Position numbers and translations under genes: made by a program. A DNA stretch of 64,000 nt from a virus, in the IMG/VR virus record IMGVR_UViG_3300020391_000290, positions 1 through 64,000 of that record, one strand, 5' to 3'. The notes beneath the pieces are model-generated. The model was not told where the DNA came from and did no database searches. It saw only the letters and a program-made list of their open reading frames with translations. Positions 1-64,000 of the stretch are shown piece by piece; within the stretch, counting starts at the first letter, position 1, and each line of letters begins with the position of its first letter.

Positions 1-133
1 AACAATGAGTAGATGTCTTTTTTACTCTTTTAATAATTCCTCTAACTATATCTACAACTTCTTTTTGTTTATCACTAAATTCCTCTATTGGTGTGCGATA
101 TTTAAATGCTGTAAATTTAGACATCTCTTGCAT
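1..133 (-). CDS. Hypothetical protein, partial (runs off window start)
   Basis: GGAGA SD then ATG at 133; reads MQEMSKFTAFKYRTPIEEFSDKQKEVVDIVRGIIKRVKKTSTHC with no stop before position 1. Confidence 0.55.
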   Translation of the reverse strand, partial: MQEMSKFTAFKYRTPIEEFSDKQKEVVDIVRGIIKRVKKTSTHC

Positions 134-144
134 TAAGCATTCTC

Positions 145-366
145 CTATTTTATAGTACCCATCATTACTAATATACAAACATAAAAAAATGCAAATACAA
201 AAACTGGTGCCGCATTAGATATTTTTTTAGTAGTTGTTGGTTCTGGTTTTACCCAATCAGCAGGCATATAGTCTCTATCCCAAGCATCTCTTCTTGAATC
301 TATTTTACGTTGATCTGCATGTATTATTCTTGGATCAACTTTATGTGTAAATTGTTCTTCTGCCAT
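145..366 (-). CDS. Small hypothetical membrane protein
   Basis: 73 aa with a C-terminal hydrophobic helix (PVFVFAFFYVCILVMMG); start overlaps the upstream stop (TAATG). Confidence 0.65.
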   Translation of the reverse strand: MAEEQFTHKVDPRIIHADQRKIDSRRDAWDRDYMPADWVKPEPTTTKKISNAAPVFVFAFFYVCILVMMGTIK

Positions 367-557
367 TAGTCTTCACCTACTAATCCTGCTTCAACTGCTT
401 TAATATGTTTACATTTTCTATATGCAGGACAGGTACATTCCCAACCTCTATCCCACATAGTAACCTCATAATGATCACCTTTAGAACCAATAATAGGCCA
501 TCTTACTCCTACTAAATGATGGTCTCTTGTGTTTATTACCTCAGATTCAAATGCCAT
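366..557 (-). CDS. SWIM-type zinc-finger protein
   Basis: WECTCPAYRKCKHIKAV fits CxC-xn-CxH; strong promoter and AGAGAG SD upstream. Confidence 0.75.
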   Translation of the reverse strand: MAFESEVINTRDHHLVGVRWPIIGSKGDHYEVTMWDRGWECTCPAYRKCKHIKAVEAGLVGED

Positions 558-569
558 TGTTATCTCTCT

Positions 570-617
570 TTTGTTAACTATACATACATAATAACATAGT
601 TATATATATTGTCAACC
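570..617 (-). promoter_or_regulatory. Sigma70-type early promoter
   Basis: TTGACA (615-610), 16 nt, TGnTATTAT (-10 at 593-588), followed by GTATAGTTAA. Confidence 0.7.
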
Positions 618-1741
618 TAGTCTTGTCTTGTTCCTGCACCATAATCTATGACTACTGGAAATCTAGGAACTCCATCATTACTTAATTCAAAGTATCTACA
701 AGTTGCCCAATTTATATTATCTTTTGTTTTAAGTAATTCTGCAAGTTTGTCTTGAGAACCTCTTACTCCTGAACTAAATTGTGTACCATCTGCAAGTTCA
801 AGTATAAACCTTTTTGCATATCCAGCCCAATTACCATTACCTTCTTGTATCTCTACAACTTTGTATTCCTCAGTAATGAACTCTTTTCTCTTTAACAAGT
901 TTTTAGTTCTTTTAAACTGATATGCAGTATCTTGTCTAATCATCTGACCTTCATAGCCAGCAGTAGTATATTCTCCATACAACCTATCAATGTCTGCTGA
1001 TGTATTTGCAGTATCATATTCTACTAATACTAAGCCATCTCCTGCAACATTTTCTTGTATCCATTTTGCTCTTTGTGTAAAAGTCATTTGAGGATTTGCA
1101 CTATCAAACATATCATATATATGATACTGTACTAACTGTTTGCTTTCTGCAATCTCATCTGCTCCAATGTTTACAGTTTTTCTCACTAAACTTGTTATCT
1201 TTTGAAAGTTATCTTTAAGGTCATGATTGTATAATTCCCCATCTAGTGTTACTGTAGGAAATGTTTTAATGAAATCAGCAAGTGCATCTGCAATGTGCGG
1301 CACTGCAACAATAGGTTTGTTACTTCTACTGTAAAGTCCTCTACTGTTTACAACCATTCTAATACCGTCTAGTTTAGGTTGTGTGTATCCACTATCAACA
1401 GGAGTTTTTGTAAAATCATGTGCTAACATAGGCTTAAATGCAGTGTAACTATCTATAGCATTTATATCTTCAAAATATTCTTTTTCAATTCTTTTATCAA
1501 ATTCTGCTTGTGCTTCAAACTTTGCTTGGGTAATATTTGTAGTAGCATTTGCTCTACCAACGTTTTTTGCCTCAGTAATAAACCATTCACTAGTTACTTT
1601 TTTACCATCCTGCAAACCTGATATTGTTCTTGTGCCTGCTTGTGTTTCATCTAAATTATAACCATACTGCATAGTCCATTCACGTACTTTGCCAGTGGTA
1701 TCTCTCTTGTATAATTTAGGTAAATTGTAAATTGTTTGCAT
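617..1741 (-). CDS. lig: ATP-dependent DNA ligase (T4 gp30-like)
   Basis: Motif I QPKLDGIR, LDGELY, YEGQMIR, LLKRKEF and C-terminal OB fold ending VPRFP. Confidence 0.93.
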   Translation of the reverse strand: MQTIYNLPKLYKRDTTGKVREWTMQYGYNLDETQAGTRTISGLQDGKKVTSEWFITEAKNVGRANATTNITQAKFEAQAEFDKRIEKEYFEDINAIDSYTAFKPMLAHDFTKTPVDSGYTQPKLDGIRMVVNSRGLYSRSNKPIVAVPHIADALADFIKTFPTVTLDGELYNHDLKDNFQKITSLVRKTVNIGADEIAESKQLVQYHIYDMFDSANPQMTFTQRAKWIQENVAGDGLVLVEYDTANTSADIDRLYGEYTTAGYEGQMIRQDTAYQFKRTKNLLKRKEFITEEYKVVEIQEGNGNWAGYAKRFILELADGTQFSSGVRGSQDKLAELLKTKDNINWATCRYFELSNDGVPRFPVVIDYGAGTRQD

Positions 1742-1756
1742 TTGGTCCTCTTCTCT

Positions 1757-1803
1757 GTTTTAACTATACTATTAATATAACACAGTTTAAAGAAGTGTCA
1801 ACC
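1757..1803 (-). promoter_or_regulatory. Sigma70-type early promoter for the ligase gene
   Basis: TTGACA (1801-1796), 16 nt, TGnTATATT (1779-1774), followed by GTATAGTTAA and AGAGGA SD. Confidence 0.7.
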
Positions 1804-1810
1804 GTTTTTC

Positions 1811-2743
1811 TTATCTTTTTTCTAATTTATATATTTTATTTTCTACGTCAAAGTAGTGACTTCTGTTTAATTTAAGTCTATTTTCTAACTTGTGATAGTC
1901 CTTAATGCCATTAGTTAGCACATTTTTATTTGATTCTATCATAAATTTAATTCTAATATCATCATCTAAGTTATCGTAACTATGATCAAATATATCATCA
2001 AACATATCAAAACCATAATCTCTCATTGTTGCTACATGATATTTGTTACTTACATATAGTGCAGGATGTAAAGCAACAAAACACTGAGTTGTTTTTTCCG
2101 TTATAAATGTGTAGGGTAAATTATATCTTGTTTCTGTCACTACACTAAATTGACATTTTTCAAATATTGATTTAAGTCTTAAAAGATTTGCAGTATTTTT
2201 TAGTATGTTTTTATTATTTAATTCGTAATCTCTGTATTCATCCATCGATAAATCATTTAAATTAGGTAGATGCCAGTTCCTTGCTTTATAACTAATAAGT
2301 CTACTAGGAAAATTTTGTAATAAATTTACAGTGCTATCTCTATGCGATCTGATATTAAAATTTAGACATAAAAAAACAAATTGATTTTTATTATTAAATT
2401 TAAAATTTACATTATGCCTCTGTAAATCTTGCATGTGTAACCAGGAGAAATCAGGATAATAATAAAAATTTAAAGTCTTATAAGTATTTTCTAATCCCTG
2501 AACATCAGTATAAATTATTACATCTTTTATTGAATCGCCATAATGTTTAATATAATTTTCAATCTCTAACACTTTGCCATTTACAAATGTTAATTCATCT
2601 TGAATATAAATTTTTACAGGTGGTACAGGATAATTAAGTTTCCATCCAGTATTTGGATTATGTGTAGACTTTAAATTATCACCTTTTCCCTCTACTTGTA
2701 TAAGCCCGGGTTTAAGCCCTAGTTCATGAGGATGTGGTATCAT
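1811..2743 (-). CDS. Putative glycosyltransferase-like protein (GT10-like C-terminal motif)
   Basis: FSVVTET...FITEKT...HPALYV resembles the alpha-1,3-fucosyltransferase motif; GFDMFDDIFDHSYD also present. Confidence 0.5.
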   Translation of the reverse strand: MIPHPHELGLKPGLIQVEGKGDNLKSTHNPNTGWKLNYPVPPVKIYIQDELTFVNGKVLEIENYIKHYGDSIKDVIIYTDVQGLENTYKTLNFYYYPDFSWLHMQDLQRHNVNFKFNNKNQFVFLCLNFNIRSHRDSTVNLLQNFPSRLISYKARNWHLPNLNDLSMDEYRDYELNNKNILKNTANLLRLKSIFEKCQFSVVTETRYNLPYTFITEKTTQCFVALHPALYVSNKYHVATMRDYGFDMFDDIFDHSYDNLDDDIRIKFMIESNKNVLTNGIKDYHKLENRLKLNRSHYFDVENKIYKLEKR

Positions 2744-2961
2744 TTTATAAAGACCTTAAAACTACCAGGATTATGAGGTGTGGAATTACATTTTTTAGTA
2801 TGAGGATGATTCTTTACCCAATGGTGAAATTCACGCATAATTTCTCCTTGTCCGGTTACAACTATAACATATTTGTATTTTTGATAGTAAGCATCTTGGA
2901 TTCTATCATTAAAAATATTCCATGCATTATGAATTGGAAGCCCATGTAAATCTAGTTTCAT
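2740..2961 (-). CDS. Stand-alone Smr (small MutS-related) domain nuclease
   Basis: LDLHG at the N-terminus, VIVVTGQG and C-terminal NPGSFKVFI. Confidence 0.85.
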   Translation of the reverse strand: MKLDLHGLPIHNAWNIFNDRIQDAYYQKYKYVIVVTGQGEIMREFHHWVKNHPHTKKCNSTPHNPGSFKVFIK

Positions 2962-2966
2962 ACGTT

Positions 2967-2984
2967 TATTTAATACGATAAATA
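2967..2984. promoter_or_regulatory. Back-to-back TAAATA late-promoter motifs
   Basis: TATTTA at 2967-2972 (minus, towards Smr) and TAAATA at 2979-2984 (plus, towards the neck gene). Confidence 0.5.
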
Positions 2985-3001
2985 GTACTGAAGGAAAAAA
3001 T

Positions 3002-4183
3002 ATGCCAAGAATATCACTATGGAAAGACGGTGCTCACACCAATGATTATAGATTCTTTGATAGAAGAATTAAGGAAATGTTTACGACCGGTGGTACTGGT
3101 ATTAATGTTCATAAGTATTTAGGTATACAAAATCAAGGACAAAGTAATGACCCTAGTCAGCCTAATTATATCGAACCAGATCCACTAGGAATACAAGATT
3201 TTTTATTTTTGGAAAACAGAGATAGAAAATACGAACAAGACATATACACTCTTAGAGGTATATATAGTGTAACTGATACAGACTTTGATTTGTCCCAATT
3301 TGGATTATTTTTAGCAAATGATACACTGTTTATTACATTACATGAAAATGATATGCTTAATAATCTAGGGCGTAAATTAATGCCAGGAGATGTAATTGAA
3401 TTACCGCATCTAACAGATTTTAGTGCATTAGATGAAAGTGTAGAATTAAGTTTAAAACGATATTATGTAGTACAAGAAGGAAGCAGACCTAGTGAAGGAT
3501 TTAGTCCTACATGGTGGAGCCATTTATGGCGTATCAAATGCGGTCCTTTAGTAGATGCACAAGAATATAAAGACATACTAGACTTAGTACAACAAGATAA
3601 AGATGGTAATGATACTACTAACACATTACGGGATCTTTTATCTACGTATAATAAAGAATTGGAAATTTCTAATAAAGTTGTACAAGCCGCAGAAGTTGAG
3701 GTACCAGAAAGTGGTTATAAAACTGATCAGTTTTATGTTGTCCCTACAGGACCAGATGGTACTCCATTAGAATCTAAAGGCATAAATGCAGACGATACAA
3801 ATTATAATGCAGACAATACTAATGCTAGTGCAGACACAAGACGTATAACTCCTCAAAATGCTAATTCTTATAGCGGATACTTAGTAGGCGATGGTCTTGC
3901 TCCAAATGGTGAAAATGTAACAATGGGAACAAGTTTTCCAAGTGATTCCCAAGAAGGCGATTTTGTTTTAAGATTAGATTTTTTGCCTAATAGACTTTTT
4001 AGATATAGTGGTTCTCGTTGGATTAAAGTTGAAGATGATGTTCGCAGTAAACTTACACCAGGAACAGGAAATACACAAAGAGACGGATTTATTAACAATA
4101 CTGCAACATTTGTTGCAGATGACAATACTACTGCTAATAGTAGGCAATCACTAAGCGATGCACTTAAACCTAGAGAAGATTAA
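3002..4183 (+). CDS. Neck/head-completion protein (T4 gp14-like)
   Basis: IQDFLFLENRDRKY, LSQFGLF, LMPGDVIELPH motifs; lies upstream of the tail terminator. Confidence 0.65.
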   Translation: MPRISLWKDGAHTNDYRFFDRRIKEMFTTGGTGINVHKYLGIQNQGQSNDPSQPNYIEPDPLGIQDFLFLENRDRKYEQDIYTLRGIYSVTDTDFDLSQFGLFLANDTLFITLHENDMLNNLGRKLMPGDVIELPHLTDFSALDESVELSLKRYYVVQEGSRPSEGFSPTWWSHLWRIKCGPLVDAQEYKDILDLVQQDKDGNDTTNTLRDLLSTYNKELEISNKVVQAAEVEVPESGYKTDQFYVVPTGPDGTPLESKGINADDTNYNADNTNASADTRRITPQNANSYSGYLVGDGLAPNGENVTMGTSFPSDSQEGDFVLRLDFLPNRLFRYSGSRWIKVEDDVRSKLTPGTGNTQRDGFINNTATFVADDNTTANSRQSLSDALKPRED

Positions 4184-4317
4184 TGAGTTGTTGTACAAGA
4201 AAAAGAAGTAAAAAAGATATATTATTTTTACCTATGGCAATATCATGCACAATTATAGGATTTTGTTTGTTGTTAACTATTGAAATGGGTATAGCATACG
4301 CACTAGGATTTTTATAA
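4183..4317 (+). CDS. 44-aa single-pass membrane peptide (not in ORF track)
   Basis: MSCCTRKRSKKDILFLPMAISCTIIGFCLLLTIEMGIAYALGFL; TAATG stop/start overlap at both ends fills the gap exactly. Confidence 0.7.
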   Translation: MSCCTRKRSKKDILFLPMAISCTIIGFCLLLTIEMGIAYALGFL

Positions 4318-5705
4318 TGCCACAACAATTTTTCTATGATGAACAAATAAGACGTTTTTTATTACAATTTATTCGTGCTTTCAGTAACTTTCAAGTGGAA
4401 TTTGGAAAAGATAGAGATGGTTTAACAACTTTACAGACTGTACCTGTAAAATACGGTGACGCAACAAGAATGGTTAGTGCAATACTAAGGGAAAATAGTG
4501 AAAATAAAATTATACCAACTCCTATGATTTCATGTTATATCACTGGTTTAGAATATAATCCAGAACGTAGACAAGATCCTACATTTGTAGAAAAAAAGCA
4601 TATACGTATGAGAAAATTTGATCCAAACACAAATGAATATAACACACAACAAGGAAATGCTTTTACAATCGAACGAATGATGCCTGTCCCTTATACATTG
4701 CAAATGAGTGTAGATATTTGGACAAGTAATACAAACCAAAAATTACAATTATTAGAACAACTACTAGTCCTTTTTAATCCTGCTTTAGAAATACAAAGTA
4801 CAGATAATTATTTAGATTGGACTAGTTTAAGTTATATAGAACTTTCAGGTACACAATTTACTAGTAGAGCAATACCACAAGGTGTAGATGATACCATAGA
4901 TATTGCAACACTACAATTTATTGTTCCTATATTTTTAAGTGCACCTGCTAAAGTAAAAAAACTAGGAGTAATCAATAAAATTGTAGCAAGTATATATGAC
5001 GATCAAGGTGGTATTGCAGATGGTGTAATTGATGGACAAATACTTTTAGGAACAAGACAAAAATTTACCCCAATGAATTTTGGTATAATTTTACTAGGAA
5101 ATACTGTTCAAATATTAGATAGAAATGAGACTTCTACAAACAAAGTAGATTACAGTCCTTTAGATGATCCACCAACAAAAATTGGTGATGATGATGTAAG
5201 TTGGGCTGCTTTAATTAATCAATATGGCGAATTACAAAGTGGAATAAGTCAAATACGTTTAGAAACAGGCGGCAGTGCTGAAATAATAGGTACAGTTGCA
5301 TTTCATCCAAACGATCCTTACAAACTGCTTTTTACTGTACAAAGCGATACAATTCCAACTAATAGTTTACCAGCAATTACTAAAATAATTAATCCTTTAA
5401 AAAGTGCTCCTGATGCTGGATTATCCAGCAATGCCACTGGTCAAAGATACTTAATTTTAAATGCAATTGGCGACTCTAGTAATACAGATGGGCCAGATGC
5501 TTGGGGTGATTTAGTTGCAGGTGCTAATGATATTATTGAATACAATGGAGTTAATTGGCAGGTTGCGTTTGATAGTAGTGAAGAAAAAGGAATACAATAT
5601 ATTACAAATAGTCACACAAGTCTACAATACAAATGGACTGGCAGTGATTGGATTAAATCTTACGAAGGCGAATATAAGGCAGGCGATTGGTCTATAGTAT
5701 TATAA
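4317..5705 (+). CDS. Tail sheath terminator/stabiliser (T4 gp15-like) with C-terminal extension
   Basis: FFYDEQIRRFL, VPVKYG, PVPYTLQMSVDIW and QLLEQLLVLFNP are gp15-family motifs. Confidence 0.8.
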   Translation: MPQQFFYDEQIRRFLLQFIRAFSNFQVEFGKDRDGLTTLQTVPVKYGDATRMVSAILRENSENKIIPTPMISCYITGLEYNPERRQDPTFVEKKHIRMRKFDPNTNEYNTQQGNAFTIERMMPVPYTLQMSVDIWTSNTNQKLQLLEQLLVLFNPALEIQSTDNYLDWTSLSYIELSGTQFTSRAIPQGVDDTIDIATLQFIVPIFLSAPAKVKKLGVINKIVASIYDDQGGIADGVIDGQILLGTRQKFTPMNFGIILLGNTVQILDRNETSTNKVDYSPLDDPPTKIGDDDVSWAALINQYGELQSGISQIRLETGGSAEIIGTVAFHPNDPYKLLFTVQSDTIPTNSLPAITKIINPLKSAPDAGLSSNATGQRYLILNAIGDSSNTDGPDAWGDLVAGANDIIEYNGVNWQVAFDSSEEKGIQYITNSHTSLQYKWTGSDWIKSYEGEYKAGDWSIVL

Positions 5706-6049
5706 TTAGTATTTTTCTTATTTTTATACCTGTAGATATAGACGCAGGTGGCAAAATGTATCAACGGAAAAATGATAAAAAGACATATGGCACACAACGT
5801 CCATTAACAAGACAACAAAAAATTCAACAAGGTTTAATTACACAACCTAAAATGGTCACATGTAGACTTAAGAAACGTATAAAAGCAAAAAACGGTGATG
5901 AAGTTTGTATATATCAAGGACAGAATAGAACTTATGAAATGGCAATAGAGAGAAACTGTCCTAGACAATATAAATGTAAATATAATCCATATGGAGAAGA
6001 ACCTAATATCTATAGTGTGATAGAAGGCATCAATGACGCAATTAAGTAA
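5687..6049 (+). CDS. Hypothetical exported or membrane-anchored Cys-containing protein
   Basis: Hydrophobic N-terminus followed by a basic domain with four Cys. Confidence 0.55.
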   Translation: MVYSIIISIFLIFIPVDIDAGGKMYQRKNDKKTYGTQRPLTRQQKIQQGLITQPKMVTCRLKKRIKAKNGDEVCIYQGQNRTYEMAIERNCPRQYKCKYNPYGEEPNIYSVIEGINDAIK

Positions 6050-6482
6050 ACATATAAATCAAAGTGTTGGTGCACTTTTTTTAAGTAAAAAAACAAGTAG
6101 ATATCTTTTTGTACTACGTAGTGGTGCAAGGTATGATAGCACTTGGGCATTTGTTGGAGGAAAAGTAGAAAAAGGTGAAACAGAATATACTGCATTACAA
6201 CGTGAAATAGTAGAAGAAATTGGATTTATGCCACTTGTGTTAAAGACTATTCCTGTTGAAAAATTTACAAACAGCAAAAATAATTTTACATATACTACAT
6301 ATGTCTGTTTAATTCAAGAAGAGTTTGTACCAAAATTAAATGAAGAACATAAAGGATTTGCTTGGAGCAAACTTGAAAGTTGGCCAAAACCTTTGCACCC
6401 TGGTGTTTTTACTACTTTACAAGTAAATGAAATAAGTGCAAAAATTAAAACAATAGAAGACTTAATGTGTAAAGATATTTAA
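6033..6482 (+). CDS. NUDIX hydrolase
   Basis: Nudix box GGKVEKGETEYTALQREIVEEIG. Confidence 0.92.
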   Translation: MTQLSKHINQSVGALFLSKKTSRYLFVLRSGARYDSTWAFVGGKVEKGETEYTALQREIVEEIGFMPLVLKTIPVEKFTNSKNNFTYTTYVCLIQEEFVPKLNEEHKGFAWSKLESWPKPLHPGVFTTLQVNEISAKIKTIEDLMCKDI

Positions 6483-7228
6483 GCGTAGTGTATTGCACCG
6501 AGAGATGCTAAGTTATAATATTGTGGCACAGTAATTTCTTTTAGATTTGGTATCCAATTATATGCTTCAGGCATTAGTCCTTGATATTCACAAACATAAA
6601 AAAATTCAACATCATCATATAAAAGAAATATTCTAGCACAGTCTTGTACAAATTTTCCATTTGCGCCTTCAACATTAACTTTTTTGTATGCGTCGTGTTT
6701 ATCGTAAAATATATTATCTTCTGGTGAACTATACGTTGTCATTCCAATTAAAAATATTTTTTTATGACCATCTGCACATGCCAATTTTAGTGCTAATGTA
6801 CCGGTATTTTGATTTACATAATGAGGATAAAGATGAAAATTACCTCCGTGTTGTAGTATGTTTTTGACATTACTAAAAACTATGTTTTCTTTTCCATAAC
6901 CACTTTCTGCTATTTCATTACATATAAGTTTATTTGTACATATCAAAAAGTCAGGTGAAAATTGTTTATATAATAAATTACATCCATAAGTTTGACCTAC
7001 GCTTCTTACGCCAAGTTCACCACCGGTTTGTCCTTTTAATAAATTTAAATTAAAATTTTCCCTACTTTTACTATTGCCTATTATATGAGCTACTCCGTGA
7101 TGATCTTCATTAAATATTTTTTTCTCAACCCATATCATACTATCTGGGTCATTTCTGTTTTTCCAACTTACGTTTTGTGAAATAGTTTCTCCTACGTAAT
7201 CTTTTGTGTAAAATTTTCCTTTTGACAT
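6479..7228 (-). CDS. Hypothetical protein, MptE/Maf (DUF115)-like Rossmann fold
   Basis: IIGNSKSR, TYGCNLLY, PDFLIC, NTGTLALKLA and IFLIGM; paralogous to 20927-21538. Confidence 0.5.
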   Translation of the reverse strand: MSKGKFYTKDYVGETISQNVSWKNRNDPDSMIWVEKKIFNEDHHGVAHIIGNSKSRENFNLNLLKGQTGGELGVRSVGQTYGCNLLYKQFSPDFLICTNKLICNEIAESGYGKENIVFSNVKNILQHGGNFHLYPHYVNQNTGTLALKLACADGHKKIFLIGMTTYSSPEDNIFYDKHDAYKKVNVEGANGKFVQDCARIFLLYDDVEFFYVCEYQGLMPEAYNWIPNLKEITVPQYYNLASLGAIHYA

Positions 7229-9033
7229 TAAATTTTACCTACAACTACTTCTATTACACCTGTAGCCGATCCGTACTTGTCTTCTAACGACTTTCCTATA
7301 ACACTACCTGTCATGGGATTGCTTTCATCCTTCCAAGCTTCTGCATGTCCTGGTGTATCACTAGCAACCATTAAATCACCTTTTCTTATTTCACCTACTA
7401 CTTTACAAGGAATACGACCAATTAGTCCTACATTTATACCTGATGATTCACTATTCATTAAATATGCAGGATCTGTACTTACAATACCTGCTATTCTTTT
7501 ATCATATTTTGCAGTGCATTCTGTAACTTCTTTTTCACCACCAAAAATTAATACTGTACCTTCTTCATAGTCTGTATCACTAATATATTTTTCTGCTAAG
7601 TCAGCATATCTAGCGGATGTTGTTGTTGCACTTATTACGTTTGCACTAAAATTACCGCTACTATCACGGAATACTATTGTACTTCCTGTATTGGAATTTG
7701 TAGCATTTGATGTTACAGTAAATGTTCCGCTAGATGCAGAGCCACTTATCCCTGATCCTGAAGTAGCACCAGCTGTTAATTTACCATCTAATTCAGATTG
7801 TAAATTATCAATATTAGCAATAGTGTGATTGTGACTATCGTCGGCCACTGTCAATGTTAGTGTAGCATTACCAAGGTTAGTAAATGTAGCACTACCAGAA
7901 GCATCACCATTTATAGTTAGTGTTGGATCTGCAGTAGCAGTTGTAGTAATACTAACATCACCTAAATTAGTTAAAGTACCTGCACCAGTAACCGCACCTG
8001 TAAGTGTAATAGTTGGATCACTTGTTGCAGTTGTGGCAATACTTATACCTGCACTACCATCAAAATTTGCAGTCCCTGTCACTGCACCAGTAAGTGCAAT
8101 AGCTCTAGGAGTTGTTAATGTTGCTGCACTTCCAGATGTGTTCTGGTTACCTGTTGTGTTTACACCTGGTAATGTAATATTTGCACTTCCATCAAATGAC
8201 ACTCCACCAATTGTTCTAGCAGTTGTTAATGTTGCAGCCGAACCTGTTGTGTTTTGATTCAAGGTAGCCACTCTTGCTGCTGCTACTGTACCAGATGAAA
8301 TATTACTTCCATTTAATGCTGATAAAGATGCCCCACTGCCAGAAAAAGCCGCTGATGTAAGTAATCCTGTACTTGGATTGTAAATTAATCCGCTATCCTG
8401 TTTTACTGCTGTCAATGCACCACTTGTTGAACTTGCAAAATAAATTAAAAAGTCTGTGTCAGTGGTTGTATCACTACTAATGGTTGCTCCAGCAGCCGCA
8501 AAAGATAGATTACCACTTGCATCTGTAACCATAGCTTGTCCACTAGAACCATCTGCAGTTGGCATGTTAAATGCTACACTATTAGATGTTAAAACTAACC
8601 TAGACCCGTTTGAGTGTATACTTTCAGCAGCATCATTAAATTGTATTTTTCGTGTACTATTTACAAGAACACCAGTATCTGCAACATGTGTAAGAGTTAC
8701 GTCTTGATCATTTCCTAATTGAATTGTACCTCCGTCTGCTAGAAATAAATCTGAAAACTCTGCAGATGCTGTGCCAAGCGTTGCACCATCTGCACTACTA
8801 GGAACAATTGATGTACCAACTGTTGCAGTATTCAGCACTGGACTAGTTAATGTTTTATTTGTAAGTGTTTGACTAGCAGTATTTCCTGTTAGTTCCATTG
8901 CACCGCCTGCAGTACTTCCGTCATGCACACGTATAACATCTAGTTGTTCATCAATACTAAGTTCTCCAGCACTGCCTGTGAAAGCGTTATTTTGCGTAGT
9001 TGTACCTCGTCTAAATTGTAATGTTGTTGGCAT
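7228..9033 (-). CDS. Tail fibre/adhesin with Mtd_N-like N-terminus and chaperone-like C-terminal domain
   Basis: LQFRRGTT...GELSID...VHDGSTAGG N-terminus; T/S/G-rich repeats; C-terminal RYADLAEKY...GIVSTDPAYLMN domain. Confidence 0.8.
   Translation of the reverse strand: MPTTLQFRRGTTTQNNAFTGSAGELSIDEQLDVIRVHDGSTAGGAMELTGNTASQTLTNKTLTSPVLNTATVGTSIVPSSADGATLGTASAEFSDLFLADGGTIQLGNDQDVTLTHVADTGVLVNSTRKIQFNDAAESIHSNGSRLVLTSNSVAFNMPTADGSSGQAMVTDASGNLSFAAAGATISSDTTTDTDFLIYFASSTSGALTAVKQDSGLIYNPSTGLLTSAAFSGSGASLSALNGSNISSGTVAAARVATLNQNTTGSAATLTTARTIGGVSFDGSANITLPGVNTTGNQNTSGSAATLTTPRAIALTGAVTGTANFDGSAGISIATTATSDPTITLTGAVTGAGTLTNLGDVSITTTATADPTLTINGDASGSATFTNLGNATLTLTVADDSHNHTIANIDNLQSELDGKLTAGATSGSGISGSASSGTFTVTSNATNSNTGSTIVFRDSSGNFSANVISATTTSARYADLAEKYISDTDYEEGTVLIFGGEKEVTECTAKYDKRIAGIVSTDPAYLMNSESSGINVGLIGRIPCKVVGEIRKGDLMVASDTPGHAEAWKDESNPMTGSVIGKSLEDKYGSATGVIEVVVGKI
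8110..8219. repeat. 110-bp exact copy of 11120-11229, shared between two fibre genes
   Basis: Direct base-by-base comparison. Confidence 0.9.
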
Positions 9034-9047
9034 TGTTTTTCCTTATA

Positions 9048-10154
9048 TTAACTAAATGCACCTAAGTCTACTGTAGTTGTAGATCCTACGGGTTCCATCA
9101 TTGTGTATACTTCTCCCAAACTTACACCAAAAGCATCTTGTGCTCCTGCCGTAAAAGGTGTTTCCACACTTCCTGTTTGGTTTTGTTGTTTTGCTAGATC
9201 AAAGTTGCCTTCAGACGCTGGTGCGGTTGTGAATGTACTAGTTTGAAATCCACTTGCTCCGCCTCCTCCGGAACCTACTCCTAAGTTATTAGGAGTAATT
9301 TTTTTCATTGTGCCACCATCATCTATTAACACAAAGTCCGCGTCTCCGCTATCTGTCGTTGTTGCGGGTGTATCACTGTTACCAGTTGTTAATATTGTGT
9401 TTCCTTCTATAGTCACAACACCTGAACTAGATCTTGCAATAGTGGTATCACTAGCATGTCCTAATTCAATATTAGCACCTGTAGTCACATCACCTGTAAG
9501 TGTAGTTGTACCTGCGACAGTCAATCCAGTACTGTTTAAGAGTTGAAAACTATCTGAGCGTAGTCTTGCAGTAATTGTGTTAGAGCCTGCTTTTACATTG
9601 GCAAATTCTATTATGCCATCTTCTGTACCATCACTTGCATCTAAAATTTTTCCTGTAATTTTTGCATATACCACTGCTTGGTCTGCGTCATTTTCACCTT
9701 TGAATTTTAATTGTCCTAAATAATCTGCATCGTCAGGACTCGCACTATTACGTTTTAATTCTATAACTGGTCCTGCACTACTGCTATTTTCTGTCGTAGT
9801 TAAAGTTAGCAGTGCGTTTGTATCTGTGCCTGCTAGGCTAGTTGCAGTTGTAGGTGTTGGAATATTTGTTAAGTTGCTACCATCTCCGTATATTGCATTT
9901 ACTTTTAAGTCAGCATAACTTGCAATAGTTACGTTACCCGATGTAGTGCCTGTTTCATTTGTGTTAATTACTGCAAACTGGTTAGCACTTTCGTCATATA
10001 TAAGTGCGGTATTTGTATCACTACCTCGTTCTATTACTAGGCCTGCATCTTTATCAGCACTGCCACTTTCTCCGCTATTTAAACGTATAAGCGGATCTGT
10101 AATATTTGTTACATCAAAATTAATTTGACTGGCTTTTGGCATAGTAAACGGCAT
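9048..10154 (-). CDS. Tail fibre-like virion protein
   Basis: DPLIRLN...GLVIERGSD...YDES module shared with other fibre genes; T/S/G-rich. Confidence 0.7.
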   Translation of the reverse strand: MPFTMPKASQINFDVTNITDPLIRLNSGESGSADKDAGLVIERGSDTNTALIYDESANQFAVINTNETGTTSGNVTIASYADLKVNAIYGDGSNLTNIPTPTTATSLAGTDTNALLTLTTTENSSSAGPVIELKRNSASPDDADYLGQLKFKGENDADQAVVYAKITGKILDASDGTEDGIIEFANVKAGSNTITARLRSDSFQLLNSTGLTVAGTTTLTGDVTTGANIELGHASDTTIARSSSGVVTIEGNTILTTGNSDTPATTTDSGDADFVLIDDGGTMKKITPNNLGVGSGGGGASGFQTSTFTTAPASEGNFDLAKQQNQTGSVETPFTAGAQDAFGVSLGEVYTMMEPVGSTTTVDLGAFS

Positions 10155-10199
10155 GTAATATCCTTTTTATATTGTAGTATTTATCAACTTACTTTAGTC

Positions 10200-10228
10200 A
10201 AAAAAATAGCACCCTAGGGTGCTATTTT
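10200..10228 (-). terminator. Intrinsic terminator (perfect palindrome)
   Basis: AAAATAGCACCCTAGGGTGCTATTTT with a U-run on the minus strand, just after the 1412-aa gene. Confidence 0.85.
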
Positions 10229-10246
10229 GAAAGTTATTTTTTGTAA

Positions 10247-13200
10247 TTACATCATTAATGCTAATACTTCAATAACGCCTTCTCCGCCTTCGTGTGCTTC
10301 GATTGCCTTACCAATTATTGTACCAGATTTTGCATCATTGTTAGCCATTGCCATACCATTACCTGCACTTACCATTAAGTCACCTGCTGCTACTGGTCCT
10401 GTTACTTTAGTTGGTACACGACCTGCTAATGCTAATGCAACACCATCTGCTTCACTGTTCATTAAGTATGCTGGATCTGTGGAAACAATTCCTGCTACTG
10501 TTCTACAATTTGGTGTATCACATGGTGCAACTTTTCCTGCGCCTGCAAAGTGTACTACTGTTCCTGCTTCAATATCGCCATCGGCTGCATATTTTTCAGC
10601 CAAATCCGCGTATCTTGCAGAGGTTGTTGTTGCACTTATAACGTTTGCACTAAAGTTTCCTGAACCATCTCTAAACACAATAGTATTCGCACTGTTTGAG
10701 GTAGTTGCGTTTGATGTAACAGTAAATGTTCCACCTTCACTACTTACACTACCACTTATACCACTACCTGATGTTGCACCTGCTGCTACATAATTTCCTG
10801 TTGTATCAGTTGATAATGCAACACTGTTGGCTGCGATTGTTGCGGTTAGTGTAGCATTACCTAAGTTAGTTAAAGTTGCACTACCACTTAAATCACCAGC
10901 AAGTGTTATAGTCGGATCTGCTGTAGCAGTTGTAGCAATACTAATACCAGCACTACCATCAAAGTTTGCAGTTCCTGTTACTGCACCTGTTAGTGCAATA
11001 GCTCTTGTTGTAGTAAGTTTTGCTGCACTTCCAGTTGTGTTCTGGTTACCTGTTGCGTTTACACCTGGTAAGGTAATATTTGCACTTCCATCAAAAGAAA
11101 CACCACCAATATTCCTAGCAGTTGTTAATGTTGCTGCACTTCCAGATGTGTTCTGGTTACCTGTTGTGTTTACACCTGGTAATGTAATATTTGCACTTCC
11201 ATCAAATGACACTCCACCAATTGTTCTAGGAGTTGTTAATGTCGCTGCACTTCCAGATGTGTTCTGGTTACCTGTTGCGTTTACACCTGGTAAGGTAATA
11301 TTTGCACTTCCATCAAAAGAAACACCACCAATTGTTCTAGGAGTTGTTAATGTCGCTGCTGAACCAGTTGTGTTTTGGTTTAGTGTTGCAACACGAGCCG
11401 CTGCTATTGTACCTGAAGCAATGTTACTTCCGTTTAATGAAGTTAAACTTGCACCACTACCACTAAATGCGGCTGCAGTTAATGTACCAGTACTTGGATT
11501 ATATGTAAATCCACTGTCTTGTGTAGCTGCGGTTAATGCACCTGATGTTATTGATCCAACGTATACTAGTCTTTCAGCATTTGTAGCTTCGTCGTTTGTT
11601 ACAACAGCACCTGCTGCACCAAAAGATAAGTTTCCACTTGCATCTGTTATAAGTGCTTGTCCACTTGTTCCATCTGCACCCGGAAGTTTAAATGTTACGT
11701 TTGATGCTACTGTATCTGGAGCCTGTAATGCTACAAAGTTTGAAGCATCTGCATCACTAAATCTTACATCACCACTTGGTCCTGTAATAATATCATCAAC
11801 ATGTAGTTCTGCATAACGCTTTGTTGCACTACCTAAGTCATGTGTACCATCAGCATTTGGTATAATATCACCATTAAACTCACTGTTAACAACAACACTA
11901 TCACTTGACGCATCACCAATTGTAATGTTTCCGCCTAGTGTTAAATTACCATCAACGTTTAAGTTTGCATTAATATCAACATCACCGTTTGCCGCAATAG
12001 TCATTCTTTCTGAACCAGCAGTATCAAATCTAATGATATCCTCATCACTTGATTCCTCAAGTTGAATCTGAGTATCACCATCGATATCTGATAAACCTAC
12101 AACAGTTTGTGTGGTTGTAAACTTACGTACCTCAATCAAGTCACCTGTAGCCGGAGCAGTTGTAAATGTTAATGTTACGCCTGATACACCATATACTACG
12201 GATGGTTGTTGTACCACACCGTTTAGTGTTACAAAAATACCAGCGTTACTATAACTATCTGCACCACTTAATGTGTCTAATGTAAATGCAGTTGTTGCAC
12301 CGTCACCGTTAAAAACTTGTGATGTAGCAAGTGTAAAGTCTGTACTTAATGACTTAAATCCTGTATTATCACGGAATTCTAATTGGTTACTAGTTGTGTT
12401 ATATCTAAACTGTCCTATTACACCTGTTGGTCTTTGAGCAGTTGTACCTTTTGGTAATATTAATGCACTAGTTGCTGAACCTAAGTCTAAGATTGCGTTA
12501 GCATTTGGTGCACCACCAATACCTACGTTATCTTGTGATCCATCTACAACAAATAAGTTAGCAACGCCATTACCTTCAATTCTAAAGTCAACGTTTGCAC
12601 TGTTCTCATTGAAAACAACACCACCAGCACTGTTAATTGTTAATGCACCAGTTGCATTTGTAATTGCAGTATCTGTACCATCGTGTCCAATTGTAAAGTC
12701 TGTACCAGCACCAATTTCAAGTTGCTTGTTATCAGCAGCCAATCTTATATCTTCTACAGTTGTAATAATACCTGCGGCAGTAATTGTTGCTTTGTTTGTT
12801 GCTACTGTTAAACTGTTTACATTACTAGCACCTGTAAATGTTACATCTGTACCATCAAATGTCATTGCGGCATCACCAGCAATTACTCCACTATTACTAA
12901 AAAGTAATTGTGTGTCTGATACGTTAGATGTAAATGTACCTGAACCTGAACTAATATCAATATTACCATTTGAAGTAATATTTCTAATTGTTCCAATATC
13001 TAAGTTTGTATCTACTACTAATGCTTTATTAGCTACTGCTGTACCTGCAGTAATACCATCAATTTTTTCTAAATCAGCTTCGTTCATACTTGCTGAACCA
13101 ATGATAAAACTACCTGTTGCAGTCACGTCACCTGTTACACCTAATGCACCAGTGTTTAGTCCTGCGGCAGTAAATGATACGTTTCCTGTAGCATCACCAG

Positions 13201-14485
13201 TGGCAGTTGTTGTACCTGTTACGAATACGTCTGCTGACTCATCCCATAAAAATGCGGCATTGTCACCTGTTGAACCACGCTCAAATATAAAACCTAAGTC
13301 GTTTGCATTAGAACCTGCACCAGTGTTTAGTTCAATAATTGTATCAGAAACTCTACTGTTTGTTGTACTTACAGTTGTTGTAGTACCGTTTACTGTTAAG
13401 TTACCTGAAATTGTTAAAGCACCACCAATTGTTACGTTGTCTGGTAAACCAATTTGTATTTGGTTATCACTAACAGTAGTTTCAACTTCGTTGGAAGTAC
13501 CTGCAAATGTAAGTGTGTTTGTACCAACTGTAACAACATCATCTGATCCTGAATCAGCTGCGATTGTTAATGATCTTGCACTACTAATATTTGTATCAAC
13601 ATATGCTTTGGTAGCGGCATGTTGGTTTGCTGTTGGATCTGTTACGTTAATAATTTGACTTGTGTTAACGTCAAGTGCACCTGATCCTTTTGGATCAATT
13701 ATTAAATTAATATTTGTATCATCACCTGTTGTTGCAATTTTTGGATGACCACTTGCTGCAGCATTGAAAACATCTATTTGGTTAACTGCTGATCCAACTG
13801 TTTGGAAAATTATTGCTTCGTTGCCGTTAGCATCTGCAATAAATCCACCGTCTACAATTTTTGGTGCAGTTAGTGTTTTGTTTGTAAGTGTTGATGTAGT
13901 TCCTGATAAAAATGTGTCAAATGTAGCTACAGTTGTCTGAGCCATTGTGCCACCTTGGTTTACAACAATACCATGTCCTGCTGCTACTGCAGTAGTTCCT
14001 GGTGTTGCACCACCATCTATCAAGTTAAGTTCTGCGGCAGTTGCAGTAATACCTGATCCACCAATCTGTAAAGTGGCGGCATTTACTATATTAGCTCTCA
14101 AGTTTGCATAACCTGAAATACTAATATTTCCTGCAGTATCTCCGTCTTCTGATCCTACGTTAGCAATAATAAATTCGTCTGCAGTTTCATCCCATAGAAA
14201 TGCGTAGTTATCATCAGAACCTCTGTTAATTAATAGACCACTATCTACACTTCCTGATCCACTAGCTTCAGCTGAAAGGGCAATAACTGCGTCTTCAATT
14301 CTTGTATTTGTTGTACTTACACTAGTGGTCGTACCACTTACTGTAAGGTTACCCGAAACAGTTAAACTACTGCCATAGGTAAGGTTGTTTGCCAGTTTAG
14401 CTCCAGTTACGTTAGCATCGGCTATCTTTGCCGTTGTTACCGCACTATCAGTAATCTGGTTGGTTTTAATTCGTGTTAATGCCAT
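10247..14485 (-). CDS. Long modular tail fibre (1412 aa)
   Basis: Repeated fibre modules, three 37-aa tandem repeats and the same RYADLAEKY C-terminal domain as 7228-9033. Confidence 0.85.
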   Translation of the reverse strand: MALTRIKTNQITDSAVTTAKIADANVTGAKLANNLTYGSSLTVSGNLTVSGTTTSVSTTNTRIEDAVIALSAEASGSGSVDSGLLINRGSDDNYAFLWDETADEFIIANVGSEDGDTAGNISISGYANLRANIVNAATLQIGGSGITATAAELNLIDGGATPGTTAVAAGHGIVVNQGGTMAQTTVATFDTFLSGTTSTLTNKTLTAPKIVDGGFIADANGNEAIIFQTVGSAVNQIDVFNAAASGHPKIATTGDDTNINLIIDPKGSGALDVNTSQIINVTDPTANQHAATKAYVDTNISSARSLTIAADSGSDDVVTVGTNTLTFAGTSNEVETTVSDNQIQIGLPDNVTIGGALTISGNLTVNGTTTTVSTTNSRVSDTIIELNTGAGSNANDLGFIFERGSTGDNAAFLWDESADVFVTGTTTATGDATGNVSFTAAGLNTGALGVTGDVTATGSFIIGSASMNEADLEKIDGITAGTAVANKALVVDTNLDIGTIRNITSNGNIDISSGSGTFTSNVSDTQLLFSNSGVIAGDAAMTFDGTDVTFTGASNVNSLTVATNKATITAAGIITTVEDIRLAADNKQLEIGAGTDFTIGHDGTDTAITNATGALTINSAGGVVFNENSANVDFRIEGNGVANLFVVDGSQDNVGIGGAPNANAILDLGSATSALILPKGTTAQRPTGVIGQFRYNTTSNQLEFRDNTGFKSLSTDFTLATSQVFNGDGATTAFTLDTLSGADSYSNAGIFVTLNGVVQQPSVVYGVSGVTLTFTTAPATGDLIEVRKFTTTQTVVGLSDIDGDTQIQLEESSDEDIIRFDTAGSERMTIAANGDVDINANLNVDGNLTLGGNITIGDASSDSVVVNSEFNGDIIPNADGTHDLGSATKRYAELHVDDIITGPSGDVRFSDADASNFVALQAPDTVASNVTFKLPGADGTSGQALITDASGNLSFGAAGAVVTNDEATNAERLVYVGSITSGALTAATQDSGFTYNPSTGTLTAAAFSGSGASLTSLNGSNIASGTIAAARVATLNQNTTGSAATLTTPRTIGGVSFDGSANITLPGVNATGNQNTSGSAATLTTPRTIGGVSFDGSANITLPGVNTTGNQNTSGSAATLTTARNIGGVSFDGSANITLPGVNATGNQNTTGSAAKLTTTRAIALTGAVTGTANFDGSAGISIATTATADPTITLAGDLSGSATLTNLGNATLTATIAANSVALSTDTTGNYVAAGATSGSGISGSVSSEGGTFTVTSNATTSNSANTIVFRDGSGNFSANVISATTTSARYADLAEKYAADGDIEAGTVVHFAGAGKVAPCDTPNCRTVAGIVSTDPAYLMNSEADGVALALAGRVPTKVTGPVAAGDLMVSAGNGMAMANNDAKSGTIIGKAIEAHEGGEGVIEVLALMM
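11022..11354. repeat. Three tandem 111-bp (37-aa) coding repeats
   Basis: GCTGCACTTCCAG recurs at 11022, 11133 and 11244; peptide TLTTxRxIGGVSFDGSANITLPGVNxTGNQNTxGSAA. Confidence 0.92.
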
Positions 14486-14526
14486 TTTCTAAATTCTCCG
14501 TCCAATCGCGATTATAATAACAATGT

Positions 14527-14722
14527 TATTTATTGTAAATTATAAATTTTGCAATTAGTCGCAGAGAAATAACATCAAAAAATGTCTATCAATCAATGTT
14601 AATTTTTAAGAGAATGTTGCTACTGCCGCAACTGGGAATGTAAGTGCCTTTTGTTGGAGCAGGCTAGTGGCGAACTGCTTGTAACACGGGGTCACGGAGA
14701 AATAATCTATTACTATTATTTA
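14527..14722 (-). promoter_or_regulatory. Tandem late promoters enclosing a GC-rich structured leader of the long fibre gene
   Basis: TAAATA at 14722-14717 and 14532-14527; hairpins AGCAG/CTGCT and GTTGC/GCAAC between them. Confidence 0.5.
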
Positions 14723-14728
14723 GTCTTT

Positions 14729-15862
14729 TTAGTGAAAATCTACCCATGCACCGTTAGCATAACCTTGAAATTTATTTGTTGTTGTATTATATACAACATC
14801 GCCATTTGCTGAACTTAGTGCGTTTCTTTGACTAGTAGTGAATTGTTGAAATTTTTGTGCTGGTTGTGCATTACCGCTATGAAAACTTCTTGCTTGAATA
14901 ATATCTCCATTTGCAGGCGCATTTGTAAATGTAAGTGTTGTTCCGCTTACAGAATAAGCATTAGATGCTTCCTGTATTACACCATTAAGTGTAACTATTA
15001 CTGCACCTGTTGAACTACTTGCTCCTAGCGTAAAAGCAGTTGTACTAGCGTTACCTGTAAAGTTATTTGTAGTAATAGTATTACTAGGAGAAACACTAAC
15101 CCAAGCACTACCATTATAAATTTCAGTTTCAGAAGTGCTAGTGTTAAAACGTATCATCCCTGTTTTACCACCAGGTCTTTGAGCTGTAGTGCCCACAGGA
15201 ATAACAAAACCTGTAGTTGCGTCAATTGCAACATATCCTGACCCCGCAGGATCTAGAATAATTTCTTCATTAGTTACAGTTGTCTGTATTCTATTATCAG
15301 TAAATGTGTAAGCACCTGTATCACCTCCTACACCGAAATCTCCAGTATACCTTGCACCTTCGATATAAACACTTTTACCACTAAAATTGACACCATTAGG
15401 TAAGTTAGTTCCTATAAAGTTTAAAACTCCAGATTCATAATCAAAAAACCATTCATCATTATTACCGCTACCTGTAACAAAGACTTTGTTACTAATACTA
15501 GCCGCATTGTCGGCATCATCAGCAGTATGAACATATACATTTACTAAATATGTACTTCCAAATTGTGTAGGTATCCAGTCTGTTTGATTTGTTTTCCAAG
15601 TGCGATTAGTAGTTGCAGTATTGTCAGCAACGGTTTCAACAACATTGGCACCGTTGTAACAAGTTACTACGCCACTACTACTATTTGGTTTTACAGAAGG
15701 TATACTTCCTGCCTGTTTCCAAACTCTATCACCTCTCATTAACAGCGGAGAAGGTATAGCCTCATTAGGAGCAAGTTTTAAACTGTTGACATCTGTTTTT
15801 GTTGCACCATAACCAATTTTCTTAAATAGATAATCAAGTTTTTGGGAGTCTGTAATAGCCAT
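14729..15862 (-). CDS. Virion structural/fibre-associated protein
   Basis: IPVGTTAQRP...IRFNTS and FTGNASTTAFTL...LNGVIQ modules shared with neighbouring genes. Confidence 0.7.
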   Translation of the reverse strand: MAITDSQKLDYLFKKIGYGATKTDVNSLKLAPNEAIPSPLLMRGDRVWKQAGSIPSVKPNSSSGVVTCYNGANVVETVADNTATTNRTWKTNQTDWIPTQFGSTYLVNVYVHTADDADNAASISNKVFVTGSGNNDEWFFDYESGVLNFIGTNLPNGVNFSGKSVYIEGARYTGDFGVGGDTGAYTFTDNRIQTTVTNEEIILDPAGSGYVAIDATTGFVIPVGTTAQRPGGKTGMIRFNTSTSETEIYNGSAWVSVSPSNTITTNNFTGNASTTAFTLGASSSTGAVIVTLNGVIQEASNAYSVSGTTLTFTNAPANGDIIQARSFHSGNAQPAQKFQQFTTSQRNALSSANGDVVYNTTTNKFQGYANGAWVDFH

Positions 15863-18800
15863 TACGAAGCAACTCCTATACTAAGAGCAGTAACCTTTTG
15901 CCCACTTGTTAGTGCAATTCTTACTAAACAAACATTTCCTGTGGCGTTACTTAAATTAGCAGTACCCAGTGTCATTGTAAATCCACCATTTATACTACTA
16001 TTTGTTGCAACTACATCAGCACCAGTAAATGCACCTCCTGCTAATCCATTACCACCACTTCCTGTGTTTGTTCCAGGCAAACCAACGCCTGCATATTGAC
16101 TTGTTGTTTCCACCCAGCCATTTATACCACTAGCCGCAGTTAATGTTGTACCTGGCGCAGCATACCACATGCCGGCAATACCAGTACTACTAGTAATGTT
16201 TATATCAAAATTTGCAGTTGTAGTTCTTCTAAATGCGAATGTAAAATATTGCGTACCAGTATCGCCTGATCTATTAGGACCTGCTGGTAAAAAACCTGTG
16301 CTATAATTTACTACATTGTGTTCAATAACACCTAATCTTACAGTTGCTTCCTTTGTTCCTGCTACTCCTGGATCTGATGCTTCAGAATATACTGTAGTTG
16401 TATAAAAGTTTGTTGAAGCACTAAAACTAGGTGTGTTAGCAGTTGCACCACTAAATGCAAATGACCTTATTCCATCATCATCAAAGCCAGCACCTAAACT
16501 ATCACTTACTGCTATAGCAATCTCACTTATACCACTTTGTGCGGCAGTATGTACTTGTAACTTGGTGCTTAATTCTGTATATCCGCTAATGCCATTAACA
16601 TTTCTTGCTCTTGCTTTTATAGTTTCAACTGTTCTAACACTCGAAGAAGTAATCGGTACACTTAAACTTCCTATTGCGTATGCACTACTTGTGCCTATAT
16701 TTACTTTAGGTATTCCACTTGCTAACATAGTACTTGCTCCGTCTATATTAGCATATGTGTAGTCATTTGCATTACTTGCATTTTGACTAGTACCTTCTGC
16801 ATTAGTGCCACTATCTACTTCAACAATATTACTCTGACCTGTATATGCTTGTCCCACTAAATTATTAATAGTCATACCAGTAATATTCACAGTAGGACTT
16901 CCTGTGTTATAATATGGAATACCACTTATAAATCTAAATGTTCCATTAGTACCTGCACTCAAAGTACCTACACTTCCAAAAGTTGGAGAAGCAGTCAAAT
17001 TATCTTTAAGTACGTGTACATAGTTTGTGTTTCCTGTTGTACTATGAGTCAATCTTTGAGCACTTAGTCCTGTAGAATATCCACTTAATGCTTTTGTTAT
17101 TTTTGCACTAGCCACTAAGTAAAATCTTTGTGGATAACTTCCGTCTACAGAATCAAAATCAACATTACTAGTAACAACAAGACTTGTAAAGGTTCCTGTT
17201 TCATTTTCAGTAGCAGTAAAAGTTTTAGCACCATTACCAGTTGCATTTATTTCTGCAGTAAGTACTCCACTTGCTCCGTTAAAAAAGTTACTAGCAGTGC
17301 TTGTATCTATAGTACCACTTGTATATCTTCTTGCTGTAGTGCTTGATAAAGAAGTACCAGCACTTAAAGTTGATGCACTTGATGTATTATCTGTAAATCC
17401 ACTTGCTAGTCTAGGACTTGTGCCTTGAAAACTATCACTTAATGTAATACTTTTTGTACTTAAATTTGGCGGTGCACTTGGTACTGCTTTTAAATTATAT
17501 GTAATACTTGTATCTACATCTGTCTGTGCAGTAATATCCGGAGTACCATTAGCAGTAAAACTTAAATTATAGTTGCCTACACTTGCTCCAGCAAAGTTGT
17601 GATCCAGTGTTGCTCCTATGCTTCCTGCGGAACTACCATCTTCAGTCACAGTATCGTTACTTCCAAAACCCCAATTATAAACATAATCATCCGCATTTTG
17701 ACTAGTATTTGTTACCCTTACAATAGCACGATTAGTGCTATCTAAATCTGTATGATTATAAATTGTTTTATTATTATCACCACTTGCAGTACTTACCGTC
17801 ACTGCTGTACCCGCTATATTTGCTCTAACGTCAGGCTCTACATGTACACTAAATGTGCTACTAATAAAAGGACTACTTGTATGGTTACTAATGACTCTGA
17901 GATTTCCTGTGTAATCCCTAGGAGTTCCATTTGCTTGGTCACTATTACTTAATGAGTACGTATGATTTAAATTTACTCCTCTATCACCAGCACCTCCACT
18001 GCCTGCATTAACAGTTGTGTTACTTGTTCCATCACCAAATTGATATTGATATTGTATACCATATGTAGAGAAACTTCCTACACCTGCTTCTGTTGTATTA
18101 TTAAATGTTACTACATGCCCGCTAGTTGCTTCTTCATTTACGCCACTGGTATCATTGAGTGACACTGTAGGAGTATGTGTATCATATATTTCAAATGTAT
18201 CAGATGCTGTAATAGGAAAAGATAATGCAGGATTTGCAGTGCTCATGCTATTTAATTTTAGTTGTACTGTAAATTGTTGCTCAGATTCTGTGGCGGTATC
18301 AAATGTATGTGCAATTCTAGCACCGGATTGTGAACCTGCATCTGTATCATTATTAATCACATTGTCAGATTGTGAGTCACCCCAATCCCATGTCCATTGT
18401 CTAGTAGCACCTGCAACATCTGTATTAGCACTATTATTTTGAAAGTATACTGTACTACCATCGTTCCAAAATGTAATAGGTGAGCCACCACTTGGTGCCG
18501 CATACGCTGCAAAAGCTACTGTAGGGTCAGGACTGTAGACTACAATGTAATCTGTCCTTGTAAATGATGCAACACTTCCAGATCCTGAACCGCCTGTGTT
18601 ACTTGCGGTTACGGTAATACTGTGTGGACTATCTACAAAATTATTGTAAGTATGTGTAGGATTGGTACTACTAGTTGTATCATTACTAGTACCGTCACCC
18701 CAATTTATTACAAATTGGTTTGCATTTCCTACTGCAGATATACTAAGCGTAGCAGTAAATCCTGCTCCTGCTTGGGTTATGTTACTTGTGAAAGTTACAC

Positions 18801-19416
18801 TTTTTACGAATGTGCTATTACGAATATTCTCAACAACTTCATTTAAATCATCTATAGCATCTGTGACTTTAGTAGTAGTAGTTAAGCCTTGAAAAGCACC
18901 TGATGTAGTTAAACTTCCGTCTGTTGGTGAAGCAAGATTTATGGTCATGCCAGTGGCACTGCCACTTGCTATCTGATCTGTTATATATGCTTTTATACTT
19001 TGTTGTGTTGCTAAAGCAGTTGCACTGTTACTAGCAAAGTTATCTTCATCTAATATACTACTTGCTGATACACCACTTTGAAGTGTAAGACTTCCATTTA
19101 TAGTAGCACCTGTTTTAATTTCAATTACACCCGTACCACTAGCATCTAATTGTAAATTAGCATTACTAACAGTTGATTCTACTTTGTTTCCTGCAATTGT
19201 AATTTGATCAAATGTTTGTGTTCCGCCGGTCGTAGTGATATTTCCAGTAATTTTAACATCACCAGATACGTCAAACGCAGTCGTTGGAGTTGCAGTACCA
19301 ATTCCGATTCTGTTGTTTGTATAATCTATTACTAGAGAGTTTGTGTTGAATGCAAGGTTTGAGTCACGTTCAAGATTGGCTTTAAGTATTTTTCCACTTA
19401 TACGTGAAATTGCCAT
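15862..19416 (-). CDS. Large virion protein with PKD/Ig-like domains
   Basis: INWGDGT...PTHTY, WTWDWGDS and YQFGDGT are PKD-type motifs; S/T-rich. Confidence 0.75.
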   Translation of the reverse strand: MAISRISGKILKANLERDSNLAFNTNSLVIDYTNNRIGIGTATPTTAFDVSGDVKITGNITTTGGTQTFDQITIAGNKVESTVSNANLQLDASGTGVIEIKTGATINGSLTLQSGVSASSILDEDNFASNSATALATQQSIKAYITDQIASGSATGMTINLASPTDGSLTTSGAFQGLTTTTKVTDAIDDLNEVVENIRNSTFVKSVTFTSNITQAGAGFTATLSISAVGNANQFVINWGDGTSNDTTSSTNPTHTYNNFVDSPHSITVTASNTGGSGSGSVASFTRTDYIVVYSPDPTVAFAAYAAPSGGSPITFWNDGSTVYFQNNSANTDVAGATRQWTWDWGDSQSDNVINNDTDAGSQSGARIAHTFDTATESEQQFTVQLKLNSMSTANPALSFPITASDTFEIYDTHTPTVSLNDTSGVNEEATSGHVVTFNNTTEAGVGSFSTYGIQYQYQFGDGTSNTTVNAGSGGAGDRGVNLNHTYSLSNSDQANGTPRDYTGNLRVISNHTSSPFISSTFSVHVEPDVRANIAGTAVTVSTASGDNNKTIYNHTDLDSTNRAIVRVTNTSQNADDYVYNWGFGSNDTVTEDGSSAGSIGATLDHNFAGASVGNYNLSFTANGTPDITAQTDVDTSITYNLKAVPSAPPNLSTKSITLSDSFQGTSPRLASGFTDNTSSASTLSAGTSLSSTTARRYTSGTIDTSTASNFFNGASGVLTAEINATGNGAKTFTATENETGTFTSLVVTSNVDFDSVDGSYPQRFYLVASAKITKALSGYSTGLSAQRLTHSTTGNTNYVHVLKDNLTASPTFGSVGTLSAGTNGTFRFISGIPYYNTGSPTVNITGMTINNLVGQAYTGQSNIVEVDSGTNAEGTSQNASNANDYTYANIDGASTMLASGIPKVNIGTSSAYAIGSLSVPITSSSVRTVETIKARARNVNGISGYTELSTKLQVHTAAQSGISEIAIAVSDSLGAGFDDDGIRSFAFSGATANTPSFSASTNFYTTTVYSEASDPGVAGTKEATVRLGVIEHNVVNYSTGFLPAGPNRSGDTGTQYFTFAFRRTTTANFDINITSSTGIAGMWYAAPGTTLTAASGINGWVETTSQYAGVGLPGTNTGSGGNGLAGGAFTGADVVATNSSINGGFTMTLGTANLSNATGNVCLVRIALTSGQKVTALSIGVAS

Positions 19417-19520
19417 CAGATGTCACTCCTATACATTCGCTATATTGCGTACATCTATTAACGTCCAAGATGCCAGGGTTTAAACTTACATACTAATGTA
19501 TGTAGTTATATTTATCTATG

Positions 19521-19961
19521 TTATGAAGTTGCTTCGTTACTATCTAAGCCGTGTATGACTGTAATAGGTTCTGCACCTGGAGGTGGACTAGTAAATGTAA
19601 GTGTAGTGCCAGTTACTACAAATGCGTTAGCAGGATTTTGAAAAACGTTTCCTACACTAACAAGTATTCTTTGTTCTTGATTACTTGTGACAGTTTTACT
19701 CATTGTAAAAGCAGTTGTTGTTCCATCACCTGTAAAACTATCTTGTGTAATTGTTAAATTTCCTTGAAATGGCAGTGTTCTAAAAATGGTTCCATCAAAG
19801 TATTCTAAACTACCTAAGTCTGTGTTGAATCTAAATTCGCCGGACTGTATGTCACCAGGTCTATCAGCAGTTGTTCCTTTAGGAAGTGTAAAAGCCTGTT
19901 GCTCAGCTTTAAGCATACCACCTCCATCCGTTGTGTTTCTATTTTTTACAAAACCAGCCAT
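19521..19961 (-). CDS. Small virion structural protein
   Basis: LPKGTTADRP...FRFNT plus FTGDGTTTAFT module. Confidence 0.7.
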   Translation of the reverse strand: MAGFVKNRNTTDGGGMLKAEQQAFTLPKGTTADRPGDIQSGEFRFNTDLGSLEYFDGTIFRTLPFQGNLTITQDSFTGDGTTTAFTMSKTVTSNQEQRILVSVGNVFQNPANAFVVTGTTLTFTSPPPGAEPITVIHGLDSNEATS

Positions 19962-20269
19962 TAAATACTCACTGTGCTTATAGTTGCATAAATGCTGGAT
20001 GCATGACTAGCAAGTGCCTGTACAGAATCACCGTTTGCTAGTACAAGTTTTTCAGTGTTTATAACATAAGTGTTACCGGCAGTAACATCAATTGCTTTAG
20101 TAATTGTATTTGCAGCACCTGCAGTCCCTCCACTTTTAACAATAAAAACTGTAAGTTGCCTAGTACTGGCATTGTCATTCATAAAAAACATTGCGGTTGT
20201 TGCATTGTTGCCTACCGAAGTAAAGAGTGTTGTTGCACTTGTTCCTACTGTTGCTTGACTTATTGCCAT
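19961..20269 (-). CDS. Small beta-rich virion protein
   Basis: 102 aa in the late operon, translationally coupled; EKLVLANGDSV motif. Confidence 0.65.
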   Translation of the reverse strand: MAISQATVGTSATTLFTSVGNNATTAMFFMNDNASTRQLTVFIVKSGGTAGAANTITKAIDVTAGNTYVINTEKLVLANGDSVQALASHASSIYATISTVSI

Positions 20270-20279
20270 TTTCTATCCC

Positions 20280-20924
20280 TTAAAATATTAAACCATACAC
20301 TATGGCTTTGCTCTTACTTACTAATTCGTCGTTTGTAGATCCGTCTACAAAAAATATTCCTGTGCCACCTCCTGCAGCAGTATCTGCATATACTAATTTT
20401 GCACCTGTTGCAGCCGCTGGCGGAACTACTGCTTGATCGTTAAGTTTTAATGGTGCTTCTATAGTAACACGACCAGTTCCACTTGGAATAATTTGTATAT
20501 CTTCATTACTTGTTGCACTAGTAATATTTTTTCCATTAACATCTAAATCTCCACCTAATTGTGGACTAGTGTCTTCTACTAGTTCAGTAAGTCCGTTTGA
20601 ACTTGTTACCATCATTCTGTTAAAACTAGATCCACCATCAGTACTTATTTTAAATTTATCGTCTGTTTCGTCAAATATAAAAAGTGCGTTTGCACTACTA
20701 CCTCTATCTATTTCTATTCCTGATTTACCACCTGTTACTCCAGCGCCGGATTCGCCGTCGTTGTATGTAACTATTCTATCTTTTATTCTAGTATTTGTTG
20801 TTTCAACACTATTAGTAGTACCAGTAACAGTCAAGTTACCTGTAATAGTTAATTCATTATCAATAGTCATACCACCACTTGCAGAGATAGTATAGGCGCC
20901 ACCGATTCTTTTTGTTTGACTCAT
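20280..20924 (-). CDS. Virion structural/fibre protein
   Basis: GIEIDRGS...FDE module and DTSPQLGGDLDVNG motif. Confidence 0.7.
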   Translation of the reverse strand: MSQTKRIGGAYTISASGGMTIDNELTITGNLTVTGTTNSVETTNTRIKDRIVTYNDGESGAGVTGGKSGIEIDRGSSANALFIFDETDDKFKISTDGGSSFNRMMVTSSNGLTELVEDTSPQLGGDLDVNGKNITSATSNEDIQIIPSGTGRVTIEAPLKLNDQAVVPPAAATGAKLVYADTAAGGGTGIFFVDGSTNDELVSKSKAIVYGLIF

Positions 20925-20926
20925 AA

Positions 20927-21538
20927 TTAAGATATCCTGTTATGCATATTATTTATCATCAGTTGAAAATCGTCTAAATGCATTGATTCATAATTACTTT
21001 GTTTTTGCCATGTATCGGGTCTAAAATTATCTAAAGGATTAACGTGAATATATCTTTTATTTTTAAAGTCTTTCATTATGTTTTCAACTTGAACTATCCA
21101 ATTATCAAAAATAGTAGCAGTATCATTTTTATCTCTATAATTTTTTGTACCTGCATAGATATTATTAATTTTATTGTTAACACCTTTTAAATCCATGCCT
21201 ATCATATAAAGATAATTTGCATTAGATTCACTTGCGATTCCAAGTGCCGCTGGCCCACTACTATGTCCTTGATATTTTACTGGTATTATATTTGATCCAC
21301 TACTAGTTTGTTTACAATTAGATCTTACATAGTGTAAATTTCTTGCACTATATCCACTTTGTTGTATTTCGATTGCCATTTCTTTGTCAGTACTTACTAA
21401 AACTGTAGGAGTAAATTCTTGATATATCCTATTACATCCATAAACATAGCCATAGTTAACTAAATTATTACAATTTATTTGTAATCTAGTTATTCCATTT
21501 CCTAATATAAATGCTAAGTCTTTGTCCATTTTAGTCAT
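20927..21538 (-). CDS. Hypothetical protein, MptE/Maf (DUF115)-like; paralog of 6479-7228
   Basis: FILGNGITR, VYGCNRIY, SSGPAAL and YMIGMD. Confidence 0.5.
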   Translation of the reverse strand: MTKMDKDLAFILGNGITRLQINCNNLVNYGYVYGCNRIYQEFTPTVLVSTDKEMAIEIQQSGYSARNLHYVRSNCKQTSSGSNIIPVKYQGHSSGPAALGIASESNANYLYMIGMDLKGVNNKINNIYAGTKNYRDKNDTATIFDNWIVQVENIMKDFKNKRYIHVNPLDNFRPDTWQKQSNYESMHLDDFQLMINNMHNRIS

Positions 21539-21585
21539 AAAAAAAGTTACAACATATTATAGTTGTAACCTTTAGTATTTGTCAA
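21539..21585 (-). terminator. Hairpin terminator overlapping a TTGACA/TATAAT promoter
   Basis: GTTACAAC-TATAATAT-GTTGTAAC followed by a U-run; TTGACA 18 nt upstream of the TATAAT. Confidence 0.65.
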
Positions 21586-21588
21586 GTA

Positions 21589-22023
21589 TTAACCGTTTGG
21601 TACGGATACACTTACATTTAAGACTGGGCCTGATGCAACAAGTAATGCTTTATCACCTACTGAAAATTGCGAGCCTGTTCCTAATGCTCCAACATGAAAA
21701 TGACGTCCTGTAATTTTACTTGCGAAGTATGTACCACCTGCACTATCTGTGCCTGTAATTTGACACTCGCCTGCTACAATTGATCCATGTACTTTTGCAG
21801 TTAGTGTAAGTGTCTGTGTTCCGCCTGCAGTTGTGCAACGAAAACGTTTTGTGCCTTTTTGGATAACAACAGTTGTATCCTGGGCACTTGCACTATCTAC
21901 AAAACCTTTCATAATTATTTGATTGCCACCTAAACCACTTGCTCCAATTGGAAGTGTGGTACCAGATGCGGCTACTTTTGATGTTCCGCCTACTGTTTCG
22001 GCGCTTTTAATCGGTCTTCCCAT
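21589..22023 (-). CDS. Virion structural protein (MGRP- start), possible capsid decoration protein
   Basis: Strong AAGGAG SD, late promoter at 22108-22103, downstream of the MCP on the same strand. Confidence 0.6.
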   Translation of the reverse strand: MGRPIKSAETVGGTSKVAASGTTLPIGASGLGGNQIIMKGFVDSASAQDTTVVIQKGTKRFRCTTAGGTQTLTLTAKVHGSIVAGECQITGTDSAGGTYFASKITGRHFHVGALGTGSQFSVGDKALLVASGPVLNVSVSVPNG

Positions 22024-22128
22024 TTGTTTTCTCCTTTATGAGTTTTAGACGTTCTAGGTCTACGGGGTTGGTTTTCCCCATAAGCATTTTAAAATGCATA
22101 AGTATTTATTCGAAAGGAAAATCTAAAA

Positions 22129-23556
22129 ATGCATAATCCACACGGCTTTAAAACTATAGAAAAAGTAGACAGGAGTTACATAGATCCTAGCACTAGAATA
22201 AAAAATTTTAAAGAATTTGTTATTCCTCTAAGTGACAATAAAGTAAAAAAACAAAGTGAAAGATGTATGAGTTGCGGAATACCATTTTGTCATAATGGTT
22301 GCCCTGTAAACAATCTTATACCAGATTGGAATGATCTAGTATACAATAACAAGTGGCAAGAAGCACTTAATTTACTGCATAGCACTAATAATTTTCCGGA
22401 ATTTACAGGTCGTATTTGTCCAGCACCTTGTGAAGCAGCTTGTGTATTAAACATTACTGATAAGCCTGTAAGTATTAAAAGTATAGAATGCACAATAGTA
22501 GACAAAGGTTGGGAAATGGGTTGGATAACACCCCAGCCACCAAAAATTCTTACAGGAAAGAAAGTTGCAGTAATTGGTAGTGGCCCAGCAGGACTTGCTT
22601 GTGCTCAACAGTTAGGAAGAGCCGGACACCTTGTTAGTGTTTATGAGAAAAATTCAAGAATAGGTGGATTACTTAGAATTGGCATACCTGATTTTAAAAT
22701 GGAAAAACATTTAATTGATAGACGCATAGAACAAATGAAATCAGAAAATGTTGCATTTGTAACAAACATTGAAGTTGGAAAAGATCTAACTGCTCAAAGT
22801 TTACTTGACTACTATGATGCAGTAGCAATTTGTATTGGTTCCGAGGTTCCAAGAAACCTACCTGTTGAAGGAAGAGAACATGACGGTATATACTATGCTA
22901 TGCAATTTTTATCCCAACAAAATGATAGAATAGCAGGTGAATTTATTAACCGCGAAAAAGAAATACATGCAAAAGGTAAAAATGTTCTTGTAATTGGTGG
23001 TGGCGATACAGGGTCAGATTGTGTTGGTACAAGTATTAGACAAGGTGCCGCTAATGTACAACAACTTGAAGTTATGCCACAGCCTCCTGCAGTAGAAAAT
23101 AAAAAACTCGAATGGCCAAATTGGCCCATGAAACTTAGAACATCATCTAGTCACCAAGAAATGGGACAACAAGGCAGAAAATGGAGTGTCTTAACAAAAC
23201 GTTTTGAAGGTGGACCAAATGGGCAAGTTAAAAAGTTACATTGCGTAAATGTTGAATGGACAAATAAAAATGGCAAAATGATTATGAAGGAAATTGAAAA
23301 CACAGAGTTTTCAATTGAAGCAGATTTAGTATTCTTAGCAATGGGTTTTGTACATCCTGTACACGAAGGTTTGATTAAAGATTTAAAATTACAACTTGAT
23401 CCAAGAGGTAATATATTAGCCGATGATAGTGCATTTAAAACAAATGCAGAAAAGTTGTTTGTTGCCGGTGATAGTAGACGTGGACAAAGTTTGGTTGTAT
23501 GGGCAATTAGAGAAGGCAGAGATTGTGCCGAATCTATTAATAATTTTCTAAAATAA
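22129..23556 (+). CDS. gltD: Glutamate synthase (NADPH) small subunit
   Basis: CMSCGIPFCHNGCP and GRICPAPCEAAC Fe-S motifs, GSGPAG FAD motif, GGGDTGSDC NADPH motif, AGDSRRGQSLVVWAIREGR. Confidence 0.95.
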   Translation: MHNPHGFKTIEKVDRSYIDPSTRIKNFKEFVIPLSDNKVKKQSERCMSCGIPFCHNGCPVNNLIPDWNDLVYNNKWQEALNLLHSTNNFPEFTGRICPAPCEAACVLNITDKPVSIKSIECTIVDKGWEMGWITPQPPKILTGKKVAVIGSGPAGLACAQQLGRAGHLVSVYEKNSRIGGLLRIGIPDFKMEKHLIDRRIEQMKSENVAFVTNIEVGKDLTAQSLLDYYDAVAICIGSEVPRNLPVEGREHDGIYYAMQFLSQQNDRIAGEFINREKEIHAKGKNVLVIGGGDTGSDCVGTSIRQGAANVQQLEVMPQPPAVENKKLEWPNWPMKLRTSSSHQEMGQQGRKWSVLTKRFEGGPNGQVKKLHCVNVEWTNKNGKMIMKEIENTEFSIEADLVFLAMGFVHPVHEGLIKDLKLQLDPRGNILADDSAFKTNAEKLFVAGDSRRGQSLVVWAIREGRDCAESINNFLK

Positions 23557-23561
23557 TAGTC

Positions 23562-23589
23562 AAATAAAAACAGGGCCTAAGCCCTGTTC
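23562..23589. terminator. Terminator between the convergent gltD and MCP genes
   Basis: AACAGGGC-CTAA-GCCCTGTT with a U-tract on the minus strand. Confidence 0.85.
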
Positions 23590-23612
23590 GTATTAGTATC
23601 TCTAAGTATGAC

Positions 23613-24797
23613 TTATGAGAATGAAATGTTTGACATTGCAACTTCACCTACATAGTCACCAGCGTTACCTAGTGATGATGCTGTGTTTGATAACTCAACA
23701 TAACCATAACGTGTCATAAATGAAACTACTGGCTCAAATGTTGATGGATCTAACACTGTACCACTTGACATCAACGGTACATATGGACAGTAGAATGCTG
23801 CTGCATCTGTCTCTGATGAACCTTTGTATCCAACTAGTACTGCAGTTGCGTCTGCCGCATATGAATCAACATACACACGCATTGCACCATTTAATGTACC
23901 TACAAACTTAGTGTTTGTTGGTGCTTCAAATGTACCTTCTGTTGTTCTAGCAAATGCTGAAGTTGATGCACTCTGTAGTACTGTTAAGGACTCAGGTGAA
24001 ACAACGGCATAGTTACCAGCACCACGACGTGTACGCTGAGCAATCTTATTTGCTGTTCTGTTTATTAATACTGCAAGAGCGGCATGCTCGTCACCTACAA
24101 ATGTAGCTGTACCTGATACTGCTGCCTGATTGTATGTTTCTTCTGTGGCTGCTAATGAACGCAATGAACCAAGAACTTCTTGATCTATTTCTGCAGTTAT
24201 CTCTTGGGCTAATGCTGCCATGATTTCTGCTTCTACATCAATACCATGCATTGATTGTGCGTCTTGAGCTGCTTCAAAAGTCCAACGTGCTTGTAGCTTA
24301 CGTGTCTTTGCTTCGACAGGTTGCTTCAAGATTTGGATTGATAATGCACTTCCACCAACACCTTCTTTTGCTGCTGTTGTATCTGCTTTACCTGTTGTGG
24401 TAGAACCTGAATATGCAGTTGCAATTTTGAATGGTGATAATGCTTCGTCACCTGCTACTGTGTCTGTATCAAATGGTGCACTTGCTGTTGAAGTTACACT
24501 TTCTGCATATCTTACACGTAGGGTGTGAATCTGTCCAACTGGACCTTGCATTGGTTGTACACCAACAATTTCATTTGCAATGACTGTTGGCATTACACGT
24601 CTGATCACTGGTAGGATCACACGGTTTAGTGTTGCTACGTTACCAGCTGCTGAAGCACCAGTTGTTGCTGCCTCTTTTAAGTAACGCTTTGTGTTTTCTA
24701 ACACAACACTCATGCTATTACGACGGTTACCTTCAAGACCTTCAAGAAGTGCATCTTTGGTATCGCCCCAACGGCTTTCTAATAGTACGTCTGACAT
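23613..24797 (-). CDS. gp23: Major capsid protein (T4 gp23 family)
   Basis: VIRRVMPTVIANEIVGVQPMQGPVG, RKLQARWTFEAAQD, AFYCPYVPL and FMTRYG. Confidence 0.96.
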   Translation of the reverse strand: MSDVLLESRWGDTKDALLEGLEGNRRNSMSVVLENTKRYLKEAATTGASAAGNVATLNRVILPVIRRVMPTVIANEIVGVQPMQGPVGQIHTLRVRYAESVTSTASAPFDTDTVAGDEALSPFKIATAYSGSTTTGKADTTAAKEGVGGSALSIQILKQPVEAKTRKLQARWTFEAAQDAQSMHGIDVEAEIMAALAQEITAEIDQEVLGSLRSLAATEETYNQAAVSGTATFVGDEHAALAVLINRTANKIAQRTRRGAGNYAVVSPESLTVLQSASTSAFARTTEGTFEAPTNTKFVGTLNGAMRVYVDSYAADATAVLVGYKGSSETDAAAFYCPYVPLMSSGTVLDPSTFEPVVSFMTRYGYVELSNTASSLGNAGDYVGEVAMSNISFS

Positions 24798-24818
24798 TTA
24801 AGTCTCCTCTATAGTACT

Positions 24819-25928
24819 TTATTTCAAACCTGCTAGTTGACGGATTTCGATAATATTACTATCTTCTTCCTTCACTTCTGCGGCTTGAGGTTTTGGTTGC
24901 TTATCTCCTGTTGCTACTGTGCGGTTTTCTTTTATAATAGACTTTTTACTTTCTTTTACAATTTTCTTTCCGTCTAGTACTGCTGGTAGATAACGATCGA
25001 AAGCAGTCTTCAGTTTTGAAGTCTGTACACTTTCTAATAGGTCAGTCATAATGCCTGCCTTATCTTTATTGAGTGGCTTTAGTAAAGTATTAATTGTATC
25101 TTTACGTTCAACACTTTCCTTTATAATAACAATTTCTTGTTCTTTTTTCTCAACAATTTTTGATTTCTCTTCAAGACTTTCATTTATTTTAGCAACTTCT
25201 TCTGCAGACTTTTTAATTTCTGCCTCTAATTGCTTAATTTTTTGATTTTCATTTAAGTGACTTGATGAGAATTCTGTTGCAAAAGTTTCGAATATTTTAC
25301 GTCCGAAAGAATTTTCTTTTGCGATCTGTATATCTTCTTTAAGTTGATTCATTTCACCTTTAAGATATCCGGTTACTGCTTCATTTACAGCTTTACTTGT
25401 GTGCTTAACAAATTTTGATTTAAGTGTATCAAACTTTGAACGGGCTTCTTTGACAAGTCTAACTTTAGTTTCAACAACATCTTGACGATCTTTTTGGAAA
25501 TCTTGGATCTCTTCGCTTAATTGAGCAGTTACAAATTCTTCTAGTTTGTTGACTAGTGACTGTTGATTTGCTCTTTCACTGTGTAGTTCTTTAATTTCTT
25601 CGCTAAGTGTTTTCACTAAAAACTTATCAAATGTTCCTGAAGCTTCTTGCATTCTTGCAACAAACTTCGCACGATCTTCTGAAATTGCTTTACGCTCTTC
25701 AGCGATCTGTGTAAGTTCAGAAGTAAGTCCTTCTGTAACCATTTTATCTAAGGCTTCAACCATTGTAGATTTATCATGCTCATAACGTTTTGCAAACTCC
25801 TCGCGAAGTTCTGCAGTAACTTGTGTACGAGTTTCGTTCATTTTTGCTTCCCATTGTTCAGCAATGGCAGAACGAGTTTCCTCATTAACAAGGTCGCTAT
25901 CAAGCAAAGGTTTAATAGCATCTAGCAT
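24819..25928 (-). CDS. gp22: Prohead scaffold protein (gp22-like)
   Basis: E/K-rich coiled coil between the protease and MCP genes. Confidence 0.8.
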   Translation of the reverse strand: MLDAIKPLLDSDLVNEETRSAIAEQWEAKMNETRTQVTAELREEFAKRYEHDKSTMVEALDKMVTEGLTSELTQIAEERKAISEDRAKFVARMQEASGTFDKFLVKTLSEEIKELHSERANQQSLVNKLEEFVTAQLSEEIQDFQKDRQDVVETKVRLVKEARSKFDTLKSKFVKHTSKAVNEAVTGYLKGEMNQLKEDIQIAKENSFGRKIFETFATEFSSSHLNENQKIKQLEAEIKKSAEEVAKINESLEEKSKIVEKKEQEIVIIKESVERKDTINTLLKPLNKDKAGIMTDLLESVQTSKLKTAFDRYLPAVLDGKKIVKESKKSIIKENRTVATGDKQPKPQAAEVKEEDSNIIEIRQLAGLK

Positions 25929-25937
25929 CTGGATCTC

Positions 25938-26570
25938 CTAGATCTTTAAGTCCTGAATTAGACGAGTCATTTCGTCTTTCAGATATTTTTGTACTCGAGC
26001 GTCGCCATTTGCATCGCGAGCCATCTCTAATACTTTGTGTCCGTTACGCATATTTAATAGTCCTTCGTAAATCGCTACAGGGTATGCATTCGGTGCACTC
26101 GGTTGTGCCACAATATCTACTGTGACAATTTCAAAATCAGCAACTTGACCAGTGGATTCTGTTACATTTCCACTACCTCTGCTACTAACTCCTAAATTTA
26201 CTCCACCATCGATCATAGTTCTCACTAATGATCCCATTGGTGTTTCAAGAATCTTTAATTTACCATATCCATTAGGTCCATCCATCCACATACTTTCAAT
26301 CATATGTGATACTCGATCTAAGTTAATTTTGAGATCATCTGGGTGGTCAACTTCGCCTAAGACACTATTGCCTTTTTTAATTTGCTCGTTGATGGTACTT
26401 ACGGCAGTTGTAATTTCCTTAACAGGGTAGACACGCTTATTAGCGTTCTCTACCCCACCTTGGATACAAATACCTTTCATGTAGAGATCCTTGCCGCCGT
26501 TTGGTCGCTCAGTTGCTTCATAAACAACGTTTGCCTCTTTGGAGGTTAGGTTTTCTCTCAAGTATAACAT
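25938..26570 (-). CDS. gp21: Prohead protease (gp21)
   Basis: NANKRVYP, LGEVDHP, GVSSRGSG and DIVAQPSAPNAY. Confidence 0.93.
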   Translation of the reverse strand: MLYLRENLTSKEANVVYEATERPNGGKDLYMKGICIQGGVENANKRVYPVKEITTAVSTINEQIKKGNSVLGEVDHPDDLKINLDRVSHMIESMWMDGPNGYGKLKILETPMGSLVRTMIDGGVNLGVSSRGSGNVTESTGQVADFEIVTVDIVAQPSAPNAYPVAIYEGLLNMRNGHKVLEMARDANGDARVQKYLKDEMTRLIQDLKI

Positions 26571-26573
26571 GAT

Positions 26574-27392
26574 TTATGCTTTACTCATTGTTGCGCCTTT
26601 TGGATTAGCCGCATCTGTTTGTACTTTTGGAGCCGGTACTTTACCGCCTGCTTCTTCGCCGCCTTTCGCAATATTTGCGGATGATCCGCCCATATCGTTT
26701 TTGCCAGCTACAGGACTTTTCATTTTTTCACCCTGCTCTGTAGTAACTGGTGCCGGAGCTTTTTCAGTGTACTCACGTACTACTTCTTCCTCAGTCTCTT
26801 CCTCTACAGGCTCAACTGATTCGTCCTTCATTTCTTCGTCACCTTCTTCGTCGTCCATGTCCATTTCTTTGTCCATTTTCATGTCCATATCCATGTCCAT
26901 CTCGCCGTCATCCTTATCGCCCATTAACTGGTCGAATTCCGCTTTTAATTCTTCGAGGGCATTTTCGATATCTACAACACGATCTTCCATTTCTTCGTCA
27001 TCCATATCGGCTTCCATAGATAAACCTTGCTCGTCTGCTTCAATATCGTCAATCATATCATCTGATTGATCTCCGCCTATTTCAGCTTCATCAACTTCTG
27101 ATTCTTCTACTTCCTCTTCAGATTCTTCAATGTCGGACTCCTCGCCTTCCATCTTCTTCTTTTTCATTTTTCCATGCATTGCTTCATCAACGGTTTCGTC
27201 TTCTGACTCTTCCACTGCTTCTGCATCTTCCTCAACTTCTGCAGTCTCTTCTACTTGCTCTTCATCTACAAGACTCTCATAGATGTCGCGTGACTTCTCA
27301 ACCACTATCTCATGGAACAAATCTTTTGCACCTTGCTCATCTTCTGCGATGAACAGTTCAATTAATTGTTCAAATTTGTTATTGTCTGACAT
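26574..27392 (-). CDS. Highly acidic prohead core protein
   Basis: E/D-rich 272 aa protein in the head operon with its own late promoter (27463-27458). Confidence 0.7.
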   Translation of the reverse strand: MSDNNKFEQLIELFIAEDEQGAKDLFHEIVVEKSRDIYESLVDEEQVEETAEVEEDAEAVEESEDETVDEAMHGKMKKKKMEGEESDIEESEEEVEESEVDEAEIGGDQSDDMIDDIEADEQGLSMEADMDDEEMEDRVVDIENALEELKAEFDQLMGDKDDGEMDMDMDMKMDKEMDMDDEEGDEEMKDESVEPVEEETEEEVVREYTEKAPAPVTTEQGEKMKSPVAGKNDMGGSSANIAKGGEEAGGKVPAPKVQTDAANPKGATMSKA

Positions 27393-27532
27393 TTGTCAAC
27401 TCCTATTATACTTTTTTATGATGTGAATTAAACAAATTCACAAGGCATTTGTAGTTTTATTTAGTTTTAATTTTTAAAGGGGAGTAAAATGCATACTTTT
27501 TGGTTCAAAAAGTAGACTAATTAGTTTTTTTA

Positions 27533-27754
27533 CTATTGTGGAGCTGGCGCAGGAGCAAATTGGCGTCTTATTTCACTTATTGATTCTTGATATTCAGTAG
27601 ATTTTAAATCTGATAATTTACGTAGTTTACTTAATTGTTCAAAAGTAAGCCTTGTTTTACGTGTATCATCTAAACGTAAAGCAGTATTATCCTGATAAGG
27701 CTTTTGTATTTCTTCTACAGTTTTTTCTGTACTCATTAATTCCAATAATAACAT
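27533..27754 (-). CDS. Small head-module protein
   Basis: DTRKTRLTFEQLSKLRK; lies between portal and core genes; TAAATA upstream. Confidence 0.65.
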   Translation of the reverse strand: MLLLELMSTEKTVEEIQKPYQDNTALRLDDTRKTRLTFEQLSKLRKLSDLKSTEYQESISEIRRQFAPAPAPQ

Positions 27755-27762
27755 AAAACTAT

Positions 27763-29493
27763 TTATTCCGTTTCCGGTGCAGTAGAACCTACAGGACTTT
27801 CTGTACCTGCAGCATCTGCTTGTCCAGCACCGCCTTCTTCTCCGCCTCCAGCATCAGCGCCTTCTTCTCCAACTGGATCCTCAGGTGTAAATTGATCTAA
27901 ATCGGATTGTATTCCGCCAGCAGTAACACCAACACTACGCATACTAGGTAACTCACTTTCTACATTAACATCAGCATTTTCTTCACGCCACATTTTTGTA
28001 TTTTGTAACATTTCTTCTTCACTCATGCCTAAATAACGTTGCATTAAGAAACGTTTACTCATATAAGGGTAGCCTTCTAATGCTTGAAATGTGTTTATTC
28101 TTGCTTGATCCATTTCAGTTTCACGGAAACTACTAAAATTTTGTGGCTCATTAAACCGTAATTCAAATGTGCCGTTGTCTATTTCTACACCACGCCACTT
28201 AAGGTACATTTTAAATTCTCTGTCAAATGTACTTGCTACTAATCTTTGTAATCTAATGCAGTATTCGTTAAATCGTTTTTCTTGTATCATTGCAGTACCG
28301 ACACGACCATCATTATATGCGCCAGGTGATTCTTCAATACCTGTTGGCAAATAACTGCTAGGAATTCTAAGTCCACGAAATAATTTATTTGTAAAAAATT
28401 TTAAATCATCTATTTCGCCTAAATTAGTACCGCCTGGTAGTGTATCAACTTTTGAACCTCTACCTTCTGCAGTCTGTGGAAAAAAGTAATCTTCATTAGT
28501 ACTAAGTGGATTGTAAGTTGTATCCATAATATTAACACCACCACCAGTTTTGCTAGGAATACGTCTTTGATGTATTTCATTCTTAACACGTTCAACAAAA
28601 CTCATTGCCATATGGCTAGGCATATTGCCTACATCAATATAAAAAACACGTCTTTCAGGAGCACGTTGTATACGATAGATAATAATTGCATCTTCTAATA
28701 ATTCTTTTTGCTTGAATACTTTAAAAATTTGTTCTAGTATACTATTTCCAAAAGGCCAATTAGGATCTAATCCTTCTGTTAAACTTGCATGTACTATATG
28801 ATCAGCTTCTACTGCTTTTTCATTCAGAGAACGGTCAAATCTTCCTTGAGCAGTAGCACCTCCACTTCCATCATATATATTACTAGGTTGTATATAACCT
28901 CTATTTTTATATAAATCACCCTGTTTAGTATAATCACTATAGCTAGATGCAGTACCAGTTAAATTTTCAAAGTTAGGATTAATATCCTTTATTACATATT
29001 GTTCAGGCTTTTTGCCTTCGCTTTCATTAACAATAATTTTTGTAACTTTACTCATTTCGGTCCAAAACCATTGGAAAGTTTCTGGATCTCTAATGAATAC
29101 TTGATCGCCGTACTTTAATACATTTCGGAAAATTTTAAATAATCTTTGGTTAAAATCATTTAGACTATTCCAATTAAGTAGTTGTTTTTTAATAATTTCA
29201 ACTTCACTTTCCGTTGGTATTTCCGTAAAATGTATATCAAATCCAGTGCCGTTTTCCTTATTAACCTGCGTACAAAATTCAGCAAGAATATCTAAAGCTG
29301 CGTTTATTTCACTATCAATATCCATAGTCTCATACTGCCCATAACGTTCAGTACGATTAGGATGTCCTATGTAAACTTCTGGTAAATGACTAGCGTAATG
29401 ACTATATTTTGTACCGTCACTACTGCTATTACTGCTCATACTTGTAAGCGGACTTTTATCTTTTACTAATGTGAAATGTTTTTTCCAGCTCAT
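27763..29493 (-). CDS. gp20: Portal vertex protein (gp20)
   Basis: LLEDAIIIYRIQRAPERRVFYIDVGNMP, EDYFFP, TLPGGTNLGEIDD and LRIPSSYL. Confidence 0.96.
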   Translation of the reverse strand: MSWKKHFTLVKDKSPLTSMSSNSSSDGTKYSHYASHLPEVYIGHPNRTERYGQYETMDIDSEINAALDILAEFCTQVNKENGTGFDIHFTEIPTESEVEIIKKQLLNWNSLNDFNQRLFKIFRNVLKYGDQVFIRDPETFQWFWTEMSKVTKIIVNESEGKKPEQYVIKDINPNFENLTGTASSYSDYTKQGDLYKNRGYIQPSNIYDGSGGATAQGRFDRSLNEKAVEADHIVHASLTEGLDPNWPFGNSILEQIFKVFKQKELLEDAIIIYRIQRAPERRVFYIDVGNMPSHMAMSFVERVKNEIHQRRIPSKTGGGVNIMDTTYNPLSTNEDYFFPQTAEGRGSKVDTLPGGTNLGEIDDLKFFTNKLFRGLRIPSSYLPTGIEESPGAYNDGRVGTAMIQEKRFNEYCIRLQRLVASTFDREFKMYLKWRGVEIDNGTFELRFNEPQNFSSFRETEMDQARINTFQALEGYPYMSKRFLMQRYLGMSEEEMLQNTKMWREENADVNVESELPSMRSVGVTAGGIQSDLDQFTPEDPVGEEGADAGGGEEGGAGQADAAGTESPVGSTAPETE

Positions 29494-29532
29494 AATTTAT
29501 TATACTACCTTATTGTGTATTTACCTAAATGA

Positions 29533-31422
29533 TTATTGCATATATTGCTTTATAGTGTCTATAAGGCTACCACTACCTCGTTTAGTAGCCGCTATAAGTT
29601 CATCTAGTTTGTTCATTAGTGCTTGATTACGTTGATCTAAAATGTTCGTTGGTTGATTATTTGTAGTAACTAAATTGTTTGCAGGATTTCCAGGTGAATT
29701 AGCCTGATTATCAGCCGGGGGTGCAAAGTCACTAAATTGTGAATCGAGCTCTGAATTGTACCCACCTACTCTAGTCTGCCCTGGAGTTATACCTAAAGTT
29801 CTAGCAAAAGTAATTACACCTGTATTTAAACCACTTGTAATATCTGAAATAAACGACACAATACCATTACTATTCCTAAGCATTTCTGTTGTTAATTTAC
29901 TTAATGACATTCCAAGTTTTCTATTTTCATCTTGCAAGCCTATTAATGCTTTAGTGGCAGCATTTTGTCCAGTTTGTAGTTTTTTAAAATCATCTACAAC
30001 ATCATTTACAGTTTGATTAATACTTTTTGCCATTACTTGCTGACTCATTAAAAAACTATTCTCTGTAACCTTAACAAATTCATTGGTGGTAAATCTGCCA
30101 GTCGTTGCAATTAAATCTGCATTATTTAAAAAATCTTGTTGAATAGCTCTATTGTTATCGGCAAATCTTTTGAATGCCATTGCAGTGCCTTCGGAGTCAC
30201 CTCCTGCTTTTATGCCTTTAACAGTATCTACTATTCCTTGAGTTAGGGTCGGTAAACTAGCACTAAGCATCGCAGCATCTTTACTTGTTATATTACCAAA
30301 TGTTGTTATGTCTAGTATCGTACTTCTCATTTCAGGAAACGCACTAATTAAACGTTCAATCTCTTGTCGTTGTTGTGGGCCTAATCTAGCTAAAGCAGCC
30401 TGTACTTGTGCATCTTTACGTTGAGCACGTTCAGCTTGTTTTTGTTGTTCTATACTTCTACCTGTTAGTACTGCAACAGTTTTTTGTTGTCTTACTTGGT
30501 TTGCTGTTGCTTCAGCAAGTGCTTGTGTTTGAATTGCAGTATTATCTATCGCTATACCGGACATAGCAAAATTCTGCATAATTTCAGCAGTAGCCTGACC
30601 TAAATCTTCGAAACTAAAACCTAATGTTCTTAATTCTACGCCGTGTAGTCGATTAAGTGCCATATTTGCACGAGCAAATTCTCTTGCACCTCTGTTTGTT
30701 TGTCCACCAAAACTAGCCATTGCTTCGCCATTTTGTTTGAATATATTAGTAAATTCTGCCATTGTTAAATTTGCATTGTGTGCATTATTTCTAAAATCTA
30801 CTAAACTACCACCTAACAATGCACCACTTTTTTGTACTTCTAAAAATGAACCACTGGCTGCATTTAGTTTTTCAAATAAAAATCCTGCGACTGCTCCTGC
30901 TATAGGCACTGCAGCTTCAGTCAATGCACCACCTGCCAATCCTAAAGCAGCACCTAGCGATTTGCTAAATCCTGCCATATCAGCAATAGCAGTGCCTAAC
31001 AGACCACCTACTGCGGCACTAACAAGTTTACTTCCTGTTGCGAGTTTTGTAAATGTTTCTGTAACAGTTTGTGCAAGTGCAAATGGTTTACTTTGTAAGT
31101 CACTAAAACTACTAGATAGTGCACCTGCAGATCTTCTTAAATCTCTACTAAAAATAGCACTTGCAGTATTTGCACTATTCAATCCTGCGGCTAATGTTTG
31201 ACCGCCTTGCTTTGTTTGGTCTGCAGTCTTATCAACTGTTCTTCCAAATCCAAAAATACCACCGGTTGCAGCTTTAGAAGCGGCTGCTAAATCCCGTTGA
31301 GCATCAGCACTGTTAATATTATCAGCTGATGCAAGTACCGCAAGTATACGTTGCATAGTCTGCTCTTCAGCAAATCCATCTGCAAATACTTCGCCTATGC
31401 CCGGAACATTAATTTGTGGCAA
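29533..31422 (-). CDS. Tail tape measure-like protein (probable TTG start at 31422)
   Basis: Helical A/G/Q-rich protein with hydrophobic segments; GGAGA SD before TTG; late promoter at 31473-31466. Confidence 0.7.
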   Translation of the reverse strand: MPQINVPGIGEVFADGFAEEQTMQRILAVLASADNINSADAQRDLAAASKAATGGIFGFGRTVDKTADQTKQGGQTLAAGLNSANTASAIFSRDLRRSAGALSSSFSDLQSKPFALAQTVTETFTKLATGSKLVSAAVGGLLGTAIADMAGFSKSLGAALGLAGGALTEAAVPIAGAVAGFLFEKLNAASGSFLEVQKSGALLGGSLVDFRNNAHNANLTMAEFTNIFKQNGEAMASFGGQTNRGAREFARANMALNRLHGVELRTLGFSFEDLGQATAEIMQNFAMSGIAIDNTAIQTQALAEATANQVRQQKTVAVLTGRSIEQQKQAERAQRKDAQVQAALARLGPQQRQEIERLISAFPEMRSTILDITTFGNITSKDAAMLSASLPTLTQGIVDTVKGIKAGGDSEGTAMAFKRFADNNRAIQQDFLNNADLIATTGRFTTNEFVKVTENSFLMSQQVMAKSINQTVNDVVDDFKKLQTGQNAATKALIGLQDENRKLGMSLSKLTTEMLRNSNGIVSFISDITSGLNTGVITFARTLGITPGQTRVGGYNSELDSQFSDFAPPADNQANSPGNPANNLVTTNNQPTNILDQRNQALMNKLDELIAATKRGSGSLIDTIKQYMQ

Positions 31423-31446
31423 GAAAAAATCTCCAATTATATGCGT

Positions 31447-31474
31447 ATATAAATACACATGTACATATTTATAT
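31447..31474. promoter_or_regulatory. Crossed pair of TATAAATA late promoters forming an inverted repeat
   Basis: ATATAAATA-CACATGTACA-TATTTATAT; canonical T4 gp55 consensus on both strands. Confidence 0.75.
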
Positions 31475-31495
31475 TGTATTTACCTGGAGAAAAAC

Positions 31496-32389
31496 ATGGT
31501 CGACGTACCTAAGAATTATTCAATGAGTCCGGAACAGATTGCACAAGCACAACAGAATCCGTTGCAAAAGTTTATGAGACAAGCATCAATTTATATTAAA
31601 TTACCTAGTCAAGGACAGTATTATCCACCCGGTACATTAGATTTGCCTGAAGCTAAAGAAATACCAGTGCTTCCGATGAGTACCAGAGACGAAATAACTG
31701 TTAATACTCCTGACGCACTTATGAATGGACAAGGCGTAGTAGACATGATACAAAGTTGTTGTCCTAATATTAAAAATGCATGGTTGGTGCCATTAGTAGA
31801 CTTAGATACAATATTGATAGGAATAAGAATTGCTAGTTACGGCGAAAAAATGGAATATACAAGTACTTGTCCAAAATGCGAAAACGCAGACAATTATGAA
31901 ATAGATCTTAGACAATTTATGGATATGCCTGTGGACATAAACGTTTACTCGCAACCTTTTGAATATAAAGGCATGCAAGTATTTGTACAACCTATAAGTT
32001 ATGATACTCTAAATAAACAAAATTTAGAAAATTTCGAGCAACAACGACTAATTACAATGATAAACGATGCAGAACTAAGTGCTGAAGAGAAGCAACGTAG
32101 ATTTGCGGAGATTTTTCAAACTATGACTAGTTACACTCTTGCAAATATTGTAGGTAGTATTAGTAAAATAGTAACTCCGGATGGTGTAGTAGTAGCAAAT
32201 GAGTCTCATATAAACGACTATGTAAGAAATTCAGAAAGACAGTTTTACGAAGCTCTTAAAAATTATTTAGAAGGAATAACTAAAGCAATTCCAGAGAAAA
32301 ATGTTTCTATAAAATGTGCAGAATGCTCTAACGATTATACAACTCCTTTTACGTTTGATCAATCAAATTTTTTCGCATTCGCCTCTTAG
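31496..32389 (+). CDS. Baseplate hub/tail assembly chaperone (T4 gp26-like); start at ATG 31496
   Basis: IKLPSQGQYY, PMSTRDE, DLDTILIGIRIASYGE, two CxxC pairs; GGAGA SD. Confidence 0.8.
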   Translation: MVDVPKNYSMSPEQIAQAQQNPLQKFMRQASIYIKLPSQGQYYPPGTLDLPEAKEIPVLPMSTRDEITVNTPDALMNGQGVVDMIQSCCPNIKNAWLVPLVDLDTILIGIRIASYGEKMEYTSTCPKCENADNYEIDLRQFMDMPVDINVYSQPFEYKGMQVFVQPISYDTLNKQNLENFEQQRLITMINDAELSAEEKQRRFAEIFQTMTSYTLANIVGSISKIVTPDGVVVANESHINDYVRNSERQFYEALKNYLEGITKAIPEKNVSIKCAECSNDYTTPFTFDQSNFFAFAS

Positions 32390-32604
32390 CATTATCTAAT
32401 CCTGAGATTGAGAGGCTTTTACAAGGATACGAAAAAACAGTGAACGAACTGCGTCTTAACATGACTAAGATTGCTTGGTTTATGAGAGGAGGAGTGACTA
32501 TGTCCGAACTTCTAGACATGCCACAATCTGAATACAAACACTTTAACACAGTTATTCAAGAAAATTTAGAACTTAGTAAAGCTGCGAAACAAGTAATAGT
32601 TTAG
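32368..32604 (+). CDS. gp51/GT-like extension in the -1 frame of the gp26-like gene (not in ORF track)
   Basis: Open -1 frame FFRIRLLALSNPEIERLL...IAWFMRGGVTMSELLDMP...KQVIV* starting at the slippery T TTT TTC. Confidence 0.7.
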   Translation, partial: FFRIRLLALSNPEIERLLQGYEKTVNELRLNMTKIAWFMRGGVTMSELLDMPQSEYKHFNTVIQENLELSKAAKQVIV

Positions 32605-32975
32605 GAATGAACTACGTTCATTCGTTCTTTTCACTTCGTTCAATCACTTTTTTTGAGTGAAACGAAACAGCTATCATCTCGAAGTTAAGCTCATACTTCA
32701 CCCGTTGCCGGGTGTAGTAATAAATGAAATCGCCATCATCTGCGTGTATCACTCATCTGTTATAAGAAGATTACATTTCTGTACGGAGGCGGAAACCCGT
32801 GGACCCCCTACTTCAGCCTTCACTGATAGTCTCGGAACCTTAACGCATCATAACAGCAATGCGTTTCTAGTTGAGGTTGTATCTTTTCACAGAGCCTCAT
32901 CTTTTGTGCCTAAAGTTGGTTTTACTCGTGTTAACGACGGTTTAATGCGTAGACCGTAAACGCCAAATTTTTATT
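32605..32975 (-). ncRNA. Candidate large structured RNA (pseudoknot, GNRA hairpins)
   Basis: GC-rich, multiple stems, GCAA and GAAA tetraloops, 9-bp loop pairing with G-U valid on the minus strand. Confidence 0.55.
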
Positions 32976-32988
32976 ATTGTAACACTAT

Positions 32989-33411
32989 CTAGCCATTTAA
33001 TTGTTTATTGATTATGCCCTTTTGGTGTACTCTTACTCTAATGTGCCCGTTGTACCAGTCATCTGATTCTAGTACTTTATATCTAAATTGTTCTCTTGCT
33101 TCTACGTACGATAGTTCTGCTTTACTAGAACAGAAATATAATATCTTACGTTTGAATTTATCTTTGCCTAATGTTTCGACGTCTTCTGCTAATTCGTCTG
33201 ATGAGCCATAGTAGTCACGCCAATCACTTTCTACTAATGAACGACGTTTATTTTTTCTGCCTTTAAGGGGAGGTTTAGTTTTTTTAAACTGTGCCAGTTT
33301 TTTGCCAATGTATTTTCTATTGTTTGTTGTGTTTGTAATTAGATATACAAACCCAATTATTCCTTCTGGTATTTCTTTGACTATTTTGTTCTTGTAATAC
33401 CAGTTTTCCAT
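32989..33411 (-). CDS. Minimal GIY-YIG endonuclease (start at ATG 33411)
   Basis: GFVYLITNTTNNRKYIGKK, WRDYYGSS, conserved E (YVEAREQ) and WYN; 140 aa. Confidence 0.85.
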   Translation of the reverse strand: MENWYYKNKIVKEIPEGIIGFVYLITNTTNNRKYIGKKLAQFKKTKPPLKGRKNKRRSLVESDWRDYYGSSDELAEDVETLGKDKFKRKILYFCSSKAELSYVEAREQFRYKVLESDDWYNGHIRVRVHQKGIINKQLNG

Positions 33412-33433
33412 GTTATATTGTATATATCTTTTA

Positions 33434-33607
33434 TTACATACTATTCTTTTTTTCTTGAATCTCGGCACGTCTTGCCTTAGCGAGTTTTTGTATTTCACCT
33501 AATGCTTTTCTTGCTCTTGCGGCTGCGGCTTTAATTCCTTTAGTTTCAAATGCTTCTGATTCTTTTAAGTATGCTTCGTATGCAGTAATTATTTGTTCGT
33601 GTGACAT
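33434..33607 (-). CDS. Small basic histone H1-like (Hc1-type) DNA-binding protein (not in ORF track)
   Basis: 57 aa MSHEQIITAYEAYLKESEAFETKGIKAAAARARKALGEIQKLAKARRAEIQEKKNSM; AAGGAG SD. Confidence 0.75.
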   Translation of the reverse strand: MSHEQIITAYEAYLKESEAFETKGIKAAAARARKALGEIQKLAKARRAEIQEKKNSM

Positions 33608-33617
33608 TGTAGTCTCC

Positions 33618-34649
33618 TTACCATTCTGTTACATGATGCTTATCATGTAGTTTTGCTTTTATACATTTTGTTTTGCACTCTATGTTGTCAAATTTTTTAA
33701 ATTCATTATTCCAAAAACTATCTTTTATTATATTATCGATTGTAGTATTATGCAAATTAAATTTTGTTTGTGCTAAAGAAATCATATTTTTATTATGTGG
33801 ATACCTATTAGCAGTCCAACAACAAGGATAAAATTCTCCTGTGGCTTTTAAGAATACTCCTTTATTACCTATGTAACAAAGTGCAGGGTATTCATTATTC
33901 TTATTTAATTCTAAAGCACGTTCTAAGAATATTTTTTTAAGATCTTCGCCGGGTCTAGTTTTAGTGCTAATTTTATATTGTTGTCTTTCAAATCTATGAC
34001 CTTTAGCAATAAGAAATTTATTTGTAGGTTCTAACAAATCGTTGTTGCTATATGCATCTGGGTAAGTACTTCCAAATTTTGTACTTTTAGTAAGTTGCCA
34101 ACAATCAAAATTGTTATTAATTGCAATATTGTTAATATCTTGTAAATTATTTTCGTTAAATCTAAATGCTATAGTGGCTACTACAGTATATGTTATTTTA
34201 TTATGTTCTCGGAAAGTTACTATACCTAGCATAATACTTTTCCAATCGCAGTTTACACGATATTTACTGTTACTTTCCTGATCCCACCCATCTAAACTCC
34301 AGTGTACTTCGTCATGTTCATTTAGTAACATTGCTAATTTTTGCCACCAATCCGCTTTTTTGTAACTACCATTGGTAATTATTAGCAGTTGCAATTGAGG
34401 ATTAATTTCTTTTATCCAATGTACAATTTGTAAAAAATCTTTTGCATATATTGGATCACCGTCATCGCCACAAAAACTAATTTTACGTATCTTTTTTATA
34501 TGCGATTCGCCTATCTGTGTACGGAAAAAATCTAATGTAAGTTGGCGATTAAGGAGTGTTTCTGGCATTTCGACTCTGGTGCATCTAGGACATTTTAATG
34601 TACATATGCTACTTACTTCTATATGCCAATGGTCTAATGCTAGTTTCAT
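33618..34649 (-). CDS. Radical SAM protein with C-terminal SPASM/Twitch-like Cys
   Basis: CTLKCPRC motif, FCGDDGDP, ITNGS, SLDG, FYPCCW...CKTKC. Confidence 0.88.
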   Translation of the reverse strand: MKLALDHWHIEVSSICTLKCPRCTRVEMPETLLNRQLTLDFFRTQIGESHIKKIRKISFCGDDGDPIYAKDFLQIVHWIKEINPQLQLLIITNGSYKKADWWQKLAMLLNEHDEVHWSLDGWDQESNSKYRVNCDWKSIMLGIVTFREHNKITYTVVATIAFRFNENNLQDINNIAINNNFDCWQLTKSTKFGSTYPDAYSNNDLLEPTNKFLIAKGHRFERQQYKISTKTRPGEDLKKIFLERALELNKNNEYPALCYIGNKGVFLKATGEFYPCCWTANRYPHNKNMISLAQTKFNLHNTTIDNIIKDSFWNNEFKKFDNIECKTKCIKAKLHDKHHVTEW

Positions 34650-36409
34650 GCAATTTCTACATCCGTATCGTAACTTGTAAAGCCGTTTTCTTTTACTACT
34701 TTTAAAACATTATTTACACGCCCGATGAGCTCATCTTTATGCGAAACTAACCAAACACTTTTATTACGTTCTCTGCTCATACGTTTTAGTACTGCCATAC
34801 TATTCTCCACACCAGAACTATCCATACCACTATCAACTAATTCGTCTATAAACAGTAAATTAATTGGCTGATATAAACTTTCCCAAACATCACGAAATGC
34901 CCAACTTAAACTTAGTATTAGTCTATTTCGTTCACCTCTACTTAAATTATCAAAGTCCAAATCTCTGCCTAGTTCTTGTATTTCCACAGTCAAGTCGTTC
35001 TGAAATACTACAGTATGTGGTAGTCCAATTGCATTTAAATATTGATCTAGTCTTGTATTTAAGTATGCTAAGTTCTGATCTATAATCCTTTTACGTATAA
35101 AGCTATCTTTATTTGTAAGTAGTTTTAATAAAAATTCTTGATGTTGTTGTGTCCTAGTAAGTTCATTTATACTATCCCAAGTTATTTCTTGTACTGCAGT
35201 AGTTTCCATATCTGCAATTTGATCAGTATAAGGATCATTTTCATCTTGTTTATTTTGTAATTGAAATTCTAGTGTTGATAAACTTGAACGATGATTGTGT
35301 GCATCATTAACACTATCATAAAAAGTACGCGGTTTATTTGGAACTGTTTGTTTTTGTTGATCTAGTTCTTCAATGCCTTGTTGTAATTCTGTAAGAAATG
35401 TATTAGCATCTTTGTACTCTTTGTCTGCTTTTATAATTTGTTCTTTGTGTGTTTCTAAATGTGCAACACTTTGTCCGCAACTACTACAAGTTCCTTCGTT
35501 TATATCGTCTAATGCCTTTTTAGTACGTTTAGCGTCACGTTCTGCTCTGCTTATTTGTGCCTGTAGTGAGGATGTGTCTTTAGTTAACTGTATTTGTGCA
35601 TTGTTAAGTGTATGCCAATCATTTAATTCTGTATGTGTTCTTAGTTCTAAATTAATATCTACGTGTGCTAAATCTTCTATTGCAGTTTTTAGTTTTGTGA
35701 TATCGTCTTCTTTTTTCTTTTGCCAAAGTGTTTGTCTACGCTTTAGGGCTTGAACTTGTTCTACTATTTTACCGTTTGCATCTTCTACTGCTTTTATACG
35801 AAACTGTTCTTCTTGTATCTTGTTCTTAGTAACACGTACCATTTCTTTTAAGTTTTCTGCTTTTTCACTAAGAATAGTTATGCCTAGTAATTGTTCTATA
35901 ATCGCTCTTTGATCATTTTGTCGCATACTTAAAAAAGGCTCACTGTAAGTATTTAGAGCCAATACATGTTTAAACATTGCATGACTCATACCTAACAGTA
36001 GCTCTATTGCTTTTTGTGTTTCTCTACTATCACCTTGAGCATAGTCATTTGCTTCTTGTTCGTTATTGTTTATGTAAAATTTTAAAACATTGCTTTTACG
36101 ACCTCGTTCTATACGATACTGCAAACCATCTTTTTCAAATTCTACAGTAACTAACATATTTTTACCGTTAGTCTTGTTTATTAAATTATCTTTACGAATG
36201 TTTGTAAGTGCATCACCATATAATGCATAACTTAGTGCATTTATGATTGTAGTTTTGCCTGTACCATTTCTAGCACCTGCATCTCCTCCACCTGTATCTA
36301 AGTTTTCACCTAGCACAAGCGTTAAGTCATTTCGATTAAAGTCTATGGCTTGTGTAGTATTACCTACACTCATAAAGTTTTTTACTGTAAGAGTATTGAG
36401 TTTAAACAA
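34646..36409 (-). CDS. gp46: Recombination ATPase subunit (gp46/SbcC/Rad50)
   Basis: Walker A NGTGKTT, CSSC zinc hook, LSRGE signature, FIDE Walker B and VSH. Confidence 0.95.
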   Translation of the reverse strand: MFKLNTLTVKNFMSVGNTTQAIDFNRNDLTLVLGENLDTGGGDAGARNGTGKTTIINALSYALYGDALTNIRKDNLINKTNGKNMLVTVEFEKDGLQYRIERGRKSNVLKFYINNNEQEANDYAQGDSRETQKAIELLLGMSHAMFKHVLALNTYSEPFLSMRQNDQRAIIEQLLGITILSEKAENLKEMVRVTKNKIQEEQFRIKAVEDANGKIVEQVQALKRRQTLWQKKKEDDITKLKTAIEDLAHVDINLELRTHTELNDWHTLNNAQIQLTKDTSSLQAQISRAERDAKRTKKALDDINEGTCSSCGQSVAHLETHKEQIIKADKEYKDANTFLTELQQGIEELDQQKQTVPNKPRTFYDSVNDAHNHRSSLSTLEFQLQNKQDENDPYTDQIADMETTAVQEITWDSINELTRTQQHQEFLLKLLTNKDSFIRKRIIDQNLAYLNTRLDQYLNAIGLPHTVVFQNDLTVEIQELGRDLDFDNLSRGERNRLILSLSWAFRDVWESLYQPINLLFIDELVDSGMDSSGVENSMAVLKRMSRERNKSVWLVSHKDELIGRVNNVLKVVKENGFTSYDTDVEIA

Positions 36410-37194
36410 TTTCTAACATCCTGTGTGTTTTTAAACCAATCCTTGTAATCATAAGGAGGTATTTCTTTAATATTATACTGTCTTTCTAACCAATAAATCA
36501 AATATCCTTGGTCATGCAAAGAATAATGTGTATCAAACTCAAAATTTATATTATTGTTCAAAGCATGTTTTACTAAATTTACTAAATCTTGTGCCTGATA
36601 ATATTTGTAGTTGACTTTTTTAAATTGTTCGTGTAAATGTTTGAACTTATGTAAATCGCACTGTCCAAAGTGAGGTTCAAGACTATCTATAATTTGTTTT
36701 TGATTAAAAAATAAATCACTAATATTTAAATTTAAAACATCATCTACTGGTTGCCAAGTATTAAGATAGAAATCTGCGTGTTTGTCACTATGATGATAGG
36801 TAAGACTAAAATTTTCACGTATTTCATAATCTTCTAAATCGAAACTAAATTTTGAACGTTCTGCTTTTTCTTTACAAGTTTGATATACAATACTTTTTGC
36901 ATTGTTGTCTATACACATTCGTATAGTGTTAGGCATTCCACGATCTATATAATCATCTATTCCACTATCTATCAAACAAATACTTTTTTTGCCTTCAAAG
37001 TTATAATAATTCTTTTTAATGTAAGGTCGATTATGTAACCATGTTTTCCAGTGTAAAGGATAATCATGGCTATTACCGTTTTTACTAAATGTACTATTTT
37101 CTTGTGGACAATATGCATCTTCGAAACATGTACTAATCATCTGTAACATATAATGCCCAAATCCACCACTTGGGTAGTGTATATAATATATCAT
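36382..37194 (-). CDS. Hypothetical protein (possible sulfotransferase/P-loop-like fold)
   Basis: N-terminal IHYPSGGFGHY glycine loop; inserted between gp47 and gp46. Confidence 0.45.
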   Translation of the reverse strand: MIYYIHYPSGGFGHYMLQMISTCFEDAYCPQENSTFSKNGNSHDYPLHWKTWLHNRPYIKKNYYNFEGKKSICLIDSGIDDYIDRGMPNTIRMCIDNNAKSIVYQTCKEKAERSKFSFDLEDYEIRENFSLTYHHSDKHADFYLNTWQPVDDVLNLNISDLFFNQKQIIDSLEPHFGQCDLHKFKHLHEQFKKVNYKYYQAQDLVNLVKHALNNNINFEFDTHYSLHDQGYLIYWLERQYNIKEIPPYDYKDWFKNTQDVRNCLNSILLQ

Positions 37195-38201
37195 AGGTTC
37201 TTGTATATATCCAACATTAATTTACTATCATATTGTTGACTGTCTATTTGTTGTAATTGACTTGTGACTATACTATCCACACTTTCAAAATTTATTTCAC
37301 CAGATATTTGCATATCCATTTCTTCCATTTTTACAGGTATAAGACTCATTTCACGTAATGAATATTCATGCATAAATGTTTCTTTTATAAAACTTGCTTC
37401 TTCATAACTTATATCTACATCTAAATTCACTCTTGCATAAGTTTTAGGACTTAAATATTTTTCTGGACCTTCTAAAAGTTGACTTATTTTAAGTGTGCGA
37501 TACTTTGGTTGGTCAGGCCATGCAATAAATTGTTTTGTGCCATCCCAGTCTAGTATCATCATACCTCTATCATCATCCCATGCATCACTATAATTATGTG
37601 GGAACGCATTTCCTGTATAGGTAACATTATTACGCTCTTGTCTTTTATGAAAATGACCAGTAAAAACTTTACCACAACGGCCAAAGTCTTTATCGCTTAG
37701 TTCTCCGTGATCAGGCATTTGTACCATTGCATTCATATAAAAGTGTGGAAGTTCAAAATGTCCAATTACATAATCTGCACGTATCTTTTGCATTTGTTTA
37801 TGTTCGTCACCTACTAGCCAAGGAACAAATGCTACGTTATCTACAGTAGTTATATCGTTGTAAAATTCTATATTTTCATATTTTTTTATAAATGCAATAC
37901 TATTGTAATCTCGCTTGTCTCTATGGTACTCATCATGATTGCCTGGTATAAAATGTATTACATCAAATGTTTCATTTAGTTTATCTAATGCTTGTACACT
38001 ATAATTTAACGTACTAACGTTTATAGTCGCACGTTGATGATGCCAGTCGCCCATAAAAATACAAGTGTCTGCCCCTTGTTCTTTTGCTTCCTTACAGAAC
38101 CAAGTAATAAAATCTAAACAATCTTTGTTAAATGTTTGGCTATTGCTTTTATTTCCAAAGTGAATGTCCGTAAAGACGGCGGCCCGTTTGAATAAACTCA
38201 T
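37191..38201 (-). CDS. gp47: Recombination nuclease subunit (gp47/SbcD/Mre11)
   Basis: DIHFG, GDWHH, GNHD, GHFE and GHFH metallophosphoesterase motifs. Confidence 0.95.
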   Translation of the reverse strand: MSLFKRAAVFTDIHFGNKSNSQTFNKDCLDFITWFCKEAKEQGADTCIFMGDWHHQRATINVSTLNYSVQALDKLNETFDVIHFIPGNHDEYHRDKRDYNSIAFIKKYENIEFYNDITTVDNVAFVPWLVGDEHKQMQKIRADYVIGHFELPHFYMNAMVQMPDHGELSDKDFGRCGKVFTGHFHKRQERNNVTYTGNAFPHNYSDAWDDDRGMMILDWDGTKQFIAWPDQPKYRTLKISQLLEGPEKYLSPKTYARVNLDVDISYEEASFIKETFMHEYSLREMSLIPVKMEEMDMQISGEINFESVDSIVTSQLQQIDSQQYDSKLMLDIYKNL

Positions 38202-38235
38202 GTAATTATTATAGCATCTTATCTTTTATTGTCAA
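38201..38235 (-). promoter_or_regulatory. Consensus sigma70 promoter giving a probable leaderless gp47 mRNA
   Basis: TTGACA, 16 nt ending TGc, TATAAT, 6 nt, ATG; no SD. Confidence 0.7.
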
Positions 38236-39353
38236 TGATTAAAGTAGTCTTGTTGTGTACCTTCTCGGTACAAGTCTAAAGTAATACAGTGTAATCCACC
38301 GTCCCAGAAATATCTATGCCTCCATGGGACATAAACTGGTTCGATTTTATGTTTTTTAAAGAATTTGTTTACTTTTTCGTTGTTAGGATTACTAACACAA
38401 CAATGATGTTCGTCTAACATCAGTACATTTACATCAAAAACTGTTTCCTCTACATAACCAACCCAATCTTGTAGCCAGGTCTCTACAAATTGAGTGAATT
38501 CATCGTTGTGCTCTTCGCCCGCAAGCCACCATTTGCCTTCATTTTTATCCTTAAGATCTAAAAATGGCTTTACCTTACTCCAACTTTGATTTGGTAGATA
38601 ACAGACATCCCATCCTGGAAAAGTTTTTTCATAATTTTGCACGTCACGTAAACTTAATATTACTCCCGGTTTAATTGGATGATAGTTTGCATCAGCGTGT
38701 CCATCTGAATTAGCAACAGTCACTTCAAATTCTTTGAATTGAGATAGTCCTTGCACATCCTCTAATGTAAGTTCTATTTCATGGGTGTCACCTACAATCA
38801 CTTTTTTTCCAATCATAAATACAATCGCACTGCTATCTGAATGACTGGTAAAATTTAGCAATTCTCTCCATACAAAATCTTCAAAGTATTCTTTATTTTT
38901 TCTGTGAATACAAAAATCTTCCCAACTAGGCCAACTTGCTCCGGCTAGTATATTGTATTTGTTTTCACAGGATATAAATGGAATTTTATATTCTGGCACA
39001 TTTAACGGAGCATAATTTTCAAGTTTGGATCTAATTGCAGGATGATCGCCATTAAGACTATAACATCTGTTTCCTATTACCAACTGATAATCACGGGGTT
39101 GTAATGGACCCCTAGGATATCTGCTTGGATTATCTAGAAATCTTTCATTCCTGTCCATATCAGGTTGTATTACTTCTACTCCAAAATCTTGTAATATTTT
39201 TTTGTATCCATCTAAATCTTCTAGTGTTTCTTCACATATACGTTTTAACGGATCACCTGCTTTATCCGGAAGTCCATTGAAAAACTCAGGTGCATAATTA
39301 TTGCCCAACATACATACTTTTAGTGGGTCCCATTTGTTCCAAATGTTATACAT
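38232..39353 (-). CDS. Amidinotransferase-family (pentein) enzyme
   Basis: WDPLKVCMLG, PRD, GHAD, FDVNVL and WDGGLHCITLDLYR with the catalytic Cys. Confidence 0.85.
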   Translation of the reverse strand: MYNIWNKWDPLKVCMLGNNYAPEFFNGLPDKAGDPLKRICEETLEDLDGYKKILQDFGVEVIQPDMDRNERFLDNPSRYPRGPLQPRDYQLVIGNRCYSLNGDHPAIRSKLENYAPLNVPEYKIPFISCENKYNILAGASWPSWEDFCIHRKNKEYFEDFVWRELLNFTSHSDSSAIVFMIGKKVIVGDTHEIELTLEDVQGLSQFKEFEVTVANSDGHADANYHPIKPGVILSLRDVQNYEKTFPGWDVCYLPNQSWSKVKPFLDLKDKNEGKWWLAGEEHNDEFTQFVETWLQDWVGYVEETVFDVNVLMLDEHHCCVSNPNNEKVNKFFKKHKIEPVYVPWRHRYFWDGGLHCITLDLYREGTQQDYFNH

Positions 39354-39367
39354 AATTTTGTTTAAGT

Positions 39368-40180
39368 TTAGATAGGATTAGAACTTTTTGCAATTTCGTT
39401 CTCCGTTTGTCTTGTATAACTAGGATTAAGTCCAGCACTTTCTAATATATCGTCTCGAATTGCTTGATTTTTCTTTTCTAAGTTTAGCACACGAGTAAAA
39501 CTATTTGTGATTGCGGCAGTATAGTAAGCAAATGGATTTTCGCTTTTACTTTCGTCAAACTGCAACCCAATTTGTGTTAATTGTAGTAGTGCTTGGCTAC
39601 GCATTTCGTCGTTATATGTATATCCGCGCCAGTTTGATCTTGTCCCATAACGTTCACATAGTTTCATATACATTCTAGCAAGTTTACTAGTAGTTTTTCC
39701 ATGCGTTTTACTAAAGTTACCGTTCTCTAGTCCACCCTCCCAATGACTTTTGCCCACAAGTACTGGGTTATCTTCATCATCTAACCTAAAATGTTGAAAT
39801 GGTGGAAAGTTACACTGTACGTGATGATCTGCTACTGTTTTTGGATTTTTTTTACGACCTGGATGTAACGGTATATGGTCATGTGTCATAATCCTAAACA
39901 CCACATCTTTTTTATCAATTTTTTTCCAGTCAACGGCAAACTCTGCTTGTTTAACTTTTTTACCTTCAGCACGAGCCTCTTCGTATGCTATTTTTTGCAT
40001 ACGATCAGCTTGATTTCTTTTAGCCTGTGCAACTGTCCTAATGTTAATTTTTTCTATATTTGGTAGTATCATATCATAGACATCGTCACCGTCTGCAATA
40101 AAACTACTGTATGTACTTTTACTTTTGTGTATTTCCTTTAACAAATCGCGATTGTTAAGGTAATTTTTTCTTTTTATCAT
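39368..40180 (-). CDS. gp55: Late-transcription sigma factor (gp55-like)
   Basis: NYLNNRDLL, NWRGYTYNDEM and FDESKSENPFAYYT. Confidence 0.88.
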   Translation of the reverse strand: MIKRKNYLNNRDLLKEIHKSKSTYSSFIADGDDVYDMILPNIEKINIRTVAQAKRNQADRMQKIAYEEARAEGKKVKQAEFAVDWKKIDKKDVVFRIMTHDHIPLHPGRKKNPKTVADHHVQCNFPPFQHFRLDDEDNPVLVGKSHWEGGLENGNFSKTHGKTTSKLARMYMKLCERYGTRSNWRGYTYNDEMRSQALLQLTQIGLQFDESKSENPFAYYTAAITNSFTRVLNLEKKNQAIRDDILESAGLNPSYTRQTENEIAKSSNPI

Positions 40181-40218
40181 ATTTGAGGATTCCTTTTATA
40201 TGCGTATATTATACAGCC

Positions 40219-40226
40219 TATAAATA
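40219..40226 (+). promoter_or_regulatory. Late promoter TATAAATA for the baseplate operon
   Basis: Exact T4 late consensus; overlaps a minus-strand TTGCAT-N18-TATAAT promoter for gp55. Confidence 0.7.
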
Positions 40227-40260
40227 TACTTATGCAATATAAAAATAAGGTTTTTTGAGA

Positions 40261-41127
40261 ATGGCATTTGATTTAGGTAGCAAATTTACTCGTAGAGCAA
40301 AACAATATACTACAGATACAGTAGGAAAAGCATTACCAGGCAACGATCCTATTAGTAAAGTTGGCAGAAATATCTTAAATGCTAGTGGTAACAGGTTACT
40401 TCAAGCAGGACTAAATGAACTAGGAGCAAATACTCCTGGTAGTTTCTTAAATAATATAGTAACTGCAGTTTTTAGAGACAATGATACTCGTGTGAGATTA
40501 TCTTTGAGTCCAGGAGCCAATATACTGTATAAGACCGGACGTGGATTCGAAGGCGGTATTCAAAACAAAATACTTGAACCTTTGATAGAAACAGACGGTG
40601 TATTGTTTCCTTATACACCAACAGTAAGTGTGAGTCATACTGCTCAGTATACAGGAGTTCATCCTGCACACAGTAACTTTATACAACATAGTTACAATGC
40701 AAGTTCAGTGGATACAATTAGTATTGATGGATATTTTACTGCAAATAATGCAGATGAAGCAAGATATGTTTTTGCAGTATTACATTTTCTTCGTAGTGCA
40801 TATAAAATGTTTTTTGGTTCAGATGCTAATAGAGGCACACCTCCACCAGTACTAAGACTAAGCGGATATGGCCCTTTTAATTATAACAGTGTGCCTGTGG
40901 TTTTATCTAATTTTAGTGAAATAATGGCTGCAGACAGAGACTATATAGAAGTGCCACTAGCATCTTCACCAGATGCATCAACAAAAACTATGATTCCAAC
41001 TTATATGAACATGACTATGACACTTAATCCAATTTACACCAAAGAGCAGATATCTAATTTTAGTTTAGAAAGTTTTGCTAGAGGTGATCAAATAGGAAGA
41101 CCAGGTGGCGCTGGAGGATTTTTATAA
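40261..41127 (+). CDS. Baseplate/tail-tube initiator protein (gp48/gp54-like)
   Basis: GVLFPYTP, ISIDGYFTA and GTPPPVLRLSGYG tube-fold motifs; first gene of the baseplate operon. Confidence 0.65.
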   Translation: MAFDLGSKFTRRAKQYTTDTVGKALPGNDPISKVGRNILNASGNRLLQAGLNELGANTPGSFLNNIVTAVFRDNDTRVRLSLSPGANILYKTGRGFEGGIQNKILEPLIETDGVLFPYTPTVSVSHTAQYTGVHPAHSNFIQHSYNASSVDTISIDGYFTANNADEARYVFAVLHFLRSAYKMFFGSDANRGTPPPVLRLSGYGPFNYNSVPVVLSNFSEIMAADRDYIEVPLASSPDASTKTMIPTYMNMTMTLNPIYTKEQISNFSLESFARGDQIGRPGGAGGFL

Positions 41128-41429
41128 TGGCAGTACAATACAGTGCAGATAGTCCTTATGCAAATACTACACAATATAGTTATTACTTAGATGTACTGAC
41201 TCCAAGAATAATTAGACCTTTCAAAGATGATGTGTTACATACACTTACACAGGTACATGAATATAGACCAGATTTATTAGCATTTGATCTTTACGCAAAT
41301 AGTAATTTATGGTGGGTTTTTCAAGCAAGAAATCCAAATGCCTTTGAAGATCCAGTATGGGATTTTAGAGTAGGTACAAAGTTTTACATTCCAAAAAAGG
41401 AAACAATTGATACTGCGTTAGGAAATTAA
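41127..41429 (+). CDS. Baseplate wedge protein (gp53-like, LysM-like)
   Basis: RPDLLAFDLYANSNLWWVF motif. Confidence 0.85.
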   Translation: MAVQYSADSPYANTTQYSYYLDVLTPRIIRPFKDDVLHTLTQVHEYRPDLLAFDLYANSNLWWVFQARNPNAFEDPVWDFRVGTKFYIPKKETIDTALGN

Positions 41430-44138
41430 ATGTCTGATATAATTGGTTTCAATTCATCTATAACTTTTACTGGAGCCCCTGGTACACTACCTTTAGAAGA
41501 TGATTTTAATCTTAATAATGGAAATCCTCCTTTTATATATAGGGAAAATTATGATAGATATTTTAGCGAACAGGCAGAAAATTTACAGTTAGTACCACAA
41601 GACTTAAGCCTTTATAAAAATGATAAAATAGAACCTATTAAAGTTCCATCTAGTAAAATAATTTCATATAGCAACGATTATATAAAACCTACTGTTAATT
41701 ATGCAAATCCTAATAATTCAGTCAACGTTGATGATTTTAATTTGTATGATGGCTTTGAAAATGATCAGTTTAATTATGTCACAAAAATAGACTTAGGAGC
41801 AAGTGGTAAAAAAGTAAGTAAAGATCCACCTGAGGAAAATTTTACTGATGAAACAGCTTTTAATGATGATACGTTTTATCAATCATATGATGATGGAAGT
41901 ATTAGAGGGCAAGACACTAGCAAAGATGTCAAAATTGCTAGTTCAGTTGATGCAAAATCTAATCAAAAAGCTAAACCTGCTTTTAACCAAGATCTATCTA
42001 AGATAAAAATAGATCCTGCAACCAACGAACTTAATATATTTTCCAGCGTAACATATAATTTAGCTCTTTACATGATGAATAGTAAAAGTTATGTAGATAT
42101 TACTAAAGCACCCAACAACCCTAACGAAGTTTTAGATCCAGACTCTGGAAATAGCCAATTACTAATGAGAAGTGGCGGAACAGGATTAGATAATAAAAAC
42201 AATGATTTTGCAAATAATTTTTTTATAGATGATTTAGAAATACAAAATATTGCAGTTGGCCCAGATAAGTTTAAGCATAATACTAATGCAACTAGTGTAA
42301 ATTTTACCATAACAGAACCACGTGGTGTTACACTGCTTGAAAAATTACAAAGACTTGCTGGTACTGTACTAGTAAGCACAAGAGAGAATTATATTCATGC
42401 TCCTTACTTGTTAGAAATAAAATTTAAAGGGTACAACGATACTGGGCAACCTATACCTACCGCAAGTAAACCTAAGTATATTCCTATAAAAATTACAGAT
42501 ATGACATTTGAAGTCACTAACAGTGGCACACAGTATCGTGTAAGTGCAATTCCTTTTGCAAATCATGTTCTCGGAAGTATTATGAATACTATTCCTCATA
42601 ATATTGAATTAAAAGCCAGCACAGTAGGTGATATTTTTACTAGTGAAGTGACAAAATTAGTTCAAGTCCCCGACAGAATTACAGATGGAGTTAGTCCGGG
42701 TGTTGCAACTGCAATTGGTATTAAAGAAGGACAACAACCTACTAAAACAAAGAAAACAAAACATAGAGATCTTGCAGAAATTCTCACTGATTCTAGACGT
42801 GCTAGAACACTTCCAACATCATATAAAGATAAGAATGGTCAACCAGTTAGTGTCCCGCCTGCTGCAGAAAAGTATGATACATATAATTTCCTATTAGCAG
42901 AAGAAATATCAAGTGCAAAATTAAATTTAGAAGATATATATGATGCATTGAATACACCTGTGCCAACGGAAGATGAGAAAAAACCGAAAAGTGGTTCACA
43001 AACACAACAAAAATCTGCAGATAAAAAACAATATGAAACTTATGTGCAAGGATTAACTAGAGGTGTGACTTTAGACAAAGAAAGTAAAACTTTTTCAATT
43101 GCAGCTGGTACTGATATTACAAAACTTATAAATCTAGTAATAATGCATAGTAGTTATATGGATAAAAATGTTGAGGAAAATCCTAAACAATACTTACAAA
43201 CAGGCGATCCTATAAATTGGTTTAGGGTACGACCAGTAATTGAAAGCTCATCCGAACCTGGTAATGGTTTTGATAGGAAAGACGGAAGATACAAGTATAG
43301 TATAAAACATGTAGTAGAAAAAAATGTTATACACTACCATGACTTTCCATGGGGTAAAAAAAGTAAACCAGTTGGGGTAGGTTATCACAAGGTTTATGAT
43401 TTTATTTTTTCTGGAAAAAATACTGAAGTGTTAGATTTTAGATTAAAATTTAATACTGCATTTTATAGTGTAATGACAGCTGGAACAGGCAGTCCGTTTG
43501 CCGGAAAGCCAGCAAACAATGCTTTTACACCATTAGTTAAAGAATTAACTTCATCATTAGAAGGAAATGTTATTAATTCAAAAGACCAACTAACTAGGCA
43601 ACGTGCTAAAGATCTTTTTAGTAGTGTAATGAGCGATGGTGTAGACCTTTTAAATTTAGATATGAGTATAGTTGGTGATCCAGCTTGGATTCCTACAAGT
43701 GATGCGTATTGGCAAGATAGAGTGAGAAAAGGCCAGTCTTATACTAGTCCATTTATGCCTGATGGAACGATTAATTACAATTTGACACCACCATATATAC
43801 GTGTAAATTTAAGGACACCTGTGGATTATGATGCAACAACAGGTTTACAAGATCCTAGTCAGGCGGGTAACAGTAGTTTTAGTGGTGTATATAGAATAAC
43901 ACAAGTAGATAGTACGTTTAGTGGTGGTGTATTCCAACAACGTCTTAGTGGATTCAGACCACCGGGGCAGGACGCAGATAGTTTACAAGTAAATACTGCA
44001 GAATCTACGACTAACGTACAAAGAGACTTGCTTACTAGAGTAGAAGATGCTATAGTAAAAGATAGTAAGAACTTATTTGCAAAAGTTTTACCAAAAAATG
44101 ACGAAATCGATTATGATACTTTTTTTCCAGAGGAATAA
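41430..44138 (+). CDS. Baseplate hub protein (gp27-like)
   Basis: FTITEPRG, PYLLEIKFKG, IVGDPAWI and FSGVYRITQVDSTFSGGVFQQRL. Confidence 0.7.
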   Translation: MSDIIGFNSSITFTGAPGTLPLEDDFNLNNGNPPFIYRENYDRYFSEQAENLQLVPQDLSLYKNDKIEPIKVPSSKIISYSNDYIKPTVNYANPNNSVNVDDFNLYDGFENDQFNYVTKIDLGASGKKVSKDPPEENFTDETAFNDDTFYQSYDDGSIRGQDTSKDVKIASSVDAKSNQKAKPAFNQDLSKIKIDPATNELNIFSSVTYNLALYMMNSKSYVDITKAPNNPNEVLDPDSGNSQLLMRSGGTGLDNKNNDFANNFFIDDLEIQNIAVGPDKFKHNTNATSVNFTITEPRGVTLLEKLQRLAGTVLVSTRENYIHAPYLLEIKFKGYNDTGQPIPTASKPKYIPIKITDMTFEVTNSGTQYRVSAIPFANHVLGSIMNTIPHNIELKASTVGDIFTSEVTKLVQVPDRITDGVSPGVATAIGIKEGQQPTKTKKTKHRDLAEILTDSRRARTLPTSYKDKNGQPVSVPPAAEKYDTYNFLLAEEISSAKLNLEDIYDALNTPVPTEDEKKPKSGSQTQQKSADKKQYETYVQGLTRGVTLDKESKTFSIAAGTDITKLINLVIMHSSYMDKNVEENPKQYLQTGDPINWFRVRPVIESSSEPGNGFDRKDGRYKYSIKHVVEKNVIHYHDFPWGKKSKPVGVGYHKVYDFIFSGKNTEVLDFRLKFNTAFYSVMTAGTGSPFAGKPANNAFTPLVKELTSSLEGNVINSKDQLTRQRAKDLFSSVMSDGVDLLNLDMSIVGDPAWIPTSDAYWQDRVRKGQSYTSPFMPDGTINYNLTPPYIRVNLRTPVDYDATTGLQDPSQAGNSSFSGVYRITQVDSTFSGGVFQQRLSGFRPPGQDADSLQVNTAESTTNVQRDLLTRVEDAIVKDSKNLFAKVLPKNDEIDYDTFFPEE

Positions 44139-44141
44139 CAG

Positions 44142-47100
44142 ATGGCAGTAGATATTTCGCGAGGTGGTACTAAAGGCGGCGATCCTCAATATAGTTCAAG
44201 TAATATTAGAGGAGTAAGTCAAGAAAGAGGAATTGTTATTGGCGTCGTAAAAGCAAACGTACATGGTTCACACATGGGTGTGATACAAGTTTATATTGCT
44301 GAAATGAGTACAGACGAATCCGATAAATCACAATGGCGAACAGTACGTTATTGTACTCCATTCTATAGTAGGGTTGATAATTCAGGCGATAAAGATACTT
44401 TTAATGAAACAAAGGTCCCTGCAGGTATAGTTACTCCTCCACCAGACTTAGGTACTACTGTGCTATGTTTTTTTCCGCAAGGAAGAAACGCAGATGGATT
44501 CTATTTTGCATGTGTTCCTGATACTTTTATGATGCAAACATTACCTGAGCCTACACTTTATGAAGGATACATTGGAGGTGAATTCAATGATAATAATCCA
44601 CTAAGGAAAACGGATAAAATTACTAATTGGAAAAGTCAACACAGACCTGTTGATTTTCTTACACAACAAATTGTAAATGATCAAGGATTATATAGAGATA
44701 AAGTAAGAGGACTTAATAACAGTGGATACATGCGAGAATCACCAAGTGAAATAATTGGTATAAGCAGTAAAGGTCGAAGAATTACAGATCAAGGTAAAGA
44801 TTTTTTAAAAGAAAATTCATCCGCAATTAAAAGTTTACCTAATAATTCTGATGCAAAAATTATTAAAGCACTCTTAGGGCCTAATAACAGGAGAAAAGGT
44901 CACAGTATTGCTTTGGATGATGGAGATATTGACGGTAATAGTAATCAGATTAGACTAAGAACAAGTACGGGTCACCAAATTTTAATGAATGATACGGAAG
45001 GTGTAATATATGTAGGAAACGCTGACGGCAGTGTATGGATTGAACTTGGTAAAAGTGGTACACTAGATGTATATGCACAAGATAGTATTAATTTTCGTAG
45101 TAAAAATTTAAATTTTCATGCAGACGAGAATATAAAGTTTCATAGTAAAGGGTATACACAAATTGTTAGCGAACAACAATTGCATTTACAGTCAGAGGAT
45201 GATTTAGTATTACAATCTTCTGCAGATGCTGGTATTACTTCTAATGCATTTTCAGTAAAAGCAAGTGGATCAATGAATTTATCTGGTGGCGCAACTTCTA
45301 GTATTAAATCAAGCGGAATTATGAGTGTAAGTGGATCCATTGTTATGTTACAAGGGCCGTCATTAGGAGGAAAAACTGCAAAACCAGTAAGACCGCAGAT
45401 GAAATTGGATCCAAAATATGATCCTGCCCAACAAAGATATATTCTTACAAGAGATAGCACTATAACTACTACAGTTGATAGACTTGCTACTCATGAACCT
45501 TTTGTTGGTCATGGGCAAAAAAGTACTGCAACAGGCTATAGTGGAGGACTAGCTGGTGGTGGCGGATTAGCAGGTGCTTTTTCTATTATTAGTGCCGCCT
45601 ATAGTACTGCAGGCTTTAGTGAACTTGCTAGTGGAGTAGATGTTACAGATTTTGCTGGAACTAACCAATTTGCGGACTTTAGTGATTTCGCTGGAGGGTT
45701 TGCAGGCGGAAATACTTTTAGTGATATAGGGTTAGATGCATTTGGAGGTTTAGGAGACACTGTATCAGACTTTAGTGATTTTGCAGGCCCTAATTTATTT
45801 TCGTCTGGACTATCTACAGGTATTGATTTTAGTCAAATTACTGGTATAGCCGAGGATTTTGGAGATGCGTTAACTAGTGGATTAGGCGAAATAGGAAAAG
45901 ATTTGGGCGATAGTCTTGCAAAGTTTGGCAATGGTCTTACAGGTACTGATATTACGAGTCCAGATTTCCCAGGACTTAGTTCTTTGTTGCCTAGCACTTC
46001 TGGAGATTTGTCTGCATTTGGCGGCGCCGGAGATAGTGTAGGTTTTATAGGAGGATTTTCTAATATATCACCATCTGTCGATAGTATCGCAAGTAATATA
46101 TCTAGTGTAGGAGGAATTACTACTACATGGAGTGGCATAGGAGATTTTGTAAATTCGGATTTGGGTAAATTAGTAACTGACGGATCGGGTAAAATTATTG
46201 ATATTGCAAAACAAGTAGCATCTGATTATGAAACTGCATTGCCTGAACTACAAAAAGGGTTACAAAAAATATCAGCTGTTGTTCCTGGCATAAGTGATAA
46301 TTTACCAGAATTTTTGACTCAACCTTCTATAGCAGGTTTACAAGTTACTGATTTAATAAAACAAGTTGATACAGGTTTTAGCATTGGTAATTTAGAAAGT
46401 ATAGATATACAAGGTTTGAATGCCGGCATTGTAAAACTTACAGGTAGCAATAATGCGTCTACATTTATAGATAGTGTAACAAAAACTATAGGAAAATATG
46501 GATTTGATGTTGAACAACTTAAAGCAAATGGTTTTGTACGTCCTGAAGCTGTATTTAATGATCAACTATCTCAAAGCAGTGTATGGACAGGCAAAGATGG
46601 TATAACAACTTTAAATAAATTTTTATCTAATTCAGGAATACAAGAACAATTACAACAACAGGAAATTGCTAGGACATATCAAACATTAGTCAACAATGGT
46701 GGTATTGTAAGTACTGACTCAAAAGAAAAAATTATGGCAATGCTAACAGGATCAGCAATAAGCTCTCCTGAAATAGCAAAACAAATAAGATTAGGTGACG
46801 CCAACGTAGAAGGATTATTACGTAATACTTCCAGTATACCTGTAGGATCAGATATAAAAAGTGTAGTAATAAATGCTATGCAAACAGGAGGCTCTGTAAG
46901 TAAAGTTGTTACTGCAACCAAAGATAAAAACGATAATCAGGATTTGTCTACATTATCACGTTTTACAGGAACACTTAAAACTGGAGAAACAATTAGACAA
47001 ATAGGAGGAGTTAGTTATGTTGTTCCTGCTCCATCGTTAGATCAGTATAGCGGTTCTAACGGAGGCGAAAAAAGACAACTAGATAAACGTATTGCTGCCT

Positions 47101-47213
47101 TAGAAAACGATAAATTTAATGTTAGAATTGATGGAAATGATAATAACACTATTGTTGCACAAATAAATGATAAACTAAGTGAATTATATGCTAGAAGGCA
47201 TAGTTTAATATAA
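44142..47213 (+). CDS. Baseplate central spike (gp5/VgrG-like)
   Basis: OB-fold (PPDLGTTVLCFF), GHSIALDDG, IRLRTSTGHQI, beta-helix region and HEPF. Confidence 0.8.
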   Translation: MAVDISRGGTKGGDPQYSSSNIRGVSQERGIVIGVVKANVHGSHMGVIQVYIAEMSTDESDKSQWRTVRYCTPFYSRVDNSGDKDTFNETKVPAGIVTPPPDLGTTVLCFFPQGRNADGFYFACVPDTFMMQTLPEPTLYEGYIGGEFNDNNPLRKTDKITNWKSQHRPVDFLTQQIVNDQGLYRDKVRGLNNSGYMRESPSEIIGISSKGRRITDQGKDFLKENSSAIKSLPNNSDAKIIKALLGPNNRRKGHSIALDDGDIDGNSNQIRLRTSTGHQILMNDTEGVIYVGNADGSVWIELGKSGTLDVYAQDSINFRSKNLNFHADENIKFHSKGYTQIVSEQQLHLQSEDDLVLQSSADAGITSNAFSVKASGSMNLSGGATSSIKSSGIMSVSGSIVMLQGPSLGGKTAKPVRPQMKLDPKYDPAQQRYILTRDSTITTTVDRLATHEPFVGHGQKSTATGYSGGLAGGGGLAGAFSIISAAYSTAGFSELASGVDVTDFAGTNQFADFSDFAGGFAGGNTFSDIGLDAFGGLGDTVSDFSDFAGPNLFSSGLSTGIDFSQITGIAEDFGDALTSGLGEIGKDLGDSLAKFGNGLTGTDITSPDFPGLSSLLPSTSGDLSAFGGAGDSVGFIGGFSNISPSVDSIASNISSVGGITTTWSGIGDFVNSDLGKLVTDGSGKIIDIAKQVASDYETALPELQKGLQKISAVVPGISDNLPEFLTQPSIAGLQVTDLIKQVDTGFSIGNLESIDIQGLNAGIVKLTGSNNASTFIDSVTKTIGKYGFDVEQLKANGFVRPEAVFNDQLSQSSVWTGKDGITTLNKFLSNSGIQEQLQQQEIARTYQTLVNNGGIVSTDSKEKIMAMLTGSAISSPEIAKQIRLGDANVEGLLRNTSSIPVGSDIKSVVINAMQTGGSVSKVVTATKDKNDNQDLSTLSRFTGTLKTGETIRQIGGVSYVVPAPSLDQYSGSNGGEKRQLDKRIAALENDKFNVRIDGNDNNTIVAQINDKLSELYARRHSLI

Positions 47214-47222
47214 GGAAATAAA

Positions 47223-47594
47223 ATGGCAGTAGCAGTCTATAAAGGTATTAGTACAGTAAATAATAACTTTGGAAGTATAAAGTTAACAGATACAGATTTA
47301 ATAAAAAGAGATTTACTAAATCATTTTGCTATTCGCAAAGGCGAAAAACTTATGGATGGAAATTTTGGTACAAGTATTAGAGATTTAGTAATGGATCCTC
47401 TTACAGAAGAAACAAAAGCGGCAGTAGTCCAGGAAGTTAATCAAGTAATTAGTAGTGATCCAAGAGTAGTGATAGAAGGTGTGACTATTGATGAGTATGA
47501 AAGTGGTATACAGATTGAAATGTCTTTGCGTTATAGCATCAATAACGAAGTAGAAAATTTAATTATAAAATTTGATAGGACTGACGCAGAATAA
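47223..47594 (+). CDS. gp25: Baseplate wedge subunit gp25
   Basis: LIKRDLLNHFAIRKGEKLMDGNFGT...DPRV. Confidence 0.9.
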   Translation: MAVAVYKGISTVNNNFGSIKLTDTDLIKRDLLNHFAIRKGEKLMDGNFGTSIRDLVMDPLTEETKAAVVQEVNQVISSDPRVVIEGVTIDEYESGIQIEMSLRYSINNEVENLIIKFDRTDAE

Positions 47595-47647
47595 TATACC
47601 TATATTATACAGTGAATAAATACTGCAATAGATAGGAATGTTTAAAA

Positions 47648-50600
47648 ATGGCTGCAAGTACAAGACAAGCAAATTTATTCGCTGCTGAAGATTGGAAAAA
47701 AGTTTACGAAACTTTTAGAGAAGCAGATTTTCAAAGTTACGATTATGAAACTATTCGTAAAAGTATGGTGGATTATATCCGCACATATTATCCAGAAGAT
47801 TTTAACGATTTCATAGAATCAAGTGAATATATAGCACTTATTGATATGATTGCATTTTTAGGACAATCATTAAGTTTTCGTGCAGATTTAAATGCAAGAG
47901 AAAATTTCTTAGAAACTGCACAACGTAGAGATAGTATACTTAGACTATCTCGTATGTTAAATTACTATCCAAAACGTCAACAAATTTCTAGGGGTTTAAT
48001 TAAAGTTACTAGTGTACAAACTACAGAAGAGGTTTCAGATAGTAATGGAAATAGTTTGCGTGATGTAGAAATTTCTTGGGGAGATCCGACAAATAGTGAC
48101 TTTTTAGAACAATTTACTACTGTAATTAATAGTGCTATTGTTAGTACACAAAAGTTTGGTAATCCTGGCTTAAAAACTTCAATAGGCGGCATAAACATTG
48201 AAGAATATCAGATTAGATTAAATGAAGGCACTATTCCTGTGTATGATTTTAAGACATCTATTGGAGCACAAAATTTAGATTTTGAATTAGTAAAAGGTAC
48301 GTATAGCGGACAAGATTATTTGTATGAAATGGCTCCGCAACCTTCTAGCACAACAAATATAATATATAGAAATGATAATAGAGGATTTAACAGTGCAAAC
48401 AATGGCTTCTTTTTTTACTTCAAACAAGGAAGCCTACAAAGTGCAGATTTTACAATTTCAGAAAAATTGCCTAACAGGACTGTTGAACTGGACGTAAACA
48501 ATATTGATAATAATGATGTTTGGTTATACAAGTTAGACGATCAAGGCAATGAAACTATAAGATGGGACAAAGTGCCTGCTATTAGTGGAAATAATGTAAT
48601 TTATAATAGTCTAAGTGAAAATAACAAAAATTTATTTACTGTGCGTAGTAGAGCGGATGATCAAATTAGTTTAGTATTTGGTGATGACGTATTTTCTAAT
48701 ATTCCTGTTGGAGATTTTCGTGTTTACTTTAGAACAGGAATAGGTACAACATATAAAATATCACCAGACGATATGCAAAATTTACAAATTGTTATTCCTT
48801 ACATAAGTCAAGTAAACCAAGTAGAAAATTTAACAGTAAATTTAAGTCTTACTACTACTATTGCAAATGCAAGTGGCAGAGAAAATTTATTAGACGTAAA
48901 GCAAAAAGCACAACAACAATACTATACACAAGATCGTATGATTACAGGTGAGGATTATCAAATCTTACCCTACACAAAATTTAGTAACATTATTAAATCT
49001 AAAGCTATAAACAGAACTGCAAGTGGTATAAGTCGGTACTTAGATGTACGTGATACTACAGGAAAATATAGTAGTACAAATATTGTTGCAGAAGATGGTA
49101 TTTTTTATCGTACAGAAGATATTCAACAATTTCAGTTTACTTTTGTTACAGATAGCGATATAAGCAATATTATATCTACACAAGTTGAAAAAAATATTTT
49201 AAAAAATGATAGTCTACATTATTATTTAAAAAACTATGGTGGTACAGATGTAACTAGTTTATTAGCAGAATGGAATCTTACAACAAGTTCAAGTGGAACA
49301 TGTACAGGATATTTTAAAAATGACGTAGCGGCTCCTTTAAAAATAGGTTCTTTTACAAGTAGTAACCTAAAATATGCAAAAGTTGGTGCCTTGCTTAAAT
49401 TTACTGCTCCTAGTGGTAAAGTTTTTGATGTCAATAATAATTTAATTACAGGCACTAGTGGCACTATAAACACCAAAGATTATATCTGGGCAAGTATTTC
49501 AGCAGTAGTCACCGATGGTACAAATCAAGGAGTTGGAAATTTAGAAAGTGGACTTGGTCCTGTGACGCTGACAGAAGTTATTCCTAGTGATGCGGTATTA
49601 AATCAAGTTATAGCAATATGGAATACAACTTTAAGTAGCACAGTAAGAAATGAAATCATACAATCTATAGGTGATTATAAAACATTCGGGTTACGTTATG
49701 ATTTAGATACACAGGAATGGGCAGTAATTTCTAATGCTAATTTGAATCAAGCAAACACATTTTCACTAGACGCGGCAGGAAATACTAGTAGCACTGGATT
49801 AGACAATAGTTGGTTTTTTAAATTTACTAACGACGGAAGTACATATACTGTTAACTATAGATCAACAGCTTATATTTTTGAAAGTAAATTAGAAACAAGA
49901 TTTTATTTTGATAAAAATTTAAGTATTTTTGATCCTCGTACAGGCAAAACAATTAAAGATAAAATTAATATTTTAAAAGTAAACTCTTTGCCAGATACAA
50001 TAGGCAGCCTAGCAGTTGATTACTCAATGCAAGTAGATGATGTAATTACAGAAACAGATGGTTATATTCTTACAAATAGAATAAAAGTAACATTTCCAGA
50101 TGTTGATAGTGATGGAGTAGTAGACAATCCTGACGTATTTGACATTATTGTGGCTCCTAGTGTAAGTTCTTCAACTAAAGTAGTATTTTATAAAACGGAT
50201 ACGAGTAGTGGAGGATACCTAACATACACACCTGTAGATACTACAGATATTGAACAAAGATACACCACCCAATCTGCTATCAATGAAGTATTAGCACAAT
50301 TTTCAAGTGGACAAATATTTTATGCAAGTGCCGAGGAAAAATTTTATCTACTTAGTGTAAGTGGTGCAAATGTGAAAAGTGTTGCAGTGACTACCAATTA
50401 TATAAAACAAATTGGACGTAATCAACTATTATTTCAATATACGCATAATAGTCCTAACAATAGAAGAATTGATCCTAGCCCAACAAATATTGTTGATTTA
50501 TTTTTACTAACTAGACAATACGATACGGATTATAGAAATTACATATCAGATATTACAGGCAATATAAGCAAGCCACAAGATCCTACCACAAATGAATTAC

Positions 50601-51262
50601 GTGATCAATTTGGTTCTTTAGAACAATATAAAAGTGTTAGTGATACAATTATTTTTAATGGAATAACTTACAGACCTTTGTTTGGTGATAAAGCAGATGA
50701 AGAATTACAAGCAACATTTAAAGTAGTAAAAAATGATAGTACACTTATAAGTGAAACTGAAATAAAAGAAAAAGTTATATCTTCAATTAATGATTACTTT
50801 ACAGTTGATAATTGGGATTTTGGAGATGTTTTTTATTTTAGCGAACTTGCGGCTTATTTGTACAATACACTTGCTCCTGATGTGTTAAGTATTATAATTG
50901 TGCCTAAGTTAGCAACAAGTAATTTTGGTAGTTTGTTTCAAATACAAAGCCAGAGAGATGAAATTTTAATTAGTTCAGCTACTGTAAATGATGTAGAAGT
51001 AATTGATGTAATTACTGCAAATAGTCTACAATCTAGTGGAAATGTAGTCAATACTACTACAGTAAATTTAGCAAGTGAAAGTGTAAGTGCTAATGGTGCA
51101 ACAACAAGTGTCGCAACAGGTACAACGTCAACGTCTAGCACTAGTAGCAGTTATAGTAGTGGATCTAGTAGTTCAAGCAGTAGTAGTTCAAGCAGTAGTA
51201 GCTCTAGTAGCGGCGGCGGCGGCGGAAGCGGCGGTGGCGGAAGCGGAGGATATGGTTACTAA
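47648..51262 (+). CDS. gp6: Baseplate wedge protein (gp6-like)
   Basis: DFQSYDYETIR, ENFLETAQRRDSI and QDRMITGEDY; TAAATA at 47617-47622. Confidence 0.88.
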   Translation: MAASTRQANLFAAEDWKKVYETFREADFQSYDYETIRKSMVDYIRTYYPEDFNDFIESSEYIALIDMIAFLGQSLSFRADLNARENFLETAQRRDSILRLSRMLNYYPKRQQISRGLIKVTSVQTTEEVSDSNGNSLRDVEISWGDPTNSDFLEQFTTVINSAIVSTQKFGNPGLKTSIGGINIEEYQIRLNEGTIPVYDFKTSIGAQNLDFELVKGTYSGQDYLYEMAPQPSSTTNIIYRNDNRGFNSANNGFFFYFKQGSLQSADFTISEKLPNRTVELDVNNIDNNDVWLYKLDDQGNETIRWDKVPAISGNNVIYNSLSENNKNLFTVRSRADDQISLVFGDDVFSNIPVGDFRVYFRTGIGTTYKISPDDMQNLQIVIPYISQVNQVENLTVNLSLTTTIANASGRENLLDVKQKAQQQYYTQDRMITGEDYQILPYTKFSNIIKSKAINRTASGISRYLDVRDTTGKYSSTNIVAEDGIFYRTEDIQQFQFTFVTDSDISNIISTQVEKNILKNDSLHYYLKNYGGTDVTSLLAEWNLTTSSSGTCTGYFKNDVAAPLKIGSFTSSNLKYAKVGALLKFTAPSGKVFDVNNNLITGTSGTINTKDYIWASISAVVTDGTNQGVGNLESGLGPVTLTEVIPSDAVLNQVIAIWNTTLSSTVRNEIIQSIGDYKTFGLRYDLDTQEWAVISNANLNQANTFSLDAAGNTSSTGLDNSWFFKFTNDGSTYTVNYRSTAYIFESKLETRFYFDKNLSIFDPRTGKTIKDKINILKVNSLPDTIGSLAVDYSMQVDDVITETDGYILTNRIKVTFPDVDSDGVVDNPDVFDIIVAPSVSSSTKVVFYKTDTSSGGYLTYTPVDTTDIEQRYTTQSAINEVLAQFSSGQIFYASAEEKFYLLSVSGANVKSVAVTTNYIKQIGRNQLLFQYTHNSPNNRRIDPSPTNIVDLFLLTRQYDTDYRNYISDITGNISKPQDPTTNELRDQFGSLEQYKSVSDTIIFNGITYRPLFGDKADEELQATFKVVKNDSTLISETEIKEKVISSINDYFTVDNWDFGDVFYFSELAAYLYNTLAPDVLSIIIVPKLATSNFGSLFQIQSQRDEILISSATVNDVEVIDVITANSLQSSGNVVNTTTVNLASESVSANGATTSVATGTTSTSSTSSSYSSGSSSSSSSSSSSSSSSSGGGGGSGGGGSGGYGY
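51118..51259 (+). repeat. Low-complexity Ser/Gly tail (AGT/GGC repeats) at the end of gp6
   Basis: STSSTSSSYSSGSSSS...GGGGGSGGGGSGGYGY. Confidence 0.85.
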
Positions 51263-54200
51263 TGGCTTTACGTAAAAGTTCCGCATTATTACCTAGTATT
51301 TTTCAAACTTCAAAGAATTCGAAGTTTTTAAATGCAACAATGGATCAATTAATTAGTGAACCAAATCTACAACGTTTTAGTAGTTTTATAGGAAGAAAAT
51401 TTGCTCCTAATTTTACAGTAGGTAATGGCTATATTACTGAAACTAGTGCAGAACGACAAAATTATCAATTAGAACCTGCAGTAGTTTATAGTAATACATC
51501 TAAGCAAATTGAATCTTTATCAAGTTATACAGATTTTGTCAGTGCTTTATCATATAATAATGTAGATACAACTAATCACAGTGATTTATTTACACAAGAA
51601 TTTTATAATTATAGTGGCTTTGTTGATTTTGACAAATTTGTAAATTATGGTGAATACTTTTGGCTTCCGGCAGGACCTGATAGTGTCCAAGTATTTAATA
51701 GTGTTGTTGATACAGAAAAAACTTACACAGTATATACAAGCGGGACTGAATTTAAGTTTGATAGCATAACTGCAGATCCTAATAGAGCAGTAATACTTGC
51801 AAGAGGTGGTACGTACAAATTCACTCTCAATGAAACAGGAAATCCTTTTTGGATTCAAACAGAAATAGGAACTTCAGGGATAAGTGCATATAGTACGTCC
51901 ATTAGTACAAGGGAAGTTTTAGGAGTTACTAATAACGGTGCTACAAATGGAACTGTAACATTTACAGTGCCTATGGTAGATGCACAAAATGAACAGATAA
52001 ATGCAATACAGGCAGCAAATCCTGATTTTGCTACAGATTTAACATATAGCCAAATACATAATCAGCCTTATAAAACTTTTATAGATACACATGGTGGCAT
52101 AGATAAACAAACTGTTATAAATGGAAAAAGTCTTGTATTTGTAAACACAACTACTGCGGCAAGTGCTTGGGACCAAGGATCCAACTTTGATGCATATGGA
52201 TTTGATGATAATGATAATCCGTTTGACCAAACTACAACATTAGATATGTCTATAAGATATGACGTTTACAATATATCTATAGATACTATTGGTGGAGTAG
52301 AAACAATTGTCTTATCTAGAAGTATAGATTGGCCTATAGGACAAAAAGTTAAAATTAAACAAGGTGATGGATATGGAAATAGAGAATTTTTTAAAGGAGG
52401 AGATGGACTTCCTTTATTAATTAAACCTTATACTGCAGGAATAGATACTTTATATTATCAAGACGGTGTAAATGCTACACAGTTTGGAACTATAAAACTT
52501 GTTGAGATAGATCAAGTTAGTCCTATAGATGTTGAAAACGATATTTTAGAAAAACTTGTATATACAAGTGATAATGGAGTAACATTTACAAATGGATTAA
52601 AAATAGAATTTAATAGTGATGTTACACCTACAACATACGCAGGAAGAGAATATTTTGTTGAAGGGGTAGGACAACCACAAGGTATAAGTTTAACTCCAGT
52701 AGATGAATTATTGACACCTGAAAGTTATACTGTAAGCACTAGTGATGGATTTGATAGTGTAGCTTATGATACAGGTGGATGGGATGGCACATTAAATGCA
52801 CCAACTAGTCAAGATTATATTCTTATAAACCGTAATAGTCCAGATAGAAATGCTTGGAGTAGAGGAAATCGTTGGTTTCATAGACAAGTTATAGAGGCTA
52901 CTGCTGGTTACAATAATTATACTGCAGAGATAGATGATAGTGCAAGGGCAAAAAGACCTATAATTGAATTTAATACTGGACTTGAGTTATTTAATATGGG
53001 AATAACTTCCAAAGCTCCGGTAACTGTAGTAGATACAACACAAACAGACGCTTTTAGTAATGTAAATGGTTCTACAGGTTATTTTGCAGATGGTATTGAT
53101 ATTAAACAAGATAATACAATAATTTTTACTGCAGATTCTGCTATTAATAAAAATGTCTATCGTGTTGATATGGTAAATCAAGATAGTGATCTTACAACAA
53201 ACGAAATAATTAGTTTAGTATTAATAGATACTATATCCGATAAAGATTGTGTATTAAGCACATTAGGTGCAACTAATCAAGGAAAACAGTATTGGTTAGA
53301 TGAAGACACATGGAAAACTGGTCAACAGAAAACAAAGTTAAATCAAGACCCATTATTCAATGTACAAGATCCAGAGCATGTGAGTTTTAGCGATACAACA
53401 AAATATCCTAGTAGTAATTTCATAGGTAGTAAATTGTTTTCTTATAAAAGAAACAATAATAATGCATTAGATACTATATTAGGATTTGGTTTAAGTTATC
53501 AAAATTTTAGTACTTTAGGCGATATAGTTTTTGAAAATAATTTTGACACAGACACATTTCAATATACAAAGAGTACAGGAAACACAAATGTAATTGTACG
53601 TAGTGGACACGTACATCAATGGAATCAAAAAGGTGTTAGGACATTAGATAATGGTTGGACAAAGGTTCTTGAAAATAGTAATCAATATCAAATTGTTATA
53701 CATGAAGTGGCAGAATCTGAATTATATAGCTATGAGATAGGTGCAAGTGTAGACACTACAAAAACAATTCAGCCTTTACAAGTATTTGTAAATAGTAAAT
53801 TTATTGCACCTAGTAAGTATACACATTTAATACAAAATGATAGAGAGTATGTAAGTTTTACAGATAAACTTTCAGTAGATGACGTAGTAACAATTAAATT
53901 CTATAGTAACACAAAAGCAACAAACAGTTATTATGAAATACCTAGTAATTTAGAAAATAATGCAAGTAACGCAACATTTGATACATTAACACTAGGACAA
54001 GTTAGAAACCATGTAACTACTTTTTCCCAATACATAAAAACATTATCAGGTTCTTCGCCGGGTGCTAGTAATTTAAGAGATACAAATTACAAAGCATATC
54101 CAGGTGACATTATGCAACATAGTGCCGGAATGATTACCCCCATGTACGCTTTTACAAATTCAGAGGCAAATTTGTTAAAAAGTATAACATTTGTAAAAGA

Positions 54201-57200
54201 TGAATACACTAAGTTTAAAAATTCATTTATAGATAACATTAACAAATTAGACCTTGATTTAACAGACCCAAGTAAGTGTGTAGATGATATAATAAAAACT
54301 ATAGCAGGAAAAAAAACGAGTGCTTTGCCTTTTTATTATAGTGATATGCTACCGTGGGGAACGCAAAAAAGCCAAGTTGAACATATTGTTGATGATACAA
54401 GCGAAGTAGAATTTGAATTTACAACACAGTTTGATCTTACAACTTTATCTGCTAGAAGCGTATTAGTTTACAAAAATACTGAACTACTAATAGAAGGAAA
54501 AGATTATACATTAGATTCTATTGAAGCAAAAGTAAAGTTGACAACAAATAGTGTTAACACAAGTAACATAGGTCTAGTAGTAAATGATATAATTAAGATT
54601 GTTGAATATACTGATACAAATGGATCATTTTGTCCACCAACTCCTAGTAAACTTGGATTATATTACAAGTATGAGCCCAAAAAATATATGGATAATACAT
54701 ATGCAAATTCTAAAACTGTAGTGCAAGGACATGACGGAAGTATATGGGTAGGATATGGCGATATACGTGATGACATTATATTAGAATTTGAAAAACGTGT
54801 TTACAATAATATTAAAACACAATATGATACTAATTTATTTGATTATGCAGAGATACTGCCTGGATATTTTAGGAATACACTTGAAGAGTTCAATGAGGCA
54901 AATAATATTACAAGAAGTTATTTTGGCGAGTGGGCATTAAAAAATAAAGTGTTAGTGCAGAAAAATACAATATCAACAGATGAAGACTTATTTTCTTGGA
55001 ATTACACCACAAGTGTAAATGTTTTAAACAATCAGCGTATTCCTGGATACTGGAGAGGTATCTATAGATGGTTTTTTGATACTGACACACCACATACTAC
55101 TCCTTGGGAGATGTTAGGACTTAGTGTAAAGCCTATATGGTGGAATAACCGTTATGGTGACGCACCTTACACCAGAGGTAATACAGTACTATGGGAAGAT
55201 TTGAGAGACGGAAAATTATATAGTGATGCTACAAGCAGTATATTCACTACTGTAGCAAACCGTAAACGTGCAAATCTAATGAGTATTATTCCTGTTGATG
55301 AGCAAGGATCTTTAAGAGCACCAGGTGAATTCCTTACGCAAGGTACTACAATTACTAACAATAAAAACTCTTGGGCATATAGTGATGGCAGTCCGGCAGA
55401 GACAGCATGGACTAGAAGTAGTGAATACCCTTTTGTGATTCAAATACTTGCGGCTAATATAAAACCTGCTAAGTATGGCTCATATATGTTTGATACTAAT
55501 TTATTAGAACGCAATGGACAATATGATCAAATTTTACAAAAATCAAAAAGTTATAGACCTACTATCCTTGATCTTAAAATGCATGGTACTATACTAAGTG
55601 ATGGAGAAATACAAAGAGCAGAAGGATATAATCAGTTTATAAGCGAGTATATTCGTAGTACAGGTTTCGGCATAAATGATACAATTGCAAAATTTAATAA
55701 TTTAGAACTTAATTTAAGTTATCCTGTGGCAGGATTTACAGACAAAAAATATCTTAAAGTGGTTGCAGAAAGTGTAACACCTAGTAGTCAAAGCGAAAAT
55801 ATTTTTATTCCAGATGAAGACATCAATATTTTTCTTAAAAAAAGTTTGCCTTTAGAAAGAATAGTATATAGTGGTGTACAAATTATTGTAAGAGATAACG
55901 GATACGAAATCCAAGGATATGATAGACAAAATCCTTTCTTTAAAATTATTCCAAGTGTATCAGCAAAAGATCCTTTACAACATACAGTAGGCGGAACAAC
56001 ATATTTTGAATATGAACAATATGAAAATATTATTGCAAATATTCCATATGGCACAATAATTGCAAATAGGCAACAAATTTTTGATTTCCTTGTAAGTTAT
56101 CAGCGTTATCTTTTAAGTAAAGGTTTTATATTTGATAGTATTACTAGTAGAGGTGATAAAAATGATTTTATTACAGGAGGTAAAGAATTTGCATTTTGGA
56201 CAGATCAAAATTGGGAAACAAATAGTGTAATTGTTTTAAGTCCTTGTAGTCAAACTTTAAAAATTAACAGAACACTAGCTACAGTAGATGATATAAGAAT
56301 TACAGGCAAGCCTAAAGATGCAAATGGAAGTATTATTAATCCTAAATTTTATGATGTAACTCGTATAGATAATTTTTTAGAAATACAAGTTGACAACGAA
56401 AATACACAATTGTATAGCTTACAATTAGATCCAATACAGTATGAACATGCATTAGTTTTTAGCAATAAAACAATTTTTAATGATATCATTTATCAGCCAG
56501 AACTTGGAAACAGACACTCAAGATTAAAATTAGTTGGATCAAGAAGTGGAGATTGGAACGGAACTTTACATGCTCCTGGATTCTTTTTAAATGAAAATAA
56601 AATTAACAACTGGCAGTCATATGTAGATTATAAAAAAGGTGATTTAGTAAATTTTCAAAATCAAACATATTCTGCAAAATATTCAATAGATGGTAGTAAT
56701 GTATTCCGATTTGATGATTGGAATACTATTAATAATATGCAAACAGGTCTTGTCAAGAATCTTACTAACAAAGCTAGTCAGTTTAAAGATTTTTTTGAAT
56801 TAGATAATCTTAATTTAGAAGATGGTGTTGATAAGTTAGGTAAAGGAATGATTGGCTTTAATCAGAAAGATTACCTACAAGGGTTAGGATTAGATGACGT
56901 CAGCCAAGTAAAATTTTATCAAGGTATGGTAAAACAAAAAGGTACTAGTAGTGCAATTAATAAACTGATTGACGCTGAACTTACAAATTTAGATCAAACC
57001 ATTAATTATTTTGAAGAATGGGCATTTAGAGTAGGTGAGTATGGAAGCATTGATAGTAATCAAATTGTGGAAACAATAATACCTGAAGAAAATGCAACTA
57101 ATAACCCTACTGTAATACATTTTCATGCAGATGGTGAATTACCTACTGATACTGATAATGATCATTATCACGTGCAAAGAAAAGATTTATATAGAGTTCC

Positions 57201-60200
57201 AAATAACTATAATGGTGATTTATTTGCTAGTAGAGATGTTAACACAGTAAAAACAAATGATTTAGATACTGCAGGTTATGCACGACTAGATGATGTAGAT
57301 TTTACTTTGTTTGATGCTAACGACTTGACTAGTTTAAGCTCTAACATACAAGCACTAGGTAAAGGCAAAAAGATTTGGATTGCAAAAGATACTACTAATA
57401 CATGGAGTATTAGGCGTGTAGATGAAACTTTAAGTACTGTAACAAAAATACAAAGTACAGGAAATGGTTACTTAATATATACTACAGATATAAATCACGG
57501 ACTTGTAAAAGATGATTACGTAGTAGTAAGAGCACAACAACCTATTGGAAAAGTTGCTAAGATTTTTGAAGTATCTAGCCCTAATTCGTTTACTTTAGCT
57601 GATACTACAACAGAAGCAGAAATAACAAATGTTAATATTCCTATGTACAAACTTAGTAATGTTCGTTATACACAAGCAAGTGATATTAGCAAATTTACTC
57701 CAGTCAGTGGATGGGATAATAAGGAACTTGTATACGTTGATAAAGATCTCAACGGCAAATGGAATGTTTTACAAAACACAAGACCATGGACAACCACAGG
57801 AATAAAAACTACTGCAAGTGTAACTGCAGATGACAAATTAGGCAGTAGTATAAAAATAAATGCAAATAGTACTCTTGCTATAGCTGGCGCACCTGATCAA
57901 GGTTCCGGAGCAATAGTACCTTATGTACGTAGTGAAGGAGGTGCACTATTAGAAAGTAACAGTGTTATAGTCAGCACAATTGGAGATAGTGTTGATAGTT
58001 TTGGTGCATCCGTAGCAGTAGGAGTCGACTATGTTGCAGTAGGTGCACCTGATACAGAAAGTTCTAAAGGTGCAGTGTTCACATATTACGTTGATGCTAC
58101 TGGAACTTTTAATAGAAGACCTTCGATACGTCCTAATGCTTTAGGTTCTTCAGCAAAGTTCGGTACTAGTATAGCAATGAGTGGCAATGGCAGGTATCTC
58201 TTCGTAGGATCACCTGGTGATAATAAAATTTATTCTTACACACTTGTTACAATACCGACCTCTAGTATAGTTAGTCACACTATTACTAGTAATGGAGGAA
58301 CAAATTATTCAATAAATTTTACGCCTATTAGTCAAGAATCGTTAAGTTTAGTTGACGAAAATGGAAAAGTATATCTTCCAAATAAAGACTTTACATGGAA
58401 CGGTTCACAGATCGTGTTTGCTTCTGGTCCAAGTGCTAGTTTACAGATAGTTGTTAGACAATTAGATTATTTTGCTTTTAGTAGTATGTTAGATCCTTTT
58501 GATAGTATGTCAGGCGATGATTATGGTTTTTCAATCGATTGTGATTATTATGGCAGGAATGTTATTATTGGTGCACCAAATGCAGACGTTCCTAATAGCG
58601 ACAGTACAGTAATATCAAATGCTGGTGAAATAAGTGTCCAATCACAAGTAGTCCAACAATTTGCTGGTGATGGTATTACTAAAGCATTTACCACAATAGA
58701 AACTCTACAAACTAAAATATTTGTAGAGGTAGACGGTGTACTACAAACCGAAACTGATAACACAGATGTACCTGTAGAAAACGATGGTAGTAGTATAGGA
58801 TTTTATACACGCTCTGGCAAAACTATTACATTTAAATATATACCTTCCAGTGGTGCAAGAATTGTAGTATATACTGGCACATACATAGAAAAACAAAAAA
58901 TATATCAAAACATGACTGGACAAAGTCCTACTCTAAATGAACAATTTGGATATAGTGTTGCTATAGACAGTAACGGGACAACAATTGCAGTTGGTAGTCC
59001 AGGTGAAGACGAAACAAATCCAAACACAGGTAGTGTGTTTATATTTCAGGATAGTGGTAAAAATTATGGTTTAGTGACAACTAATACTCCACATAACCAA
59101 ACTGCCGGTGATACATTTTATATTGATAACAGATTAATTACAGTAACTGATAGTGCAGATAATCCAACTAATCTTGCAAGTGATATTAATAACGCAAATA
59201 TTCCTGGAGTCACTGCAAGTGTCAATCTTACTGGTGCAATAGAAATATTATCTACAAATACTGAACCATTAAACAAGTTAACAATTAATCCTGGCGGTGG
59301 ATCAATGTTTTTGCGTGACAATGTTTTTGAAATATTTAAATTTACACAAAAAATAAATCATCCACATGCAAAGCAAAATGAAAATTTTGGTAGGGCAGTA
59401 GTATTTGACAAATACTTAGATATTGGGTCTGGAAATTATGGTACTAGGAATCTTGTTATTAGTAGTGATAAAGCAAGTACAATATTAGGTATTGGTTTTG
59501 ATATAGAAAGTAATTCTAACAAAGCAAATTATTTACAATCTACAACAACGTTTGATAATGGCGGCACTACATTTACAGATAAAAGATCACAAAGCGGAGC
59601 CGCTTATGTATATGAATTATTAAGTGCAAACAGTGCTAGTATAACTAACTCAGATAAAATGGTTTTTGCACAACAACTTACAAGCACTAACATAGGTTTA
59701 TTAGATCAGTTTGGATTTGCAGTGGCTTTTAGTGATAAAAGGATTTTAGTTGGTAGTCCACAAGATGATATAGTTAAAGGATCAACAACAATTACAAATA
59801 GCGGAAGTGTATATGAATTTAATAATAATTTAAGGACAAAGAGTTGGTCAATATTACGTAACGAAAGTGATAGAGTAGATGTAACTCAAATAAATCGTGT
59901 TGCTTTATATAATAAAAAATCTAATAACATTGATGTCTTTTTGGATTATATTGATCCAGCTAAAGGTAAAGTAGCAGGTGTTGCACAAAGTGAACTAGAT
60001 TATGTAAGTAGTCAAGATCCTGCATTATATGAAAAAAATCTTTGGAGCTACAAGTATAAAAATAGATTATGGTGGGATACTAGCACTGTTCATTTCTTAA
60101 ATGTTGAGCAAGGTGATTTAGATTATCGTAAAAATTATTGGGGTACTATGTTTCCGGGTAGTACAATTGATATTTGTGAATGGATAGAAAGTAATGTTCC

Positions 60201-63200
60201 GCCTAGCGAATATACTGGAGAAGGCACTGTAAGGGATCCTAACTTTTTTACAGTCGCAAATGTGTACAATAGTTCAAGCGATAGTACGAAAATTAAATAT
60301 TACTTCTGGGTAAAAAATATTACTAGTGTGCCTACAGAAGCTGAATTTAGAACATTAAGTGCAGATAGTGTTCGTAGACTAATAGAAGATCCTAAAGCTC
60401 AAGGGCTTCCTTATGTTGCAATTATTGATAAAGATGCAATAGCATTGTACAACTGTAAAGACTATTTTGCAGATAATGATGCAGTTTTTAGTGTAAACTA
60501 TGATGTTGTTAAAAATGAAGGAGTGTTACATAGTGAATTTGAATTATTTGGTAAAGGTAATACGGACCAAGATATTCCCACAAGACTCTACAATAAGTTG
60601 GTGGATAGTCTTGCTGGTGCTGATAGCGTTGGAAATATTGTTCCTGATCCTTTCTTAAGTGAAGTAGAAAAATACGGAGTACTTACACAACCTAGACAAA
60701 GTATGTTTGTTAACAGAGCAAGTGCAATAAAAGTTTTAGTGCAATATTGTAATTCTATTTTTGTTACACAACCATTTGCAAGAAATTCTAGTATGACAAA
60801 ACTTCTAAGTAGTGAAAATATTCCAACCGTAAATAGCGGAGAATACAATGTAAGTGTTGATACTCTTGCTGAAAGAGATTATCTTAATACACTTATACTA
60901 ACCACAGGCTATAAAGTTTTAGTTTTAGAAGATGAAAATAATAATAACTATTGGACAGTGTACACCTTAAATGCAGACAAAACTTGGTCACTTTCAAACA
61001 TTCAAGGATACAATACTGCAGATTATTGGTCTTATAAAACCTATTATAAATCTGGATATGATGCAACCACTGTACCAAATTTTCAAGTGCAAAAAGAAGC
61101 AGATCTACTTACTTTAACAACTGCAGTCGAGGGCGATATCGCAAAAGTTACTAGCAATGATGAAGGCAACTTTAGCATGTTTAGTCTACAGTCAGATGGA
61201 ACTTGGGACGAAGTAATAATTGAAAGAGGTACAATACAATTTAACAATAGTTTATATTCATTTACAACATTGAATACAAGTTTTCAAGCCACAGGTTTTG
61301 ATAATGATGGCTTTGACTTTGGTAGTTTTGATAAAGTACCAACAGAAGAAATAAGGCAAATCATAAATGCTTTAAAAAATGATTTATTTACAGATACATA
61401 TAAAATTCATATGAACGAATTATTTTTCAGGCTAATGGAGTATGCACTTAATGAAAATACTTTTACAACAGACTGGATGTTTAAAAGTAGTTTTATATCT
61501 GTTGCACACAAGTTACGTAGTTTAAATCAGTATAATACTTTTAAATATGATAACACAACTTTTATTGAAAAATTTATAGAAGAAGTAAAGCCCTATAAAA
61601 CTACAATAAGAGAGTATATTAGCAAGTATGATAAATTAGACACATTTGAAGGTGATACTACAGACTTTGATGTTCATGCTTTTTACGATGAAGAATTACA
61701 ATTATTCCGTAAACCTAGCGGACAGTATACAGGTGATGAAACAAAATGGACTCAAGGATTAAATAAGCCTTGGGGTGAAAATTATGGATATAAACTAGAT
61801 TCAATATCATTAGTAAATGCTGGTACCGGGTACATTTCTGATCCTACAGTGACTATAAGTGCACCGCAAATGTCAGGCGGTATACAAGCCACTGCAACGG
61901 CAAAAACAAATGGTGATGTAATTATTAGTATCACAGTAACAAATAAAGGAAGTGGTTATACACAAAATCCAACTATTAATATTACTGGTAGTGGAACAGG
62001 AGTAAAAGTAAGTCCAAGGCTTGTTAATAATACAACTAGAAGTTTTGATACAACTATAAAATTTGATCGTATAACTTATTCGTCTAGTGTAAAAGATTGG
62101 GTAAAAAATACATCTTATGGTCTAAATGATATTGTAGCATACCAGAACACGACAACACTTACGCAAGAAGTTTACAAAGTTACAACGGCTTTTACAAGTG
62201 GCGAAACATTTAGCACTGAAGATAATACCGGCACAAGTGTAATGGCAGTATATGCAGATGAGAATTTTACAAATACTGCTGACAGAATAGGCGCATACTA
62301 TTATCCAACTTCTGGAATGATTGGCGATGATTTAGAATTATTACAAAAAGGGACAGGATATTTAGGAAATAAAGTTACAGGCCCAGGATTTGATCAAAAT
62401 CCAGGCTTTGATAGTAGTAATTTTGATGTGATAGGATTTGACAACTTTGAGATTGATGAAGAAGGTCTTGCAGTTCTAGCCGGAGTTGATACTGTTTTTA
62501 GAGGAACCGAATTTGCCAATGACAAACTTGGCAGTGAGTACTTAGTAAGTGGATATGTTGTATCTGGGTACATAAGTAAATTAAGTGTAGGTTTGGACCC
62601 TGAAAGTATAATTATAGATGGATCAGGATTTGTTGACACTTATAACAGTCATGCACCCGAAGAACTTATCCCAGGTAGAGTATATGATACCCTTGACATG
62701 GAAGTATACACACATCCAGGACATGATTATGAAGTTGACGGAGGAGCTCCGGATATACAATATACTTCTTTCAGTAATTTCGTTGATAGTTTTAGTAAAG
62801 GATACCTTGCACCTGGATATCTTGAAGGCGATTATGTTGCACTTACTGAAACGACAATAAGCCAACGAGATTTCCAATATGGTGATCCTACAAAAAGTTC
62901 CGAGGATTATGAATATTTAATTGTGTATCAAAATGACGAGAGAATATACAATTTTACTACAAATTACACAGATAAAACTGTAACTTTATCTAACCCTATA
63001 TTAGCTACAGATATTATACATGTTTATGCGTATAGTCAAGTAGGTGAAAAAATTGTTGGAGAATATACTGAAATAGGTGACGGAAGTTCAATTTCATTTG
63101 TTTTAGGTAATACACCGGAGCTTACAAAACAAACATTAGTTTATGTAGATGGTGTTGAGACAAGCGTCACAATAGGTTCACAAGACGGTAGAACAACAAT

Positions 63201-64000
63201 ACTTTTTAGTAGTCCTCCTGATAATGGAGCAAATATCCATATATTTGTTTTTAATCAAGCTACAGACAGAGATGCACCAAGTAAGATAGCGTTACAGACA
63301 CAAAATTTGACTGCAGGAACATTTACATACAATTTGACTAATACTGTAAATTATGCACAACCATTTACAGGGAACACAGTAGTGGAAGTTGATAACGTAA
63401 GATTACGTCCTGCTAACAGTAAATATTATACTGGAGATGGAAGTACTACGCAATTTGTGATTGCAAAAACTGCAGGCGAATCTAACATAGTAAATATTAA
63501 TGATATTGGTGTTGCAGTAATATCTAAGACAACAGGACAAACATTAAACGCAGTGCGTGATATAGATTACACACTGACTGCGGGTACTGATAACATTACA
63601 ATGACTACTCCTCCGGCAGATGGTGATAAAGTTATTGTCTATAACAATGCATCTGCAGAATACTCAATTAGTGCAACTGGCACTGAAATTACAATTGCTG
63701 ATAGTGTAAGTTTCACTAGTAGTAGTGTTATGAGGGTAAACACTTTTTCAAATCACGATTCATATCGTATGCAGACAAAAGTATTTGTAGGCAATGGATC
63801 CGGCATAGGAACTTATACTTTAGATAGAGCAGTAGCAAATGTTAATAATTTTTGGATAACACTTAATGGCAGTAGATTGCATCCAGGAGAATATATCACA
63901 AACGGAAGTAATATAAATTTAAGTGATACTATACAAACAACTTTAACTGGCTCTAGTTTATTAGTAGTAACACATATAAGCGAGAATACAATTCAGCCAA
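51262..64000 (+). CDS. Giant baseplate wedge/virion protein (>4,200 aa, truncated by the window; not in ORF track)
   Basis: ATG overlaps the gp6 stop (TAATG); MALRKSSALLPSIFQT...; spot-checked lines read in frame to LVVTHISENTIQP at the window end; FG-GAP repeats at about 57830-59820; EVKPYKTTIREY. Confidence 0.85.
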   Translation, partial: MALRKSSALLPSIFQTSKNSKFLNATMDQLISEPNLQRFSSFIGRKFAPNFTVGNGYITETSAERQNYQLEPAVVYSNTSKQIESLSSYTDFVSALSYNNVDTTNHSDLFTQEFYNYSGFVDFDKFVNYGEYFWLPAGPDSVQVFNSVVDTEKTYTVYTSGTEFKFDSITADPNRAVILARGGTYKFTLNETGNPFWIQTEIGTSGISAYSTSISTREVLGVTNNGATNGTVTFTVPMVDAQNEQINAIQAANPDFATDLTYSQIHNQPYKTFIDTHGGIDKQTVINGKSLVFVNTTTAASAWDQGSNFDAYGFDDNDNPFDQTTTLDMSIRYDVYNISIDTIGGVETIVLSRSIDWPIGQKVKIKQGDGYGNREFFKGGDGLPLLIKPYTAGIDTLYYQDGVNATQFGTIKLVEIDQVSPIDVENDILEKLVYTSDNGVTFTNGLKIEFNSDVTPTTYAGREYFVEGVGQPQGISLTPVDELLTPESYTVSTSDGFDSVAYDTGGWDGTLNAPTSQDYILINRNSPDRNAWSRGNRWFHRQVIEATAGYNNYTAEIDDSARAKRPIIEFNTGLELFNMGITSKAPVTVVDTTQTDAFSNVNGSTGYFADGIDIKQDNTIIFTADSAINKNVYRVDMVNQDSDLTTNEIISLVLIDTISDKDCVLSTLGATNQGKQYWLDEDTWKTGQQKTKLNQDPLFNVQDPEHVSFSDTTKYPSSNFIGSKLFSYKRNNNNALDTILGFGLSYQNFSTLGDIVFENNFDTDTFQYTKSTGNTNVIVRSGHVHQWNQKGVRTLDNGWTKVLENSNQYQIVIHEVAESELYSYEIGASVDTTKTIQPLQVFVNSKFIAPSKYTHLIQNDREYVSFTDKLSVDDVVTIKFYSNTKATNSYYEIPSNLENNASNATFDTLTLGQVRNHVTTFSQYIKTLSGSSPGASNLRDTNYKAYPGDIMQHSAGMITPMYAFTNSEANLLKSITFVKDEYTKFKNSFIDNINKLDLDLTDPSKCVDDIIKTIAGKKTSALPFYYSDMLPWGTQKSQVEHIVDDTSEVEFEFTTQFDLTTLSARSVLVYKNTELLIEGKDYTLDSIEAKVKLTTNSVNTSNIGLVVNDIIKIVEYTDTNGSFCPPTPSKLGLYYKYEPKKYMDNTYANSKTVVQGHDGSIWVGYGDIRDDIILEFEKRVYNNIKTQYDTNLFDYAEILPGYFRNTLEEFNEANNITRSYFGEWALKNKVLVQKNTISTDEDLFSWNYTTSVNVLNNQRIPGYWRGIYRWFFDTDTPHTTPWEMLGLSVKPIWWNNRYGDAPYTRGNTVLWEDLRDGKLYSDATSSIFTTVANRKRANLMSIIPVDEQGSLRAPGEFLTQGTTITNNKNSWAYSDGSPAETAWTRSSEYPFVIQILAANIKPAKYGSYMFDTNLLERNGQYDQILQKSKSYRPTILDLKMHGTILSDGEIQRAEGYNQFISEYIRSTGFGINDTIAKFNNLELNLSYPVAGFTDKKYLKVVAESVTPSSQSENIFIPDEDINIFLKKSLPLERIVYSGVQIIVRDNGYEIQGYDRQNPFFKIIPSVSAKDPLQHTVGGTTYFEYEQYENIIANIPYGTIIANRQQIFDFLVSYQRYLLSKGFIFDSITSRGDKNDFITGGKEFAFWTDQNWETNSVIVLSPCSQTLKINRTLATVDDIRITGKPKDANGSIINPKFYDVTRIDNFLEIQVDNENTQLYSLQLDPIQYEHALVFSNKTIFNDIIYQPELGNRHSRLKLVGSRSGDWNGTLHAPGFFLNENKINNWQSYVDYKKGDLVNFQNQTYSAKYSIDGSNVFRFDDWNTINNMQTGLVKNLTNKASQFKDFFELDNLNLEDGVDKLGKGMIGFNQKDYLQGLGLDDVSQVKFYQGMVKQKGTSSAINKLIDAELTNLDQTINYFEEWAFRVGEYGSIDSNQIVETIIPEENATNNPTVIHFHADGELPTDTDNDHYHVQRKDLYRVPNNYNGDLFASRDVNTVKTNDLDTAGYARLDDVDFTLFDANDLTSLSSNIQALGKGKKIWIAKDTTNTWSIRRVDETLSTVTKIQSTGNGYLIYTTDINHGLVKDDYVVVRAQQPIGKVAKIFEVSSPNSFTLADTTTEAEITNVNIPMYKLSNVRYTQASDISKFTPVSGWDNKELVYVDKDLNGKWNVLQNTRPWTTTGIKTTASVTADDKLGSSIKINANSTLAIAGAPDQGSGAIVPYVRSEGGALLESNSVIVSTIGDSVDSFGASVAVGVDYVAVGAPDTESSKGAVFTYYVDATGTFNRRPSIRPNALGSSAKFGTSIAMSGNGRYLFVGSPGDNKIYSYTLVTIPTSSIVSHTITSNGGTNYSINFTPISQESLSLVDENGKVYLPNKDFTWNGSQIVFASGPSASLQIVVRQLDYFAFSSMLDPFDSMSGDDYGFSIDCDYYGRNVIIGAPNADVPNSDSTVISNAGEISVQSQVVQQFAGDGITKAFTTIETLQTKIFVEVDGVLQTETDNTDVPVENDGSSIGFYTRSGKTITFKYIPSSGARIVVYTGTYIEKQKIYQNMTGQSPTLNEQFGYSVAIDSNGTTIAVGSPGEDETNPNTGSVFIFQDSGKNYGLVTTNTPHNQTAGDTFYIDNRLITVTDSADNPTNLASDINNANIPGVTASVNLTGAIEILSTNTEPLNKLTINPGGGSMFLRDNVFEIFKFTQKINHPHAKQNENFGRAVVFDKYLDIGSGNYGTRNLVISSDKASTILGIGFDIESNSNKANYLQSTTTFDNGGTTFTDKRSQSGAAYVYELLSANSASITNSDKMVFAQQLTSTNIGLLDQFGFAVAFSDKRILVGSPQDDIVKGSTTITNSGSVYEFNNNLRTKSWSILRNESDRVDVTQINRVALYNKKSNNIDVFLDYIDPAKGKVAGVAQSELDYVSSQDPALYEKNLWSYKYKNRLWWDTSTVHFLNVEQGDLDYRKNYWGTMFPGSTIDICEWIESNVPPSEYTGEGTVRDPNFFTVANVYNSSSDSTKIKYYFWVKNITSVPTEAEFRTLSADSVRRLIEDPKAQGLPYVAIIDKDAIALYNCKDYFADNDAVFSVNYDVVKNEGVLHSEFELFGKGNTDQDIPTRLYNKLVDSLAGADSVGNIVPDPFLSEVEKYGVLTQPRQSMFVNRASAIKVLVQYCNSIFVTQPFARNSSMTKLLSSENIPTVNSGEYNVSVDTLAERDYLNTLILTTGYKVLVLEDENNNNYWTVYTLNADKTWSLSNIQGYNTADYWSYKTYYKSGYDATTVPNFQVQKEADLLTLTTAVEGDIAKVTSNDEGNFSMFSLQSDGTWDEVIIERGTIQFNNSLYSFTTLNTSFQATGFDNDGFDFGSFDKVPTEEIRQIINALKNDLFTDTYKIHMNELFFRLMEYALNENTFTTDWMFKSSFISVAHKLRSLNQYNTFKYDNTTFIEKFIEEVKPYKTTIREYISKYDKLDTFEGDTTDFDVHAFYDEELQLFRKPSGQYTGDETKWTQGLNKPWGENYGYKLDSISLVNAGTGYISDPTVTISAPQMSGGIQATATAKTNGDVIISITVTNKGSGYTQNPTINITGSGTGVKVSPRLVNNTTRSFDTTIKFDRITYSSSVKDWVKNTSYGLNDIVAYQNTTTLTQEVYKVTTAFTSGETFSTEDNTGTSVMAVYADENFTNTADRIGAYYYPTSGMIGDDLELLQKGTGYLGNKVTGPGFDQNPGFDSSNFDVIGFDNFEIDEEGLAVLAGVDTVFRGTEFANDKLGSEYLVSGYVVSGYISKLSVGLDPESIIIDGSGFVDTYNSHAPEELIPGRVYDTLDMEVYTHPGHDYEVDGGAPDIQYTSFSNFVDSFSKGYLAPGYLEGDYVALTETTISQRDFQYGDPTKSSEDYEYLIVYQNDERIYNFTTNYTDKTVTLSNPILATDIIHVYAYSQVGEKIVGEYTEIGDGSSISFVLGNTPELTKQTLVYVDGVETSVTIGSQDGRTTILFSSPPDNGANIHIFVFNQATDRDAPSKIALQTQNLTAGTFTYNLTNTVNYAQPFTGNTVVEVDNVRLRPANSKYYTGDGSTTQFVIAKTAGESNIVNINDIGVAVISKTTGQTLNAVRDIDYTLTAGTDNITMTTPPADGDKVIVYNNASAEYSISATGTEITIADSVSFTSSSVMRVNTFSNHDSYRMQTKVFVGNGSGIGTYTLDRAVANVNNFWITLNGSRLHPGEYITNGSNINLSDTIQTTLTGSSLLVVTHISENTIQP

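What the first reader, a model, noticed from the sequence alone, without database searches (positions are those of the whole stretch)
32605..33411. ~370-nt pseudoknotted non-coding element directly downstream of a minimal GIY-YIG nuclease
Seen: this is the longest intergenic region in the window, is GC-rich, and is full of stems. On the minus strand these include CACCCG-GCAA-CGGGUG and UACA-GAAA-UGUA (both GNRA tetraloops), GGGGG/CCUCC enclosing CGG-GUUU-CCG, UGAGG/CCUCA and AACGCAU/AUGCGUU. The loop of the last stem, CUGUUAUGA (32856-32848), can pair with UUAUAACAG (32765-32757) as a 9-bp pseudoknot whose G-U pair works only on the minus strand. AGAUGA occurs four times, and CUAUCA/UGAUAG can pair at long range. 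One stem near 32937-32957 fits the plus strand better. The element starts right after the stop of a 140-aa GIY-YIG protein with no obvious separate DNA-binding domain. Inference: a nuclease-associated RNA (by analogy to the HEARO/omega RNA plus IscB layout), a ribozyme, or an R-loop-forming replication origin at this strand switch.
Basis: partly seen in the sequence, partly recalled or inferred. Interest (0 to 1): 0.85.

Follow-up and report, generated by a model that had tools for sequence, protein, structure and literature searches.

The report
New structured RNA in jumbo phages
The stretch is a gene for a roughly 390-base folded, doubly knotted non-coding RNA that belongs to an apparently undescribed RNA family shared by marine and enterobacterial giant phages, and the small nuclease gene beside it looks like a neighbour rather than its partner.

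Summary
Window 32605-32994 (minus strand) encodes a ~390-nt structured RNA. In 69 unique relatives, 40 proposed pairs are 92.3% paired; 28 show changes on both sides; 0 of 500 shuffles reach this. I found a second pseudoknot: the 4 nt after an invariant UUCCG pair with the P8 tetraloop (99.1% paired).

Rfam 15 has no match. Five literature searches found no description.

The HEARO-like reading is not supported:
- The upstream gene is always a nuclease (66 of 66 loci), but of different folds and orientations.
- Some lineages give the RNA its own sigma-70-like promoter.
- Cultured relatives carry homologous copies, 3 in Klebsiella phage RaK2 and 4 in E. coli phage 121Q, mostly without a directly adjacent nuclease gene.
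- One 121Q copy sits at the same syntenic spot, next to an EndoVII gene.

Function is unknown. My best guess is a trans-acting RNA made early in infection, with two co-varying loop sequences that set its specificity. It is a new RNA class that can be tested in culturable phages.

The parts
32605..32994 (-). Whole RNA as delimited here (about 390 nt), from the conserved 5' box to the terminal hairpin
   Evidence: Conserved at 70-91% nucleotide identity in related contigs. Boundaries come from conservation in alignment A2. Metatranscriptome contigs cover 32558-33409.
32986..32994 (-). 5' box GGCUAGAUA (consensus GGCUA[U/G]AUA), directly before the first helix. It overlaps the GIY-YIG stop codon.
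   Evidence: Found 256-336 nt upstream of P10 in relatives, including those with an inverted nuclease gene. Not enriched elsewhere in the window: 18 matches against 28 expected. Its role is unknown.
32928..32985 (-). 5' domain: helix Pa (32985-32980 with 32933-32928) enclosing an inner hairpin
   Evidence: Pa pairs covary: UA/CG, GC/CG/AU, CG/UA (columns 13-17 with 66-70).
32873..32898 (-). P4/P5 hairpin: GAGG...CCUC with an A-rich apical part (GGCUCUG.GAAAAAG..CAACC)
   Evidence: helix 1: 100% paired, 2 of 4 pairs with changes on both sides. GGC and CAACC are invariant.
32836..32872 (-). P6 hairpin. Its loop (32856-32849) is the 5' strand of pseudoknot PK1.
   Evidence: helices 3 and 4: 94-95% paired, 9 of 10 pairs with changes on both sides.
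32829..32837 (-). Near-invariant UUCCG (CCG invariant) followed by 4 nt (AGAC) that form the 5' strand of pseudoknot PK2
   Evidence: helix 6: 99.1% paired, all 4 pairs change on both sides. Also kept in RaK2 and 121Q copies as UUGC/GCAA, UCAU/AUGA and CUGC/GCAG.
32785..32808 (-). P8 hairpin (GGGGG-UCCA-CGG-GUUU-CCG-CCUCC). Its tetraloop (32796-32793) is the 3' strand of PK2.
   Evidence: helices 7 and 8. Position 115/132 switches GC to AU in 11 sequences.
32772..32783 (-). H6 hairpin with a GNRA loop (UACA-GAAA-UGUA), of variable length in relatives
   Evidence: helices 9 and 10: 3 of 3 inner pairs covary. Large insertions occur here in L103, L122 and L153.
32757..32764 (-). 3' strand of PK1 (UAUAACAG)
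   Evidence: complementary variants in step with the P6 loop. helix 5: 82.8% paired on the raw MAFFT alignment, where some lineages are shifted by one column.
32718..32756 (-). Hairpin alpha with repeat R1 (AGAUGAUGGC, 32741-32732) in its apical part, followed by a U-rich run
   Evidence: My reading of the sequences: stem sequences change but pairing is kept.
32691..32717 (-). P10 hairpin (CACCCG-GCAA-CGGGUG) plus invariant AAGUAUGA
   Evidence: Invariant in 13 relatives that were found through neighbouring proteins, not through this motif. The loop is always GNRA. This motif was used as the search pattern.
32670..32679 (-). Repeat R2 (AGAUGAUAGC), a second copy of the lineage-specific R1 sequence
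   Evidence: The R1/R2 match within a molecule averages 9.9 nt, against 7.0 across lineages and 7.1 after shuffling.
32630..32668 (-). 3' hairpin with a variable A-rich loop
   Evidence: Covarying pairs at S7:133-157 and S7:129-161. Length varies.
32605..32623 (-). Terminal hairpin (GAAUGAAC-GUA-GUUCAUUC). It may also act as the + strand terminator of the baseplate operon.
   Evidence: Six covarying pairs, 96-99% paired. Flagged as a + strand terminator-like site. It stays with the RNA where other genes are inserted downstream.
32989..33411 (-). 140-aa SegE-type GIY-YIG nuclease gene, directly upstream. A neighbour, not shown to be part of the RNA's function.
   Evidence: PF19835, E 8.6e-36. 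phrog_447. 585 relatives in IMG/VR.

Best explanation
Window 32605-32994 (minus strand) is a gene for a free-standing structured non-coding RNA. It belongs to an apparently undescribed RNA family of Rak2-like jumbo phages.

Shown:
- The fold has a 5' helix domain, hairpins P4/5, P6 and P8, and a GNRA hairpin.
- There are two pseudoknots: the P6 loop with a downstream strand, and the 4 nt after UUCCG with the P8 tetraloop.
- An invariant GNRA-capped hairpin (P10) is followed by AAGUAUGA, and 3' hairpins follow.
- The family occurs at the same syntenic place (gp46 ... nuclease - RNA - small ORF - baseplate hub gp26) in marine phages and in E. coli phage 121Q. Extra copies exist in 121Q (4 in all) and RaK2 (3).

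Inferred:
- Host RNA polymerase transcribes it early, from its own sigma-70-like promoter in some lineages. In this window it is transcribed by read-through from the GIY-YIG gene.
- It acts in trans as a stable scaffold RNA. The conserved knotted core would bind a constant partner (a protein, RNA polymerase or a ligand). The two copies of a lineage-specific loop sequence (R1, R2) would set specificity, most simply by base-pairing with a target that changes from phage to phage.
- The GIY-YIG nuclease is a neighbour. It is either a homing endonuclease parked beside a conserved gene, or the local stand-in for the EndoVII-type structure-specific nuclease found at this place in 121Q and RaK2.

My odds: about 0.9 that this is an autonomous structured RNA gene not dependent on the GIY-YIG protein, and about 0.4 for the trans-acting, twin-loop mechanism.
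For: Conservation. The element keeps 70-91% nucleotide identity while the flanking baseplate protein falls to 58-82% amino-acid identity.

Covariation. 92.3% of 2280 cells are paired. 28 of 40 pairs change on both sides. 0 of 500 shuffles reach this. Slid controls give 42-47%. G-U pairs fit only the minus strand.

Not coding. Single-base indels separate close relatives. The longest open stretch ranges from 39 to 100 codons. The window's 100-aa + strand ORF is cut to 48 aa in a relative with 91% identical DNA.

Not a known family. No relevant Rfam match at the gathering score or at E up to 10. RF00028 gives nothing in the genome. No tRNA or tmRNA is found.

Independent of the nuclease.
- Of 66 distinct loci with at least 760 nt upstream, 55 have a GIY-YIG gene on the same strand, 4 have one inverted, 6 have PDDEXK_15 on the same strand and 1 has it inverted.
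- Both kinds occur beside RNAs that are at least 90% identical.
- A TTGACC-18-TATAGT promoter points at the RNA in L117.

Cultured homologues.
- Model R1 finds 3 full-length hits in RaK2 (26.2, 24.8 and 18 bits) and none in two control jumbo phages.
- The hits keep PK1 and PK2, which the model does not encode.
- blastn finds 58 cultured records and 106 places.
- 121Q has 4 copies, one between EndoVII and the small ORF plus baseplate hub.
- Promoter-like sites lie upstream of these copies.

Expression. Contigs from 4 metatranscriptome runs of 3 studies cover 32558-33409, and four of them bridge the GIY-YIG stop. This is weak evidence, because contigs show neither strand nor ends.

Twin loops.
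Against: - No function was tested, and no target of R1/R2 was found. The complement of the longer R1/R2 cores is absent from the loci. Only chance-level short matches occur in the 134 kb held of this genome, which is about 37% of it.
- In RaK2 all 3 copies, and in 121Q 3 of 4, lie between a promoter and co-oriented genes. Terminator-like hairpins inside the element were flagged by scan in one RaK2 copy and the syntenic 121Q copy and are my reading in the other two RaK2 copies. This layout also fits a cis-acting leader.
- A nuclease gene sits upstream in 66 of 66 marine loci, which is more constant than homing endonucleases usually are.
- Metatranscriptome contigs join the RNA to the GIY-YIG reading frame, so in this phage it may be only a 3' untranslated region.
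- The sequences are related, so the shuffle controls overstate significance.
- The structure was read from the window sequence, which favours it over the slid versions.
- Most relatives were fished with a motif inside P10, so P10's invariance in that set is by construction.
- R1's E-values are rough.
Confidence: 0.5

Rival explanations
1. The RNA is a cis-acting leader that governs the RNA polymerase transcribing it. It would work either as processive antitermination, in the manner of phage HK022 put RNA, or as a riboswitch-like attenuator. The knotted core would be the sensor or polymerase-binding part, and the internal hairpin plus U run would be the decision point.
For: - In RaK2 all 3 copies, and in 121Q 3 of 4, sit just after a sigma-70-like promoter and before co-oriented genes.
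- The three positions are the same in both phage genera.
- A terminator-like hairpin with a U run lies between the core and the P10-like hairpin. U-rich runs follow the R1 hairpin in several marine lineages (my reading).
- Some marine lineages have co-oriented genes inserted right after the RNA.
Against: - In this window, and at the syntenic copy of 121Q, the RNA runs head-on into the baseplate operon with no co-oriented gene downstream. Even so, this copy is conserved between marine and enteric phages.
- The part after the internal hairpin (P10, AAGUAUGA, 3' hairpins) is as conserved as the core, unlike a usual expression platform.
- The element is several times larger than put RNA (size recalled).
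Confidence: 0.25
2. The RNA is the partner of the adjacent minimal nuclease. A large scaffold RNA would supply target recognition through its variable R1/R2 loops to a catalytic-domain-only nuclease, by analogy with omega-RNA and IscB or TnpB.
For: - A nuclease gene is directly upstream in 66 of 66 marine loci.
- The 140-aa protein has no DNA-binding domain.
- The RNA combines a constant scaffold with a short lineage-specific sequence present twice.
- RNA-library contigs join the gene and the RNA.
Against: - Three unrelated nuclease folds (GIY-YIG, PDDEXK_15, EndoVII) occupy the place, in either orientation. This argues against a co-evolved ribonucleoprotein.
- Six of the 7 copies in RaK2 and 121Q have no directly adjacent nuclease gene, though HNH genes lie one or two genes away from two 121Q copies and one RaK2 copy.
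- Of the 80 best relatives of the protein, only 10 have the RNA downstream, and many of the others are followed by a plain hairpin.
- No target complementary to R1/R2 was found.
- There is no Rfam HEARO match.
Confidence: 0.07
3. The RNA is a ribozyme. For example, it might cut itself at the conserved 5' box to free itself from the upstream message, or it might be a remnant of a group I-like intron that once carried the endonuclease gene.
For: - The size, the two pseudoknots, the GNRA loops and many invariant unpaired nucleotides are typical of catalytic RNAs.
- A conserved box lies exactly at the 5' edge of the first helix, whether the RNA follows a gene or its own promoter.
- Endonuclease genes of several families sit beside it, as they do in introns.
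Against: - No match to RF00028 or to any ribozyme family.
- The flanks are not two halves of one gene, and the upstream gene differs between lineages (Hc1-like, a 214-aa protein, SbcC).
- The order of helices does not fit the P3-P7 core of group I. Here the P8 loop itself forms the pseudoknot.
Confidence: 0.08
4. The locus is a replication origin. The RNA would be a primer or R-loop-forming transcript, as in ColE1 RNA II or the phage T4 origins. R1/R2 and the upstream GGC[A/T] repeats would be protein-binding iterons.
For: - Direct repeats co-vary.
- An A/T-rich variable stretch lies in the 3' part.
- Repeated GGC[A/T] motifs about 10 nt apart precede the box in several lineages (my reading).
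Against: - Cumulative GC skew turns at about 40 kb and 89 kb, not at 32.8 kb.
- GNRA loops kept as GNRA, and loop-strand pseudoknots, point to a folded RNA rather than DNA sites.
- Four copies per genome in 121Q would be unusual for an origin.
Confidence: 0.05

Closest known systems
GOLLD and ROOL large ornate RNAs of phages and prophages (Rfam families; structures in PMC12286853, seen only as a search listing and abstract)
   Same: A large, highly structured non-coding RNA carried by phages. It was found by comparative analysis, has no known function, and shows many tertiary-type features (GNRA loops, pseudoknots).
   Different: No sequence or structure match to either family. It is smaller (about 390 nt here, roughly 600 nt or more in enteric phages). 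It occurs in up to 4 copies per genome. It sits at fixed places after early-type promoters rather than beside tRNA genes (the tRNA association of GOLLD and ROOL is recalled).
HEARO / omega-RNA with IscB, and the right-end RNA of TnpB
   Same: A structured, pseudoknotted RNA lies directly next to a small nuclease gene, and it contains a short variable segment.
   Different: The nuclease here is GIY-YIG, PDDEXK_15 or EndoVII, not RuvC/HNH. The link is not obligatory. No guide-target match was found. There is no Rfam hit.
Phage T4 segB, a GIY-YIG homing endonuclease inside the tRNA gene cluster (PMC2988022 and PMC13096335, both seen as search listing and abstract only)
   Same: A Seg-type GIY-YIG gene sits beside conserved non-coding RNA genes of a large myovirus. 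Highly conserved RNA genes make good landing sites for homing endonucleases.
   Different: The nuclease place here is filled in all 66 loci examined, and it is filled by three nuclease folds. In 121Q and RaK2 an EndoVII gene lies nearby at this locus, so in-place replacement of a resolvase-type nuclease is an equally good reading.
HK022 put RNA and lambda nut sites (recalled knowledge)
   Same: RNA elements placed just after early promoters, in more than one copy per phage genome. As with boxB in nutL and nutR, near-identical short sequences are repeated and differ between phages.
   Different: Put is about 70 nt with two stem-loops (recalled). This RNA is five to nine times larger and has two pseudoknots. 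The copy studied here has no downstream gene to antiterminate.
ncRNA001-004 of Pseudomonas jumbo phage PA5oct (PMC7318152; passages read)
   Same: These are unannotated RNAs of 236-619 nt in a Rak2-related jumbo phage. Two of them each make up roughly 1-5% of phage reads during infection, and their function is unknown.
   Different: Model R1 finds nothing in PA5oct at E up to 10. By eye, ncRNA002 shares only a GGUGAAG-AGUAUG-like stretch. Homology is not shown.

Membership tests
HEARO / omega-RNA type guide RNA of an RNA-guided nuclease | Match to the Rfam HEARO model or another known guide-RNA scaffold | tested here: not met
   cmscan of the window at the gathering score, and of 32300-33600 at E up to 10, gives no such hit.
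HEARO / omega-RNA type guide RNA of an RNA-guided nuclease | Obligatory linkage to one nuclease family (IscB or TnpB, RuvC-type) | tested here: not met
   The neighbours are GIY-YIG, PDDEXK_15 or EndoVII, in both orientations. Six of 7 RaK2 and 121Q copies lack a directly adjacent nuclease gene.
HEARO / omega-RNA type guide RNA of an RNA-guided nuclease | A variable guide segment complementary to a DNA target | tested here: inconclusive
   A lineage-specific 7-17-nt sequence is present twice. No complementary site was found in the loci or in the 134 kb of this genome. Only about 37% of the genome is held.
Group I intron carrying a homing endonuclease gene | Match to the group I core (P3-P7 pseudoknot, P4-P6, G-binding site) | tested here: not met
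   RF00028 has no match in the whole record at E up to 10. The helix order differs.
Group I intron carrying a homing endonuclease gene | Insertion within a host gene whose two exons flank it | tested here: not met
   The upstream gene varies between lineages (Hc1-like, a 214-aa protein, SbcC). Downstream lies the antisense of a convergent gene.
Free-standing Seg-type GIY-YIG homing endonuclease (the neighbouring gene) | SegE-type GIY-YIG catalytic domain | tested here: met
   PF19835, E 8.6e-36, residues 4-124 of 140.
Free-standing Seg-type GIY-YIG homing endonuclease (the neighbouring gene) | C-terminal DNA-binding module (NUMOD, IENR1 or helix-turn-helix) | tested here: not met
   None in the window protein. 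The 354-aa version in L123 does carry NUMOD3.
Free-standing Seg-type GIY-YIG homing endonuclease (the neighbouring gene) | Patchy presence among related genomes, and presence in many genomic contexts | tested here: inconclusive
   There are many contexts elsewhere: 585 relatives, and the RNA follows only 10 of the 80 best. At this locus, however, the place is filled in 66 of 66 cases, sometimes by PDDEXK_15.
Known large phage-associated RNAs (GOLLD, ROOL) and any other Rfam 15 family | Score at or above the family's gathering threshold | tested here: not met
   The only family reaching its threshold in the window is freshwater-2, at 22021-22096. The RaK2 loci have no relevant hit at E up to 1.
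tmRNA / tRNA-like RNA | Detected by ARAGORN or the Rfam tmRNA models | tested here: not met
   ARAGORN finds 0 genes in the window. No Rfam hit.
put-like cis-acting antiterminator RNA | Lies between an early promoter and co-oriented genes or terminators | tested here: inconclusive
   Met for 3 of 3 RaK2 copies and 3 of 4 121Q copies. Not met for the window copy or the syntenic 121Q copy.
put-like cis-acting antiterminator RNA | Makes the transcribing polymerase resistant to terminators | not testable with these tools
   Needs reporter or in vitro transcription assays.

The most novel reading that the evidence does not exclude
The RNA is a programmable scaffold. A constant, doubly knotted core presents two copies of a short lineage-specific sequence (R1, R2). 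These recognise a nucleic-acid target by base-pairing. They would either recruit whichever minimal nuclease is encoded next door (GIY-YIG, PDDEXK or EndoVII), so that the RNA supplies the specificity the 140-aa protein lacks, or act on their own against a competitor phage or a host transcript. That would be an RNA-guided system built on nuclease folds not known to use guides.
Probability: 0.08. Interest if true: 0.95.

Novelty: new variant of a known kind. Interest (0 to 1): 0.72.

Why it matters
Large, intricately folded RNAs of unknown function are rare, and past examples have led to new biology. This one has three useful properties:
- It is conserved from uncultured marine jumbo phages to E. 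coli, Klebsiella, Salmonella, Yersinia, Erwinia, Pectobacterium, Cronobacter and Xanthomonas phages (58 cultured records).
- It is present in up to four copies per genome at fixed places.
- It is left unannotated, or covered by doubtful small ORFs, in the records listed.

Because phages such as 121Q, PBECO4 and RaK2 grow in laboratory strains, its expression, partners and phenotype can be tested directly.

The work also corrects a tempting reading. A minimal nuclease beside a knotted RNA is not, on this evidence, a new RNA-guided nuclease.

Finally, it raises a separate question. Three different nuclease folds replace one another at one genomic place next to the gp46/gp47 recombination genes.

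Tried and rejected
- Single-sequence folding on both strands gave unremarkable z-scores, -1.4 and -1.8.

- blastn of 32400-33500 against cultured phages found nothing. Homologues appeared only with the covariance model, and then by blastn from the RaK2 copy.

- A group I reading was tried and dropped. I matched R/S-like motifs (CCGAGACUAUCA and GAUGAUAGC) by memory to the T4 td intron. The CUAUCA insert is absent in distant lineages, and RF00028 gives nothing.

- A P3-like helix (ACUUUAG with CUGAAGU), predicted by RNAalifold on 13 sequences, does not covary in the wider set. I left it out. The partner of the variable 7-mer after GAAG remains unknown.

- In the window lineage the P6 loop could also pair with R1, using four G-U pairs. 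This is not possible in other lineages, so I treat it as chance.

- The 5' box as a general phage promoter: it is not enriched in the window.

- An origin signal from GC skew: none.

- Targets of R1/R2 in the 134-kb record and in the loci: none beyond chance.

- EndoVII (PF02945) in five partial marine genomes: none found. Each is only 15-37% complete, so this says little.

- Model R1 with filters off on three loci gave only noise-level hits. The syntenic 121Q copy scored just 6.9 bits. Its homology rests on blastn to the RaK2 copies, on synteny and on the kept PK2/P8 motif.

- PA5oct ncRNAs: no model hit.

- Metatranscriptome contigs do not cover the flanking genes 32300-32557 and 33410-33500. 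A part without cover is no evidence, and I draw nothing from it.

- Five literature searches found no description of this RNA. The library lacks most subscription journals, and supplementary files were not opened, so a mention elsewhere cannot be excluded.

- No structure prediction, protein database search or complex prediction was run, because the question turned on the RNA.
Full report
WHAT IS THERE

The window is the first 64 kb of a 133,896-bp IMG/VR virus record that CheckV rates 37% complete.

Between 32605 and 32988 lies a 384-nt gap with raised GC: 0.40-0.455 against about 0.3-0.37 around it. Two sets of genes flank it.
- On the + strand: a baseplate-hub gene (31397-32389; PF12322 and phrog_150) and a small ORF (32440-32604).
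- On the minus strand: a 140-aa SegE-type GIY-YIG nuclease (33411-32989; PF19835, E 8.6e-36), a 57-aa Hc1-like protein, a radical-SAM protein, and SbcC- and SbcD-like recombination nucleases.

By the baseplate protein, the nearest cultured phages are the ~350-kb Rak2-like jumbo myoviruses, at 28-30% identity. That fits the 37% completeness estimate.

IS IT MORE THAN CHANCE?

One sequence alone says little. Folding z-scores are -1.4 on the minus strand and -1.8 on the plus strand. Relatives decide the matter.

Loci found through the two flanking proteins hold the element at 70-91% nucleotide identity, while the baseplate protein drops to 58-82% amino-acid identity. Close relatives differ by single-base indels. 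The window's 100-aa + strand ORF is cut to 48 aa in a relative whose DNA is 91% identical. No open frame is kept across the set. The region is therefore not coding.

I took a 21-letter motif from the most conserved hairpin and scanned two collections.
- IMG/VR gave 34 loci.
- JGI metagenomes gave 110 stretches, of which 80 were returned. One of these, L186, is a false positive in a GC-rich coding region.
- Of the 115 sources (the window plus 114 loci), 89 hold the full length, and 26 were dropped as cut.
- 70 full-length sequences are unique, or 69 without L186. They fall into 30 clusters at 90% identity.

THE FOLD

All coordinates here are on the minus strand. On a plain MAFFT alignment of the 154-nt core from the 69 sequences (58 distinct rows), I counted 40 pairs read from the window sequence.
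- 92.3% of 2280 cells are paired.
- 28 pairs have changes on both sides.
- 0 of 500 shuffles reach any of the five measures.
- Sliding the partners by 1-3 columns gives 42-47% paired.

Two caveats apply. The sequences are related, which inflates the shuffle test. The structure was read from one of the sequences, which favours it over the slid versions. The many double changes carry the weight of the argument.

The supported helices are:
- P4/5 (32898-32873);
- P6 (32872-32836);
- P8 (32808-32785);
- a GNRA hairpin, H6 (32783-32772).

Outside the core, my own mutual-information script supports:
- the 5' helix Pa (32985-32980 with 32933-32928);
- a 3' hairpin;
- the terminal hairpin (32623-32605).

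The P6 loop (32856-32849) pairs with 32764-32757, and more than ten complementary variants occur. Examples are CUGUUAU/AUAACAG, CUGAUAU/AUAUCAG, CUAGUAU/AUACUAG, CUUGGUA/UACCAAG, CUAGCGU/ACGCUAG, CUGGUAU/AUACCAG, AUAGUUA/UAACUAU and GUCAACUU/AAGUUGAU.

I found a second pseudoknot. The four bases after the near-invariant UUCCG motif (CCG invariant; the four bases are 32832-32829) pair with the whole tetraloop of P8 (32796-32793). The pairing is 99.1% kept, and all four pairs change on both sides. Examples are AGAC/GUUU, AGAC/GUCU, UUGG/CUAA, UUGG/CCAA, UUGA/UCAA, UAUC/GAUA and UUUA/UAAA.

Other points on the fold:
- G-U pairs fit only the minus strand.
- P10 (32717-32696) and the following AAGUAUGA are invariant even in the 13 relatives that were not fished with this motif.
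- The P10 loop is always GNRA.
- A conserved box, GGCUA[U/G]AUA, sits at the 5' edge of Pa. In the window it overlaps the nuclease's stop codon. It is not a general motif of this genome.

AN UNEXPLAINED FEATURE

A lineage-specific sequence of 7-17 nt occurs twice in each molecule. One copy lies in the apical part of the hairpin after the first pseudoknot (R1, 32741-32732). The other lies after AAGUAUGA (R2, 32679-32670). The two copies change together from lineage to lineage.

Examples are AGAUGAUGGC/AGAUGAUAGC here, UGCGAAUAGUA/UGCGAAUAGAA, GUAAGAUAUUC/GUAAGAUAAUC, and a 17-mer pair in L099. Allowing one mismatch, the match within a molecule averages 9.9 nt. Across lineages it averages 7.0 nt, and after shuffling 7.1 nt. 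66% of the within-molecule values exceed the 95th percentile of the cross-lineage values. No complementary partner was found. By eye, the same arrangement holds in RaK2 and 121Q, where a CAAG-containing motif flanks a P10-like hairpin on both sides.

RELATION TO THE NUCLEASE

Of 66 distinct loci with at least 760 nt upstream, all 66 have a nuclease gene directly upstream:

| Upstream nuclease | Orientation relative to the RNA | Loci |
|---|---|---|
| SegE-type GIY-YIG | same strand | 55 |
| SegE-type GIY-YIG | inverted | 4 |
| PDDEXK_15 | same strand | 6 |
| PDDEXK_15 | inverted | 1 |

Thirty-five further loci were too short to tell. One GIY-YIG version is 354 aa with a NUMOD3 motif. RNAs of the same 90% cluster have either GIY-YIG or PDDEXK_15 upstream.

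Where the nuclease gene is inverted, a TTGACC-18-TATAGT site points at the RNA. I read similar sites in L113 and L127.

The protein family is widespread: 585 relatives in IMG/VR. Of the 80 best loci, only 10 have the RNA downstream, and many of the others show a plain hairpin.

CULTURED RELATIVES

A covariance model of the core (R1, 154 positions, 28 pairs, no pseudoknots) finds three full-length hits in Klebsiella phage RaK2, at 26.2, 24.8 and 18 bits. It finds none in Vibrio phage 2.275.O or in PA5oct. The E-values are rough.

The hits keep features that the model does not encode:
- the second pseudoknot (UUGC/GCAA and CUGC/GCAG);
- in two copies, a 9-bp equivalent of the first pseudoknot (UUGAAUUGC/GCAAUUCAA).

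Each hit lies in an unannotated gap of 370-740 nt. Promoter-like sites precede two of them: TTGAAC-17-TATAAT and TTGAAC-18-TATAAT. For the third, the scan flagged a terminator just upstream and no promoter, and I read a weaker site by eye. Co-oriented genes follow all three.

blastn with the RaK2 copy finds 58 cultured records and 106 places. The hosts are Escherichia, Klebsiella, Salmonella, Yersinia, Erwinia, Pectobacterium, Cronobacter and Xanthomonas.

E. coli phage 121Q has four copies.
- Three sit at the same places as the RaK2 copies: before a methyltransferase/cytidyltransferase operon, before the rI.-1-like regulator, and after a sigma-factor gene.
- The fourth sits between an EndoVII gene and the small ORF plus baseplate hub, with gp46 beyond. 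This is the same place as in the window.

All six RaK2 and 121Q copies caught by my pattern show the motif CCG-N4-...-P8 with N4 complementary to the loop. The copy at 90 kb in 121Q switches to UCAU/AUGA and shares CUGAAGUAG with the marine RNAs. The seventh copy (RaK2 near 7 kb) shows CUGC/GCAG.

Rfam has nothing for these loci.

EXPRESSION

Logan contigs from four metatranscriptome runs of three studies lie on 32558-33409. Four of them bridge the nuclease stop at 32989. Contigs show neither strand nor ends, and RNA libraries can hold DNA, so this is only a hint. It suggests that the nuclease gene and the RNA are transcribed, possibly together.

HOW IT MOST LIKELY WORKS

Shown: this is a conserved, doubly knotted RNA family that is independent of any one nuclease.

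Inferred: host polymerase transcribes it early, and it acts as a stable RNA in trans.
- The copy studied here, and its 121Q counterpart, run head-on into a convergent operon with no gene to regulate downstream. Yet they have been kept since the marine and enteric lineages split.
- Extra copies would raise the dose.
- The constant core would bind a constant partner. The twin R1/R2 loops would give phage-specific recognition.
- I put this mechanism at about 0.4.

The main rival, at 0.25, is a cis-acting leader of the put or riboswitch kind. It is suggested by the position of six of the seven enteric copies and by an internal hairpin with a U run.

The nuclease itself has two readings.
- It could be a homing endonuclease beside a conserved gene, as segB sits among the T4 tRNA genes.
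- It could be an in-place replacement of the EndoVII-type nuclease found at this locus in 121Q, and nearby in RaK2.
- The second reading would explain the 66 of 66 occupancy. PHROGs labels the PDDEXK_15 proteins as RusA-like resolvase.
- I cannot decide between the two.

COMPARISON AND NOVELTY

No Rfam 15 family matches. Five full-text searches found no description. The PA5oct paper reports four unexplained ncRNAs in a related phage (passages read), but homology to this RNA is not shown.

I rate this a new class within a known kind: large structured phage RNAs of unknown function. The HEARO analogy fails its membership tests.

The finding matters because the family is present, unannotated, in well-known culturable phages.

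Noticed in passing
window 22021-22096 (-): This is the only Rfam family that reaches its gathering score in the window: freshwater-2 RNA (RF02980, 58.7 bits against a threshold of 49.9). It lies just upstream of the minus-strand ORF 21589-22023.
   Followed up: no
window 32370-32604 (+): The baseplate-hub ORF ends ...FFAFAS* just after a slippery-looking AAATTTTTTC. A conserved small ORF (...IAWYMRGG...) follows about 50 nt later. In L017 the small ORF is 69 aa and starts 3 nt after the hub's stop. This could be a programmed frameshift, or simply a mis-called start.
   Followed up: partly
window 51262-63999 (+): A single open frame of at least 4246 codons runs off the end of the window.
   Followed up: no
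window 33434-33607 (-) and 33618-34649 (-): A 57-aa protein matches the chlamydial histone H1-like Hc1 family (PF07432, E 2.2e-11). A radical-SAM protein with a weak, sub-threshold SPASM match sits between it and the SbcC-like gene. Both are present in only some relatives.
   Followed up: no
L114, L117, L113, L100, L126 upstream of the 5' box: Several lineages have runs of [A/U/C]GGC[A/U] motifs spaced about 10 nt apart, between the promoter or nuclease gene and the 5' box. Their meaning is unknown.
   Followed up: no
gp46-to-gp26 interval in the window, L108, L113, L123, and 121Q (L248): Three unrelated nuclease folds take turns at one genomic place beside the recombination genes: SegE-type GIY-YIG, PDDEXK_15 and EndoVII. 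EndoVII was not found in five partial marine genomes.
   Followed up: partly
L240 and L242 (RaK2 279.7-280.3 kb and 191.3-192.0 kb): Two RaK2 copies share a nearly identical 3' part of about 400 nt but have different 5' domains. This suggests a recent partial duplication or gene conversion between copies.
   Followed up: no
NC_027399.1, MT708547.1, the 121Q genes 516 and 168, and RaK2 ORF014w and ORF245: Small 'hypothetical protein' ORFs are annotated on top of the RNA copies in several cultured phage records. They are probably not genes.
   Followed up: no
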